Shown: piece after piece, positions 1 through 64,000 of the stretch
Position numbering within the stretch: the stretch's first letter is position 1
How the letters are laid out: the number at the start of each line of letters is the position of its first letter
NCBI GenBank assembly: GCA_000708835.1
Contig: DF237244.1
Location: forward strand, 1 to 64,000
Origin: Klebsormidium nitens
Taxonomy: Eukaryota > Plantae > Klebsormidiophyceae
Direction: 5' to 3'
DNA: 64,000 nt
The notes under the pieces: model-generated
Database searches by the model: none
Told to the model about the DNA's origin: nothing
The model's input: only the letters and a program-made list of their open reading frames with translations
Made by a program: the position numbers and the translations under genes

Positions 1-160
1 TGGCGGACGGGGCGACGTGCGTCTGGTGCAGGTCAGGGGCGTGGGCGGCATTCGCGCCCCGGGAAACACCGAGTGCCTACGTGAACGTTTTCGCCTGACG
101 CATGATAGCGGGGTAGATGTGGAGAGACCGTATACCACGACACGTGGTCTTCCAAATTGT

Positions 161-680
161 CAAGCGCGACTCTGCGTCTTACCGTCTTACTCTCTTGATT
201 CAGGGATCCAATAGGGATTTCAGAGTCGAAACTCCTCGGCAAGACACGTTCTAAAATATGTCTTATCAAGAAACCCAGTCGGGATATCAAATCCGCGAGT
301 GCCCCACCAAGACAAAATCTCTGCGGACTGCCACCTCAGCATCCCAATCGTCTCCTCGGCGGGCACTTCAAGATTCTGGCGGATTTTCTAGTCAGTACTC
401 CACAAGACACGATGAAAAATGTGTCTTGTGGAAGGTACTTGAGGTATCTTACCCTAGCAAATTCCCTACTCGGATGGCGCACAAGACACAGGACAGGAAG
501 ACGCATGTTCGGAAAGTTCATAGGATCCCGAATGATCGTGGCGGATCTAGATCGTCCATCCGATCTCAGGGACTTTCCAAAATAATGCGTCTTACTGTCT
601 TAATGTCTTGATAAAGGGATAGACTACGGAATTTGGACTCAAGAATCTTTCCTCGAGACACATCAGAAATAGTCAACCAA
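161..680. repeat. Degenerate direct repeat (~410-bp spacing) in TE-like non-coding DNA
   Basis: tgcgtcttac(c/t)gtctta(c/a)t(c/g)tcttgat(tc/aa)agggat occurs at ~175-209 and ~585-619; overlapping ORFs have no recognisable domain. Confidence 0.45.
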
Positions 681-1590
681 ACGGCCCCGACTGGACCAGT
701 AGGGCGACACGCGACTCGAAAAGACTGGGTTTTGTCGGGCCAAGTAGAAACAGAAGGCAGCCGAAAGGCTCTCGTAGACAGCGCATTTTGAGTACTAGCA
801 AGAGCTCCGCCAACGGGACAAACTGGAGAAAAGCGATACTGTACGGGCGCGCCGTGCGATTTATGAAGAAGGCATGGAACGGAGCACTCGACAACATTCT
901 GTGTAGAAGTAAGAGGTCGTTCTGACCAGCTAGAAGGCATGGCAACAACCTAGGGGTATGTCGTAGGGTAATGTGAAGATGAGTGCTCTCGAAATATGTC
1001 ACCGTGTACCTAGCTCAATCGACCTTTCATTACTAAAATACCAAAGTTGTTATGTCGTATCGGTTTCTGCGTCAGGGTCCTGTCTCTGGACATCTTGGTC
1101 GCATTTCCAAATCCACACACAAACAAATGCAGCACGTTCACCGCGGTCACAGCATATCTCCCGTTATGCCGACCGGACCCCTTCTGCCAGACTTGACCCC
1201 GAAAGGACTCATATCAAGATTTACGAAACCTTTGATGACGAACTTTGATCATAACCGCACCTGCTTCCAGCCTGCGCTGGTCGCAAGAAGAAATCACGAG
1301 GCGGTCGACCAGATTCATGGCACAGGGAGGGCATCGTCCACAGAGTCTATTCTGTGGCATGCAGGCGAGCAGGACACGCATGTACATTCAAGGATGCAAC
1401 CGTCAGGTTGGAATCGGTTAGATGTACTGCCGACAGCACATATTTAGCATGCTCAGTACCACGTGTGCCACAGATTTGCATGAGAGAAGCTGTTTAACGA
1501 CATAATCTGGTTGGTGGACACAAGGACGCCTGATTGGCAACCACTGGCACTTGCTAATGTCCTAGCCAGTGAGAAACATTTCGTGATCAT

Positions 1591-2554
1591 CTAAGAGCGA
1601 TCACTCTTCACGAGGCGATCTTCGTAACCGCTGAGAAGAAGATCGGCCACTATGATACTGCACCGTAGTCCTTCGCTCAGCTCTTGACCAGACCGAAACC
1701 CGGCCTCTCTCACAGAGTTTACCCTAGAAGCGGTCAAGCATACTGTAACGCACTTCAGAACCCACGCATCGAACTCGATATCGACATATGGTATGGTGTG
1801 CAGCTCAGCCGCCCTACATAGGAATCCCTCAAACGGCTCCGCGAAGGACTCGAAGGTCTCCAGAAGGTGCACGTAGGCGACCGACGCTCGTTTCCAGTCC
1901 GCCGCGTTCTCGAGCTGAACTGGAAGATTCACGGTCCACTCCATCTGCATCGACGGAGGCTTGGAGGCAACGACCGTCGCATCACTGGAGGCGTTCTGGA
2001 CCCGCTGAGCAAGTGCCATCAGGCCCAGCTTGAACGTCTTCAGGTACTCAATGACGTCCGGAATGTCATAGGACGCCAGAACTGGTTCGTTTCGAGGCCA
2101 GACGCCCTCGCTCCGAGTCCCCATGTCGATCCAACCGACGCCTGCAGCAAGATATTTCATCAACATATTTGAAGTGCAATCATCCAGCTTAAACCTAACG
2201 GTCCTTTGACTTGGTGATTGACCTTCCCACTTTCTGGTAGTAAAAGTCGATTGAATGGCATGGGAGCATGCGTAGCTTACTCTGGTGAAAGGGGCAGCCT
2301 TCGTGTTGCATACAACCCAGAACAGTTTGCCCGACCCTGCACCATTCCGGCAATCTCAGAATGATATGGGAGATACTCGGGAAGACTTTGTCTGCTGTGC
2401 GGCACACAAAGACAATAAAGCACCTCACCCAGATGTACCAATGCGTAGTCACCCGCTTCGCCCTCCTTATCCAAAATTCTTTGTTTTTTCTCACTTGCTG
2501 GCGTCTATTCTTAGCCTCCTCCCGCAGAGCGCCTCCTTCCCAAACCTGATTCAA
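1591..2554 (-). pseudogene. Degenerate ORF fragments, probably transposon or retroelement derived
   Basis: Two consecutive minus-strand open frames (2195-2554, 1591-2166) in repeat-rich context; no motif identified with confidence. Confidence 0.25.
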
Positions 2555-3203
2555 CGCGACCGTGACTGCTGCAAAACGTTTTTTCTAGTCTTCACTCGTG
2601 TTGCAAGAGCTCGGTATAAAATGGTCAGCAAGACTACAGTCCGGGAGACTGTTTTCAGTTCGCGAATCGTTTGGCGACCGTTCGCCTTCCCAAATCCTCT
2701 TTTTGGGTCAGACCGTCCGATGGTTTACAGCGATTCCGAGTTTGTACGGTTCTGAGAGACCGAGTGTACTCAGGATTTTAGTTTGAATCTAATGTACGGA
2801 CGGTTACCGTGTTTGAAAGTCAACGCTACAACCATGGACGAGTTCTACCGTATCTCGCCCTAGTTTCCTTTGAGGAGCTCTGCTCACCACATAATCTAAC
2901 GGTGCATTAACGCCACGTCAACCCCATGGATGTCGTGGCGACTGTATATGCAATATCGGAGATGCAAGTGCTACAATCTAAACTCCCGTGTCAGGTTGTT
3001 CCAACTTCCGTACGGTGGTGCCAATGGGCATTGGAAAGTCGGTTGAACTCAGCCAATCACAGTAGCCTGTAGGTACGCGGAAAATCGTACCGTGAAAACC
3101 GTTGGTCTACAGTTACCTTTCCGTAGTTCGCACGCTTAAACAGTTTGCACGGAGCACAATGCAAAGATTCTGATTCGAGACCAAGGACCAAGATTCACTA
3201 AGG

Positions 3204-3237
3204 CCAAAGCCCGGGGGACGCCAAAGCCCGGGGGACG
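3204..3237. repeat. Perfect 17-bp tandem duplication, next to a possible LTR edge (TGTAAC on the minus strand at 3248)
   Basis: ccaaagcccgggggacg x2 read directly; the LTR interpretation is unverified. Confidence 0.7.
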
Positions 3238-3504
3238 GGTGAGTTACACTGGGGGTAATGGTAAGCATGGGTAAGGACCGCTTAGGTTCGTTCCTGGGGT
3301 CTTAGTATCCCCGGTTCCTAGTTTCGTATTGAAACCAGAATCTAGACCAACACCGGTACGTAAGTTGCACGGCAATTTGACGCAAGTGAAAAGTCAAACT
3401 GAGTAGCTCTGGAGTCTGGATCCGGACAAACGGATTTTGCTGCTCATTTTCTCTGGAGAGGACCCCCATTCTTCATTCGTGCTGGGAAGGTTGTGATAAG
3501 TGAA

Positions 3505-3540
3505 GAGTCTTCGAGTCTTCGAGTCTTCGAGTCTTCGAGT
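3505..3540. repeat. 8-bp tandem repeat (gagtcttc)x4.5
   Basis: Read directly, about 150 bp upstream of the 567-aa ORF. Confidence 0.9.
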
Positions 3541-3686
3541 GTGCCTGTCTCGTGCAACATATCTACCTACGGTAGGAAGAGCAGCATCACGAGTGGCTCG
3601 GAGGTCAAGTTGTGTAGCAGAATCGTGAGGGGTGCAGCATCCAACCAACATAGCGCTCTTAGCCTCGTGTACAGGCATTCGTAGTA

Positions 3687-5390
3687 ATGTCAACAATGAA
3701 GGAAGCCTTAAAGCAGGTGGCTCTTGAAGTTGTCAAGGGTGCGGCCAATGAAGGCGGGACGCAAGCAGTCAATGCTGCTATTGGGCAGCCTTTGCAACTG
3801 GTGGGAGCAGCGGCGGAGGCTGGCTGTCAGTTAACCCCCTTGGCGCTCTTAAACATGGGCCTTGGGGTTGCCAATCTTGCCGTAGGGGCAACTGGCCTCG
3901 GAGTGGGCATCTTCAATGCTTACCAGGTCCTCAAAATAAAGAAGGGCCTGGGGGTGTTGCAGCTCCAGACGGCAAGCATTGGGGTTAAGATGCAAGCTGA
4001 GCTGGGAAACGTTGCGGCCCAGGTCCAGAGTGTCGGGGCTGACGTGAGCAGGCTTTCTATGCAGCTTGAGGGCCTTGTCATTGCTGAGGGCGCGCAAACC
4101 AGGATTGCGATAAGTGAGATGAAGCATCATCTAGATCTGCGGTTGGATCGAGTTGACCAGCTTTTGGTGTGGGTCGGAAAGTCGGTCGCTGAGAAGCACG
4201 ACGCACTCTCGCAGCAGATTGCAGAGCTGCAAGAGGACATTCATGCTCTACACAGACTCGCCGAAGAAGATGAGCTCCAGTGCAGCATGCTCCGGGTCGC
4301 TACTACATACCGTGACGTGCTGTTTCAGCTGCCGTCTGGGGAAGGGAGTGCTCACGAGTGCCAGGAGCTTCAACGAGTTGCCAAGGACCTGGCGGTCTTG
4401 GCATTGTCCAGATTGAATCGCTATAAGCCGGGAGACCTCTGTCGTGGCCCCTTGATGGTGGCCCGCGTGTATGCTCTTGTGACTGAGGTCGATGCTCGGA
4501 TTCTTGGGGAGATGCAGACGAAGTCCGCCAATTTTGCAGATGGCCTGGTACCTGTGCAGAGTTCCCAGCGACGCCTCTGTGTGCAGAAGCTGGCCGATCT
4601 AGCGCGGGAACTGGAAAAGGAGGCTCACGCGCTTCTTCAGTCCCAGGCATGCTCCCCTTACGCCCTTGCAGTGGACGTTGCTCCCGTCTTGTCGCGGTAT
4701 GCCCTCCTGCACCGAAGTATTGAGGCCAAGCAAGGGTCAGGGGGGCCCATTGTCCTCGAGCTTCAGGAAGCGAGTCTCATTGCTGGGGAGCCACAGGTTG
4801 CTGTGCGCTGGGACGACGGCCTTGATAGCATGCGGGTACTGTGTTCCGCTTTAGCAAGCGGCGAAAGCGGTGATGGCTCTGAGTGGCTCGAGGTGCGGAC
4901 GGTGGCGGATGCCATGTGGTTTGCGGAGTTGTTGGGGAGGCGCGTTGAGGAATGCCTGTTTGCCGATGTGCACCGCATCAGGAGGCGGGTGTTGTTGGAC
5001 GCTCTTGGGGTTCCCGAGACGCTCGGGGATGGCAGCAAGCTGGATGGGACGGGTTTGAATGCACTGAAAGCATTTTCGGTGCTGCGACTGAGGAAAACAA
5101 CAGAAGCTGCAGTAAATGCCGCCTTTGGCAGCTTGGAGACGCCCCTTGTGATGCCGGCATGGACCGAGGTGAGTTTGAACGTCTTGGAGGCAGCAATGTG
5201 TGACAAATATAGGTTGAAGCCTGACATAAGTGAACCATGCAGATTAGCACGCAATGCATTAGTGACACTTCAGAACAGAAGGGTCGAGCTCGTGTTTGGA
5301 TTATTCCGTAAGCTTCAGAGAATGATGGACAGGCTTGGGATGGACTATAGAATGCACGCTCAGGTGGCTCGGATTGAGGGTCCGTTATGA
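3687..5390 (+). CDS. Intronless 567-aa hypothetical protein; Gly/Ala-rich hydrophobic segment followed by coiled coil
   Basis: Long uninterrupted ATG-to-TGA ORF; LALLNMGLGVANLAVGATGLGVGIF then heptad-like helices up to ~aa 200. Confidence 0.8.
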   Translation: MSTMKEALKQVALEVVKGAANEGGTQAVNAAIGQPLQLVGAAAEAGCQLTPLALLNMGLGVANLAVGATGLGVGIFNAYQVLKIKKGLGVLQLQTASIGVKMQAELGNVAAQVQSVGADVSRLSMQLEGLVIAEGAQTRIAISEMKHHLDLRLDRVDQLLVWVGKSVAEKHDALSQQIAELQEDIHALHRLAEEDELQCSMLRVATTYRDVLFQLPSGEGSAHECQELQRVAKDLAVLALSRLNRYKPGDLCRGPLMVARVYALVTEVDARILGEMQTKSANFADGLVPVQSSQRRLCVQKLADLARELEKEAHALLQSQACSPYALAVDVAPVLSRYALLHRSIEAKQGSGGPIVLELQEASLIAGEPQVAVRWDDGLDSMRVLCSALASGESGDGSEWLEVRTVADAMWFAELLGRRVEECLFADVHRIRRRVLLDALGVPETLGDGSKLDGTGLNALKAFSVLRLRKTTEAAVNAAFGSLETPLVMPAWTEVSLNVLEAAMCDKYRLKPDISEPCRLARNALVTLQNRRVELVFGLFRKLQRMMDRLGMDYRMHAQVARIEGPL

Positions 5391-6912
5391 CAGAATCCCC
5401 TTCTTGGGGGAATCATCAACCTGGACTATGAAAGTACAGTAATAATGCACGACTGGAGCAGTGACAACCGGGTCCTCTCCCTGTCGTCTCTTTGTCAGAA
5501 CTTGTCTTGTGCATTCTAGCGTCTCATTCTTTGGCGTCTCCGTTGGTCATCATGGCCATGTGTCTCTGTTTACGCATGTCATTTGTGCAATCATTCTTGT
5601 TGCTGCCAAGGACGGTGCTCCCGGTCTGCTTGCTCTGGTTCCATACTTCCAAGAGATACGTACTAGCTGCATTGCGGCCTAGAATTTGTCGAACAAAGGG
5701 ATGCGAGTGGGTCAGGAAACAGAATAGGGGGCATCTTCGCAAACGGGGGTGTATTACGGTGCTAGAAAGCAAGACGAAACATGAGTGTGACCCTTCCTGA
5801 AGGTGCTCGAAGTGATTGGGAAGGACGGCGACAGCGGTCTTCATGGCACAGCAATAGCGGAAGGTGAGGTTTTCCAACTCAACATGCTGTGCACTGGACT
5901 TCATGGTTCCAAAAGTGGTTAGAAAGTGCTTATTCCTCCATTCAATTGAGTGGTCGGAAACCAGGTTTCTACCTTGAGGCTTCGTACGGCACGATCGCAA
6001 ACAAGAACGATACGATTTGAGAGAGATTGAAAGAATCAGGTTCGATACCAGAATCAACAATGAATGTATGTTTCAAACGGTCGAGCCGACAAAAGTAGCA
6101 TCAAGCGCTCGCACATCTACGGTTCCAGTCAATTCACCTCTGCAAAAATGTCCAGGCTCCTTCTTAAATCGCGGCGAAGGAGGCGGCCGCAAGCGCTAGT
6201 AGCCTTAGCTGGGTGAAGTCTTGATCTAGTTGGTCAAGAAGCACGGTGAATCGGCGGGACGCATTCACTGAGACGAGATTTTTTATCTCTTATTATGGCG
6301 TCCGACAGTGTTGAAAGGTCGGAAAGACTTGGCCTCCGGCGGGATCGTTCTTGACTTTCAGCTTTGAGCAATTGCCAAAAGAATCAGCGGCGAATGCTTC
6401 TATTACGGCCAAAACTCCGAGCCGCCCTCGACGCCGTTTGGATTTTGAAGTGCTTCACGTCAAATGTAACCTGGTTTGACAAGAAAATTTCTCTGAAATT
6501 GTCGCCGAAGTCAACCTTTCGTTTCTGTGGAACAGAGCTTCTTCGGAGGCGCTTTGATGGACACTGCCATGCGACTCTCGAAAAACATTCATGCCCCGTC
6601 CTTTACGCAAAAGAGCTTTGGCGAATCCGATTCTGGAGAGCCTCCTCTTGGAAGTTCCGACCAGAGTCAGGCGAAGCAGCCCCACTGGAACCACTCAATT
6701 TCTTGTTCCGTAAGCTGATTTTTGAGTTGGGTGATCATCATGGTTAACAGCCACGACTTCGATCTTGATTCTTGTGCCGTGTCTAATAAGGAACGAGACT
6801 AGGAGAGGGATTTTGATAGAGGTCGGGCGGACTAAGCCGTTTTTGTGTCCGGGTCTTTTTGGTGCTTGTTAACTTGCACCGTTGATGAAGGTGAACCGGT
6901 CTTCTTGAAGGT

Positions 6913-7781
6913 ATGGGAGTACAAGGCGATGTGCTTCTCTCCTGTGGGGAAAAATCCAAGGGAGACAAGTCGGACGAATACTACAAGCTCGCTCGCCAAC
7001 GTGAATCTACTGGGGATCAGGCGCGGGCCGTTCAACACAACATTCTGGAGGCGGAACATGGAAACCCAAAAGCTGAACTGGAGCTGGGAATGCGGTACCT
7101 GGTTGGAATTGGGGTCGCGGTTGACTTCAAGTTGGCGTTCAAGTGGTTTGAGAGAGCTGCAACTCAGGGGGACGCTGGGGCGCAGTTCATGCTGGCTCGA
7201 TGCTACGAGCTCGGCAATGGAACGAAGCTTGACGTTGCTACAGCTTCGCAATGGTATGCGAGGGCTGTGGACGGTTGGGGCCTCCGCGATCTAGGCCCAT
7301 GGTTCTCGCTGAATCCCAAAGCTGGGCTCGCCAAGGCTCTGCAGCTCGACAGGTTTCGCCCCATGCTGGCGCAGAAAATATTCGGTTTGGCAGTCGTCTA
7401 TCTGAATTCATGTTTCCTCGGGGCCAAGGCGANNNNNNNNNNNNNNNNNNNNNNNNNNNNNNNNNNNNNNNNNNNNNNNNNNNNNNNNNNNNNNNNNNNN
7501 NNNNNNNNNNNNNNNNNNNNNNNNNNNNNNNNNNNNNNNNNNNNNNNNNNNNNNNNNNNNNNNNNNNNNNNNNNNNNNNNNNNNNNNNNNNNNNNNNNNN
7601 NNNNNNNNNNNNNNNNNNNNNNNNNNNNNNNNNNNNNNNNNNNNNNNNNNNNNNNNNNNNNNNNNNNNNNNNNNNNNNNNNNNNNNNGACGCTGGACCTC
7701 GGGAGCAACTCGATCGGGAAGGCGGGGGCGAAGGCGCTGGCGGCCGCCTCCAGGGCGCGGCCTACATTGGTCAGAACCTAA
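6913..7781 (+). CDS. Sel1-like repeat + ribonuclease-inhibitor-type LRR protein (spans assembly gap)
   Basis: Two Sel1 repeats (AELELGMRYLVGIGVAVDFKLAFKWFERAATQG; AQFMLARCYELGNGTKLDVATASQWYARA); after the gap TLDLGSNSIGKAGAKALAAA, then TAA at 7779-7781. Confidence 0.7.
7433..7687. other. Assembly gap (255 N)
   Basis: Run of N; both flanks read as LRR units, suggesting a collapsed LRR array. Confidence 0.98.
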
Positions 7782-8373
7782 AACTTGGTTGGGACGGTTC
7801 TGGCAGAGGTACTGATAGCCGCCCTAGATCGAGGCCTGCGGGCGCAGCGCTGTATTACAGGTTGTCTTGACATGCTAGACCTATTGAGCTATTGATTAGC
7901 TCGATTTGGGATCACTCGTTACCTTGACTATGGATCTTGTTGGCAATCATTTCGCTTCACCTACATCGAGAGTACATGAGTCTCTGTTGTCAAACGCTGT
8001 CAAATGTTGCAATAGCTTACGAGTGATCCAATAGGTGTCCAATTGGCAAGTACAAGGTCATGTAGCTTGAGTAGAATAATGTGCAACCTGTTGTCGTTGT
8101 CTATGTAACTCCTATTCATGCCATCAAGTTTTGTTTGAACTTGAGCTGATCACAAGTTGCATGTTGAGGTTTAGCTGGTTGCGTCATCGGATTGTCATTG
8201 TGGTCAATTATAGTGATTTGGACAGCAATACCATCCAGTCAAGCCTGAAGATTGCGTTTGACGTCCCATACTGCCCGGAATCCTCCCGCCCATGCCCTCC
8301 TGAGCCATGCCACCCGGGAACCGAGGCACCTCTCAATATGACACAAGGGAGTTTTGCATCCGACTTCTAGAAG

Positions 8374-9489
8374 ATGTATATATATTGGAGAAAATCCCCC
8401 CTAGTTGTTTGGCGAGTGCCGCTTAAATTGTGGCATTCGCTGCCAAGTGAACTGTGCATAACGTTCCAGCCCGCATCGATGTACGGCGGAATTCGGGCAT
8501 ACGGGGCGCTAGCAAGCCTGTCCGTGTCAGTCGGGGCGCTGAGGGGGCTCGCGAGCCTGGACCTGAAGAGATGCGAGGCGTTGGCGAGCCTGCCGGAGGC
8601 GGTCACGGTATTGATGGTTAAAGGTGACGCAAGAACGCAATTCAGCTTGGGCTGCTCCTACGCCAGCGACACGGGCGTGGAGAAGGACGAGGCGCGCGCC
8701 GCCGAGCTGTACTCGAAGGCCGCCGAGCGGGGCGACGCGGCGGCGCAGTGCTTCCTGGGCATGTGCTACGCACGAAGTAGGGGTGTCGATAAGGACGGGG
8801 CGAAAGCGGTCAAGTGGATGCGAACGGCTGCTCAGCAAGGGGACCCCGGCATTAAGGCCAATCTGGCGGAGTACTTGATGGAGGGTCTAGGAGGTGCACC
8901 AAACTGGGTCGAGGCGTTGCAATTGTTCCAGTCTTCGTTGGTTTCAAAGGCACCTTCGAAAGTCACGTCAGCTTGGATGCTCTACGGTGGTCAGAATGGA
9001 GTCCAACGGGACAAGCTGAAGGCAAGGACGATGTGCGAGGAGGTCCTGACGACGGAGGATCTGGAAGACCAACTCGAGAGTTGGGAAGCGGTCGGCTGGA
9101 CTTGGCCAGCTGCATTGGAGTGGTTCCGAAGCGAAGTCTGGCGCACGGACGAACCGTCCGGCGAGGCCCTCGAGCGAGGCGAAGGCGAGAGGGGATCGCT
9201 TCGAAAAGCGGAGGGAAATGGGAGAGGAACTCCAGCGCATCTCGAAAAGGGCGCTCTGGCCGGAGCATCCAGACGTGGCGACTCTGCGGAAGAGAAGGGG
9301 GAGTCGCATAGAGGCGGTGCTGCCGTGCGAGCGAGCGCTGGACTTCCGAGAGAAGCGCTGGGCCCAGGGAGCCGGCCGAAACTTGCTACTCTGCGTCGCT
9401 TCTCTCGCGTTGCTATCATCGTTTCTGTCATCGTCGCCATTATTGCTATCGCCGTTGCCGTAAATCAGAAACAAGTCCGCGACACTTAA
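8374..9489 (+). CDS. Truncated LRR-Sel1-TM protein, paralog of the 3' part of the NLR at 11925-15072
   Basis: ~1.5 LRR (GALRGLASLDLKRCEALASLPE), Sel1 repeats, near-identical blocks (GLGGAPNWVEAL; EAVGWTWPAALEWFR), C-terminal VAIIVSVIVAIIAIAVAV; start is ATG 8374 or 8479. Confidence 0.75.
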   Translation: MYIYWRKSPLVVWRVPLKLWHSLPSELCITFQPASMYGGIRAYGALASLSVSVGALRGLASLDLKRCEALASLPEAVTVLMVKGDARTQFSLGCSYASDTGVEKDEARAAELYSKAAERGDAAAQCFLGMCYARSRGVDKDGAKAVKWMRTAAQQGDPGIKANLAEYLMEGLGGAPNWVEALQLFQSSLVSKAPSKVTSAWMLYGGQNGVQRDKLKARTMCEEVLTTEDLEDQLESWEAVGWTWPAALEWFRSEVWRTDEPSGEALERGEGERGSLRKAEGNGRGTPAHLEKGALAGASRRGDSAEEKGESHRGGAAVRASAGLPREALGPGSRPKLATLRRFSRVAIIVSVIVAIIAIAVAVNQKQVRDT

Positions 9490-11924
9490 TGCTTCAGTTT
9501 ACCTCAGCTAGTCATCATCTACATCACTCTCTCCCGTCTTATTTTTTGGGTCGGACAGAATAGCGTCCGGTTTGGGCGACATTTCTCGCGAAAATGGTAA
9601 TATACAGCGACGATATGAATGCCCGACGGTTTAGCAGCGGCGGAGCCTCGCATCTCTGTCAGCTTTTGATAATGCAACTTCTCGTATGACAATGCATTCT
9701 TGCGACCGCACAATGGTCATCACGACGCGGTGCACAGGCTTGTAAAAGAACGCCGCCACCACGTTGCACACCCGGATATCTGTCCCAGCAAGACTCAAAA
9801 CCATGCAAATCTGCTGCTACACCACCGAATGGAACAGCCCAATTGCCTTCAACGACTGTCAACACTCGCAAATGTCTTGAATATAAGTTCATGCATGCAA
9901 TTGGGGCAATTGCATTATGATCACTACTATACTCTTGTGGAGACAAAACGTATGGCCTACAGACGCATAGGGCGCTGTGGATGTTCAATTGTGCGCGCGC
10001 GGATCGCGGTATGTGGGAAGGTGCGCCCGACCCTCATTGCAACCGACCAGGCCGGGCAATGATCGTCCTCATGAGCATGTCGGGACTCTCTTGAATCGAG
10101 GCGTGTGCTAGGCGCCAACAAAATGCTGACGTACGTATTGACATGTGCCATTGAAGGTGACGTCACGCGCGCGCGTGATTGAGCCGCATGCCGGAAAGTC
10201 AACATGCTGTTAGCCGCCCGAGCGCGCTTGCGACTAGACCCGAAACCCCACATTTCTGTCCTTCCGGGCTGTCGTGCCATCTGCAGGTCAACGCACAGTC
10301 GCTGTGATTGGAGTAAATGCGGAAAATCTACGAAAAGTCAAGCGGGTCCCAGACCGCGAGTGGCAATTCAGGCTACCGCTGTTATTTCCTGACACGGTCA
10401 GGAATCGCGATCGTACCGAATCGTGGTGTGGGTGGTCAGTACCGTACGGTAGCCAAGTCGACCGGGACGCGGCGCACGACCAGCCACGATAAAAACCGCC
10501 TGCGTCGATAAAACTGACATCTACCGTACGTCTTATTTGACACTGCCGTTATAAGATTCACAAAACGGTGACCCAAAAGACCGATCCGGGTCGCATTCGG
10601 CACCTATCAAGCTATTTAGGGGCCTGCATCCCGGGCAAGATCGAGTTCGCGTGGACTCCGAACCCCGATTTACCGACCCATGATACCAAGTGGATCGCTG
10701 TCCGTAGCACGGATTGGTCGTTCCGTACGGAAGAACGATGGTTACGGCCTAGGTTGAGCAAATCTTGACCGGGTAAAGACCGAGTTAAGGAAGCGCTTTT
10801 CGGGGCAAACGTATTAAACTGAGTTCGATCTGACGGAAAATAGGCTCGAATTAAAGTCTTGATCGTCACGGACCAACATCGATCAACATCGAAGCGTTTA
10901 GAATTCTAGGTCGAAGCAATCGGACGGTTAAGGACGATGGATCTCAGAAACGCGAAATGAAGATGGTAAAGCGTCATCATCCAGAGTGACAGTGTCTAGA
11001 TTCTAGAGCGTTCCTTAGAGCGTTCCCCTGCTAAGTAGACTTGCAAACACACCGTCAAACAGGCATCATACCACAGATTGAACACATATCTTCGAGGAGG
11101 GGCGGCAACGCAGTGAGCGGACAGCTCTTTCTTATGATGCGCGCATGCGTCCTTGAAGAGAAAGGTGCTCCGTCGACCACCGCGTTTCACCACGCAAATG
11201 CAATTCATTTGTGGGAACAGCCCCTCAAAGGATATGCAGAGTTTACATCAGGTGGGTTACGTCGTGTGTGTTTCTGAGCTTTCTGTGCGCATTATATGCT
11301 CCCACTAAGAGGGAGCGAATGTGAACCGCGCTCTGATCTCCAATCAAGTCCCACAATTGCCAGTACCCAAAGGCTGCTCTGAATCGTGCTGCATTGAGTT
11401 AATTGTATTTCACATTGCTCACATTGCTCCGAGTCAGGTTGAATGTGTGTACTAGGGGCTGGCATGCATTTGACTTGCAGCTGCGGATGATTCTGGAAGA
11501 CAGCTCCTCAGGATGTAATGCAGAAAGTCTTGAGGCGGGTGTTCTTGCCCGTTAGGCTTCCCTTGCCAGATCTCTTGGATGCTGTCATAGGCCACAGAGG
11601 CTGAAAGTAAACACTTGCCAGCAAGGTAGGCAGACGCCGCCAGATGCTGGCCAGCTAAGGGCTCCAGATCTTAGCTTGTCTCCCTAAGCGAAATCTTACA
11701 CAAGCATCTTGTCGCACGGAAAGCTAGTTTCAGGAAGTTTCCATGATTTATGAGCAGATTGTGGCAGCTTTGGCAGATCTAGAGTATCGTGTCATCGCTG
11801 CTTTTTGCTTCGGGCCCTGGCATTCTACATAGTCGACTCCAGTACCCGCCAGCTCCTTCAAGAGTTCACCTATCGACCATGACTTGATATCTCTCTGCAG
11901 GCGGGCGATTCCATATCAATCAGA

Positions 11925-14900
11925 ATGACTGCTCCGCATAGGGTGGGCAAATATGATGTCTTCATCAGCCACTGCGGCAAGGACTGCAAGAAAGGCTTTG
12001 CGGACCTGCTCAGGGATGACCTTGAGCGGGCTGGGGTTCTGTGCTTCTTTGATGAGCACAGCCTGGAGGTGGGTGATGCTGCCCCAGCAGAGATGCTGAA
12101 GGCCATGGAAGAGGCCACGTATGGGGTCGTTATCCTATCCCCAGGCTTTTGGGAGAGGGAGTGGTGCATGAAGGAACTGGAGACCTTCGTGCGGAGGGGG
12201 AGGTTTGTGCCGGTCTTCTACGAGGGCTTCCAAGCAGTCAGTGCGGCAGCAGAGGCGGCGATGGCAAAACGAGTGTGGAGGGGCTTTCAGCAGTCCAAGT
12301 GGGATGAGGAAGCATATCGGCGGTTGGCCCAAGAAAGCGCCAGCTTCACTGGGATCAGGCTGGAAGAAGAGAGCTGGTGGCTCTCATGTATCCGCAGGGT
12401 CAGGTACGAGGTGCTGAGACTCCTTGGCAAGGTGGGGGGTGGCATTCAGATTTCGGAGGATGAGCTGTTGGTGGGGCAGAAGGAGCATCTGAGGGAGCTT
12501 AAGAGGCTGCTGGGGTTGTCTCAGGAGGGGGTAGCAGGCACCGGTGGAACCCAAGCGGCGGGAGAGGTAGGAATAGTGGGTGTGAAGGGCATGGGCGGGG
12601 TCGGCAAGACTACCATGGCGAAAAAGTTGTACGACGAGCCTGACGTGCGTGAGTGGTTCGCTGGGAACATCTGCTGGTTGAAGGTGGGCCCGAAGCCCAG
12701 CGATGACAAGATCCGGACCTCCAAAGGCAGATCCTCAAGCAGTTGGGCAATGTCGACGAGGATCCTGGGAATCCCGATCGGGGCAGGGAACTGATCCGTC
12801 AAAGGCTTAACGGAAAACGAGTTCTAATCTGCCTGGACGACGTATGGGAGACGGTGTGTATCGAGACCGCGGTCGTCAACGTCAGCGACCTCGCTCTAGG
12901 CAGCCGCATTCTGAAGACGTCCCGGAAGAAGGAGAGCATCGGGGGCCATGTCCACGATCTGGACTCGCTGGATCCGGAACCTGCCTGGGAGCTGTTTTGC
13001 TGGCACGCGTTTGGGGGTAAGATGCCACCGGAGGGTCTCGCCGAGCTGGCGAAGAAGGCGGCAGCGAGGTGCGGAGGTCTGCCTCTGGCCATCAGGGTGC
13101 TGGGCAGGCAGGTGGCCGAGGCGGGGGACAAGAAGAAGCGGCTTGAGGACTTCATTGCCCTTCCCCGCGATGACGACGCCATGATCGACTGCCGAAATAT
13201 AATCAGAACAAGCTATGACAACCTGCCCGTTGAGCCGCGAGGTCTAGGGGACGTCTTCATCCTCGTCGCTGGCGTGTGGCCTCGGAATCCCGAGTTCATG
13301 CAGCATCAGAGAGCCGTCGAGAACTTGGGGGCGGCAGTGTATGGGGACGAGCCTAGAAGCACAAGGTTTAAACTGGCTAGCAAAGCGCTGGAAAAGCTCA
13401 ACAGCCTCTCGCTCGTTGGGCTGAAGGTAAAGGCTTTCGGTTATAGGGGAGACGTCTCGGGAGGCGTCTCGCTTACAGTTCATGATCTAATAGTCGATGT
13501 CGCGGATGGGCTGATTGAAAGGGGGGCCGCAGAGTCTGAACGATTCTACCGTCAGCCTGGGGACAATAGCACGTCAACGCTTCCGCAGCATACAAGCAAA
13601 ATTGAGCATATTTCACTTCATTCGGGTACTATATCCGTCCATCGGGTCAGCGCTGCTCGTTCTATCATCCTCAATAAGGGCTCGCAATTATTGGTCCGTT
13701 CTTGGCACAGGTTGCCTAGCGCATGTAGACTCCTCGTCATCGAGACGGCACAAGTGAACGGGTTTCAAAACCTTCTCGACATCCAGTGTCTGCGAGTACA
13801 AAGGCAGCAAAGCCTGCCAAAGTCGGTGGGGCTGCTGACGGGGCTCACGACCCTGGAACTGAACTTTTGCCGGCTACAGAGCCTGCCGGAGTCGCTCGGG
13901 CGGCTGACGGGGCTGACGAGCCTGAATTTGCGATGGTGCAACAAGCTGCGGAGCCTGCCGGAGTCGGTCGGGCGCTGACGGGGCTGACGAGCCTGGACCT
14001 GCGAGTGCGGGCGCTGCAGAGCCTGCCGGAGTCGGTCGGGGCGCTGACGGGGCTCACGAGCCTGGACCTGCACATTTGCGGGGCGCTAGCGAGCCTGCCG
14101 GAGTCGGTCGGGGCGCTGACGGGGCTGACGAGCCTGGACCTGAACGACTGCCAAGCGCTTCAGGGAGCAAGTCAATATTGGTGGGCCGCAGCAAAAGGCG
14201 AAGCATGGGCGCAGGTCAACCTGGGCGCGTGCTTCTACCACGGCACGTGGGTGGAGAAGGACGAGGCGCGCGCCGCCGAGCTGTACGCGAAGGCCGCCGA
14301 GCAGGGCGACGCGGAGGCGCAGTGCAGACTGGGTAACTGTTATGCAAGAGGCAGGGGCGTCGAGAAGGACGGGGCAATAGCGGTAAAGTGGATGCGAACG
14401 GCTGCTGAGCAGGGGGACCCGGCCATGGTGGCAAATTTGGCGGAGGTTTTGATGGAGGGTCTGGGAGGTGCACCGAATTGGGTCGAGGCGCTGCGACTGT
14501 TCGAGTCGTCATTGAATATATGTGCACCTTCGAAGGTCACATCAGCTTGGATGCTCTGGGGTGGTCGGAATGGAGTTCGACAGGACAGGCTCAAGGCCAA
14601 GACGATGTGCGAGGAGGTCCTGACGACAGAGGATCTGGACGACCAACTCAAGGGTTGGGAAGCAGTCGGCTGGACTTGGCCTGCTGCATTGGAGTGGTTC
14701 CGAGGCGAAGCTTGGCGCGCTGACGAACCGTCCGGCGAGGCCCTCGAGAGAGGCGAAGGCGACAGGGGACTGCATCAAGAAGCAGACGAAAACGGAAGAG
14801 GATCCCTCCACCCTAGACCTGTGGACTTTGGAAAGGGCGCTCTGGCCGAACCATCTGGACGTGCCGAGAATGCGGGAGAGTCGCACGAAAACCCTGCTGC

Positions 14901-15072
14901 TGTGTTATCGAACACTGCACACTCGGGAGAAGCCCTGGGCCCCCGACGCCGGCCGACGTTCGTGATTCTGCAACACATTTCTACCACTGCCGGCATCGTT
15001 GCCATTGCTCTTGGCGTTGTAGCTATTGCCATTGCCGTAAGCGAGACACGCCGACGTTCGTTAAGATTGTGA
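11925..15072 (+). CDS. TIR-NB-ARC-LRR-Sel1-TM NLR-type protein (~1049 aa after repairing two 1-nt frameshifts)
   Basis: TIR (YDVFISHCGKD...WCMKEL); P-loop GMGGVGKTT; kinase-2 LICLDDVW; RNBS-B SRILKTSR; GGLPLA; VHD; 5 LRRs; ~4 Sel1 repeats; TM near the C-terminus. Frameshifts at 12715-12716 and 13970-13972. Confidence 0.88.
13809..14160 (+). repeat. Five tandem 69-72-nt LRR-coding units
   Basis: Scaffold agcctgccggagtcggtcggggcgctgacggggctgacgagcctggacctg repeated with a variable middle. Confidence 0.9.
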
Positions 15073-15394
15073 CAAAAGTAGAACCTTGAAGAGGAGATTT
15101 GTCGGACCTCTATTTTCTATATTATCGATTCCATAGCAACTTGGAGACCCATGACAAGAGTGGGGTATTGAAATCTCTGATGCGGGATCCTTGAAAATGC
15201 CCAAGATAGGATGCTGGAGAAAGAGCGCGGCCTGCAATCGCACATGACATGGTGTGCCATTGTTTTAATTCGGGAGTTACATTCGTCCATTTCATCGTAT
15301 TCAGAAGCCGTCATACATGAGCACATGCGTCGATCACTATTATATGGGCGCGAGGCTTAAGGAAGCGCATGCCACACCATCGTCAAACTTCACC

Positions 15395-16478
15395 ATGTCT
15401 CTCCTCGTCGGTGCCTGGCACCCTCCGAGTCCGGAAGGGTCTCCTCCTCGGAAGATCCACATCTCTGACTACGTTCGCGAAATGAAAGGGAACATCACCT
15501 GCGCTGCCTGTCCGGGGGCTTGATCGCCAAGAGAGGAGCTCTCAAGGTCCACCACTACGCTCACCAAGTAGCATGCACGGCCTATGTCGCGTCCACCGAG
15601 CCCATGACGTCTTGGCACGCCGCATGGCAGGAGATCTGCCTACCGCAACACGTCGAAATACCAGTAGAGGCGACCGTCGCCGGAAGGGAAGCACCGTCCG
15701 ATGCATCGCGGACATCCGCTGTGCGAACGGCACGGTCATCGAGGTCCAGCACAGCGCCATCTCGTCGACCGAGATGCTGAAGAGAGAGGCCGTGCACGAC
15801 GACATCATCTGGGTGGTGGACGCCAGAACACCGCGGTCGTGCAAGAGCGAGGAGTGCCGAGACGAGTCGTGCGACGGCCGTCACATACCGGTGGTGGAGC
15901 GAGTCGCGGGCGATCTGACCAACATGCCTCCAGCTCCTGCCACGTCAGAGTTCGCCATCTTCACCATCGAGGTCAGGGGCCTGAGCTTCCCGTTCGCATC
16001 GAATCGCACCGTGGTCTTCGACACCGCACAAGGCCTCTTCTCGCTGCGACGCCGTCTCGGCCGCAGGGCGTTCCTAGGTGCCAAGGTGGACTCGCGTCGG
16101 TTCTTCGAGACCTACTTCAGCCCCATCAGCGCCTCTTGTACGGACGAACTGGTCGCCCGATACGCAGCGACGTGCGTGGCGTCTGATCCGACCGGGGTCG
16201 AGAAAGCTCAATTCAAGAGATGGGGCTTTGTCTGGCAACCCGGCAAGTGCTCATGGCGGCCTGTAAGCACGCCCGTCGAGCGGGCACCGGAACCTCCACC
16301 GGAGGAAGAGTGCTTCAGAGCAGCACTGTCTCCTTCGGAACCGTCGCGGAACCTTGACGACGCGGAGAGAGGCCCGAGGCTCCACACCGAGCCTAAGAGC
16401 CCGATCACCTTCACCAAAGAAGACACTCCTTCGAGCGTAAACCCTCTACCGGCTGGCGCATCGGAAGATACGTACTAG
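15395..16478 (+). CDS. CoiA-like Zn-finger + PD-(D/E)xK nuclease (~361 aa after repairing two 1-nt frameshifts)
   Basis: CAACPGGLIAKRGALKVHHYAH..C..EPMTSWHAAWQ..E..RCIADIRCANGTVIEVQHSAIS..REAVHDDIIWVVD matches the CoiA pattern. Frameshifts at 15514-15518 and 15686-15688. Confidence 0.78.
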
Positions 16479-16589
16479 TCATGGGCGGCCACGGAAGTAA
16501 AAAAGGGGACCACATGGACGTCGATCTTTTTCGGCCACCACGAGTCTGCCCCTCCGTGTCCAATCTCAGCTCCTTGGGAATCGGAGACC

Positions 16590-16859
16590 ATGAAAAAGAT
16601 TTCCAAGGAGGTTTGGTTGGCACAAGCTATCAACCAGACCGCCCCGCGGACAGCGCAGCCTCAAGTCGACCGTGCGGAGTGGTGGAAGGGCGCAAGACCC
16701 GAAGATATGGAGAGTGCAAAAAGGAAGCGAACCGGCAACAAGGGGGCGTTACCCAGTAAGCGGTCGGCAATAGCCACCATACAAGACAAGGTGGCTTTCC
16801 TCAACCAGGAGAAACCGTACATACAGCGTGCAAGAGATCTAAGGCGGGCCAAGAAGTAG
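16590..16859 (+). CDS. Small basic hypothetical protein (89 aa)
   Basis: ATG-to-TAG ORF, Lys/Arg-rich (KRKR, RRAKK), between the nuclease and helicase genes. Confidence 0.35.
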   Translation: MKKISKEVWLAQAINQTAPRTAQPQVDRAEWWKGARPEDMESAKRKRTGNKGALPSKRSAIATIQDKVAFLNQEKPYIQRARDLRRAKK

Positions 16860-17583
16860 GTGTATCCATGTGAGGGGGTACCGCTTGAGCGCGGCTAGAA
16901 CGTCTAACTAATGTACATACTTACCAAGCCATCAAACTGCAATCCTATACCTGCTTGCTCGATATTCGGACGTGGACCACTAGCATGACATACTACAAGG
17001 ATGCATTCCAGCAATGGCTGTTTGCAAAGCCTGCGGAGTAACTGACTGCGTCTGTACTCATTTAGAAATATGTGAACAGTGGGTACAGAGTCAAGGAGAT
17101 GGATATGTGCAATGAGCATCAATCGAAGAAAGCTTTGTGTGCACTGGTGTTAAACCACATACACAAGCGGCCGGCGGACGATTGTTTTGATGACAAAACG
17201 ATCAAGTGTCCCAAGCTGATGAAATGGTAAGCATCGTTGTCACCAGAGCTTGCAAAGAGCATCACATCAGACGAGGACACACTGAGGGGCTGTCTTGCGT
17301 ATGACGACTTTTTCAAAGAGATTTGTTCGTGACAGCAACAACGGGACTGTAATGCAGAACAGGATCGCTTTGCTCCAGGACAGGCCATACATACAAAGCA
17401 AAAGACTTTGGAAATGGCAAATTGATGTTACCTATAATGTTGACGCATTTATACCGAGCCATAAAAAGACTCTTAACGCAATCATTAAGACCTTACTCAT
17501 GACAAAACTTACTGCAATTCTACTAATTCCCTTTTTGTAATTTCCCTGTAGCTCTACAACTCAACACCATGTGATCGACATAT

Positions 17584-20500
17584 CTAACGCGTATAGTCAC
17601 TCTGAATGCCCACGTACACCTGCGGCCTCTTCCCGTATTCATCCTCAGTCTCCCTCTTCTTCTTCCTGTACCCCTTGTCAGTCATCTGCTTCGTCAAAAC
17701 TTCAGCCGTTATGTCGCGGTCGGACGTAGCGTCCTTGTAATCCTTCAAGAAGGCCATCATAGGAGCCCTCAAGTCCTCTCCGATCGTGCAGTGGTCCTCG
17801 ATAAACTTCTGGAGCTTGTCATTGCTCGCCAGGTACTGATTCAGACTCGCCTGCATCGCATTGGGGGTTTCCCCAAGGCCGCCGCGAGCGTACCAGTCCA
17901 CAGCCCCCCTGACCAAGAACGAAAGAAACTGCTCCAATGATCCCCTCTCCGTCATTTTCGCCTTCAGAGTGAGATCAACCGGTCTGTGCCGAGCGTTTGT
18001 TGGATCAAGCCTCTCTTTGCGGACGTACAGGTTGGGAAAATTGACGTAGATCAGGCGGCGCAGCATAGCCTCCTCCTTGGTGTCACGGATGACTGGAGGG
18101 TGGTTAGTCATGACGATCGGCAGATTCGTGAGCTCGAACTCCTCTAACTGACCGTAAGGCACGCGGCTAGAGATTGTGCCACCCCTGTGACCGATTTTGC
18201 CGAACCTTTGTCAATCTCCTGCCTCTCGTCTGTTTCGTCCGTGATGGTGATGCGCTTGTCCTTCAAAGCTGACAGGTGAGGAGTGGCAGCACCCTTCGAA
18301 GCAGGCCGTTGACCGGCAGACGTCACTATAACGTCATTTGGCATGATGCCAAAGTACGGCCCCAGCAGCTTCTCCAGCATCTCCTTGACCACGCCCTTGC
18401 CGTTGCCTGCAGTAAAAAAACATGTCTCGTCTTGAGGAGTTTTACACCCTTATCGTTCCTGAATCTTTTTTGTCACCGTAAGAGCTCCACCTGCTTGAGA
18501 ATGTAGCACGCAGTAGAAAGTCAGCAGGCATTCGGGACGTAAGGCTGCACTCACCTCCTTTTCCGACAAAGAAGCACAGCTTCTCCTCTCGTGCTGAGCC
18601 GGTGATGCCATACCCAAGCAGCCGTTGGATGTAGTCGATGACGTCCCTGTCTCCGTTAAAGATGTCGTTGAAGAAGCTCTCCACGCTGGGTGCTGGGTAG
18701 TCAAGACCCTGAGCGCAGAACGAAAGCAGATTGAACTCATTTGATGCGTGAGTTGTTTATCCACACTGTCAGCCTTGTGCTCGAAGTCAGTAGCTAGCAA
18801 AAAAGCCATGCTGCCTATCAAAGTGCATCTGCTAAGATAGAAATGCACGATAATGAAGCAGACTTCTTCTCACCTTGTACGCTGTAGTGATAATCTCAGA
18901 GCACATGTACTGGGGGCGGTGGATGTCCAGCTCCCCAGTGCGCAGATCGACCACGCCGTTTTGTGTGTTGAGAATGTCCGGATCCCTGTTGAGCTCGCGC
19001 GCAAAGCCGTCCACGTGCATCTCGCCTGTCAGCACTTTCATCGTACTCTCTACGTCTTTAGAGTAGTTGTAATTCCTGAGCATCTTCTGCTTGCGTTTGA
19101 GACGCGTTATGATTTCCTTGTCACTCGTCCGAGCCATCTCCTCCTCGATCTGCGCATGCAGCCGGCCGTATACGGTGGACAGCTGCTCCATAACCACCAG
19201 GCGCACTCGGCTCTCAGACACGAGTCTAAACACTCTCCCATCCCACATGTACCAGCCTTGGTCTGAGTGCACTAGCCTGCAGAGACGAGTGAGAAAGGGT
19301 CAGACCAACACAGTAGAAGGAGGACAAAAGTGGCCAGTAGCAAAACATCGGCCAACCGAAGAAAGACACGTGGCACATAGGGAACCTGCAACCGGCGGAA
19401 ATCTGTGGGGATGCAGTACAACTTGCCTGAGGCACGGGTACATGTGCGTAAAGATCCGGCTACCGCCTCTGTCCCCCTGGAACGCCCAGTAGTCGACTAA
19501 GCTCTTCTCAAGCTTCTCGTACACGCTCTTGTCGTGAGTCGGATGCACAGCTTCCACAGTGGCGCCGACCATCCGGTCGCGGATAGTGAGCTCTCCGATC
19601 ACAGCCCGCGGGCGGCGCGCGCTGCACTCCGACGAGTTGCACACGTACTCCAGCCGGGTGCCCGTGAGCAGCACCGCGAAGTTGTTAGAACCACGATGAC
19701 GAGCCCCGTACGGGCACGTGCGCTCTCCGTCCACCCGGAACACGAACAGGTTCCCCTTCTTGCGGTCAAAGCGAGAGGTGACGTCCCCATGAGCAGCCAA
19801 ATGCTCCTTGATGCGAGCCAGCACCGCATCGTCCGATCGGTTCAGCGGCTCGCGTAGCCCCTCCATCTCCGTCGGAGCTCGTACGGTCCTGCACAGCAAA
19901 TCCAACAATTACCTAACGATGCGAGAAGACAGCCCTTGACCACTAGGGGCTGCCCAAAAAGGACTAGCAAACGACCTCCTGTCCTCCATGTCAACAATCG
20001 TTCCCGACAATCTGGCCGGACACTTTTCACCCATGCCTCCTAGGATCAGCCCATACGTCTCCGTCTGCGAAATAGATCACCTCACTTGTGTTTGTCTGGA
20101 GGAGGACAGAAGGACAACTAGTGGTTTCATGAATCTAAACCGGAGATTGCCTGGTGTCCTCGGCTGTCCTTGGCCGTCCCAAGCGACACAAGAGGGATTC
20201 GAAAAATGCAGAATCCCCAGTCGATCGATCATGCATGGTCTCACCCAAGGTGCCTCTGGACGAAAGGCTGAGCCTTGGCCGCCACGTACGCACGGGCAGC
20301 CCCCAGGTCGATCTTCTGAAGCGCGCTACTCCGGCGCATGTCGTACACGCCGACCAGGTGATCGCACAGCTTGGGAGAGCTTCCTTCGGCAGGGACGAGC
20401 GGCCTGCCAGAACCCTTCTTGCAAGAACCGAGCATGCGGAAGCAGCGGAACTTGGTGTAAACCCCGCTGTCCCATATCCGCTCGCTCTTTCCATTGCGCT

Positions 20501-22498
20501 CGTAGTCTAGGAACAGGACGCTCTCTGCGAGCTCGCAAGAGGGAGGATTCCGGAGGAAGGCCTCAAAGGACTCCTTGAAGAGCGTGCGCTCCTCGTGATT
20601 CTCCAAGTAGAACCCTTCCAGCACCTCGTGTGCGCTGTGCTTGTACCCACCCTTGGACGCTCCGTGCGCCGTGCTGGTCTGGAAGGACAGGCGGAGGGCC
20701 GATATGCCCAGGACCTGCGTGAGAAAGGCCGCCCGGAGTTCGGCGAATCGAGAGAGGCGCTCTGCGAAGCCTTCGTCGTCCCGCTCCGCAACCGAGTACT
20801 CTATGTCGAAGTAAAGGCGGGTGGGCAGATCCGGGTGCAGCACCTCGTACATTGTCCGCTCGACCGCGTACTCCGCCAGGTGCTCGTCGTACTCCTGCAG
20901 CGTGTCCACGTCGGCGAAGGTGGTGTACCTCTTGGTGGCAGTGTCATCCCGGACGTCGCCGGCTGCCAGGATCTGATGGCCTTGCGCCAGCATGTACGCA
21001 AAGGCCCGCCCCTGAGGGCCAGCCCCCGTTGCCTCACAGGGCCTAGCGAACCAGTGCGTGCCTTGATCGGTCGCGTCGGGGACGACCTGCAGCGAGCAGG
21101 CCAATCAGGACGCGACACGTGGTAACGGGAAGAGCGCGCTCTGGCGGCAGGGGAAGCCAGAAGGACGGCGCGGGGCAGCTAGGGTTGCCAAAACGCACTC
21201 GCGAACCACCTCCTGTCCTCCATGTCAACGAAGAATCCCAACATTCCGGCCGGACGATCTTCGACCATTCCACCCAGGATCCAGACCATCCCACCTGAGA
21301 TGCACCATACCACCCTGACTGTAAAAACCACAACCTTACTTTTGTTGGTTTTCAGAAAGACAGAAGGACAGGTAGTGATTTTCTTAGTCTATTTCGGAAA
21401 TGGCTGACGGCCTCGGTCGTCCATGGGCGTCCCGAGGCTTTCGTACCAGGTGCCTGTGGTGGAAGACAGTCCGATCCGGTGACTTGCTCCTCATTTTTCG
21501 GTTCAACTTGTGGATCCCTAGCCGACACTGACCTGAGACGGGTGGCCCTCCGCTGCAACCTGATCGCGCGAGGTGGCCTCGGTGGGTTCTCCTGCAGCGC
21601 TCTCGGAGGGCGTCCTGAGGCACGACAGGTGCTTCGCGAGCAGCCCCATCTGGGCATCCGACTCCTCTTCGGCATGAGCCCTGTCGGCTGCTGCGTGGCC
21701 GATGGCCCCTTCTCCGCCCCGCACGCTCCCGTCATCGAGGAACTCCCGGAGCGAGCCGGCCGACTCGACCTCCTCGGACCGGACCGACCCATTGTCCGAG
21801 AGCTGGACGTCCTCACCTCTTTCGTCGGAGTTCGCGTCGCTGCCAGAGCTCCCGCCCGCCTGCGCTGCGCCGTCATCATCTGTGCTCTTGCGCTTGACCC
21901 CTCTCCTCCGCTCGACACCGTTTAGGCCAGGGCTGACCTCGGACGTCCGGGCCTGCACGGCACGAGAGCCAATCAGAGGGCGCCACGTGGCGGGATACCA
22001 TGGGCTCGGTGCGGGCGGCCAGGAAGACGGCCCCCTGCAGCTGGGGTCGCCGGAAAGCACTCGCGATTCACCTCCTGTCCCCAACAAAGATTCCCAACAT
22101 ATCGGCCGGACGGTTTCCCAACATCCCCCCCGAGATCCATACCATCCCACCCGAGATGCACCCATATACCACCTTGACTATAAAAACCACAACCTTACTT
22201 TTGTTTGTTTTCAGGAAGACAGGAGGACAGGTAGTGATTCCCTTAATCAATTTCGAAAATGGCTGACGGCATCCGCCGTCCATGGCCGTCCCGGGCTCTG
22301 ATTGACAACTTCGCAGGCCATTCTCTAGCGAGCGGGCGTCAGAGCCGAAAAGCCTATGCTGGAAGGATTTTGCCTGCACCTTACCTGAGGTGGTGATTGG
22401 TCCCCATCGGCAGCCTGGTCATCGTCCCCATGCTGGTCCGAGAAGGTGGGGGCGGCAGGTGAAGGATCCTGCGAAGTGCGGGCCTCGGACGTTCGGGA
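17584..22498 (-). CDS. Intron-containing PrimPol-type AEP primase-Zn finger-D5/SF3 helicase (NCLDV/Polinton-like); first exon unresolved
   Basis: Phase-consistent exons 22498-22385, 21952-21533, 21086-20245, 19888-19427, 19276-18874, 18708-18555, 18406-17584. AEP motifs LYFDIE, KHSAH, WDSGVYTKFRCFRMLGSCK; Zn finger CPYGARHRGSNN..C..C; D5_N LNTQNGVVDLRTGEL; Walker A GKGGNGKG split by an intron; Walker B ITITDE; motif C MTNHPP; Arg finger AMLRRL; 1-nt frameshift at 18182-18185. Confidence 0.9.
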
Positions 22499-22849
22499 CT
22501 GCAGGGCACCGCAGCAATCAGAGAACGACACGTGGCAGGATCGTACGGGCTAGGTTTTAAACGGCCAGGAGGACGGCTTCCAGCACCTGGGGTAGCCGAA
22601 AAGCACTCGCGAACCACCTCCTGTCCTCCACGTCAACGGAGAAAACCAACATTTCGGTGGAACGGTTTCCCACCATTCCACCCAGAATCCGGACCATCCT
22701 ACTGAGTTGCAACCCCCATACCATCTTGTCTGTCAAAAACACCATACTACTTTTGTTTGTTTTCAGGAGGACAGAAGGACAGCTATTGGTTCCGTGAATG
22801 AAAAGTTAGAACGCCAGTGTCTACGGCATGTCTTTTGCCGTCCATGGCA
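19961..22849. repeat. Four copies of a ~230-250-bp intronic repeat (19961-20184, 21195-21437, 22057-22296, 22603-22849)
   Basis: Shared collinear blocks: cacctcctgtcc; (c)ttactttt(g)tt(t/g)gttttcagg/aa..gacag(a/g)aggaca; gtcc(a/t)tggccgtccc. The 19961 copy is the most diverged. Confidence 0.88.
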
Positions 22850-24172
22850 TGTTTCTTGTTCCCCGTAACGTAGTTGTGAATGAATACTAAGTGCTAACAA
22901 CACCGATGATTTTGCAACTGAGAAGAACAAGCAAGCTACACCGAAGAGATGACACATGAGGGACAAGTTGTCACTCGTGAGTGTTTTTTGAGAAGCCACC
23001 GAGTGGCTAGCCAGGCCTGTCAAAGAAAAGGGTTGCATGGGAGGTCTCACTTCTTTTTGAGAAGAGAGCACTTCCCTTTGCTCTGCTCTCCTCCGCCTGG
23101 GGTGGTCCTCCTGCGAGCTGGATTGCAATTCAATGTCCTGCAGAGGCCCACGTCCAAGTTGATCAGGACTGGCATGGCTGAGTCTTTGGCAAGGGTGATG
23201 TGTCTGTTCTTGCCTGGTCCTGATAGTATCGCAAGATACTCGTCTGCTCTGTCCACCTGACTCTGTGCTTGCAGTCCTTTTATAGAAACTCCTCTCTTGG
23301 CGATGCAATTCCCTGCTTCTGTCACCAGCTGCAAGGTATGTGTGTTTATGAAGTGACTGGGATAGGGTTTCCACAAGCAGACCCTGATGAGCTTATTCTA
23401 TGCCTGCAGCCTTCTCATGAAAAAACCTCTCTTGGTGGAGCACTTCCTTGGGGTAGTCTACCCCTGCCTATGTCACCTGCTACAGAGCATGCTTAATTTT
23501 AAGCGACTTGTTAAGAGGGAAGGTTTACAAAGAGTTTTCAATATATGAAAACCCGACCCCAAGACCTGGTAAATGCCTAGAACGCTGCCTACCTGGCGAC
23601 CCCTGACAGCCTGTAGAGATGCTTCTGAAGGGTGTCTGAATTGTTCCTGTCTCATCCTGACCTGAAACGCTTGCCAAGCTGGGCTATGCTCGTCTCCAAT
23701 GGCCATTGTCTTTCACAAGAACACGTTGATTTGAAAACACAGCTCTCTGCTTCAAAGTTCACAGTTTCTCGGCGCCATGAATTTTCCTGAGAGCGCGAAG
23801 AGCGCGTAACAGGGATTTCCCCAAGCCGCGGCCTGATCTATCCTTGCAATGGCAACAATGGTCTGCGGTAGGCAAGGTATGTTTTTGGAAGGTTGTGCAG
23901 TGTCTGGTCGGTTATGTCCACGCTGGAACCTCGGGATGAAGGGTTCAAAAAAGGCGGGAACCTTTCGGTCGACCGGCCGCCCGCTGGTGGAGGCAGGTAC
24001 TTACGGTACATTGTATGGCAGACTGTTGGTACCGCGAATGTACCGGGTACCTTTATGGGGCAAATCCAGTAATCGGCTGGCGACCGTGGTGTACCGGGCG
24101 ATCTCCTTGGGGCATTTTTTGACGATGCGGTGCTCGGTTGGTACCGCGGCCTGACCCCGGCATGTTGGACCT

Positions 24173-24315
24173 GGGGGCGCAACAAACCCTGCCGCCTTGG
24201 GTGCGCACCAAACCCTGCCGCCTTGGGTGCGCAACAAACCCTGCCGCCTTGGGTGCGCACCAAACCCCGCCGCCTTTGGGTGCGCAACACAAACCCTGCC
24301 ACCTTTGGTGCTCAA
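24173..24315. repeat. 26-bp minisatellite, ~5.5 copies (aaaccctgccgccttgggtgcgca(a/c)c)
   Basis: Read directly. Confidence 0.9.
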
Positions 24316-26200
24316 AAATAAGGCACTGCTAGTTGAACTTGGATCTGAGGTTCCCGGGTACCCAAGCCGTTGGTATGAGCCTAGGACTCACGTAAAGTGC
24401 CCAGCAGTAACTTTGCGAGTGTATTTAGGGCACGTTCAGTGGTACCGGGTTCGGTTCGGACGTGGCAATGGGGTCCGAAATTTGCGAGAGGGGTCAGTCT
24501 GGGGGTCTGTGCCCGGTAGGTAGAGTTGGGTTTGAGGTTCCGCCGAGTGCGGCGCGAGTGAAATCGTTACGGGTTGCTGTGTAACCGAGGTCTAACCTGG
24601 TCCAGAATTCGGCCCGCAAGTGTTTTCCGAGTCAAAATCAATGTTGTCAGGGGGGCCCATCGGACGGTGGAGAAAATTCCGGAGGCTTCTACCGGGCCGT
24701 CAGATAACTCCGATTTCACCAGTCCCTAATAGCCATACAATCAGGCGTACAATCACATATCATTCATAAGAAATGGCCTGATTGTATAAGATTGTACCAT
24801 CCATGGCCCGGCCACATACAATCCGGTGACTAAGGACATGACTGCGATCGTCAGAAAGAATCTCAAGAAAATCCCGACTTCCAATATTGATTGGTCAATG
24901 TTGCGGACTCCGGAGGCTGGAGCGACACAGTTAATCATAAATCTGTCAGCGCCAAACCCGGTGTTCGAGCTGGTAACATCCGCTAACGTCAGTCGATGGG
25001 TAGGTACCAAGAGAGTTTTCGACGGAACCTAGGTAAGGCTACACAATCTCGGGCAGTTTCGACAACCCCGTCGAAACCAGAAATTGTGGCAGAGATCTGG
25101 CGGCCGACAAAAATTCACTTTTGTCGTTTCTGGCGGCACTGGAACAGAATCCAGATCATGATGCTGAATGCAGCTAATGCCCTCTGTCAGTGTAGGGCCA
25201 CAGTAGGCTGCACTCCTACCTACCGTAGTCCAACGTGATCATTCCGAAGACGTAGGTACGTAAGTTTGCTAGTCTTACAATATGCGTCATTGATGATGTC
25301 ACACAGGGTTAACCTCCTAACGCACACTGAAACCCTAAGGGTAAACATTGAGCAGTAACCCGGTTTTTGACAAACCCTAAGGCGTTCCGCCAGAGCGCAC
25401 CCTTACCCACCCTAACCCCCCAGCTAACCCCACCAAGATCACAGGTTTGCCCTCATTGACCGGAATTTGCCCCGAGCACTTCACCGCACCCGGTGAAACC
25501 TGGCGGTACCAACCTTAACTACAGGTATCGTACCCCACCACTGGTATCGCTGATGTCACCGATGACGTACTTCTGAAGACTAGCAAAGTTATGTAGTCTG
25601 CTGATTCCGAACGACTTTTCCAAGTAATATTTTCCAACAATCCGACCAGGAATGCCGAATTACTTATGCGGATTCCGATCAGAATCCGATTGCCCTATGT
25701 TCCTACTTCAAGATGCATTTTAGGGCTGATTTGGGCAGTTTATTGCCTTCAGAGAACCATTTCAGAATTATTTAACCTTTCCGAATTTCCACTTTCCGAA
25801 CGGGAAATCTGAATTTCTGACTTTCCGAATGCAAATAATTATTTATTTATTCGGATTCATTACCTTGGACTACGGTACTTCTCTTGAGATCAGGCAGGTA
25901 GACTGTGCTGCACATTGAACTGATCTTGCCATCTTTGTCAAACCACCTTCAGCGCGTGGCAGTTCCTGGGGCGAAGGCGAAAAACACATTGTTTCTAACA
26001 GAAGCTCTTGCAGCTTATCGACGCTGCAGAGCGGTTCCTGCGGCGTTTCCCCCCCCTGAAAATCGATACACAGTTCACAAAACCTAAGCAGGCTGCGCGG
26101 GCGTGGCTGGTCAAAAGATCTGCAGAAAGAAAGGCTGAAACAAGGTGTGCACTAGCTGCATATATCGAAACACAGAGGGAGCTTAGAGACAAACGCAGCG

Positions 26201-29200
26201 ATGGCAAGCAGGGCGTGCTTGATGGTGGTACTTAGTGCAGCGCTGATGAGCTTGGTCCAGGGTAAGTCATCTCTTCTGCATTGAGTTGTAGGTTGTTTTG
26301 CAGCTCCTTGATTTCCAGCTGCTCTGATTGCAGTCTGCTTTTAGTTGGTGATTATTTCTATCTTGAAGGAAACAGGTTGCCCGCAAGAACCACAACAGTG
26401 AGCAAAACGAAGACGCCTTCTAGAATCTGTACGGCTGCCGGACAAGTACGGCTTTTCTTCAGCGGACTGCCAGCATAGCTTTGCTGGTTGTTTCATTTCT
26501 TGCAAGCAATAAAAGGGGAATAGAAGCGTCCAGATCTGAAACTCTTTTCTAGATCTCGCAGAAGCTGTTGGGCAATAGTCTAGTTCTTCTAAGGCTCTCC
26601 TGGATACTACAAATCTGTGCTCCTTGTGCTACTCCTACCCCCTGTCTATGGTTGTGCCAGATTTTGGGCTTCTTTTAAATTGAATACGAACTTACTGTTG
26701 CACAAACTGTATGCTGGAGCCCAAACCAAAGAGTACACATACTGGCCTTGATTGCTGGAGCCTATATGAATGAAGATTCACATTCTGGCCTCATTGTCTG
26801 GTCCTACGTTTCAACACATATGTGTGTATACACGTATTCGAAGGTGCCAAGATATGGTGTGCTCTGACGGTGGCACCTTAAAATAAGCCTCATATTGAAG
26901 CTGTCTGTTTATAAGAAGTAAGTTGGTAATGGTTTGCTCTCGGGATGTGAATCTTTCATAACAGCGTGTGCCATTGAGGCTCCTGAGACGCTGTACTCGG
27001 GTTTGTCGTGTAATGCGCTCTTGGCGCACCTGAAGGTTCTATTGAGGCCACTGGCCCTCTCGTGCAATGAGGATGTCATCAGGTCTAGGTCAGTTGCAAC
27101 ATCCTTGAAAGAATTTGAAGGCGGGCTAAATAAGCTGACCAAGCCAACAGTTTTAAATGACGTGGTATTCTTGTCACGCTGTTGCAGTTCACGTTGCTTT
27201 TCGATTCTTATGCACGCTTTTCCTGTAAAATATCTGTTTGTGGGCGACCATATTCAATTCGTGGCTTTAACCTGGATTTCACGCCTTTTAGCAGAGGCCC
27301 CCTATCCTCTCCTCAAATTTCAACACAAAATGCAAATGTCTGTTGGTTTCTGGAAGTTCCAGCAATCTCTCGGTTCTCGATGCACTACCAGTACTTGCAC
27401 CGGTTGCTGCTTGTCTCTTGCTTCAGTTTCCGGCCTCAAGTTCAGGTCGAGATAGCTGTTCGCAAGACATTTTCGACAGTTTCTGGTGAAACGAGGTCGG
27501 AATGGTTTATGTGACACGGGAAGCGCTTGTGGCAGCTGCCTAAACGTGCGTTTTGTGAGGGCACGGTTTGGCCAGTGATCATGGCAGGCTTAATCTCCCA
27601 TTGTATTTTTATGTGTGTCTCGGTGGTCTAATGTTCGTATTTGTGGTTTGGTTTGGCACTGAAGGCTGTTAGGTGTTTGCCTTGGAGACAATAGGGGTTG
27701 ACGTATGTGTTCACATCTTCAGTGGATCTTGGAGAGAGGCCCTAACCGACACGAGTAGTTCAGGGGCTGGGCCTGGAGTGGAACTTGACGCGCTTCATTG
27801 GCACGATCATACTCAGTCAATCAGAAATCCAATGTGCAGTAAGCATACAACGAGTATTGCAGAAACTGTCTGCCCCACCTTTGTGTAGGAAATTAAAGCA
27901 AGGGGTTTGCCAAGCAAAGCGACACCTAAAACGACGTGGTCTTCCTTTTTTCCAGCTCAACCTGCTATCCAGTCTGTACAGAGACTATGTTTCTAACACT
28001 ACGTTTCTTATCTTGCCCGACCGCTTCGAACGTCTTTTTGACACTTTTCTCCAAAGTTCGGCCTTCTTGCCACCCCTGTGACCACTCTGCTCCGGTGTCT
28101 CCATATTCAGCAACAGCGAGCCACCTGCTCACTTATCATCATCGAAGGTCATTGCACAAGACAATTGCAGCAAAGATGAAGGAGTATTCAACCCGCCTGT
28201 CCTGTTGTGCAGGCCAAGGTTACTACATTCCGGCCTCCAATCTCAACATCGCCCCCTCACCTCTCACCCCTTTCCTCAACCTGAGCGGTTTCATCTACGT
28301 ACCTGGCCCCTCTCAGGCCCCCACCATCCCGGTTCCGGTGCAGCAGGGCCTCCTGGCGTGCGGGTCTCCTTCGGTGAGCTTCTCCTTTTGACAGTCGATC
28401 TGATGCAAGCACAGTTTGTGGAGTTCTGAAAAAATGGACGTGCCTTTCACACACACCTTACGGAAGTTAGGCGATTTTTCTGTATGTTCGGAAGTTTGTT
28501 GGGGTTTATCAAACGTGTATCAGCGCGCGCTCACCGGTAAAAAACGATCATTCGATGAAGCTCTAGTCGACGGTGTTTATTCATTCCTGATTGTTCCCTC
28601 TGGGCGGCCGGTCCATGGTTATTTCTATAACTGGGGCTGCGCTCGTGTGGGGTTGGGTCAAAGGGGAAGCAAACGTTTGGCCAGCTTGGGGCATGCGTCG
28701 CAATGGAAACATATCCTGGAAAACTAGAGTGTATCCCGTTTTGTGTGTTAAGAATGCATATTGGTTGATGGGGGGGTTTCGTTATGTCCTAGGTTCCCAC
28801 CTTTGCTTCAGATTCCGAAACTTGCTTTTCTGATGCTTCCAAGGTTAGGGCTCGTTGCAAAGCCAATTCGGGTTATAATCTTTGCTTGATTCTTACTTGC
28901 ATGAGTGCATCTTTCATCCGGGCCGCTTCGTCAGCTGTGAAAGTATTAAATGGAAGGATCAGTCTGTCCTTTTCTACAACCGTATTAAAGAAGCTGTCCT
29001 CTTGTTGCAACCAAGCCCATATGGCAGGCTTCGTGATAGCCTGCTTCAAAGGTTGTGTAGCACTTCACGTGGGTGTGCCTATTTGAGGGCAGGGGCGCAT
29101 TTGTTGCGCCTTTTCCTGCGTGCGAGATTCGGGGAAATTTCAGACATCATTCGCTGGGGGTTGTCGAGTCGCGACTATGTTCGCTACTCGGGAACAAAAT

Positions 29201-29952
29201 ATTTGAGCGTAGTTTTCGTTCCAGTGGATATCCACCGTCTGCACACCCCTGAAGGCAACGATCTCCTGAAAGGTGGAGGTTCTGAGGAGAGCGTTTGAGT
29301 ATGTAGCTTCCCTGCTAACTGTGGTGTTGTTTTGCAGAGCGACTCCGCATGCGGCCTGTCGACCACCGTGCAGGCCTTCTGCTCTGCAGCATGCGGGATT
29401 CAGTATGACGCCTTTGTCAACTGTACGCAGATTGTCTATTCAAACAACAATTATCCGGTGAGTTGGCCTGAATGTAGGCGGCCATTGAAGGAGGGGGAGC
29501 AGGCTGTCAAATCGTTTCAAAATGGTGTCTTCTCATGATTGCTGCACTTCGTTGTTACTTTTAGTCCTATCTGTTGTCTACTCATCCGGGGACGTTTGGA
29601 AATCTGAACTGTTTCAGAGCATCGTCGAACGCTTCAGTGCCTCAGGTGCGAGGTCAGCTGTCAAGTGCTTCGGTTTGAGCCTAGCAAGGTGCTGGAACTT
29701 GGTTGCTTATTGTTCCTATCCGCCTCTGCTTCTGTTGAATGCGATCTCCTGTCCCCACTGCAGGCACCGAATGTCACCGATGCTTCTCGTCAGGCGGAGC
29801 TAAGGAAACAATTTTGTGCGCAACACCCAACCATAAACACGACGCTCAGTGACGTACCAATTAACGTCAGCGGCGGGCTGCGGGCATCTCCCACCTGGGA
29901 ACTTTTGGTTCTTGTTGGCACTCTAGTCGCTGCGCTGTGCCTGCTGTCTTAG
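26201..29952 (+). CDS. Secreted, probably GPI-anchored Cys-containing glycoprotein (176 aa, 4 exons)
   Basis: Exons 26201-26261, 28213-28373, 29338-29457, 29764-29952 join in phase via GT-AG; signal peptide MASRACLMVVLSAALMSLVQG; hydrophobic C-tail LLVLVGTLVAALCLLS; several NxS/T sites. Confidence 0.75.
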
Positions 29953-31459
29953 TAAATTATTCGAAGTCGCCACCCATTGTCGCCAACGATGCATCACAGG
30001 GCTTGCACGAGTTGCTATCAACGGAATTCAAGGGAATCCGCATTAGTGTCACGCTAGTATTAGACAGGCTTTCGCAAGGGGACTTTCGCAAAAGGCCATC
30101 GTACTTGATGATGATGATGTACCATATTACTAAGTCAAGCTAGTCAAGGTGGACCCGGCACGATTTGGTCCTTAAAACCACTCAGGTTGCAGCTACAGGT
30201 TGAGAGCCGTCATGGCACGGGATAATGAGTCAGCATTTGTTAGATTCTTGGTGGCAGGGGTGCGATTGATTTGTTTCCAATTGACTGAACTTGTTTTGCT
30301 TGAAGCGTTTGAGCTGGCAATTGTCAAGCCTCTCCACTTTCAATCTGGACTTGCTGAGATCGAATTCACATATTCTCTGGTTGGCCATCGGTCGTGGTCG
30401 AAGTCTCTACAAACCTGCAGAAGCTACTTTTTTCGCTACTTCCTCATGGCTAGGTTGGGAGAGCTCAGCATGTGCAGCCATAAAATGGTGCGCCATCCTA
30501 AGGCTCGCGCCGCTCGGAACCATAAAAATGTGCGCAGATCTAACGCTCACGCCGTTCGGAACAACACCGAATGCACCGTGACTGGCGCAATTGGAAGCAC
30601 ACATACACTTCGTTGCGCGCAGTGGCCAGCTATTTATTGTACCCATTAAGTTTATGCGCACTGTCATGCCATGTTTGATGCACGGACATCTGCCAGCTGC
30701 ATGGCTCTCAGCCCGTGCATATGGCAATTTATATGATGATCGATCACATCGATATGACACGCAATTTTTACAATCTACTTCGAGCATCGCCTGAGCACCA
30801 AACCCCTTCTAGGACATGCCATTATGCTAAGGTAGACATTTTCCAGATCAAATTCCTTGATTCAGTAAGATATTGCCGAATACACCACAATTCAAGTTTC
30901 AAGGCTACCTGCAAAGTATGCATGGGTAGACAACTTGACCCCAGACCGTATAACCTCCGGCCAAAGGAGAAAGACCTGACCGACTGCATGACAATTGTCA
31001 AGTTTCTCGAGTTCTTTAAGAAAGTACTGAGGTTGAACTCACGGCATCCCTAATACTTAACAAAGCAAGGGCCGGCCATGTTATCATGCAAATAATGAGA
31101 ATAAGTTTGCCAGGCAATTGTCTTCAGTCGTCGAAAAATAGTGAGTGTCCATATCGACATGCAGGGCGTTGCCTTCGTGTGAAATATTTGATCTGCGACA
31201 GGACATCATGACCTCAAGTCTATGTTCCTGCAAAGACGAGGAGAAGAGAGGAACTCCATCAATGTTGGCTTTGGCACTGGAATGAAAATTGCCACTTTAG
31301 GTACTGATTGAACAAATTCGTCCATTGCAGGCGGTGATATGCCCAGTGATGATATGAAAGAGAGAGCAATATTCTGAATACCTTGACCAACAACCAAAAG
31401 CAGACCTGATTCAAAAGGGAGGTGATAGCCTGCATTGGAGCACATAATTGCGGGCTCAC

Positions 31460-33686
31460 TTTTCGGCGCCCTCTTGACGGAGCGCGTCCACCTTTTCCTC
31501 CAACACTTGACATGCAGCGGAGATGTCGAGATTCTTTCGAACAAGCTCCAGCCATTGGCTCGACAACCTGTCAATCTCAAAGGCTGCCGACTCCTGCACA
31601 AAGTCAGCAAAGGATCAGAGACGTTCCGGCAGCCCTCCAACCCTCGACTTCGCATCCGACTACAGCAAAAGGTCAAATTCACAACGGGCTTTTGGTGTTG
31701 GCATTTCTGCCTTGTGCAACATCCTTGAAGCCGGATGCCAGTTGCAAATGAACCTGAAAGGTCAGATGGAACTTCTCTGCTTCGGCTGCGATAGGAAAAC
31801 AAACGCCTTTGAAGCATGCCAGCCGCCTGATCAAATCCGCAAAATCGACTCGAGGACAGGATATGGTGAGAACTGAGCAGACGTCTTTCGAGAAGAAGAC
31901 GAGGTAAGATAAGAGCTGATACAAACACTCGCACTTAAGCTAGTCAAAACTGGTTTGAAAGGCAGCAGGACCATGTTGTTGCAGCCCTGGCGTCGCTTTT
32001 GAAATCGAAGGCAGTACTTACTTGTGTTGACTTCCGCTGCTTGTTGGTTGTGTCAATCTCGTCCCGATACGCTTCTTGAATGCCTTGTAGCCTGCACGAG
32101 TAAGAATTTGAATCTTATTGCCTTCTGTCTTTCCTCCATCAACTTTTTCGAAGTTTTCGAAGTTTTCGAACTTCAGCTCCCAACCTACCAACGTCAAGAA
32201 CGTCCACAAGTCTATCTGCACCTTTACGTGAAAATCGCTCATCATTGAAACAACATCCAGACTGACCATTTCTGGCTACGAAGTTGACCAAACCTCTGTG
32301 GATCAGATGGGGGGCAGAGGCACTCTCCATCGACTAGCAGACAAGGTGTTTGAAGGAACCCAAATCGTATATTTTGCGGCACCATTCTGAAGCTTGCTTG
32401 GAATGAGGTGAAGCGCAGCTCATAAGAGCCTGAGAGTAGTATTAGACCAATTTGTGTAGACCCAAAGAATTTGAACTTCAAGCTGTAGAAGCTCAACCCA
32501 GCTGCAGCTATCTAACCCGTCATTTCGGGTTCCGACAAGCATGAACAGAAGTGGCGGGACCTCACCTAGTGCTGGTTGCATCTAGATGCTGGTTGTGAGT
32601 GAGCCACGCATTGGCGCCATACTTCAACATTAGGTCCAGATTTTCTATCCTGCACGAAGGGAAGGTTGAAAAACTCTGTCAACTTTTGCAAGCGCAACAG
32701 ATACAGAGATCCCATTGCTCACACATGACCTGCGGAGAAGCAAACGTCCTCTCTGTCAAGCTTCTCAGATTGATATCAATGGACACAACTAGCAACGCCT
32801 GCAGTAAGGCGCTGTTCATCGACCACCACAATCATAAGCAGCTCTGGAAAGCACAAAGAGTGCCCAACCAGAGCCAGAAGGTTGCGAAGCATGGAGCAGC
32901 GATGTAACGCAGCAGCAGGTGCAATCGAGGTAATACTTGAAACTGCACCGCAGCGACCTAGCGGCCTGAAACCTCACCTAATTTCTTGGTGTCGGAGCTG
33001 CGCCTGAGCGTTTGCCACCGCCGACCGCCAAGCTGCCAAATCCCCCTGCCGGCTCTTGATGGGGGGGTCCACTTTGTACCGAGAATTATCCAGGGGAATT
33101 GGAGGCTTGCCGGCCTTCACCCGCTCATACTCCTTGGCCAACAAGGGACAGTTCTGAAAAGGGCAAGTGGTGGTCATAATTCTCGAAGATAGAGGTTGTC
33201 ACGAGGATTGTGCAGCGAAACGCGACTGATTAATGCAACAAACTGCTGCCTTTTGATCTACAAGTTGATTGCTTCCTCTTAGCATGGTAATGGGCCTGCT
33301 TTTTCAAAGACCTTGCGCCGACTCCTTGAATGCTTGCCACCGGAAGTGACAATCATCAGTCCCATTACCCTCCCGCGCTTTCAACACTCCAAAATAAGCT
33401 CTCTCGGAATGGGCCACTGCTCCAGTCCTGCCAAAATAAACGTCCTCACCTCAAAATTCAATGTTGGGGCGGGCGGGAGCTCTGCTAGGTAATCTGCCGG
33501 TTTCTTTGTGCTGCGCTTCATTTCATCGGCAATCATTCTTTCCACCTCCTTCTTCCAACTCTGATCTGTGACTCCTTGCATGTCAATGTACGGCAGGGCA
33601 TCAATGTCCTCGTCCATTTGACCCCGCCGCCATGACCGACCACCTTCAAGCTGAAGCGGGCCATCCTGTGCAGGGGCGGCCTCCAT
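31460..33686 (-). CDS. SPF27: Pre-mRNA splicing factor SPF27/BCAS2/MOS4 (last exon not resolved)
   Basis: Exons encode IDALPYID, RYKVDPP..AWRSAVANAQAQLRHQ, IENLDLMLKYGANAW, EIDTTNKQRKSTQ, WLELVRKNLDISAAC. Confidence 0.88.
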
Positions 33687-34829
33687 TGCAGGGGGCGCCT
33701 TTGGAAACCTGATTTCCACAATTCCGGAGCAAAACGAAGGAACAGAAGGAATGTTTCTGCGGCAGCTCTAAAAAGTCGCCTTTCTTGCGAGGAAAATGTG
33801 TGTGCTCCCCCTGTGGCATGTGCTTGAAATTGCCTCTCAAGACTATGCAGTGGTAATAGGGTTTCGTTTTGTTCCCTTTCAATATTGTTTAGGGTTTTAA
33901 ATTTTCCATTTGCTGCACCACATTTTAGCCTTATGTATTCAAGTCCATGTGCATTCAACTCCTCAAACAAGAGAGAAGAGAAGACGCAATGCACGAAAGT
34001 GGAGAGAGCTGCGCAGGTTGCAACAACATCAGTATGTAAGATCTTAGCTCTTAAAATGCACTCATTGATTTGAATGCAGCTTCCGTGCTGAGGGACTGAT
34101 AGGCAAGCGTCAAATTTGCCTCAAACTACAGCAAATACCCACCACAACTTCTGATAAAGCGTGGTGCATCGCACCCTGAACTGAGAAGGTGAGAAATGGA
34201 AAGCATTTCTCCGGGGGAGCGGGATGTCTGTTTCGAAAGGCTGGCGGTCAGCAAATACTTTCATCGAAAGTCTACTTTTGTTGTAAACACCAGAATTTTT
34301 ATCGTGCTTAAAGCATGGGGGGTTTGTGGTCCTATCCTAGAGTGCAATCTGCAAACGACAAATGCTGAAGGCACAGGATTTTACACCGTAGATGATGTCA
34401 CGACTCAGGTCGCAACGAGCCTAATGCGTTTCAAAAGGTGTAAACAGGCACTCACACTAATATAATTGTACTAGTTGTCTCCGAGACTGATATATGCTAA
34501 ACCTTCTCATAAGTTTCCTCGTCGCTTTTTGAAAGTTTTAAATGCAGATATGTTGATGACATTTTCTTCTCGAGGCCCTTGTATACCGCATCTTCTTAGA
34601 TCTGCCTAATGCCCCTGCCGATCAACATACCACTCTTCTCTTCTCTCCCATGCAAGATGCTCCATGCACGAAATTTTCCCTTGGAGGAAGATGCATACCT
34701 GAAGCAGCTGATTGGGTGCATCAAGTAATGCACGGAAGCCATGTGTAACTCTGTACTAAGAGCGTTTGTCTGCTCCAGGCAGGGACCAAAGCTGCCATTG
34801 ACGTCACAAGGGAGGGCGGGCCAGAAATG

Positions 34830-37816
34830 ATGGGAAGTGCAGCTTCGGTACTCACGCAGTACGACATTGAGGAAGTTCAGGTCCACTGCAATGGGGCATG
34901 TGAGGGTTCTGGCTCCTTACTGGCCTCATCCTTGACTGACAAATTGGTAATACTGTTTGCGCTTATGCACGAATGGCCCCTTAACAAGGTGCCCCTTCCA
35001 GTTGCCCAGTCCTGAGGGTACAAAATCCTCACTACTTTTGACTAGAACCACACGCGGACGTAAAAGTATTCTTGTAGCCGAGTACCTGTCCAACACAGAC
35101 TGTAAGTCCTTGGGTCAGGGAGATAGGATGTTTGTCATGCAAGGTCACTGAAATGCACGAACGGAAAGAAATGGCACACTGTCTGAGCTCAGGAAACGGC
35201 ACTGAGTGTTGTAGGCTCACAGATAGTCACAAGCCTCTCATGATCCAACATTGAAGCTAGGTCTAACCAGGAAGGGAACTGCATTGGCTACCCTTCTGGA
35301 TATGGTTACCTATGGTGGTCTATTGACTTTGTTGCAAGCCGATGGACGCTATCCTGTGGAAACCTCCGCTTTGTTGAACACTCGTGCCATTTGACATTCT
35401 GAAACGGCCAACAATCTGACCTTGCAGTTTCTCAGAAGGAGATTGAGTCTTTGTACAAGCGCTTCTGCGCCCTGGACCGAGGCGGGAAGGGGTACCTAAC
35501 GGGGGACGAGGTCATGAGTATACCGGAGTTTGCACTCAATCCCATTCATCAGGTGAGCTTTCCCATCGGGCTTTCGCATCCATCTATGTTCCTACGAGTG
35601 TTACTACTGTGCCCTAACAATCGAAGTCATTACCTGTTTGAGGCGCATGGGAAGAAGCAGGATCCTTCTTGAGGTCACTCCAAATAAAGGAGACATTCCT
35701 GTTCAGATCAGCTGGGTTGTCGCTTTTGAAAAAAGAGTAGGACGGGCCTTTGAGAAGATCACTAGAGGCATGCAGAGGTGTACTCATTGAAGGACTGTGC
35801 TTGAAACAACTTTTGGCAGCCGGGTCAGTATCTCACCCTCTGCCTCTCACTCCTGGCTTCCTCTCTGATTTCGACAATTTACCACCGTGATGTTTCGGGT
35901 TTTCCATAAGGCTGATTCGTTGCTTCAGTCTGTAACAATATTAAGCTTCGGGTCTAATTTCTTCACATTACGTTGTCTTGTTTTGAAGACCCAGCCGTAA
36001 CCCTTTGTCGTCGCCCTCCTATCAAAAGGCCATTGCCACAGGGCACACCTCCGCCCTGATAACGCATAGTAACCAAAAGATATTGAATGAGATATGAGCC
36101 CGATTTGGTTTCGTAAGCTGTCTCCTTTCGTTCTCCCAGAATCTATGTTCTTTTCAAGCCCGTTCATTTGCTAATAAGCAAGGCGAGAGGCAACAAAACC
36201 GCAAGTCCGGTCCTAATAGCCGCAAATGTTACCCAGTCCTTTCAAACGTGAAGGAGAGCGGCTGATAGGTCTATTTCTGGTGCTCGGTTCTATCATTGTC
36301 CTCAAAGCAATGAGGGCGTCTGTCTGCTTGAATCCCCGACGGCTGACTTCAAAACCCTTTATTGCGCACCGCTCTCCGTTTCTAGATTTCCCAGCCCTTC
36401 CGATCGCAGTTGGACTCGAAACTCGCCCGTACAGGAATCAGAACGACTGCCCTTCAATGCCCATGAATGTAATCGCCGGAAGTGCCAGCCTAAGCCACAC
36501 GACCAAACTGGTGTTTCAACATTGATACGGCGACCGTCTTTTCACGAGCCTGTTTCGCTCCCTTTTTGCAGAGGCTTCTGGTCTCCTTCGAGGGCGTCAA
36601 CTTTAAGGACTTCTGCGGCGCGATGGCGGCCTTCAGCTCCCGAGCAAGCATGGAGAAGAAACTAAGATGTGAGCACCAGTGCCTCCCCTTGGGGTTGCGT
36701 GTTGCTTCTCGAAGTCGGCTGATGAGGAAGAAATTGGCATACCGTTGCTAGGCGGAGGTTGCGGAGAAACATGCTGCTTGTCGGGCGCCAGTCTTCGTCA
36801 TGCGTTTACGCCACAATCGGATTCGTTGGGTCTTTGATTGCGGAGTACGAAAGAGTCGTTTCGTGAATCTGGGGGAAGCACGAGAGCATGTCTCTGGGGG
36901 ACGAGGGTGACAATCATCAGGAGCGGAGGCGCAGATTGATCCCGGCGCTGAACGTCTAACGGTCAGCGAGACGAGAGATTTGGCGTCCATGACCGTGTAT
37001 CTGGTAGTGTCAATGAGAAGGTCGTGCTACACGTGAGGACCGTATCTGGTCGCAAGCGGAACAACGCGTCATTGACGTTCGCTTTTTTGCAGTCGTCTTC
37101 AACGTGTATGACGCCACCGGGAAGGGCACAATAGGGCGGGAAGACATGCTGCAGATTCTGCGCGACATGACGGGGTCGTTCCTGACAGAGGAGCAACGGC
37201 AGGTGCGTTTCCAGACGCGGGGAGCACGTCAACTTGTAAAGATTCTCCGCAAACCTTATGCACAGATTGAGAAAGGATTCTTCGTTTGGATAGACCCCCG
37301 AAAAGTTGACTCATTGGCTCACCGCAATAGAGAAGCGTCACTCGGTTTGACGAAGCTTTGTCGCATGCGGAGAGTCTTCAAAGCTCTGCGTCATCTGACA
37401 CGATCAAATGGAGATTCTTCGTCATGCTTGACGTCAGGAAGACGGACGACGGACGTTTGCAAGTCATTCAAAAGCACAAAACGCGCGGTTTTTTGTCAGC
37501 TTTTATGTGCGTCCTTCGTCTTCTCAAATCCCTCATCATTCTCTTGCGTATGTGCAGAGAGCGGTGACCCGGGCACTGGAAGAAGCAGGCTTCTCCCAGA
37601 ACCCCGCATTAACGTTCTCGGACTTTTCGAAGGTGAGGCACCTAAGAATTCTTTCCACAGCGGGCCTTTTGTGTTTCGGAACTTCAGGAGGCGATATGAT
37701 AGGATGCATCAGCACGGCAACGGGAGGAAATGGCTAACGGCTGGCTTGTCGTCCTTTTGCAGGTCATGGGAACCTCCAGTTTTTCTCTAGAAGTAGAGGT
37801 TCCGACCCTGGATTAG
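34830..37816 (+). CDS. Calcineurin subunit B-like EF-hand Ca2+-binding protein (6 exons)
   Basis: MGSAASVLTQYDIEEVQ; FSQKEIESLYKRFCALDRGGKGYL..IPEFALNP; VNFKDFCGAMAAFS; VFNVYDATGKGTI..ILRDMTGSFLTEEQR; ends LEVEVPTLD*. Confidence 0.88.
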
Positions 37817-39174
37817 GCAGCTTCTCGTTCTCAGTAGGACGGCCACAGCATCCGCAAATTGTTTGCGGTCAAATTGTACAGAATAAGTCCCTTTAGGGGA
37901 GTCCGATCACGAGTTTCCCTTGTGGTGGCCAAGAAAATCTTGGCAAGTCTGGCGTTGCGTCCGTCAAACGAAGTAAAACAATCAGGCAATCAGTCTACAG
38001 GTCCAAGTCTCGTCGAAGTCAGAAGTGGGCCAAAATTTGTGCCCGCTGGTTTGCACCGACAGCCTGCTGAAATCAAGAGAGGATGATTCAAAGTCAATCA
38101 ATCTGATCGGATCGAGGCTTGGGACCGAGCCCGGCTTCATGTAGGGAATCCAAAAGCTGATTGTCCGGTCCGTTGAAGCATGCCGAAGTGTCCCTGCAAG
38201 CATGCTGCATGTCCGTGCATCTGCTATGCTCCTTCTTGGCGGTGACCAGGGGCCTCAATTGGAGCTGCGCACAACGACTTGTTGAATGGAGCTGTGCACG
38301 CGAACTTCGGCAGTTCGAATGCGCGGCAACTGCATGGAAACTGCATTGAAGTTTGACTCGCACAAGTAAGGTCTCAGCTTTTGTCGATCGGCGTGCATGG
38401 CAACCGCATGCAGCAATGTCGCAACCATGCCAGTTTCCGAGCTTCGACAACTTGTGAGCTATCATTGCTGTCCATACGAAATGCGAATTATCATGCGTTT
38501 GATTCTCATACAATTTGATGCATGTCGTAAATGTGACCGCCATCTCGTTAAGTCGTGTGCAGTGCACAGGCGTGGCATGCTTGGCCGTTTTCGAGTGCCT
38601 GTGACCAAGGTCGAAGTTGCAGGTTGTGAGCACTCAAAAGCATACTCATGACACCTATCGAGCTTTTCAATCTCCACTTCCTTTACCAGCTGGACTATTG
38701 TACAGTATGCACAGTTGAACTATTCGACTGCTAGCCAGAATAGTATTAGGCTGTTCTTCCGTGGCTTGCAAAAGCTAGGGGCATCGAGACACGGCGAGCT
38801 CCTGCAAGCGAACGTAACCAATTAGCGACCTGATGATTAGGGCGATCATGATGCTTATGCTGCTTAGAGCGTCTTTGTTACGGCGAAAAACAAACTTTCT
38901 TTGATGGTGGCAAAAGGAAAAAGCACACTGCGGGGAACAAGAAGGACCTTCTCAGGGTCTTGCCACAAAAACATTCCAGACCTCTCACCAGAAGTGTGGG
39001 CGAACCATGCGGGCAGCCGCTCTCCAGAAATACTCAAGCACACGGTTAAGCTCTCGTTCCGAACCGACCAGGACAGCCCCAACTAGTATACAAGTAGAGG
39101 AGACAAACGCCTACCTTCGGAGCTCGTCTTGACGGGGGGATCCCCCAGCAGCGGCAGCCACGGTTGCACGGGTG

Positions 39175-42100
39175 TTATCTGGCCGGGGGCAGGCCCGCGG
39201 CCGCTGCCGTTGCGGCCCGAGCGGCCCTTCGGTCGGCCTTTTCTTGCTCCGCCAGCATCTCCTTGAGCTTTTTGGCCAGAGTCTCGAGGGCCTTCTTCTT
39301 GGCGGCCTGGAAAACGGTTTCCAACCACAGTTCAGCGTGCCGCAATCGGAAAGGCTTGGAACACTGCAAACCTAATACGGAACACCTTTTCCGAGCTGTC
39401 TAAACGAGAACTTGCAGGCTACTAGAGAAGGGTCGACTCTCTAGTAGCCTGCAAGTCGTCGTTGAAAAGTTGCAGAACATTGATAAGCCTCTCAGGGTCG
39501 CAAAGGCGCCGATAATTTTTTTGCCGAAAACGGAGTCCGTTCTGGGGAACCTGCACACCGGTTATTGAAGAGAGTGAGAATTGCAGTCTGACAGGCTTTG
39601 TGGTTTGCGAAGCAAAGAGTGGTCACCGCTTTTTGAAGCCCTCGAGATATATCGATACCTCGCTCTGTTCGCATGTGTTCTACTTCTTTGTTTCGATGTA
39701 CAGACATCGAGAAGCGGCCTTTGCTCATATTATAACGCTGAGACGCAGACCTGTAGCAAAGAACGTTCGAGGTGACGTTTGCTGATATGCAATTTGATAG
39801 CATCGAACACGCCGTTGTGGCAGCCCACAAAGTGGTGTACAAAGGAGCGGCATCGTGGGGCCACGCAGAAAGTCCAATGCTTCGTAGATTTGACGTACAT
39901 GTTTGAGTTGCCTCAGTTCTTGAAAAATCAACCCTTGGATACAGGCTCTACGAGTATGAGCAGGTTTTTTCCCACGCCTCGGAGCAAGACCGGCTTCTGT
40001 GCAAAAGACCAGCGTCTGTGACCGGCTTCTTGAAAGCACTCGCCTCTGTGTCACTTCATTCAAGCGGGAGCTCGGGACCTCAGAAAGCAAAACGTTTTGA
40101 GCACCAAACTTGAAGACCAAAACCGGCACGAGGTGCCGTTTCTGGATGCCATTTTCTCACCTGCTTTCCGCCGCGGAAGACCCCCTTCTCGGGCATCTCC
40201 TTGAACTTTTCCGCCACAATGATTACTGTCCGGGGGTCCAGCGCTGGATAGTACTTTTCTCGCAACTCCTGCATGGACGTCCGAAAGTTGCACCCTTACA
40301 TTTCCTCTTTCCAAAAGGATGCAACGATAGTCCCATCTGGTCGGAAGGTTTTCAGACTGCTGGTTGATACCCCTGCTGCCATAAAAAGTGTGCACCAATC
40401 AAGGTCGGCCATAAGCGCAGGGAGTCTGTTCGAATTTGTTTGCGCATAACTGACAATCAGTTGTTGATTGGCAGCTCGTGACTGCACGTTGAAAAAAGGT
40501 ACATGCCACTCGCTCGTGGCGCATATCGAGGGCTACCACTTCGGAAGTACGGAGTTTCCAGGTTGCGCTGGTCAGTTAACAAGACAAACCGTGATCAAAC
40601 AGGAAGCGAGCAATTTCGCCAGTCAACCCCAAACAAAGCAGGGACTGTTCTTCCGCTATCGGAGGGGTGTTCCAGGTCGCAGAAAATGGTTACTGCGAGC
40701 CGCTCTGTAGGCTCTTGCGCCAATGCACTTGTTAACCCGTCTTTTAACCCACTTGCTCAAGATAGAGCTCCAGTTGATTCTTTTTTAAAGCTAAGTTCGT
40801 CAATCCAATCTCCTCCGCAAAGCCTCTCCTTTATTTTTAACATGACCCTCCACATAACCGACTTGTTAACCTGCCACATGCCCCACCTGCTCCAGTCACA
40901 GCTCCGGTTGATTCCCCAGCAGAATTGTCGGCCGATGCGCCTCGGCAAAACCTCTCGTTCATTGCCTGAAGAAAACTCCTCCACATAACCCACTTCTCAA
41001 AACCTGTCTACAAACCCACCTGCTCGAGATACAGCTCCGGTTGATTCCCCAGTAGTAGATTCGTCAGCTGGCGCGCCTCTGCGAAGCAGCTCTTGAGCCC
41101 CGCGCTCCCGGGAAGGTGCTCCAGCCCGCTGGAGCGGTACTGCTCGTCGGCAAACGCCTCGAGCACGCGCAGGTCGGCGTCGATGCCCTGAACCGCGAAG
41201 ATGTTGTAGCGCTTCACCTCGTCGCCCGCGAGAGTCGCCACGATGCAGTCGGAGATGTGCTTCATCACGCTCGCGCTGACCTGGGGGGAAAACAGCGGAC
41301 GAGATTGGATAAAGTGGGAAAACGGAAAGAAGGAAAGCAAGCTGGGTCGAAGAGAGTGTGGCACGGTTATCGTGAAAGGAGTCGGAAGAGTGCCAGAAGC
41401 GGGAGCATTTGCAGTCGGAGATGTGCTTCATCACGCTCGAGCTCACCTGAAGGAAAACAAAAGATGAGAATAAGAGATTAGAAATCTGGAGAAGAAATCA
41501 AATGCGAACGAGAAGGGAACGAAAGCTATATCGAAGGGACCACGAAAATTTTCAGAAAATGCTTGGACAAGTAGCGTTTGCAGTCGGAGATGTGCTTCAT
41601 CAAGCTCGCGCTAACTGGGGAAGAAATTACAAAGGAATGGATGAGAAGAAACAGAGCGTGTCACGGGGACCGTGAAGAGTTTGGAGAAAGAGATTGAACT
41701 GAGAAAGAGAAGTGGAGAAAAGAAGGAAAGCACAATTTACAAAATTCCGGAACGGTTCAAAGGACACGAAGACAAGGATCTTTTGCAGTCGGAGATGTGC
41801 TTCATCACGCTCGCGCTGACCTGGGGCAATGGACGGACGAAAATAAGAGGCTAGCAAACTAGAGACGGGACTGAATGACAACGAGGAGGGAAGGGGAGGT
41901 AAGGCCAAGATACCGCGAATCGACTCAGAAGATGCGAGGACAAGCGTTAGGAATTCGGTTCATTACGCTCGCGTTGACCTGGGCGGGGAGAAGGGAGGTG
42001 GTCACGACGGAATTGGAACAACTGAAAGGAATACACAGAATATCGTGAAGCTGTCCCGGGTGAGCCCAACGAGCGCGCGATCCCGAGGTCTGGCAACTGA

Positions 42101-45100
42101 ACTCCAGAACTCGCATAAAAGGTGGTCACGATAAGCAATCGAAACAGTGTACAAAAGCGATGACACATGGCGGAGACGAAGGGAAACCAGTGTATGAAAT
42201 GACAGAAATAACGAGCTTTCTATCTTACCTTCTCGAATGCGACCAGTGGGGGCACATCGACCGCGACCCCGAGCGTCGGTCCAACTTAGACTGTGACTGC
42301 TCACGTTCTCGACACGACGCATGTACGAAGTGATTCTCGCAGTAACAGACATTTGCATTGATACTTTGAATAAAGCGTAAGGAGTAAGAACACCGTTACC
42401 TTTTCAAAGGCGTCCAGTGGGAGCACATCGACCGCGACTCCGGGCGTGGTATCCATGAACAGCAGCGCCTCCTACCCCTCCGATTCCTTCTGGTTTTCAA
42501 AATCCAAAGAGCTGCATAAATTTTGGACCACTGTATCACTCTTCAACAGGATTCTGCAATGTTCCTTTGACAGAACTGTATACAAAGATTCCCTACCTTT
42601 TCGAAGGCGTCAAGCGGGAGCACGTCGACCGCTACCCCGAGCGTGGTGTCCAGGAACAGAAGCGTCTCCTGCACGTAGTCGTTGGCCGTGCGCGCCGGCT
42701 CGTCGGGCAGCCACTCGATGCGGTTCGTACCGGCCATAAACTCGTCGATCTTGCTCTTGAGCAGCTTGATCATCAGGTCGTGCGCCACCGCCTACGGAAT
42801 TCAAAATTCACTAAGTTGGTTCAAAACGCACAATTCGAAATCTGGGGAACTACTCGTAAATTCTTTCTGCTCTGGAGCAGCTTGATCATCAGGTCGTGCG
42901 CCACCGCCTGGGCAACGGGACAGTTCCAGTCTTCGAAAATTGGGGTCGTGGGGATTAGGTATTCGAAACATAATGGAGTCTCCTGACAGCTCATCATCGG
43001 GTCTCGGGGGCCGATGTCTGTGGCACTGTCGCCTGAGAAATCGAGTCACCGAACCTTTAATAAGAAAGTGCAAGTAAGATTGAAAGCAGGTAGAAGTAGA
43101 TTCGCTTTCATGCAGAGTACATCCACTGAAGTGGAGAACCGGCCTTCTTTCGACCTTCGGGCAAGCCCAATCTCACTGAATCGTCCTCGCATCGAAGCAC
43201 ACTCTTAATGGGTCGACGTTGCAACGGCTGCTCTCTTAAAATTAGCGGACGAACCCGCTCAACCCCCTCGTTCACGGCGTTCTGTGAAACATAGGGAAGT
43301 TCTGGTGGCGGGAGTGACCGAGACATGACACGTGCGTAATGCCCTTAACATCAAGCATCCACCTCACCTGGGACCGTCGCAGCGCGGAACGTGACGTCAG
43401 GCCCCCATGCGGCCCTTCGATGAGGCGAGCCGGGATGCCGCACAGCTTGGCCGCAAACTCGGCGAAGTAGCCGCACGCGCGCTCGAGCACCGTCATGTTG
43501 GCCGCGATCTGCATCGCCTGGGACACCTGCGAAAAAGGTAGCGGACACAATCTTCAGCTTGGTATACCAGATGACTTCGTATTTAGTCAGCTTAGGTTTG
43601 TTTGTGTGGCCCCCATTCGGTCCTACGAGACTCTACCAACGAAAGCCTTGCAGCCCAACACTATGCTCAGATCCAGCGATCGGTAAGCTGATTGCGCCTG
43701 TCAATATTCGGAGCTGCCTGTTCGCCAGCTTTAAACACAAGTCGGTGCTCGAAAGCCTTTCCACTCGCTGAGTCATTCGTTTATTTGAAGCATTCCTTCT
43801 CCTTGCCAGCCCTCCATGTCGATTCCGTCAAGCTCTGCCGATCGGAACCACAGCCGTTTGTAAGCCCTCGACCCCGAAGTCGAGACAGGGACAAGGAAAA
43901 AGCGAGAAATTGTTGTCCGAGTCATACCTGCAGCGAGGGCGTCTGGATGACCCGCAGCAGCGCCTCGTTGAGCACCGACGTCAGCAGCCGGTCCAGGTAC
44001 CGCTTGACGACGTCATACACGTCCATGTGCGCGCCGTGCGCGAGGAAGCTGACCGAGTCCTCGATGAAGCTGCGCACGACGCGGCAGCACTGCGGGACCG
44101 TCGCGGAGAAGGGCGCGACGTACGGGAACGCGACGGGCGCGTCGGACGACTGCAGCTTGAACGCGACCACGTCCATGTCGTACTCGAACTCCTTGCGCAT
44201 GACCATCTTCTGGTACGTGTCGTTGGCCAGCGCATCCTGCGGGGGGAAATTTGTGAGTGAAAACCTGAGATTTGCATGAGTTTTGCATCTGGGAGGCAAG
44301 CCTGTTGCTCCGATGCTTCTTATAAGAGACACTAGCGAGAGCTTCTCGCGCATCACCATCTTCTGGTACGTGTCGTTGGCCAGGGCATCCTGCGGCGAAT
44401 AAGTTGCGAGATCAATTTTAGAAGTGGCCTCTGTGAAGGTGGGTTTGGCGAGACGATGCTTCTGGGATGTGTTATTGGCGATATCATCCTGCGGGGGAGG
44501 ACTTGGGGTTTAGGCTTTGGTTGTAAATCTGAAAGGTGGGTTTGCCAAATCGACAACTTCTGGTGTGATAGGCGAGCGCATCCTCGGCTTTGAGAACACT
44601 TCTCTGATGTCACGGCCTCCGCACTTCCGATCTGACCCCTCTGCCCGCTTTCTTTGGCTCTTGCCCTCTGAGAAGGCCCGATATTGACTGTGGAGAGTTG
44701 TCAATCAAAAGCATTAGGCCACATTGACTAATCATGCCTGTCACGCCTTGACACGTTTGCTTCGTCAAGATGGCTTGCACCAGACGCACGAATTATCTTC
44801 GCCCAACTTCAAGCTCTGAATAACAATGTCATATCTGCAGATTGTGCTCGTTGTTTTCTAGTCGGTGACTATGAAGCATCGATGAGCTGTCCGCCTTTAG
44901 AATCGATTATGGAGAAGCGTAGTCGGCACTTGATCGGAATTTGACAACAGCACGTCCGCAATCTTTTGAGCCGAGCGTCCCTTGCCTGTATCTTTTTGGA
45001 GCAGTCGTGCAGCAGCATCTCGTGGTACTTCTCGCGCGTTGTGTCGAGGACGTCGAGCAGCGGGGAGACCTGGTAGCCGTACCGCCGCAGCGTGGCGCAC

Positions 45101-47198
45101 AGCAGAGACACAAAGTCCTTCACCAGGAGCAGAGTGGTGGCGGTGGTCATCCTGGGGGGCCACAAAATACGAGATGAGATTCTGTGCGACTATAAAGAGA
45201 TGGGGAATCAATGCATATTAAGGTGAAGTTATCGGAGAGGGTATTGTCCAAGTATGTGAGGCGTAGCCTCCGAAGGTGAGAATAGGTGAGGCAAGATGCG
45301 GTCGGAACAAAAGTTTTTGGGCTTTTTGCGGATATCACAACGCACAGACGAGATTGCGCCGTAACTCATACAATTAAAACAAAGAAAAACAAGGTGACTC
45401 TGATCAGGAACACAGAATAGAAAAACTTCCTGAACAGCGACAACGAGAAGTAAAAGGAGACAAGCGTGCAGCTATAGTCCAGTTGCCAGTCGGGCTAAGC
45501 GCACCCAGATTCTGTTTTGCTTCCACTTCTAACCACTCTCCAAGGGCCAATAGCTAGTAGTAAACAGAGCGAACTGTGGGGACAGCAATAAGCGGAGCGA
45601 TTTGTTATCCTTTTCTAATGCACTCTTGTCGGCATTTGTACTCGATCAGTTAAACAGCGCCAGGCTGAGATCTGATACTTGGGCTTGATACTGCACCCAC
45701 TGCTGCTTCTCAAGAATTGCACTGGTTGAGAAGGCTGGGTTACCCCCCACATTTGCCTCCAGTTCTTACTAAGTAAAAAGATTCCTTCGATTTTTCAACC
45801 GCGCCTGCGATTTGAAAGACCAGCAACAGAAAAAACACGTGTCAAATACCTCCAATTGTATTCTGCAGACCGAGAGCCTTCTCCATCTTAGCTTGAACCA
45901 CCAAACCAAAACGATCCTGCCGAAATGAACCCTTCGATGATAACAAGGATCTTCAGGAACCTCCCAAGCCGGTAGCCCCCAACTAAAGAGCCTCTCAAAT
46001 GGAAGACTCAACATCGAACCGTGCAATCCGCAATACCCCCCGGCCCTCACCTCGAGAACTGTTCCTCCATGACCATGCGCATCTTGGTAATCGCCCCCTC
46101 CCACAGATTGTCCACCTGCGCGCTTGACACCAACCCTCCCGCCGTCCTAAGTACCCGGTCCTCGACCACAAAGAACCCCGTGATCTGCGCAAAGTACCCT
46201 TGGTACCCCTCCAGAAACGACTGCCCGGGCTGAAACTGCAGGTCGGAATTGAGCTGCAGCTGCCGGTTCCTGTAGTAATAGTCCCGGAACTGGTCTTGCA
46301 GCCCGAGACACGTATGGATGTAGTGCGCGCGGTAGACGGGGGTCAGGTCGAACTTGAGCAGCGAGTCGTCCTCCTCGATGTCTTCCACTTCCAGCATGTA
46401 GATCCCCTCGCGGTGCCCGGAGCGCGTCTGTTCCTCCGCCTGCCGCTGCCGGCCCCTCAGGTCCTTTTCCCTCTGCCGTGCGGAAGCGGCTTGTCCAATG
46501 GACTGCCGTCCGATGTCTCGAGAGATCCCCCGGATGTGCACCAGCCAATCGCTGAACTCCTTGCTGACCTTCTTCTCAATGTGGAGCCGACTCGCCGGGA
46601 TCTGCTTCTCGAGGTAAACCCTAAGCGCTCTTGCGGGGACTCTACGCAGATAGTCCCGCTCGATATTGTCGAGTGTTTTGAGCGCAGGGTAGTACTGATC
46701 CCTCGCAATGTGCTCGTTCACCTTCACGCACAGGTCGACCACCGCCTTGCACTTCTTTAGCCCCACAATTGCCTCCGTCAGGTTCTTGCTGATGTCATGG
46801 TGCTCCACAAGCTCATCTACCCTCGACAGCGTGGCACTCCCAACCTTCTGCAACTCGGCATTCTGGTCGCTCAATCCGTTTTTCAGCTCCACCGCATCGA
46901 CCAGCACGTACCGAAGCTCGTCTACCGCGTGAATGAACTCCTCGTAATGCAGCCGGCACAGCTCCTCAATCTCGCTCTCCTTCTTCTTCACGAACCCCTT
47001 CAGCTGATGCAGGAGGCCCTCTGGTTTGCTCATTTCGAAGGCGGACCGCACCACCGGTCCAAGGTCCTCATTGTTTGCAATCAGCGAAGCTAGCGCTGCG
47101 TCGTCGATGCCCACCGGCCCATCAGGGGGCCTGTGCATATCCCCGTTTGTGCCGGCGGCAGCGCCCCGGAAGCCGGACTGCCCCCTGTTGACCGCCAT
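39175..47198 (-). CDS. SEC15: Exocyst complex component SEC15 (8 exons, one GC-AG intron)
   Basis: EDLGPVVRSAFE..EIEELCRLHYEEFIHAVDELR; FDLTPVYRAHYIH; FFVVEDRV; VAFPYVAPFSATVPQCCRVVRSFIEDS; YPALDPRTV; KKKALETLAKKLKE. Confidence 0.95.
39410..39456. repeat. Perfect 19-bp inverted repeat with 9-nt loop in the last SEC15 intron
   Basis: acttgcaggctactagaga-agggtcgac-tctctagtagcctgcaagt. Confidence 0.92.
40745..44585 (-). repeat. Arrays of degenerate splice-junction duplicates in SEC15 introns
   Basis: Donor copies at 40745-40776, 40880-40950, 42225-42283, 42397-42471; acceptor copies at 41410-41447, 41579-41613, 41784-41822, 41959-41981, 42871-42910, 44350-44395, 44460-44495, 44555-44585. Confidence 0.85.
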
Positions 47199-48516
47199 AT
47201 CGCGTGATTGGCCTTGCAGGGCGCCCTGATCCACCAAGTGCGCTGACCATGCCCTTCTGAAGTTCGTTGTACAGCGCTAGCTGCCATGAGATTCTGATCA
47301 GCATCCCTAGAGGCTAGTTGTGTCACAAAATAAACAAGTGTGCAGGCGCGCGCAGGCGCGGTATTCCGTTTTGATTCCGGTGTTCCGCGTATCCGGCCAC
47401 GACGACCAGAACTCAGGTGCCACATGTCATCACCACCTGCAGATTGATGTCGACACTGTCATCTGCAATTTATTAGGTCTATGATGGCGGGCCAGAATCT
47501 AGAAGGGAGACCACGTGGCTGGCTCAAAGCCGTTTCCTCGCCACAAGTTTCCCAACGAAGAAGAGTCGAGAGGCTTCCTCGGACCTCCCTGTCGCCAGGA
47601 TTTGCACCTGGCGCAATCACAGCGACGTCATGGCGGCAGCATCTACCGGTAGTGGAATCGCCTTCAGGGGCTTCGACTGGACACGTCGCCTGGCCCCTGC
47701 AGACTGCCCTGTCGACATACCTGTTCCTACCTAAAACTCTCAGACAAGGCTGGCAAGCCCGCAGACCGAATGCGGATGCTTCTTCAGGAGATCTGCATGC
47801 AGGAGCTTTCCTTGTGACCACTGCTCATCAGAATCATTTGAGCGCGCAGTCCAGTGATTGCGGATTCACAAAGCTGGTAAAGTCTGCTGTATTGACGCAG
47901 CAACGTTTTCACCAGCTCACGTCGTTGCGCCACTTCTGCATTCTGTGTGAGCGCTTGCGCCCGTCGTCAAGTGGTTCAAGGTAAGGGCAGCTGACGCATC
48001 TCTGTCATTGCATTTGTGTGTTAACGTTGCTGGAGGGGAGTGGTGTGGCGCGCCACAGTCTGGTGAAGACTGTAACGTGGCATTTGTTGAGGTAAAAGGC
48101 TGCAGTATAAGTGATTCGATCTGGAAACCCGCGCGCACAGAGTGTCAGCTGAAGTACATAAATGGAAGCACGAGAGCCTATGCTGCAATCGATGATATCA
48201 TCTATGTTGGACTTGTCGAGCTAGGCTGGTTGTGCTGCAAGTTCAGCATGATGCAGAGAGAAACATGTGCTCTGCTGATGCAGATCTGCTAAGCTCATCC
48301 ACTTAGAGAGCCCCTGAACAGTAGCATTGCGTTCTGGCTCAGGTCGACTAGCGCCTTTCCTTGTCCTTCTTTACACGACCTCTTCTCTTTGCAACCAAGA
48401 CACCAAGCTCAAGTTCCAAAAACTAACGCTTCTCGAAGTATGATGTTGTGACATCTGGCACATTCTCGCAGGTCTGTTCATACGCGGCATGTTCACACCT
48501 TTCTTGCACTTTGCAG

Positions 48517-51500
48517 ATGGCTCGTGTACTGTTCCTTCTGGCTGCCCTGGCGCTTATTCACACTGCCACAGCCCAGCAGATGACAATGGGCGAGGACCTT
48601 CTCTCAGCTGGTGTGAACTCCACTTTCCTAACCACCCAGATGGTTAACTACACTGCAGATATTCCGCTCACGGTGAGTGCCGATCACCATTGGCGTGCTC
48701 AGAGTTTTTGTATGTTACAACAACTACGAAGAAATCTCAACTCTCAGTGATGCCATGTGGAGTAAGATCGACGCAAATGCAGTCTTGTTTCCTGAGAAAG
48801 TTGTGATTCTCAGGTGTGCACATAGTGCACATGTTGCTTTGGGCGTGAAGTCTTGTAGCCTCGTTCAGGATAAAGCCCAAGTATGTTTGGTTGAGGCATC
48901 TCTTGCGAAGAGTGGCTTTTTTGCGACTACAGATCAGGACATAGCTACAATCCAGTGCAACACGGCCTCGGATGACTCTTTAAGTGCACTTATTGCAAAA
49001 GCTTTTCTAGTCCCTCTGTGTCAAACGGCTTTGAATCTGCATCTTGTCAGATGCTGACCTCTGCTTTGCTTTGCTTTGCAGGCCTTCCTGGCCTATGACA
49101 ACAGCACCACTGCGCCCCGGCCCGCTGTCATCATTGTCCCTGACTGGGATGGCATTGGCGGGTACGAGATGTGGAGGGCCAAGTTGCTGGCTAACCTGGG
49201 TTACGTAGGTGGGTTACCGCCCATTGTTACTCAGAGGTGTTCTCACAATGGAAAGGATGCAGCTAGGCCTTTTGGTAAAGCGAGGGTTCTGCAGGTTTAA
49301 ATCAAGTTCGTCCGAACTGAGCATCATGATCATGAGTTATTGTCAGTCCCCACCTAAAACTCGGTCCCCCTAACCCCTAGCCCTTCAACCCCTAGCCCCT
49401 TTTAGAATGTCAATCCTCAGCCTCCTCACCCTCATCACTCAAGCCCTCAGCCACCCCTTACCATCAGCACCCTAACCCTCAATCCACTAACTCTCAGTCC
49501 GCCCAACCCCTTCGTCCCCTAACCCTCAGTCCCACTAACTCTTAGTTCCTTTTAGTCCCACCAATCAATGTGCAAGAAAATCAGTCCCAACAATCAATGT
49601 GCAACTTTTCTTGCAGCTATGGTGGCCGATGTGTACGGCTCCAACATCTCGCAGGGCCCCGCTCTGCCCACCTCCGTGCGGTCCTCCCTCCTGATGCCGC
49701 TCATGTCGAACCCCGCCCTCTTCCGGAGCCGCATGATTGCTGCCATCAACACGGTAGGGCAGGCACTGCCCTTGTCTCTTTCTGGGACAGCTTTGCGCCG
49801 TATGTTCTTTCAAGCTTTTATCAACAGAATTCCTTAAAGAGGAAGCTGGCTTAGATTTGTGGAGGGAAAATTTCAACACAAGGCTCTGCGAGGAGTCAGT
49901 TATAGTCACCTTTCGTGGGCGCAATTGAGACTGCACGCTTGTCACTTACCCTTAACGCCCACTGAAACCAAGCTTTGACTCGGCTTTGGACTCGTCTCGG
50001 TACGATCGTCTTTTGACTCGTCTTGGTACGAACAGCTATCAGGAGCCTGCTTGACTATTTCAAGTCTACTTGAGCCAATCTTTTGGTCTCAAATGACGCC
50101 TGGTCATTTTGCCCGGTAACAAGCTTCCCAGGAGGCCACTTTCAGGTGCAAGAACAAGCAAACAGTACGGATCCGAGACATTCAAATCTGATCAAAACAG
50201 TACCTCAATCTCCCATGATACTACGGTACATGCTAGTCATCTGGTGACCATCCCACAAGCAAAGGTATGACGGTTCGCTGACCTCACGTCTTCTTATCGC
50301 TTTGCAGGTGAAGACGCTTCCGATCACCAACACCAGCGCAATCGCCGCCATCGGCTACTGCTCCGGCGGAACCGGAATCATTGAGCTCTTGCGCGCTTAC
50401 CCCAACGGCACCGAGGGTCTTCGCGGTGAGTCTTGATAAATGTTGCGCACGTTTCTGACGCCCTTACAACTTTCGAGTGCTTTATTGACGACGCTCCATC
50501 AAGCGGGCTCAGAAATATGCAGCCGCCCTTTCGAGTCTGAAAGAATTGGTGGTGCGGCGCTCTATGAGATTCTCGAGTCATGAGCGAATCGTTGGGAAGC
50601 CACTGGGTAGTTGCACACCAGAGTGGTCCAGCATCCTCTGTTTGATGCCCTTGTACAACTCTTCAGGCTGTGTCTTTTTCCCAAGTGCACGTTTGACAAA
50701 GACACACGTTTTGGGGACTGAGAGCTGAGACGTTTACATCAAGCGGTTTCAAACCAAACCGGTCATTCTGCATTCTCGATGGCCTCCAATACCACGTTCA
50801 TCCGGCAATGGCGCACCAGTCTATTTTGTATATCTGTATTCTCCGTGAAGCTGGACTTTCTTCCTGAAAGCGCCACGGTTGGTCCGTGGGCGGCGCTTAC
50901 AAACCGACACACGGAACAGAGTATCCGAACTCGCTTCGATATGGCCGTCGAACTCTACCGTGTGTCCCGCAGGTGTGATGGGCTTCCACGCCGGCCGGCT
51001 GAACACCACCGGGACCAAGGCCGTGCCCAATAACCCCATCAAGCTGTCGCTCCAGAGCGGTGCCAAGGACGCGTCCGTCTCCGGAAAGGCGGAGATGGTC
51101 GTAAGTCCGCTTTTCCCGCCCTCCGACTCTTGTCTTGGTCACTGTTGACCTACGTTTTTTGAAACTTGCAGGCATCTTATGTTGTTGTCCAGTGGAACCT
51201 TTCGTCAGCTTTGGATCTTTTCAATGTCCTTTGCAACGCCTTATGCTGACAAGGCCAGTTTGTGCGGACTGATTTTGCCACCCTTTTTAAACTCTTCTGT
51301 TCTGTCAGGATTTCTCAGGTCGTGTTTCGGCCTCAGTGAGGACCCACGTCTGCAGAATTTGCCTTTCTTTTCTCTACTTGGCCTAATCCAAATTTCAACT
51401 CACACTGAATTTCCGCTGGCCTTCGCTTCTTCTTGTCAAACTGTCATCCTACCATTCTGCTTCGACATTGTACAAAATGTTACAGCTTTTCAAGTACAAG

Positions 51501-52290
51501 GAGACAACTTTCACGCCGCTGACATCACCGTCTACCCTCGCTTGCAGGCTGAGATGGACGCGGCTAACGTCACGTGGGAGTTCACCGACTATTCCAACAC
51601 TCTGCACTCCTTCACCAACCCCGCCACCAACGCGAGCGGAAACGTGAGCCCGCAATCTGGAATCTGCTTTTCGCTCTAGTTACTTCCGTTAAATGTCTCG
51701 CGATCTGGAGCCTGCTTTCCCCTTCCGATTGCTGCCTACTTTGGAGCGTGCTTTCCGATTTTCTTTCTGCCAATTCTGAGATTTGCTTCCGCTCTGCTTT
51801 CGCTTTCTTCTCTGGTTAATTGCGAACTCCTCTCCTGCAACCCTTCTGCCCGCACTCTGCTCTCTTGGGGAGTCTCCTTCTGCTCCATTCTGAGTTTTCT
51901 GGTCTGTTTCGGAGCTGGCTTCCCGCTCTAGTTTTGCTTGCTTCCGGCACTCAGATTATATATGAGGCCTTCGCGGGGGTGCGACCCTGTCGAAGTGTCG
52001 TTCGTCGGTTTGGAGTCGCCTCTTTTGTTCACCCGAACACATAGTGAGGGCAAAAAGTCCGTAGACGGTGTAATATCTACCAACTGTGAGTCTAGACCTT
52101 CAGGCGGGATTCTTTCGATGCTCGAGGCAGTGCTAACGCGCTTCTGTTCCTTTCTCTGCAGTCCGCCTACAACGCTCAGGCGGACATGCGCTCCTGGGCA
52201 TCCCTGCGCGTGTTCCTGAACGAGATCTTTGGATTCGTGCCTATGTCCAATATTTACACATACGCTATGGGCAACTCGCTGCCAAGATAA
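48517..52290 (+). CDS. Secreted dienelactone hydrolase family alpha/beta hydrolase (~7 exons)
   Basis: Signal peptide MARVLFLLAALALIHTATA; PAVIIVPDWDGIG; MVADVYG; nucleophile elbow GYCSGG; GFHAG; SGAKD; LHSFTNP; AYNAQADMRSW. Confidence 0.88.
49365..49560. repeat. Degenerate C-rich, telomere-like (ccctaa/ccctag) intronic tract
   Basis: Recurrent cccctaac, cccctagc and ccctcag units. Confidence 0.5.
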
Positions 52291-53567
52291 TTTGCCCGTA
52301 GTGCCGTCAGCTCGATGGCCTGAGGGCTACTTTTCCCCAACTTTCGAGACGGTTGATAAGCAGAGAAAAGGTTGAAAATTAGTCATGTTACAACATGTTG
52401 GGATAGGGGTGTGCGTAAGAACATTTTTTGAGGTCGGCTGCCACCAGGCACCGCTGCGACGCACATTGCTCGCAAACATTCTTGAGAAACGGTCATCTTC
52501 TGTGAATATCGACACTGATGAGAACTTGAACACGTCCAAACGGATCCGGATGTCTCCTCAAGGTTCAGGCCGGAGTCATGTCTTGACATCATTCAACGCG
52601 TAAGCCATAAACTTATACAATAAAGCAATGAGAACTCAGCTAACCAGAAAGCTTCCCCAAGAGATTGCTTGAGCTCGCATATTGGCTGCACTGGGATCGT
52701 TGTGTGCTGCGCACATGTGACGCAAGATTTCGCTACCAAGGCGCGCACAGCCAGGCGTCCAACTTCGGGCTGCCGCCTTGCACAGGCATATAGTTTGAGA
52801 GCTGATAAATTGATAAATCTGCGTTATGGGAATGGCGGCCGGCAAAGCTGGCGCGGCAATCCACCCGACTTTCCTCATGTTAAACATCTCCGGGGTATAT
52901 AACATGTTGGTAGGGACGCTGGATTAGCTACTTCCAAAGCAAAGGGCCCAACCAGTCATGCATGTACCTCAGAGTGCCACTGGCATGGTAGCTGTCAAAA
53001 CAAATTGCGATCAATTGGACGTGGGATTTCGAAATAATATTAAAGATTATGCACAAGAGAAATATGTGAACAGATGAGTCCAATACTGAAGCCCTGCAGA
53101 ACGCCAGAAAAGAATTGGTCGCCAGAACGTTTGTACTATTCCCAGGCATTCATTGACGAGCCGATATAATTGTGCTTAGGTTAGGAAGTGTAAGCTAAAG
53201 GGTCAGCTTTCAGAATGCGGAAATTTGGATGGCCAAACCGCAATTGGACTTCCCGGCTCAGGTCCAGCCGTTGTCATGGCAAAGAGCTTGGACACAAAAC
53301 AGTCAATATGGCGCTCGTATGATCGAGCAATTCCAAAAGCAAGTTCTCAACCTCGCCAACCTGCCAATTCCTAACTTCCAATGGACATCGCTAATCGCAG
53401 ACTCAGCAATACCTGGGTGAGAGAACAAGCTCATTAGCAAGCTAGAGTATATCGTTTACTCATTGTCAAATCTGTGTTCAGGGTATCTGTGCAGGTAAGT
53501 CGGAGCGTCATCTTTTCGACAGCTTGTCACTCCTTTTCTGATTGTTAATCGCTCGATATCGCTGTCT

Positions 53568-54974
53568 TCAATCAAACTCGATCGAACTTTTGTGGTCATT
53601 GGTACATGCGATGACGCCATCTCTGACGTAATCAGCATTTGAAATGTGGTTCCATCCTTCCATGTACGAAGACAGTGGCTCAAGCTTTCTGCAAAACTGT
53701 ATATCTACGAAATCAAGGGATGTCCACTCTCGATAACCCTCCGGAAGATTTTGAAGCATGGGCAAGTGGATCAGATCCAGGCTTTTCAGATCCTTCCATG
53801 CTCTGACAGTTTCAGGAAGGGAGGAGAAGGACGAACAGGCGATGATCCACAATATTTTCAAGTTCCTCCATTCTCCCACAAGCTCCGGCAAGCTTCGAAG
53901 AGCAGGGCAAGAGAATATCGTACACTTCTCTAGGAGCTTCCAATTCCCCACTGCCTCCGGCAGAGACACAGTCGCGTCGCTCGAGTGCAACTTGAAATGT
54001 TTAAGCCGTTTCCAGCCTCCCACGTAGCTTGAGAGCTCAAATTGCTCGTGCAGCCTTACGAGTTCTGCTCTCTCCAAACGGTTCCATTCAACCACAGTTG
54101 GTGGCAACTTTTTGAGCTTCTCGCAGTCACTCAGCTCGAGGTTGCGTAGGTTCTTCCAGGCTCCGATCTCGTCAGGAAGAGTTTCCAGACTGGATGCAGT
54201 GGACAAGTTGAGCGTCTCAAGCCGCGTCCAGAGTCCCACTTCCTTTGGTAGCGTTCTCAGCCCCTCAAAGTTTTCCAGAGACAGCTCCCTGAGTTGCGTC
54301 CATTCTCCAACTTCTTTTGGTAACTCCTCCACCATAGGGCACCATTGCAAATCTATATGAGTTAGCATCGACCAATTTCGAACTGCTTTTGGGAAGGATT
54401 CCACTCGTTCGCAGTCGTAGATGATTAGCCGCCTCAGGTGCGGCCAACATCCGACTTCCTCCGGAAGCCCGTCAAGAACTGAATCCGAATTGAAAACGTG
54501 CAAGCTCTCTAGGATCTCCCAATTTGCAAGGCTTTCTGGCAGGCTAAAATTTGCACAAATTTCCCATTGCTCATGCTTGGCACCCCTAACCGGCCGCCTG
54601 CAACATCGCAGTTCAAGATGCTTAACAGCCCTGCCAAGATTGTCCTCTTCCATCACCCGGCTGCTATTACAGCAGCAGAAGGAGAAGCTCTCTGCGTTCG
54701 GAAAGAGCGTCAGCAGCCGACTGCCACGCAGCCCCATGTCGTCCTCCGCACGAGGGCCCCTCCGACACCTGACGCGGACCCTCTTGGCTGCCGTCCTCCC
54801 AATCTCGCACCACGTCTTGCATACCTCTGTGAAGCTTCGAAGGTCCTGAGACGACCAGATCGCGTTGCGTTCCTGTGTTTGTTCAACAAGCATGGCTATA
54901 TGAAGAAGGACATCTGTCGGAAGGCAGCTGATATCGCTGTCAGAACCGTTCTGGTGGCCAACAGGAAGTGCCAT
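53568..54974 (-). CDS. Intronless F-box + LRR protein (468 aa)
   Basis: F-box-like ISCLPTDVLLHIAML..LRSFTEVCKTW; ~10 24-aa LRRs of type LPxxVGxWxxLxxLxLxxC. Confidence 0.85.
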   Translation of the reverse strand: MALPVGHQNGSDSDISCLPTDVLLHIAMLVEQTQERNAIWSSQDLRSFTEVCKTWCEIGRTAAKRVRVRCRRGPRAEDDMGLRGSRLLTLFPNAESFSFCCCNSSRVMEEDNLGRAVKHLELRCCRRPVRGAKHEQWEICANFSLPESLANWEILESLHVFNSDSVLDGLPEEVGCWPHLRRLIIYDCERVESFPKAVRNWSMLTHIDLQWCPMVEELPKEVGEWTQLRELSLENFEGLRTLPKEVGLWTRLETLNLSTASSLETLPDEIGAWKNLRNLELSDCEKLKKLPPTVVEWNRLERAELVRLHEQFELSSYVGGWKRLKHFKLHSSDATVSLPEAVGNWKLLEKCTIFSCPALRSLPELVGEWRNLKILWIIACSSFSSLPETVRAWKDLKSLDLIHLPMLQNLPEGYREWTSLDFVDIQFCRKLEPLSSYMEGWNHISNADYVRDGVIACTNDHKSSIEFD

Positions 54975-56428
54975 TGTCTTTCGAGTGGCCTATTCTATCA
55001 GTATTCTAGGGGCGGTCGCGTATGCCGAGCGGCGCCTTCTTCACTGTGCTGTTCAAATGGATCACGCTCACGAAGCCCCAAACCACGAAAGCTGAAGGAG
55101 CCGCGGGCGGCTGCGCGTGCCGCTCCTCGCTTGAAAGTCAGCACTGCAAATCTAATGCTGGTAACGTCACCCTTTTGGTCAAAATTGGCGCCTTCAGCAG
55201 CTCAGGCTGGACTTCCAACGCTCGTCGGGCCCGGAGCGATGATGTTTGATCGAAGGCACAAGCAATTCATTATTCCTCTTATGCCGTCACGTCTCTGGCA
55301 GTGAATCAGCAGGCTTCTCAATTCCGCGCCGGCACCGGACTTCAAGCATTCTTACTTTCTCGAGACAGGCGCATATACATGTCAAACTTCGTCAGAGTCG
55401 CTTGCAGGGTTGATGCTATACGTGTTCTTGCAGCCTGCATGCGCCACAGCATCATGATGGCTGATGTATGTCTGTAATGATGAGGTCGAATTTGATTGCG
55501 GTCGGATCGATCCGACTCGTTATGAATAGTCGTGGAGGTATGCGAGACCATTTTCTGATACTCAATGTGCGCGTCCATGGAAAGCCAGGCTATTACAACG
55601 GCATGATGCATGGACTGAGTGGCGGCAATTGAAAGACAATGTACTTCCCTTTCTCATATACTGCACCACTGCCCAGCCGCCGCGCTGCTGAAACAGACTC
55701 TAACGTTGCTCAACATCATGCAGGCTCCAGAAAGCAGACTACGAATGATGATCGATTCATTGCAGGACCCTTCGACTGCCACGCACATTTGCGCAGCTTT
55801 CGACTTCTATGTCACACCAATCCACCCAGTCAAACCAATAGCCTTCAGACCGTCACAATCTTCGATGCATTTCAACCAGCCGGGCATGATCCAAGTCAGC
55901 GAGGGAATGGACATTGAACGACAGGACATGGATAGCTACAGATCACAGAACCTTGTTCCAGCCTTTATGCAGATGTCCATTTACGAAAGGGCATAATATC
56001 ATCACCGCCAATTTAGTTGTGATTGGGTAAGCTGTCGTTATACTAGGTTTGGTGACTGATTTAGCGAATGCAATGATCGTTTTGCTAAGGTAGCTAGACG
56101 TTCGAAATTCAAACATCGATTCCCGTGTATGCAATGGAAACCTAGGGCCCATGTGGCTACGAGGTTTGGAAAGAGAACATCATCATCTGACTGCAGAGAT
56201 CGACCTCAAGGAGGCAAGCTGACCACTGATTCCAGTCGGACTGCAAATACTCGAAAAAATGTAAAGGAACGCTGGCTGTAACCACTGACAGTGTTGACGA
56301 CGCACACTCCGACTGCTCTCTCCAACATGATGCTCGTATATTCACCTCAAAAGAAAGCCGTGCACCCTCCCGCTGTACAAGCTCGTCAGAGCAATAGCTA
56401 TAGAATCTCCACGCGGCTGATCCTGTTT

Positions 56429-59400
56429 CTACCGTGTCGTGCGCTTCATCATTTCAGGCGCCCCGGGATTGATCCCTAGCAGCATGTTCCCCCCGCTGGG
56501 CAGGTATGCCACGTTAGGCGTCTGGGCGAGCGTGCCCGCAATCTCCCGGGCTGCCTCGATTCTTCTCAGCTCAATCAGGCCGGAACCAGCGCTCGCGGTA
56601 GCCTCTGAGATCTGGGGGGAGAATTGGGCAAACAAGTCAGAGACAAACTGTGCCCTTAAAACTCGGAGCTGATAAACAAGATTCGAGAATTGAATTCTTA
56701 CTAAGCGCCGACTGCAAAGGAAGCGGCTAGCGGGCGAACACCGAGAATCCTAGCCTGGATGTCTACATTGACACACATAAAGCCTAGCCTAACGCCGATG
56801 CGCAAATGCCGGGGCGCAGACAGAAATGCCGCCGCAGAGCTTGAGAGCACCAATTCCCTTAACCCCATACGATTTACGTCCGACACACAAATAAATCGTC
56901 GGTTGGCAAAACTCTCGAGGCTTGTACCCAACAGCGTTCTGACCTACGTAAGCTGGTCAAAGGCAGAATGCGCACACGTCGAGCCGCTGAAGGAAAAGCG
57001 GCCTCCAGGATGAGGGGCTAAAACACTAAAAACCTAAAGAGCTGAAAACCTCACCAGTCGCGCTGCCTCGCTCTCTCCCTCCGCCCTGATGACAGCCGCG
57101 CGCTTCTCCTGCTCGGCCTTCATGACAACGAACTTCGACCGCTCCGCCTCCTGTTGGGCTGCAAGCACAAAGGGAAAGCACGCTCAGCACATGTGCGCCC
57201 TTTGCAACGTCTGGCTTACAGAACTCAAGGATTTGGGTCGTTTTAAGACGTCCACACCTTCTGAGACGTTTGGGCCTTGCACAAGTGGATTCGGACCGCT
57301 CCGGCTCCTGTTCGGCTGCAACAACGGCGACACAATAAACCACGTCCAAAACGCCTATATTTTGAAACTCGTTCGTTGGTCTGCAGCTTATCTCCGGTCT
57401 GCGGGTTGCAGAGTTTCAGGAGCTTCAAGGTTGTTCCTCCCCAGACACGCAGCCATCATAAAAGGCGAATGTCGTTTCAATCATGCCCAACGGCAGGCTC
57501 TTCATTTCTTATTTCTTTAGGTTAACCAAAAGGTCAGGTCGCGGAAGACACTCCGTGAAGGATGAGAGAATGGACGGAGAATGGAACCGCCGCTCGAAAG
57601 TGGTCAACTCCAGCAGGAAACGAAAGTGCAAAGACACGGAATTTCAAGAATGAGGCCACCCTCTTATTCTGGGGACAAGAAGAGCCTGCACAAGCTCTGT
57701 TCCCGTTGACTACTCTGCGTCTCTGATCAATGGAAGTGTGGCATTGTGCCTCCTCTGAAGGTGCAAGAGCCAATCGTTGAGCCCAAAAGAACTGTTTGCG
57801 ATCGTGCATCGAACATCGAGAGTTGCATATATCAGATAAGCTGAAGACTTTGCTCGCTGATCAGGAATATGAACTCACGCTTCGCAATCTGGACAGACTT
57901 CATCGGCTAGAGTGAGGGTTGGACAAGTCTTCGGACGCACAAGCTCCAACGTAACCCTTACTGAGAAGAGGGACAAAGCATTTCTAAAAGCTTACCGACT
58001 TGCTTCGCCTCAATGGCTCGTGAGAACTCTTGCCCGAAAGAAAGGTGTGTCTGCAGGGGGACAGGGAGAGCATCAGAAAGATGCAAAGAGGACGCCCGCC
58101 GCCCTGCGCGCTGTGCGTAAATACCTCTGTTTGCAAACTCTTGAAAGAGGTGACTGTCCACCTAGAAGAGAATAACTGCTCTCCCACCTTATCTACATGA
58201 TAAACTTTCTTTTCAAGCACAGTAAACCAGTGTTCAAAGTTGACCTGTGCCCACGACCCGCCAATCGCTGATGGACTCGGCTTATCTCCCCATAACCTTT
58301 ACACAGCGCTGCACGCAATCTGCCTCACACACTACCGCGACAAACCAGACGGAGGCACTCTTAACCTGGATCACCGGTGCGTTTCAGGAACGTGAAGACG
58401 GATGCAAAGTTGGAGCAGAGCCAAGGAGTAATGCAAGCGAGCTCACAATAGCAACGTCGTCAAGAAGAATGTTGAAGTCCTTAGCCCGCATGACCAGGCT
58501 CTCACGGACCAGCTTGGACACCTGCAGGGAAGCCCGGACGTCTATTAGCACTGGAATCACGTCAGCACTCGTGACCATACGGAACGCCTTCAGTATGTTT
58601 GTTGGCGGACATAGTCGGGGCCAAGGAGGTGAAACGCTGTCGAACCCCTCCATGATTTATTTTTGATTTGTAACGCTGCGATGTCGAGTATTGCGACCTC
58701 CTGCACTCCTTAGTGTAACAGCGGTGCTGGACAACTTCCTCACTCTCAAAATCTTTCCCCAGACCTTTTTGAAGCGAAAATCTGCCGTATCTCTCTCAAT
58801 GTATGAGATCAATACTTCAGCCGAGATGACGCCCGCTGTGACATCGGCTCTTGAAGCGGTCCAACACTGGACGACTTCAACGAGCAAGCGGTGGACATCT
58901 TATAGACTGCATTCATTCCCAATCAACTTCGGCTGGTCGTCAGCGAGACGATTCTTAAATGTCATCCCCGTCTCAACTGAGCATCGAGTCGACACATTTC
59001 AGCGTTCGTCCGGACCGGATGAGGCTCTGCAAGCTTCAAAAATGCGAAAGCAACGTTTCTTTATGTAGGCGGCCCCCTGTTGAGCGGGCAACCCCAAATA
59101 CAGTACATGGGCACCATGCCGGCAAATCCTTCGGATGAGCATAGCGTTTCGCCGACGAGGAGGTCCCCTTGCAAATTGACCCAAAAGCCCATCTTAACAC
59201 TGAAGTAACGAGATAGAACGTACGGTGCACCAACAGGATCTGCGTGAACCTCAGAGAATACCCTTTCGTAACAGGGGGCAAGGCGGCTCAAATAACGCGG
59301 ACTGAAAGAGCTCCGTCAGACCCTACATGTATCTCCTTTCTCTCGCTCCCTTCAGGGGCGGGCGGAAACAATGACAACCATAGACACCGGGGGCATTTTT

Positions 59401-62347
59401 GCACCAGGGGTTGACTTACATAAGGACGCTCCGTCAGCAGCTGGTCCGCATTGAACTGAGCCTGCACGAGACAAGGGATAATATGTTGATTGATTGCCTA
59501 TGTGCGTTGAAGAACCGTCGAAGAAGAGCAGATGCCCCATCAGGAACGTCCTGCAACAACTTTGGTTCTGATGAGCACGCAACTCGGGAGTGGTCGACCT
59601 TGAATTTGACCGCCATAATTTGCCGACAGACTAGCGTTGAAGACTCGTGGTAGTACTGGTATGAGAAGCAAAAGCGGGCCAAAGGGAGCCTTTGACGCGG
59701 AATCTCGGGTCATATCACCAGCACGGAAACTCTTCGAGGAAGAGGGCAGTTCAAGAAAAAGTCCGTGACGACCGTGAGGGGTCTCGTTCCAAAGTAAGGC
59801 GACGGAGCCCCTTACGACAACGAACGAAACTCAGCCGACAAGATCATCCATAACCACCGCAGCCTACAACTTCTACTTCCAAGGCAGCATCCTTCCTTCG
59901 GAGGAAAAAGCGCTCATACTCAAGGAATGCAGCATCGCTTCCCAGCAAGGTGCGCTCAGAGGGAAAGAAAGACAGAAATGAGAAGGTGGTGAGCAAAAGG
60001 ACCCACCACGACGGCCTTGAGGACTTCGTTTCCGATCGACGGCAGCACGCGCTCGTCGTAGTCAACGCCCAGCGTTGTGAAGATGCGAGGCAGGCGGTCT
60101 ACGTCTGGCTTGGAGAGCACGCGCAGCGTCAGGTTGACCATCTGAAGATCTGCGCGAAACCAACGAAAGACAATCTCAGATGATGACCCACAAGCAGCGG
60201 GCGGGACTAGAAGATGTGCACAGCGGGGGAGTCGCGACAGGGGAAAGGAGGTTGTTGGAGCTCGCGCAGCGTCAGGTTGCCCATCATAATGTGCACAAAT
60301 GACCAAAGAGATATTTTCTCAGGTGATGACCCACAAGCAGCGGGCGCGCCACAAAAGATGTGCACAGCGGAGGAACTGCAAATGGGAAAAGGAGGCTCTT
60401 TGAGAGCACGCCCAGCGTCAGGTTGACCATCTGGAGATCTGCGCAAAGACCCGAGGCGATCTCAGATGACGCTTGGAAAGTGTGCACAGTAAGAAAAATT
60501 GGTGGAGTCTGGAATGAACGAGTGTGAATGAGCAGTGCTGTCGCAGCATTGGGTTCACCATCTGCAAGTCTACACAGAAACAAAAGACGATTGCACCAGT
60601 GGCGGGTGCAATTGAACAATGTGCACACTGTCAAGAGTTGGTATTGTCGAGAATGAAGGAGAGTGAATGAGCGGTGCTTTCGGAGCGATGAAACACTAAC
60701 AGGCTCTATGAATTAATTATCCCGCATCCGAGGAGTATGTGGAGCGCTCGTTCAGGATCTTGCTGATCATGGGCACTGATGGCCTTCAGCAGCAAGCGGC
60801 ACAACCATTTGGGAATGAGCACGACATTGCGAGCTCACGGGATCCTCCGCTACTTCATTTAGGGGCAAAGAGAAGATCGGTGGGCACGGACGTGTGCTGA
60901 AGAAAGGAGAGGGCGAGCAGAGCACAAGTGCCGTCAGTTCAAGGATAACCGAGAACAAGATGCTGAAAAAAGGCGAAGGCGCGAAGAGCACAAGTGCCGT
61001 CAGTTCAAAGACAACCGAGAAGCAGGTAAAGTAGGACTCGTAAGAGGAATGAAAACCAAGTTGGAGGCCACCATAGAGACAGCGCACCTTTTGTACCGGT
61101 GACTGAGGTGATGGAGCGCGGGCGTGTGCGGACTTCAAAGATGTAGGGCTTTTGCAGTACGGGGATGAGGAAGTGCGTGCCCTCGCCCACCGTCTGGTCC
61201 TTCACTCCGACGAGACGATCGAAGATGACCGCACGCTCACCTCCATCAACTGCAGGTAAAGAGACATACTAAATCACATGTTCCAAATGCAGTCAAAGAA
61301 ACCTGCAAGACAGGCGGACACTTTCTGTTCGATTGACCGGAAACAAAAGCGGCATCAAAGTAGATTATTGTCGGGGTGAACGGCACGCTCGCTCTGAAGG
61401 CAGCAATCAAACATAGACTAAACGGCCAGGTGAGCCAACTCGCAGTGAATTTCGTCAAGTTTTGAGCAAGTGTTGCTAGCCACAGGTCGAAGCAGACAAG
61501 GCGCCACCAAAGAAAACCCAAGGCACAAACGTCATGTTACAGTGGATGACTTGATATGTTAGTTGCTTGACAAATTTCTACATTTGATTACAGACCTAGC
61601 GCGCAACTACCACTGCAGAGTACATCACAGGGACGCCAAACACGAATTTCTTTGAAGACTTACATTCGACGAAACTTTTCGACATCTAGATCCGTAACTG
61701 CTAGCAAAACCCAAGACGATGGGCGTGTCGCTTTTAATAACTCTGCCAAAAGCAGTCGTGCTGCTTTTATAACACCTTATGGGCGTTTGCCAAAGTAACT
61801 CGCAGAATCGTCTTTTAAACATTCCGTTGAAGATATCAGCAGACCAGATTGACACAACACACAACTCGGGGATTTTGTCGGGCGAATCAATCTACAAAAG
61901 CCTGTCCTTCCTGTCAAAACGCCAGTTACCATTACCGTTGAGAGAAGGGGATGTGTAGTTGGTCCATCCATGCAGATTTGAGAAGACATTTCCAGTAGGT
62001 ATCATGCTAAATACAGGATTACATCTGCCGGACTTGGGATTTCGTACAACGCATACCACTCTTGCATCAGTACTACACAATCCTTCTGAACACCTGACAG
62101 AGAAGCTTGGTGTGACCGAAACGGCACACAATAAACTCAAACTCCAGACTCAACTTGGACCAGCCCTGTTGCGCCCGTGAGGTGCAGCACACCATAGATC
62201 ACAAGCACACTTTGCAGAGGCACCATTTCTTCCAAGGGATGCGCACTCACCTGTGTAAAGGGACGCTTGCAGAGCGCTCCCACCAATTCCTACAAGCACT
62301 CCCAGCTGGCCCAAACGAGAGAGGAAGGTGCCTGCACCAGCGGCCAT
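56429..62347 (-). CDS. PHB: Type-I prohibitin (PHB1/PHB3-like)
   Basis: Exons encode [21 protein letters not shown]; [33 protein letters not shown]; [13 protein letters not shown]; [10 protein letters not shown]; [17 protein letters not shown]; [12 protein letters not shown]; [14 protein letters not shown]. Confidence 0.95.
60255..60575 (-). repeat. Degenerate acceptor/exon-start duplicates in a PHB intron (~130-150-bp units)
   Basis: Copies of cag|atcttcagatggtcaacctgacgctgcgc at ~60262-60295, 60407-60450, 60545-60570; real exon starts at 60149. Confidence 0.8.
60919..61022. repeat. 66-bp-spaced tandem duplication in a PHB intron
   Basis: agagcacaagtgccgtcagttcaa(g/a)ga(t/c)aaccgagaa at 60919 and 60985. 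Confidence 0.85.
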
Positions 62348-63515
62348 CTTGAGATAAACTTATGGTCGCCTTCTCTCAACGAGTTGCCCTCTTACTCAGT
62401 CCAAGATAGCTTTGAGCTTGCCGATAACCCTGCACCCGCTAGCCCTTCTCGCCTGTTGCTCTTTGGCCAACCTCTACAAACCGCTACAAAATTGCACGAA
62501 TGGCGATGGCGAATCTCACACTTTCACCGACAAACTTCCTGCTTCCCTCCCTGCTCAGTGCTTGCCAGTGCTTGCAAATTTTGACGATGACTTCCAAGGT
62601 ACGCACCCTTGCGGACCACGTGTTTGACAGGTGCTTTCTGATTGGTTGAAAAGTCCGTTGCTATTTCACACTGTGCGCGCTAGCGGAGCTCAATATTGAA
62701 CGCTGCATTCAGCTTCATTTGCTGGCACTGGAGCAAAAGCATCAAAGCATTCTCCTTTTATTAGTGTCTCCGCCCCGCCAAATAGGTGTAAAGCACACTC
62801 AAACACCTGAAGTCATCGGAGTCCTGAGTCTGATGTCAGTGGTTACGGGCTGTGGTTAGGATAGTGACAGTGACGCTGACAAGTGACATTGACTGACATT
62901 GACATTGACGGTGACCGGGGCTCTCACTGGGACATTAGGGTTATGTTGCAAACCTGTAACGGTTCGTGGCAATCGACTAGCGTTTTGTTAGGGTTACGTC
63001 ATTTTCCAGTGACATTAGGGTTACTCACTGACAGTGACAACCGGGCAGAGTACTTTTGGTTTAGTGTATGTAGCCACTTCCTCCGACCCGGTCCCCATCT
63101 AGACCGGGAGCCGTACCGCAAACTGTACGGTAAATCGACAACTCTGACGGAAATTTGATCAAAGGACCTGATCTGACAATTTGATCCACGCGGACACCTT
63201 GACAGCCAATAATCCCGCGTGTAAAGAGTTTTCACACTTTCTGAAGTCTGAGACACTAATAAAAGGAGAATGCTTTGTCGTACTTGCGGCACTGGATCAT
63301 GACAGCTTGATGAACGCTGCTGAGGCAAAACGTGGTCACCATCTTCCTGATCAAGGGTCGTCTGAGCTCTCGAGGCGTTTGCGACGCGTATGGTGACTGA
63401 TAAGGCGGCAGCTGCTAGCAGTTTTACTGCTAGCTGCTTTAGCCTGCGTCGGTGATCGAGATTGAGACTAAAGAAGGGGCATGAGAGAGCATCACCTGAC
63501 CGCTTCCTGCTCACC

Positions 63516-64000
63516 ATGAATAGAGCTACTGCAGTTGCCAGAAGCTGCAAATTCTCCTTCCGACTAGCTGGCTGCTTAAATTCCCTCGTGCAAGATGTTG
63601 GCCAGCATGAGAGATTGCTTCTTTCAAGACGCTTCCAAGGATCAGGGTTCCATGGCGCTTCTGTTTGCTCAGGTCCCAATCGGACCACATTCCGGTCAAA
63701 GGACTCAAGTCCAAGTCCAGCACCAGGTAATCTTTTCAGACGGGGAGTGACCGCTTGCGCTTCTACGCTCAGTACGCCTAAGAATGTGCACGCGGATCCA
63801 GTCAGCTTCTCTCAGGATGGAGCAGCCAAAGTTCCATTTGTCATCGACGCAGACGAAGCCGCTCGCCAGGTGGCAGCTTCAGGACTCTCAGAGGAGGCCT
63901 ATCTCGCACAGCTAGTCAAACCGACCCTCCCCTTGGCCCGGCCCGTGATGTCCAAGTTCCATGTAGGGGCGGTCGGGCTAGGCGTCAGCGGCCGCATCTT
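63516..64000 (+). CDS. CDA: Cytidine deaminase, plant type, 5' part only (runs off the window)
   Basis: PFVIDADEA..LVKPTLPLARPVMSKFHVGAVGLGVSGRIF; start is either ATG 63516 (unspliced) or ATG 63652 with intron 63727-63815. Confidence 0.85.
   Translation, partial: MNRATAVARSCKFSFRLAGCLNSLVQDVGQHERLLLSRRFQGSGFHGASVCSGPNRTTFRSKDSSPSPAPGNLFRRGVTACASTLSTPKNVHADPVSFSQDGAAKVPFVIDADEAARQVAASGLSEEAYLAQLVKPTLPLARPVMSKFHVGAVGLGVSGRI

What the first reader, a model, noticed from the sequence alone, without database searches (positions are those of the whole stretch)
11925..15072. Tail-anchored TIR-NB-ARC-LRR-Sel1 NLR
Seen: TIR with the catalytic Glu (WCMKEL), complete NB-ARC motifs, five LRRs, ~4 Sel1 repeats, a low-complexity linker, and a hydrophobic helix with a short basic tail (AGIVAIALGVVAIAIAVSETRRRSLRL*). 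Established: plant TNLs normally end in LRR/C-JID and are soluble, whereas TPR/Sel1-type sensors are typical of bacterial and fungal STAND receptors. Inference: a membrane-tethered, dual-sensor algal NLR with possible NADase signalling, an architecture I do not know from land plants.
Basis: partly seen in the sequence, partly recalled or inferred. Interest (0 to 1): 0.8.

Follow-up and report, generated by a model that had tools for sequence, protein, structure and literature searches.

The report
Known Klebsormidium tail-anchored TIR-NLR, frame-broken
This is gene kfl00295_0030 of the streptophyte alga Klebsormidium nitens, an immune-receptor-like protein (TIR, NB-ARC, LRR, Sel1 repeats, membrane anchor at the very end); the layout is real and conserved in relatives, but a 2019 paper already tabulated it, and this copy has two one-base frame breaks.

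Summary
Window 11925-15072 (+) encodes TIR (catalytic Glu present), a complete NB-ARC, five LRRs, a Sel1-like solenoid, an ~86-residue disordered linker and one C-terminal hydrophobic helix. It is read in three frames because of two 1-nt gaps, at 12714/12715 and in the G-run 13970-13972.

The window is identical to Klebsormidium nitens NIES-2285 scaffold DF237244.1. NCBI annotates a gene at 11925-16478. Andolfo et al. 2019 (S. [quoted passage not shown] The architecture is therefore already known.

New here:
- A related Klebsormidium-like genome (JGI metagenomes) carries tandem arrays of this family. They include uninterrupted ORFs of 1312-1860 aa with the same order of parts and the same tail anchor, so the one-protein reading is right.
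- The TIR-NB-ARC part shows dN/dS of 0.22-0.27, the same as between intact copies.
- The annotated 1161-aa model probably fuses the NLR to a broken neighbouring gene.

Whether this copy is a recent pseudogene or carries 454/Newbler homopolymer errors cannot be decided without reads. No function has been tested. Interest is modest. The best lead lies outside the window: EDS1-type EP-domain ORFs sit head-to-head with these genes in the relative.

The parts
11925..12434 (+). Start codon and TIR domain. The catalytic Glu (residue 84) has its codon at 12174-12176.
   Evidence: Pfam TIR_2 6e-20. ROQ1/RPV1 alignment with the Glu aligned. Coordinates. The NCBI gene model has the same start.
12435..13740 (+). 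NB-ARC domain with winged-helix region. P-loop 12588-12614, Walker B 12818-12847, RNBS-B 12899-12925, GLPL 13073-13105, VHD (MHD-like) 13475-13504.
   Evidence: Pfam NB-ARC. Best solved-structure matches are RPP1 1.5e-20 and ROQ1 5e-20. tblastn mapping against the intact relative. Motif coordinates.
12714..12716 (+). Frame break 1: a 1-nt gap relative to three intact relatives, in a short G-run inside the RNBS-A region.
   Evidence: DNA alignment A1. The reading frame changes from 11925-phase to 12716-phase.
13790..14163 (+). Five leucine-rich repeats of 23-24 residues (69-72 nt units).
   Evidence: Repeat families D3/D4. Pfam LRR_14/LRR_4. Beta-strands in the AF2 model.
13970..13972 (+). Frame break 2: this G-run is one base shorter than in the following LRR units. 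It gives a stop at 13976-13978 in the old frame.
   Evidence: Sequence. Repeat alignment D4. ORF table.
14164..14718 (+). Sel1-like repeat solenoid: three canonical Sel1 hairpins and a conserved degenerate helical cap ending in the invariant W-P-A...W-F-R...W-R motif.
   Evidence: Pfam Sel1 2e-21. AF2 helices 61-244, pLDDT 70-96. Foldseek top hits are bacterial Sel1 proteins, HcpC and SEL1L. Invariant columns in A3.
14719..14976 (+). Low-complexity Gly/Ala/Glu/Arg/Pro-rich linker of about 86 residues.
   Evidence: Composition. AF2 pLDDT below 50 over residues 252-341.
14977..15072 (+). Tail anchor: a hydrophobic helix of about 22 residues (14977-15042), a 9-residue basic tail (15043-15069), and the stop at 15070-15072.
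   Evidence: Kyte-Doolittle 19-residue mean 2.48, the only segment above 1.6. Six family members keep the position and hydrophobicity while the sequence diverges. P0104 shares the same stop.
8374..9489 (+). Truncated paralogue: LRR, Sel1, cap, linker and tail anchor only, with no TIR or NB-ARC. It forms the last part of gene model KFL_002950020.
   Evidence: BLASTP 63% identity, 4e-131. dN/dS 0.54. Its sequence is contained in P0375.
15395..16478 (+). Neighbouring nuclease-like gene. It is broken by a 1-nt deletion and a 5-nt insertion relative to an intact 269-aa orthologue. The NCBI model 11925-16478 joins it to the NLR.
   Evidence: tblastn in three frames. DNA alignment A2. Gene table.

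Best explanation
The locus is kfl00295_0030 (NCBI gene 11925-16478 on DF237244.1) of Klebsormidium nitens NIES-2285. It is the only full-length copy in this window. By the seven-gene list of Andolfo et al., it is the only TIR-NB-LRR-Sel1-TM gene of that strain.

It belongs to a Klebsormidium family of intronless, tandemly arrayed TNL-type STAND receptors that end in a fixed cassette: LRRs, a Sel1-like solenoid, a helical cap, a disordered linker and a C-terminal transmembrane helix.

Shown:
- the domain order;
- intact catalytic and nucleotide-switch motifs;
- purifying selection on TIR-NB-ARC;
- conservation of the tail anchor across paralogues.

Inferred mechanism:
- As a tail-anchored protein, the whole receptor faces the cytosol. 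It hangs from a membrane surface on a flexible tether about 86 residues long.
- Ligand binding, most likely on the variable LRR array, releases the NB-ARC switch and the receptor oligomerises in the plane of the membrane.
- The TIR domains then pair into NADase sites that deplete NAD+ or make nucleotide signals.
- The Sel1 array more probably acts as a spacer or docking scaffold than as a second sensor.

The copy in this assembly is interrupted by two 1-nt gaps. I lean slightly (about 55:45) to a real, recent inactivation over sequencing error. The published 'full-length' protein must rest on model introns that skip the breaks.
For: - Identity of the locus: L007 (DF237244.1:1-19489) equals window 1-19489 base for base. 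P0375 = KFL_002950020 is built from window ORFs. S. Table 3 of PMC7145615 gives the architecture of kfl00295_0030.
- Domains and motifs.
- One-ORF relatives with the same layout and tail.
- Relatedness of the source genome: the flank is 92-93% identical over 2 kb.
- Selection: dN/dS is 0.22-0.27 for the window against intact copies, and 0.23-0.32 among intact copies.
- Tail anchor.
- Real decay nearby: a 5-nt insertion in the next gene, a D5-like gene in pieces, and a truncated paralogue upstream.
- Broken copies are common in the family, and the same breaks appear in two independent assemblies.
Against: - No expression, localisation or enzymatic data exist for this gene.
- The two breaks are both -1 in G-runs, in a 454 + Illumina Newbler assembly. 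They may be artefacts.
- Conversely, if they are real, the gene does nothing in this strain.
- The dN/dS test cannot detect a recent inactivation, because dS to the nearest relative is about 0.5.
- The transmembrane call rests on hydropathy and a low-confidence AF2 helix (pLDDT 40-62), not on a dedicated predictor or an experiment.
- No EDS1-family partner is present in the window.
Confidence: 0.7

Rival explanations
1. The gene is intact and functional in K. nitens. Both frame breaks are homopolymer undercalls of the 454/Newbler assembly.
For: - Both breaks are single missing bases in G-runs.
- The assembly used Roche 454 with Newbler.
- There are no in-frame stops in 1047 translated codons once the frames are followed, and all motifs are intact.
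- dN/dS equals that of intact copies.
- Break 2 lies in a tandem LRR repeat where consensus calling is hardest.
Against: - The runs are short (2 and 3 bases as assembled, one base shorter than in the intact relatives and sister repeats). From general knowledge, consensus errors in such runs are uncommon at about 50x with Illumina support.
- The adjacent gene carries a 5-nt insertion that cannot be a homopolymer artefact.
- Nearby long ORFs (3687-5390, 8374-9489, 46047-47237) are unbroken, so the local error rate is not generally high.
- Frame-broken copies are frequent in this family in Illumina-era assemblies.
Confidence: 0.45
2. The pieces are two or three separate genes (TIR-NB, NB-LRR, LRR-Sel1-TM) and not one receptor.
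For: Prokaryote-style gene calls on related contigs often list separate TIR, NB-ARC-LRR and Sel1 ORFs.
Against: - The breaks fall inside the NB-ARC domain and inside an LRR unit. The flanks align base for base with single uninterrupted ORFs of 1081-1860 aa.
- There is no start codon or spacer between the pieces.
Confidence: 0.03
3. The gene is cargo of an integrated virus-like or mobile element and not a host immune receptor, for example a captured decoy.
For: - It is intronless.
- Local GC is 0.59 against about 0.52 for the window.
- It is flanked by a nuclease-like gene and a D5_N/AEP primase-helicase.
- In the relative, family copies sit next to DUF8368 and Herpes_ori_bp helicase genes.
Against: - TIR and NB-ARC are closest to a K. 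nitens TNL (42% identity, 2.9e-106) and then to land-plant TNLs.
- Patterns derived from the NB-ARC/LRR piece found no relative in IMG/VR viral contigs. That scan reaches close relatives only.
- Tandem arrays with birth-and-death decay are typical of host NLR clusters.
- The helicase genes next to the relative's copies have no match in the window.
Confidence: 0.1
4. The C-terminal hydrophobic helix is not a membrane anchor but a buried or oligomerisation helix, so the protein is soluble.
For: - The AF2 confidence of the helix is only 40-62.
- Some family tails have short hydrophobic cores of 14-17 residues.
- One intact-looking member (P0107) lacks the tail altogether.
Against: - The position (7-10 residues from the stop), the hydropathy (1.9-3.1) and the basic flank are kept in six tails whose sequences differ.
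- The helix follows a disordered linker of about 86 residues, which is the geometry of tail-anchored proteins.
- Andolfo et al. also predicted a transmembrane region.
Confidence: 0.15

Closest known systems
kfl00295_0030_v1.1 of Klebsormidium flaccidum/nitens, as listed by Andolfo et al. 2019 (PMC7145615, S. Table 3); NCBI gene at DF237244.1:11925-16478
   Same: It is this very locus. It is tabulated as TIR-NB-LRR with TPR (HCP-like; sel1), a transmembrane region and a cytoplasmic domain. The text describes the fusion of NB genes with Sel1-like repeats in K. flaccidum NLR-like genes.
   Different: The paper treats the model as a full-length protein. It does not mention the two frame breaks, the tail-anchor topology or the probable fusion of the model with the next gene. 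The NCBI product is 1161 aa and ends at 16478. Intact relatives end at the stop equivalent to 15072.
Land-plant TNLs with solved resistosomes (ROQ1, RPP1)
   Same: TIR with catalytic Glu, NB-ARC with P-loop/Walker B/GLPL/MHD-like motifs, and a C-terminal LRR of the same 24-residue type. These are the best solved-structure matches.
   Different: There is no C-JID/post-LRR domain. Instead it carries a Sel1 solenoid, a linker and a tail anchor. No EDS1-family gene is known in the host.
Plant TNPs (TIR-NBARC-like-TPR) and bacterial/fungal STAND proteins with TPR/Sel1 arrays
   Same: A TIR plus a STAND NTPase followed by an alpha-solenoid. Family member P0374 even carries kinesin-light-chain-type TPRs between NB-ARC and LRR.
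   Different: It has a canonical NB-ARC and an LRR array before the solenoid. Johanndrees et al. found no TNP orthologue in K. nitens.
Chromochloris zofingiensis CzNLRs and K. nitens kfl00170_0010 (P0120) with predicted transmembrane helices
   Same: These are algal TIR-NB-LRR proteins with predicted membrane association. P0120 is the closest named relative of the TIR-NB-ARC part.
   Different: Their predicted helices are internal and lie within other C-terminal regions (KAP NTPase; a long C-terminal extension in P0120). None is a single helix at the extreme C-terminus after Sel1 repeats.
Tail-anchored innate-immune adaptor MAVS (from general knowledge)
   Same: The geometry matches: an N-terminal signalling domain, a long disordered linker, a single C-terminal transmembrane helix, and signalling by oligomerisation on a membrane surface.
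   Different: There is no sequence or domain homology, and MAVS is an adaptor, not a receptor. This is an analogy only.

Membership tests
Plant-type TNL (TIR-NB-ARC-LRR) | N-terminal TIR domain with the catalytic glutamate | tested here: met
   Pfam TIR_2 6e-20. Glu84 aligns with the ROQ1 catalytic Glu.
Plant-type TNL (TIR-NB-ARC-LRR) | NB-ARC with P-loop, Walker B, GLPL and MHD-type motifs | tested here: met
   Pfam NB-ARC on both pieces. All motifs located. RPP1/ROQ1 are the best PDB hits.
Plant-type TNL (TIR-NB-ARC-LRR) | LRR array C-terminal to NB-ARC | tested here: met
   Five units at 13790-14163.
Plant-type TNL (TIR-NB-ARC-LRR) | C-JID/post-LRR domain after the LRR (typical of angiosperm TNLs) | tested here: not met
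   No PF20160 hit at E<=0.1. Sel1 repeats follow the LRR.
Plant-type TNL (TIR-NB-ARC-LRR) | One uninterrupted coding sequence | tested here: not met
   Two 1-nt frame breaks in this copy. The feature is met in relatives P0104, P0106, P0108 and P0374.
Plant-type TNL (TIR-NB-ARC-LRR) | Signals through EDS1-family proteins | not testable with these tools
   No EP-domain ORF in the window. EP-domain ORFs neighbour family copies in the related genome.
Sel1-like repeat (SLR) proteins | Pfam PF08238 above the gathering score, and an SLR alpha-solenoid fold | tested here: met
   76.1 bits against 30.7. AF2 solenoid. Foldseek top 27 hits are nearly all Sel1/SLR proteins.
Tail-anchored membrane proteins | A single hydrophobic helix within about 30-40 residues of the C-terminus, with no signal peptide and no other TMD | tested here: met
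   The only segment above KD 1.6 is piece-3 residues 338-356 (2.48), 10 residues from the stop. The N-terminus is polar.
Tail-anchored membrane proteins | Post-translational membrane insertion with the N-terminal bulk facing the cytosol | not testable with these tools
   Needs localisation and fractionation experiments.
TNP (TIR-NBARC-like-TPR) | A TPR array directly after a TNP-type NBARC-like domain | tested here: not met
   Canonical NB-ARC followed by LRR and then Sel1. The literature finds no TNP orthologue in K. nitens.
Identity with kfl00295_0030 / the gene after KFL_002950020 | Same scaffold, next gene in order, same start, same domain list | tested here: met
   L007 is identical to the window. 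The gene table gives 3696-9489 (KFL_002950020, P0375) and then 11925-16478 with TIR, NB-ARC and Sel1. S. Table 3 entry. The model's own protein sequence was not seen.

The most novel reading that the evidence does not exclude
Klebsormidium keeps a conserved, membrane-tethered TNL-SLR receptor family that is genetically coupled to small EP-domain proteins. EDS1-type EP ORFs lie head-to-head about 1.4 kb from family copies at two loci of the related genome. On this reading, a TIR-to-EP signalling pair working at a membrane surface would predate seed-plant EDS1. The K. nitens copy would be the last, recently damaged remnant of it in strain NIES-2285.
Probability: 0.12. Interest if true: 0.8.

Novelty: already known. 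Interest (0 to 1): 0.33.

Why it matters
K. nitens is a reference genome for the algal ancestry of land-plant immunity, and its two or three TNLs are cited as the oldest streptophyte TIR-NLRs. Three points are worth knowing:
- This gene is frame-broken in the reference.
- The deposited 1161-aa model is probably chimeric.
- Intact tail-anchored versions exist in a close relative, which gives experimenters usable sequences.

If the tether and NADase activity are confirmed, the family would be a natural example of an NLR that signals from a membrane surface. The neighbouring EP-domain ORFs would make the origin of TIR-EDS1 coupling testable. As a discovery about this window, though, the architecture is already in the literature.

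Tried and rejected
- The exhaustive representatives search with the LRR-Sel1-tail piece was swamped by multi-Sel1 proteins (177,541 hits). It gave almost nothing about the tail. A query without the Sel1 repeats would have been better.
- Exact look-ups of window ORFs 3687-5387, 8374-9486 and 53568-54971 found nothing. The annotated products are spliced models.
- IMG/VR scans with the NB-ARC/LRR piece and with the D5_N piece found no relatives. A viral source is not supported.
- I first suspected a brown-alga or phaeovirus insert, then Chromochloris (whose split gene models are noted by Andolfo et al.). I dropped both once P0375 and L007 identified K. nitens.
- A search for TIR/NB-ARC remnants upstream of the truncated paralogue found none in the window.
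- A search for an EP-domain remnant in the window, down to E=10, found none.
- dN/dS cannot date the inactivation, because dS to the nearest copy is about 0.5.
- I did not build a phylogeny. The placement of K. nitens TNL NB-ARCs is already published (Gao et al. 2018, as cited).
- The window pieces were searched apart. For the codon alignment alone they were joined with NNN (X) at each break.
- Nothing in the window or in the fetched loci was taken for human.
Full report
**What is in the sequence.** Between 11925 and 15072 on the + strand there are three overlapping ORFs in three frames.
- Pfam places TIR_2 (6e-20) and the first part of NB-ARC, with the P-loop, on the first ORF.
- The rest of NB-ARC (9.5e-20) and LRRs fall on the second ORF.
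- LRRs and Sel1 repeats (2e-21, 76 bits against a cut-off of 30.7) fall on the third.
- The TIR-to-P-loop stretch aligns collinearly with ROQ1 (2.9e-14). The Glu of WCMKEL lies on the Glu of the ROQ1 motif WCLEEL.
- The NB-ARC piece matches RPP1 and ROQ1 best among solved structures.
- P-loop, Walker B, RNBS-B, GLPL and an MHD-like VHD are all intact.
- Five 23-24-residue LRR units lie at 13790-14163.
- An AlphaFold2 model of the third piece gives LRR strands and then an alpha-solenoid (residues 61-244, pLDDT 70-96). Its best structural matches are bacterial Sel1 proteins, HcpC and SEL1L. A disordered stretch (252-341) and a terminal helix follow.
- The only segment of the whole protein above the Kyte-Doolittle transmembrane threshold is that helix (2.48), 10 residues from the stop.

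**The two breaks.** Against three uninterrupted relatives, the window lacks one base between 12714 and 12715. It reads GG where the closest-aligning intact copy reads GGG. At 13970-13972 the G-run is one base shorter than at the same position in the two following LRR units. Both breaks sit inside domains (the RNBS-A region and an LRR unit). There is no room for an intron at either site.

**Where the window comes from.** A search with the tail of an intact relative returned NCBI protein KFL_002950020 of Klebsormidium nitens. Its text is made of window ORFs 3687-5390, 6913 onward and 8374-9489. The look-up of that protein returned DF237244.1 (GCA_000708835.1), positions 1-19489. These are identical to window 1-19489.

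The record annotates the next gene at 11925-16478, with a product of 1161 aa carrying TIR, NB-ARC and Sel1. By scaffold and order this is kfl00295_0030.

Andolfo et al. [quoted passage not shown] Their text describes a fusion of NB genes with Sel1-like repeats in K. flaccidum. Later reviews mention K. nitens TIR NLR-like receptors with alternative C-terminal repeats. The architecture is therefore already public, although only as a table row.

**Is it really one protein?** Yes. About 30 close homologues come from two JGI metagenomes (3300060284 and 3300060285). Their contigs share 92-93% identical non-coding flank with the window, so they come from a closely related Klebsormidium-like genome.

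Among them are uninterrupted ORFs of 1621, 1612, 1312 and 1860 aa with the order TIR, NB-ARC, LRR, Sel1, cap, linker, terminal hydrophobic helix. One of them ends with exactly the same last 30 residues and the same stop as the window gene.

LRR and Sel1 numbers vary widely between copies: Pfam counts 2 to 15 significant Sel1 stretches, and the LRR arrays differ several-fold in length. The cap, linker and tail are constant. In P0374 the same cassette is attached to a different TIR-NB-ARC-TPR head. Six tails keep the position, hydropathy (1.9-3.1) and basic flank while their sequences diverge. This argues that the anchor is selected.

**State of this copy.** TIR-NB-ARC dN/dS between the window gene and intact copies is 0.22-0.27. 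This is indistinguishable from intact-against-intact pairs at 0.23-0.32 (pieces joined only with X). No in-frame stop occurs once the frames are followed. The gene was therefore under constraint for nearly all of its history.

The assembly is 454 + Illumina with Newbler, and both breaks are -1 in G-runs. That fits homopolymer undercalls.

Against that reading:
- The runs are short.
- The next gene downstream is broken by a 5-nt insertion as well as a 1-nt deletion relative to an intact orthologue.
- The D5-like primase-helicase beyond it is in pieces.
- The upstream paralogue is a headless fragment.
- Broken copies are frequent in the relative, with identical breaks in two independent assemblies.

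I cannot decide without reads. I lean slightly to a real, recent inactivation.

Either way, the 1161-aa model must skip the breaks with model introns. It runs on into the neighbouring broken gene, whereas relatives stop at the position equivalent to 15072. This last point is an inference, because I did not see the model's sequence.

**Mechanism (inferred).**
- A single C-terminal helix without a signal peptide puts the whole receptor in the cytosol, tethered to a membrane by a disordered linker of about 86 residues.
- By analogy with ROQ1 and RPP1, ligand binding would release the NB-ARC switch. Oligomerisation would then assemble TIR NADase sites.
- The LRRs are the more variable part (dN/dS 0.86 against 0.40 for the Sel1 part between the two window paralogues). 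I take the LRR as the sensor and the consensus-like Sel1 array as spacer or docking scaffold.
- The moderately hydrophobic helix with a basic tail resembles organelle-outer-membrane tail anchors (general knowledge). The target membrane is unknown.

**Rivals.** Separate genes are excluded by the intact ORFs. A mobile-element origin is suggested by the lack of introns, the higher GC and the helicase/nuclease neighbours. However, the domains are closest to K. nitens and land-plant TNLs, and no viral relative was found.

**Outside the finding.** In the related genome, ORFs with a genuine EDS1-type EP domain lie head-to-head about 1.4 kb from family copies at two loci. The support is Pfam 8e-17, and 3.6e-14 to the EP domain of a solved EDS1, including the conserved VEP-D-ANY motif. 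None is in the window. Current literature says that only short EP-like sequences are reported in green algae. This is the most interesting lead.

**Verdict.** The novelty class is already known and the interest is modest.

Noticed in passing
L002:1206-1868 (-); L005:2025-2684 (-); L006:1998-2657 (-): ORFs with an EDS1-type EP domain, with no lipase domain and a hydrophobic N-terminus. Support: Pfam EDS1_EP 8e-17, and 3.6e-14 to the EP domain of a solved EDS1. They lie head-to-head about 1.4 kb upstream of TNL-Sel1 copies in the related Klebsormidium-like genome. The EP domain is regarded as specific to seed plants. None was found in the window.
   Followed up: partly
window 15395-16478 (+): A nuclease-like gene (zinc-ribbon plus CoiA/PD-(D/E)XK-like pattern, judged by eye; no Pfam hit). 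It is broken by a 1-nt deletion and a 5-nt insertion relative to the intact 269-aa ORF at L003:13696-14505. The NCBI gene model 11925-16478 appears to fuse it to the NLR.
   Followed up: partly
window 17584-21104 (-): A D5-like primase-helicase (D5_N 1.2e-17; weak AEP_C962R) split over at least four ORF pieces. It is annotated as one 1018-aa product. It may be a remnant of a virus-like or mobile element next to the NLR.
   Followed up: partly
window 3696-9489 (+): Gene model KFL_002950020 (1012 aa) joins three parts: a 567-aa ORF of unknown function with a glycine-zipper-like hydrophobic N-terminus, a Sel1 ORF that runs into the 255-N assembly gap (7433-7687), and the headless LRR-Sel1-tail-anchor paralogue. 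It is probably a chimeric model.
   Followed up: no
P0374 (JGI, 1860 aa): A different TIR-NB-ARC head with kinesin-light-chain-type TPRs is fused to the same LRR-Sel1-cap-linker-tail-anchor cassette. The C-terminal cassette is therefore shuffled between NLR classes.
   Followed up: no
L003:1892-4295 (-); L005:14746-17059 (-); L001:21742-22175 (-): DUF8368 and Herpes_ori_bp-type helicase genes repeatedly flank the NLR arrays in the related genome. They have no counterpart in the window.
   Followed up: no
window 19954-22845 and 173-663: Dispersed direct repeats of 70-139 nt spaced 0.5-1.4 kb apart lie around 20-23 kb. A repeat at the window start (173-663) matches about four tandem copies of a ~411-nt unit in L001:3524-5108.
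   Followed up: no
window 53568-54974 (-): A 468-aa ORF with an F-box-like N-terminus and RPS2/RPS4-type LRRs of the same 24-residue kind as the NLR. It is distantly similar to the NLR's LRR (32-44% identity).
   Followed up: no
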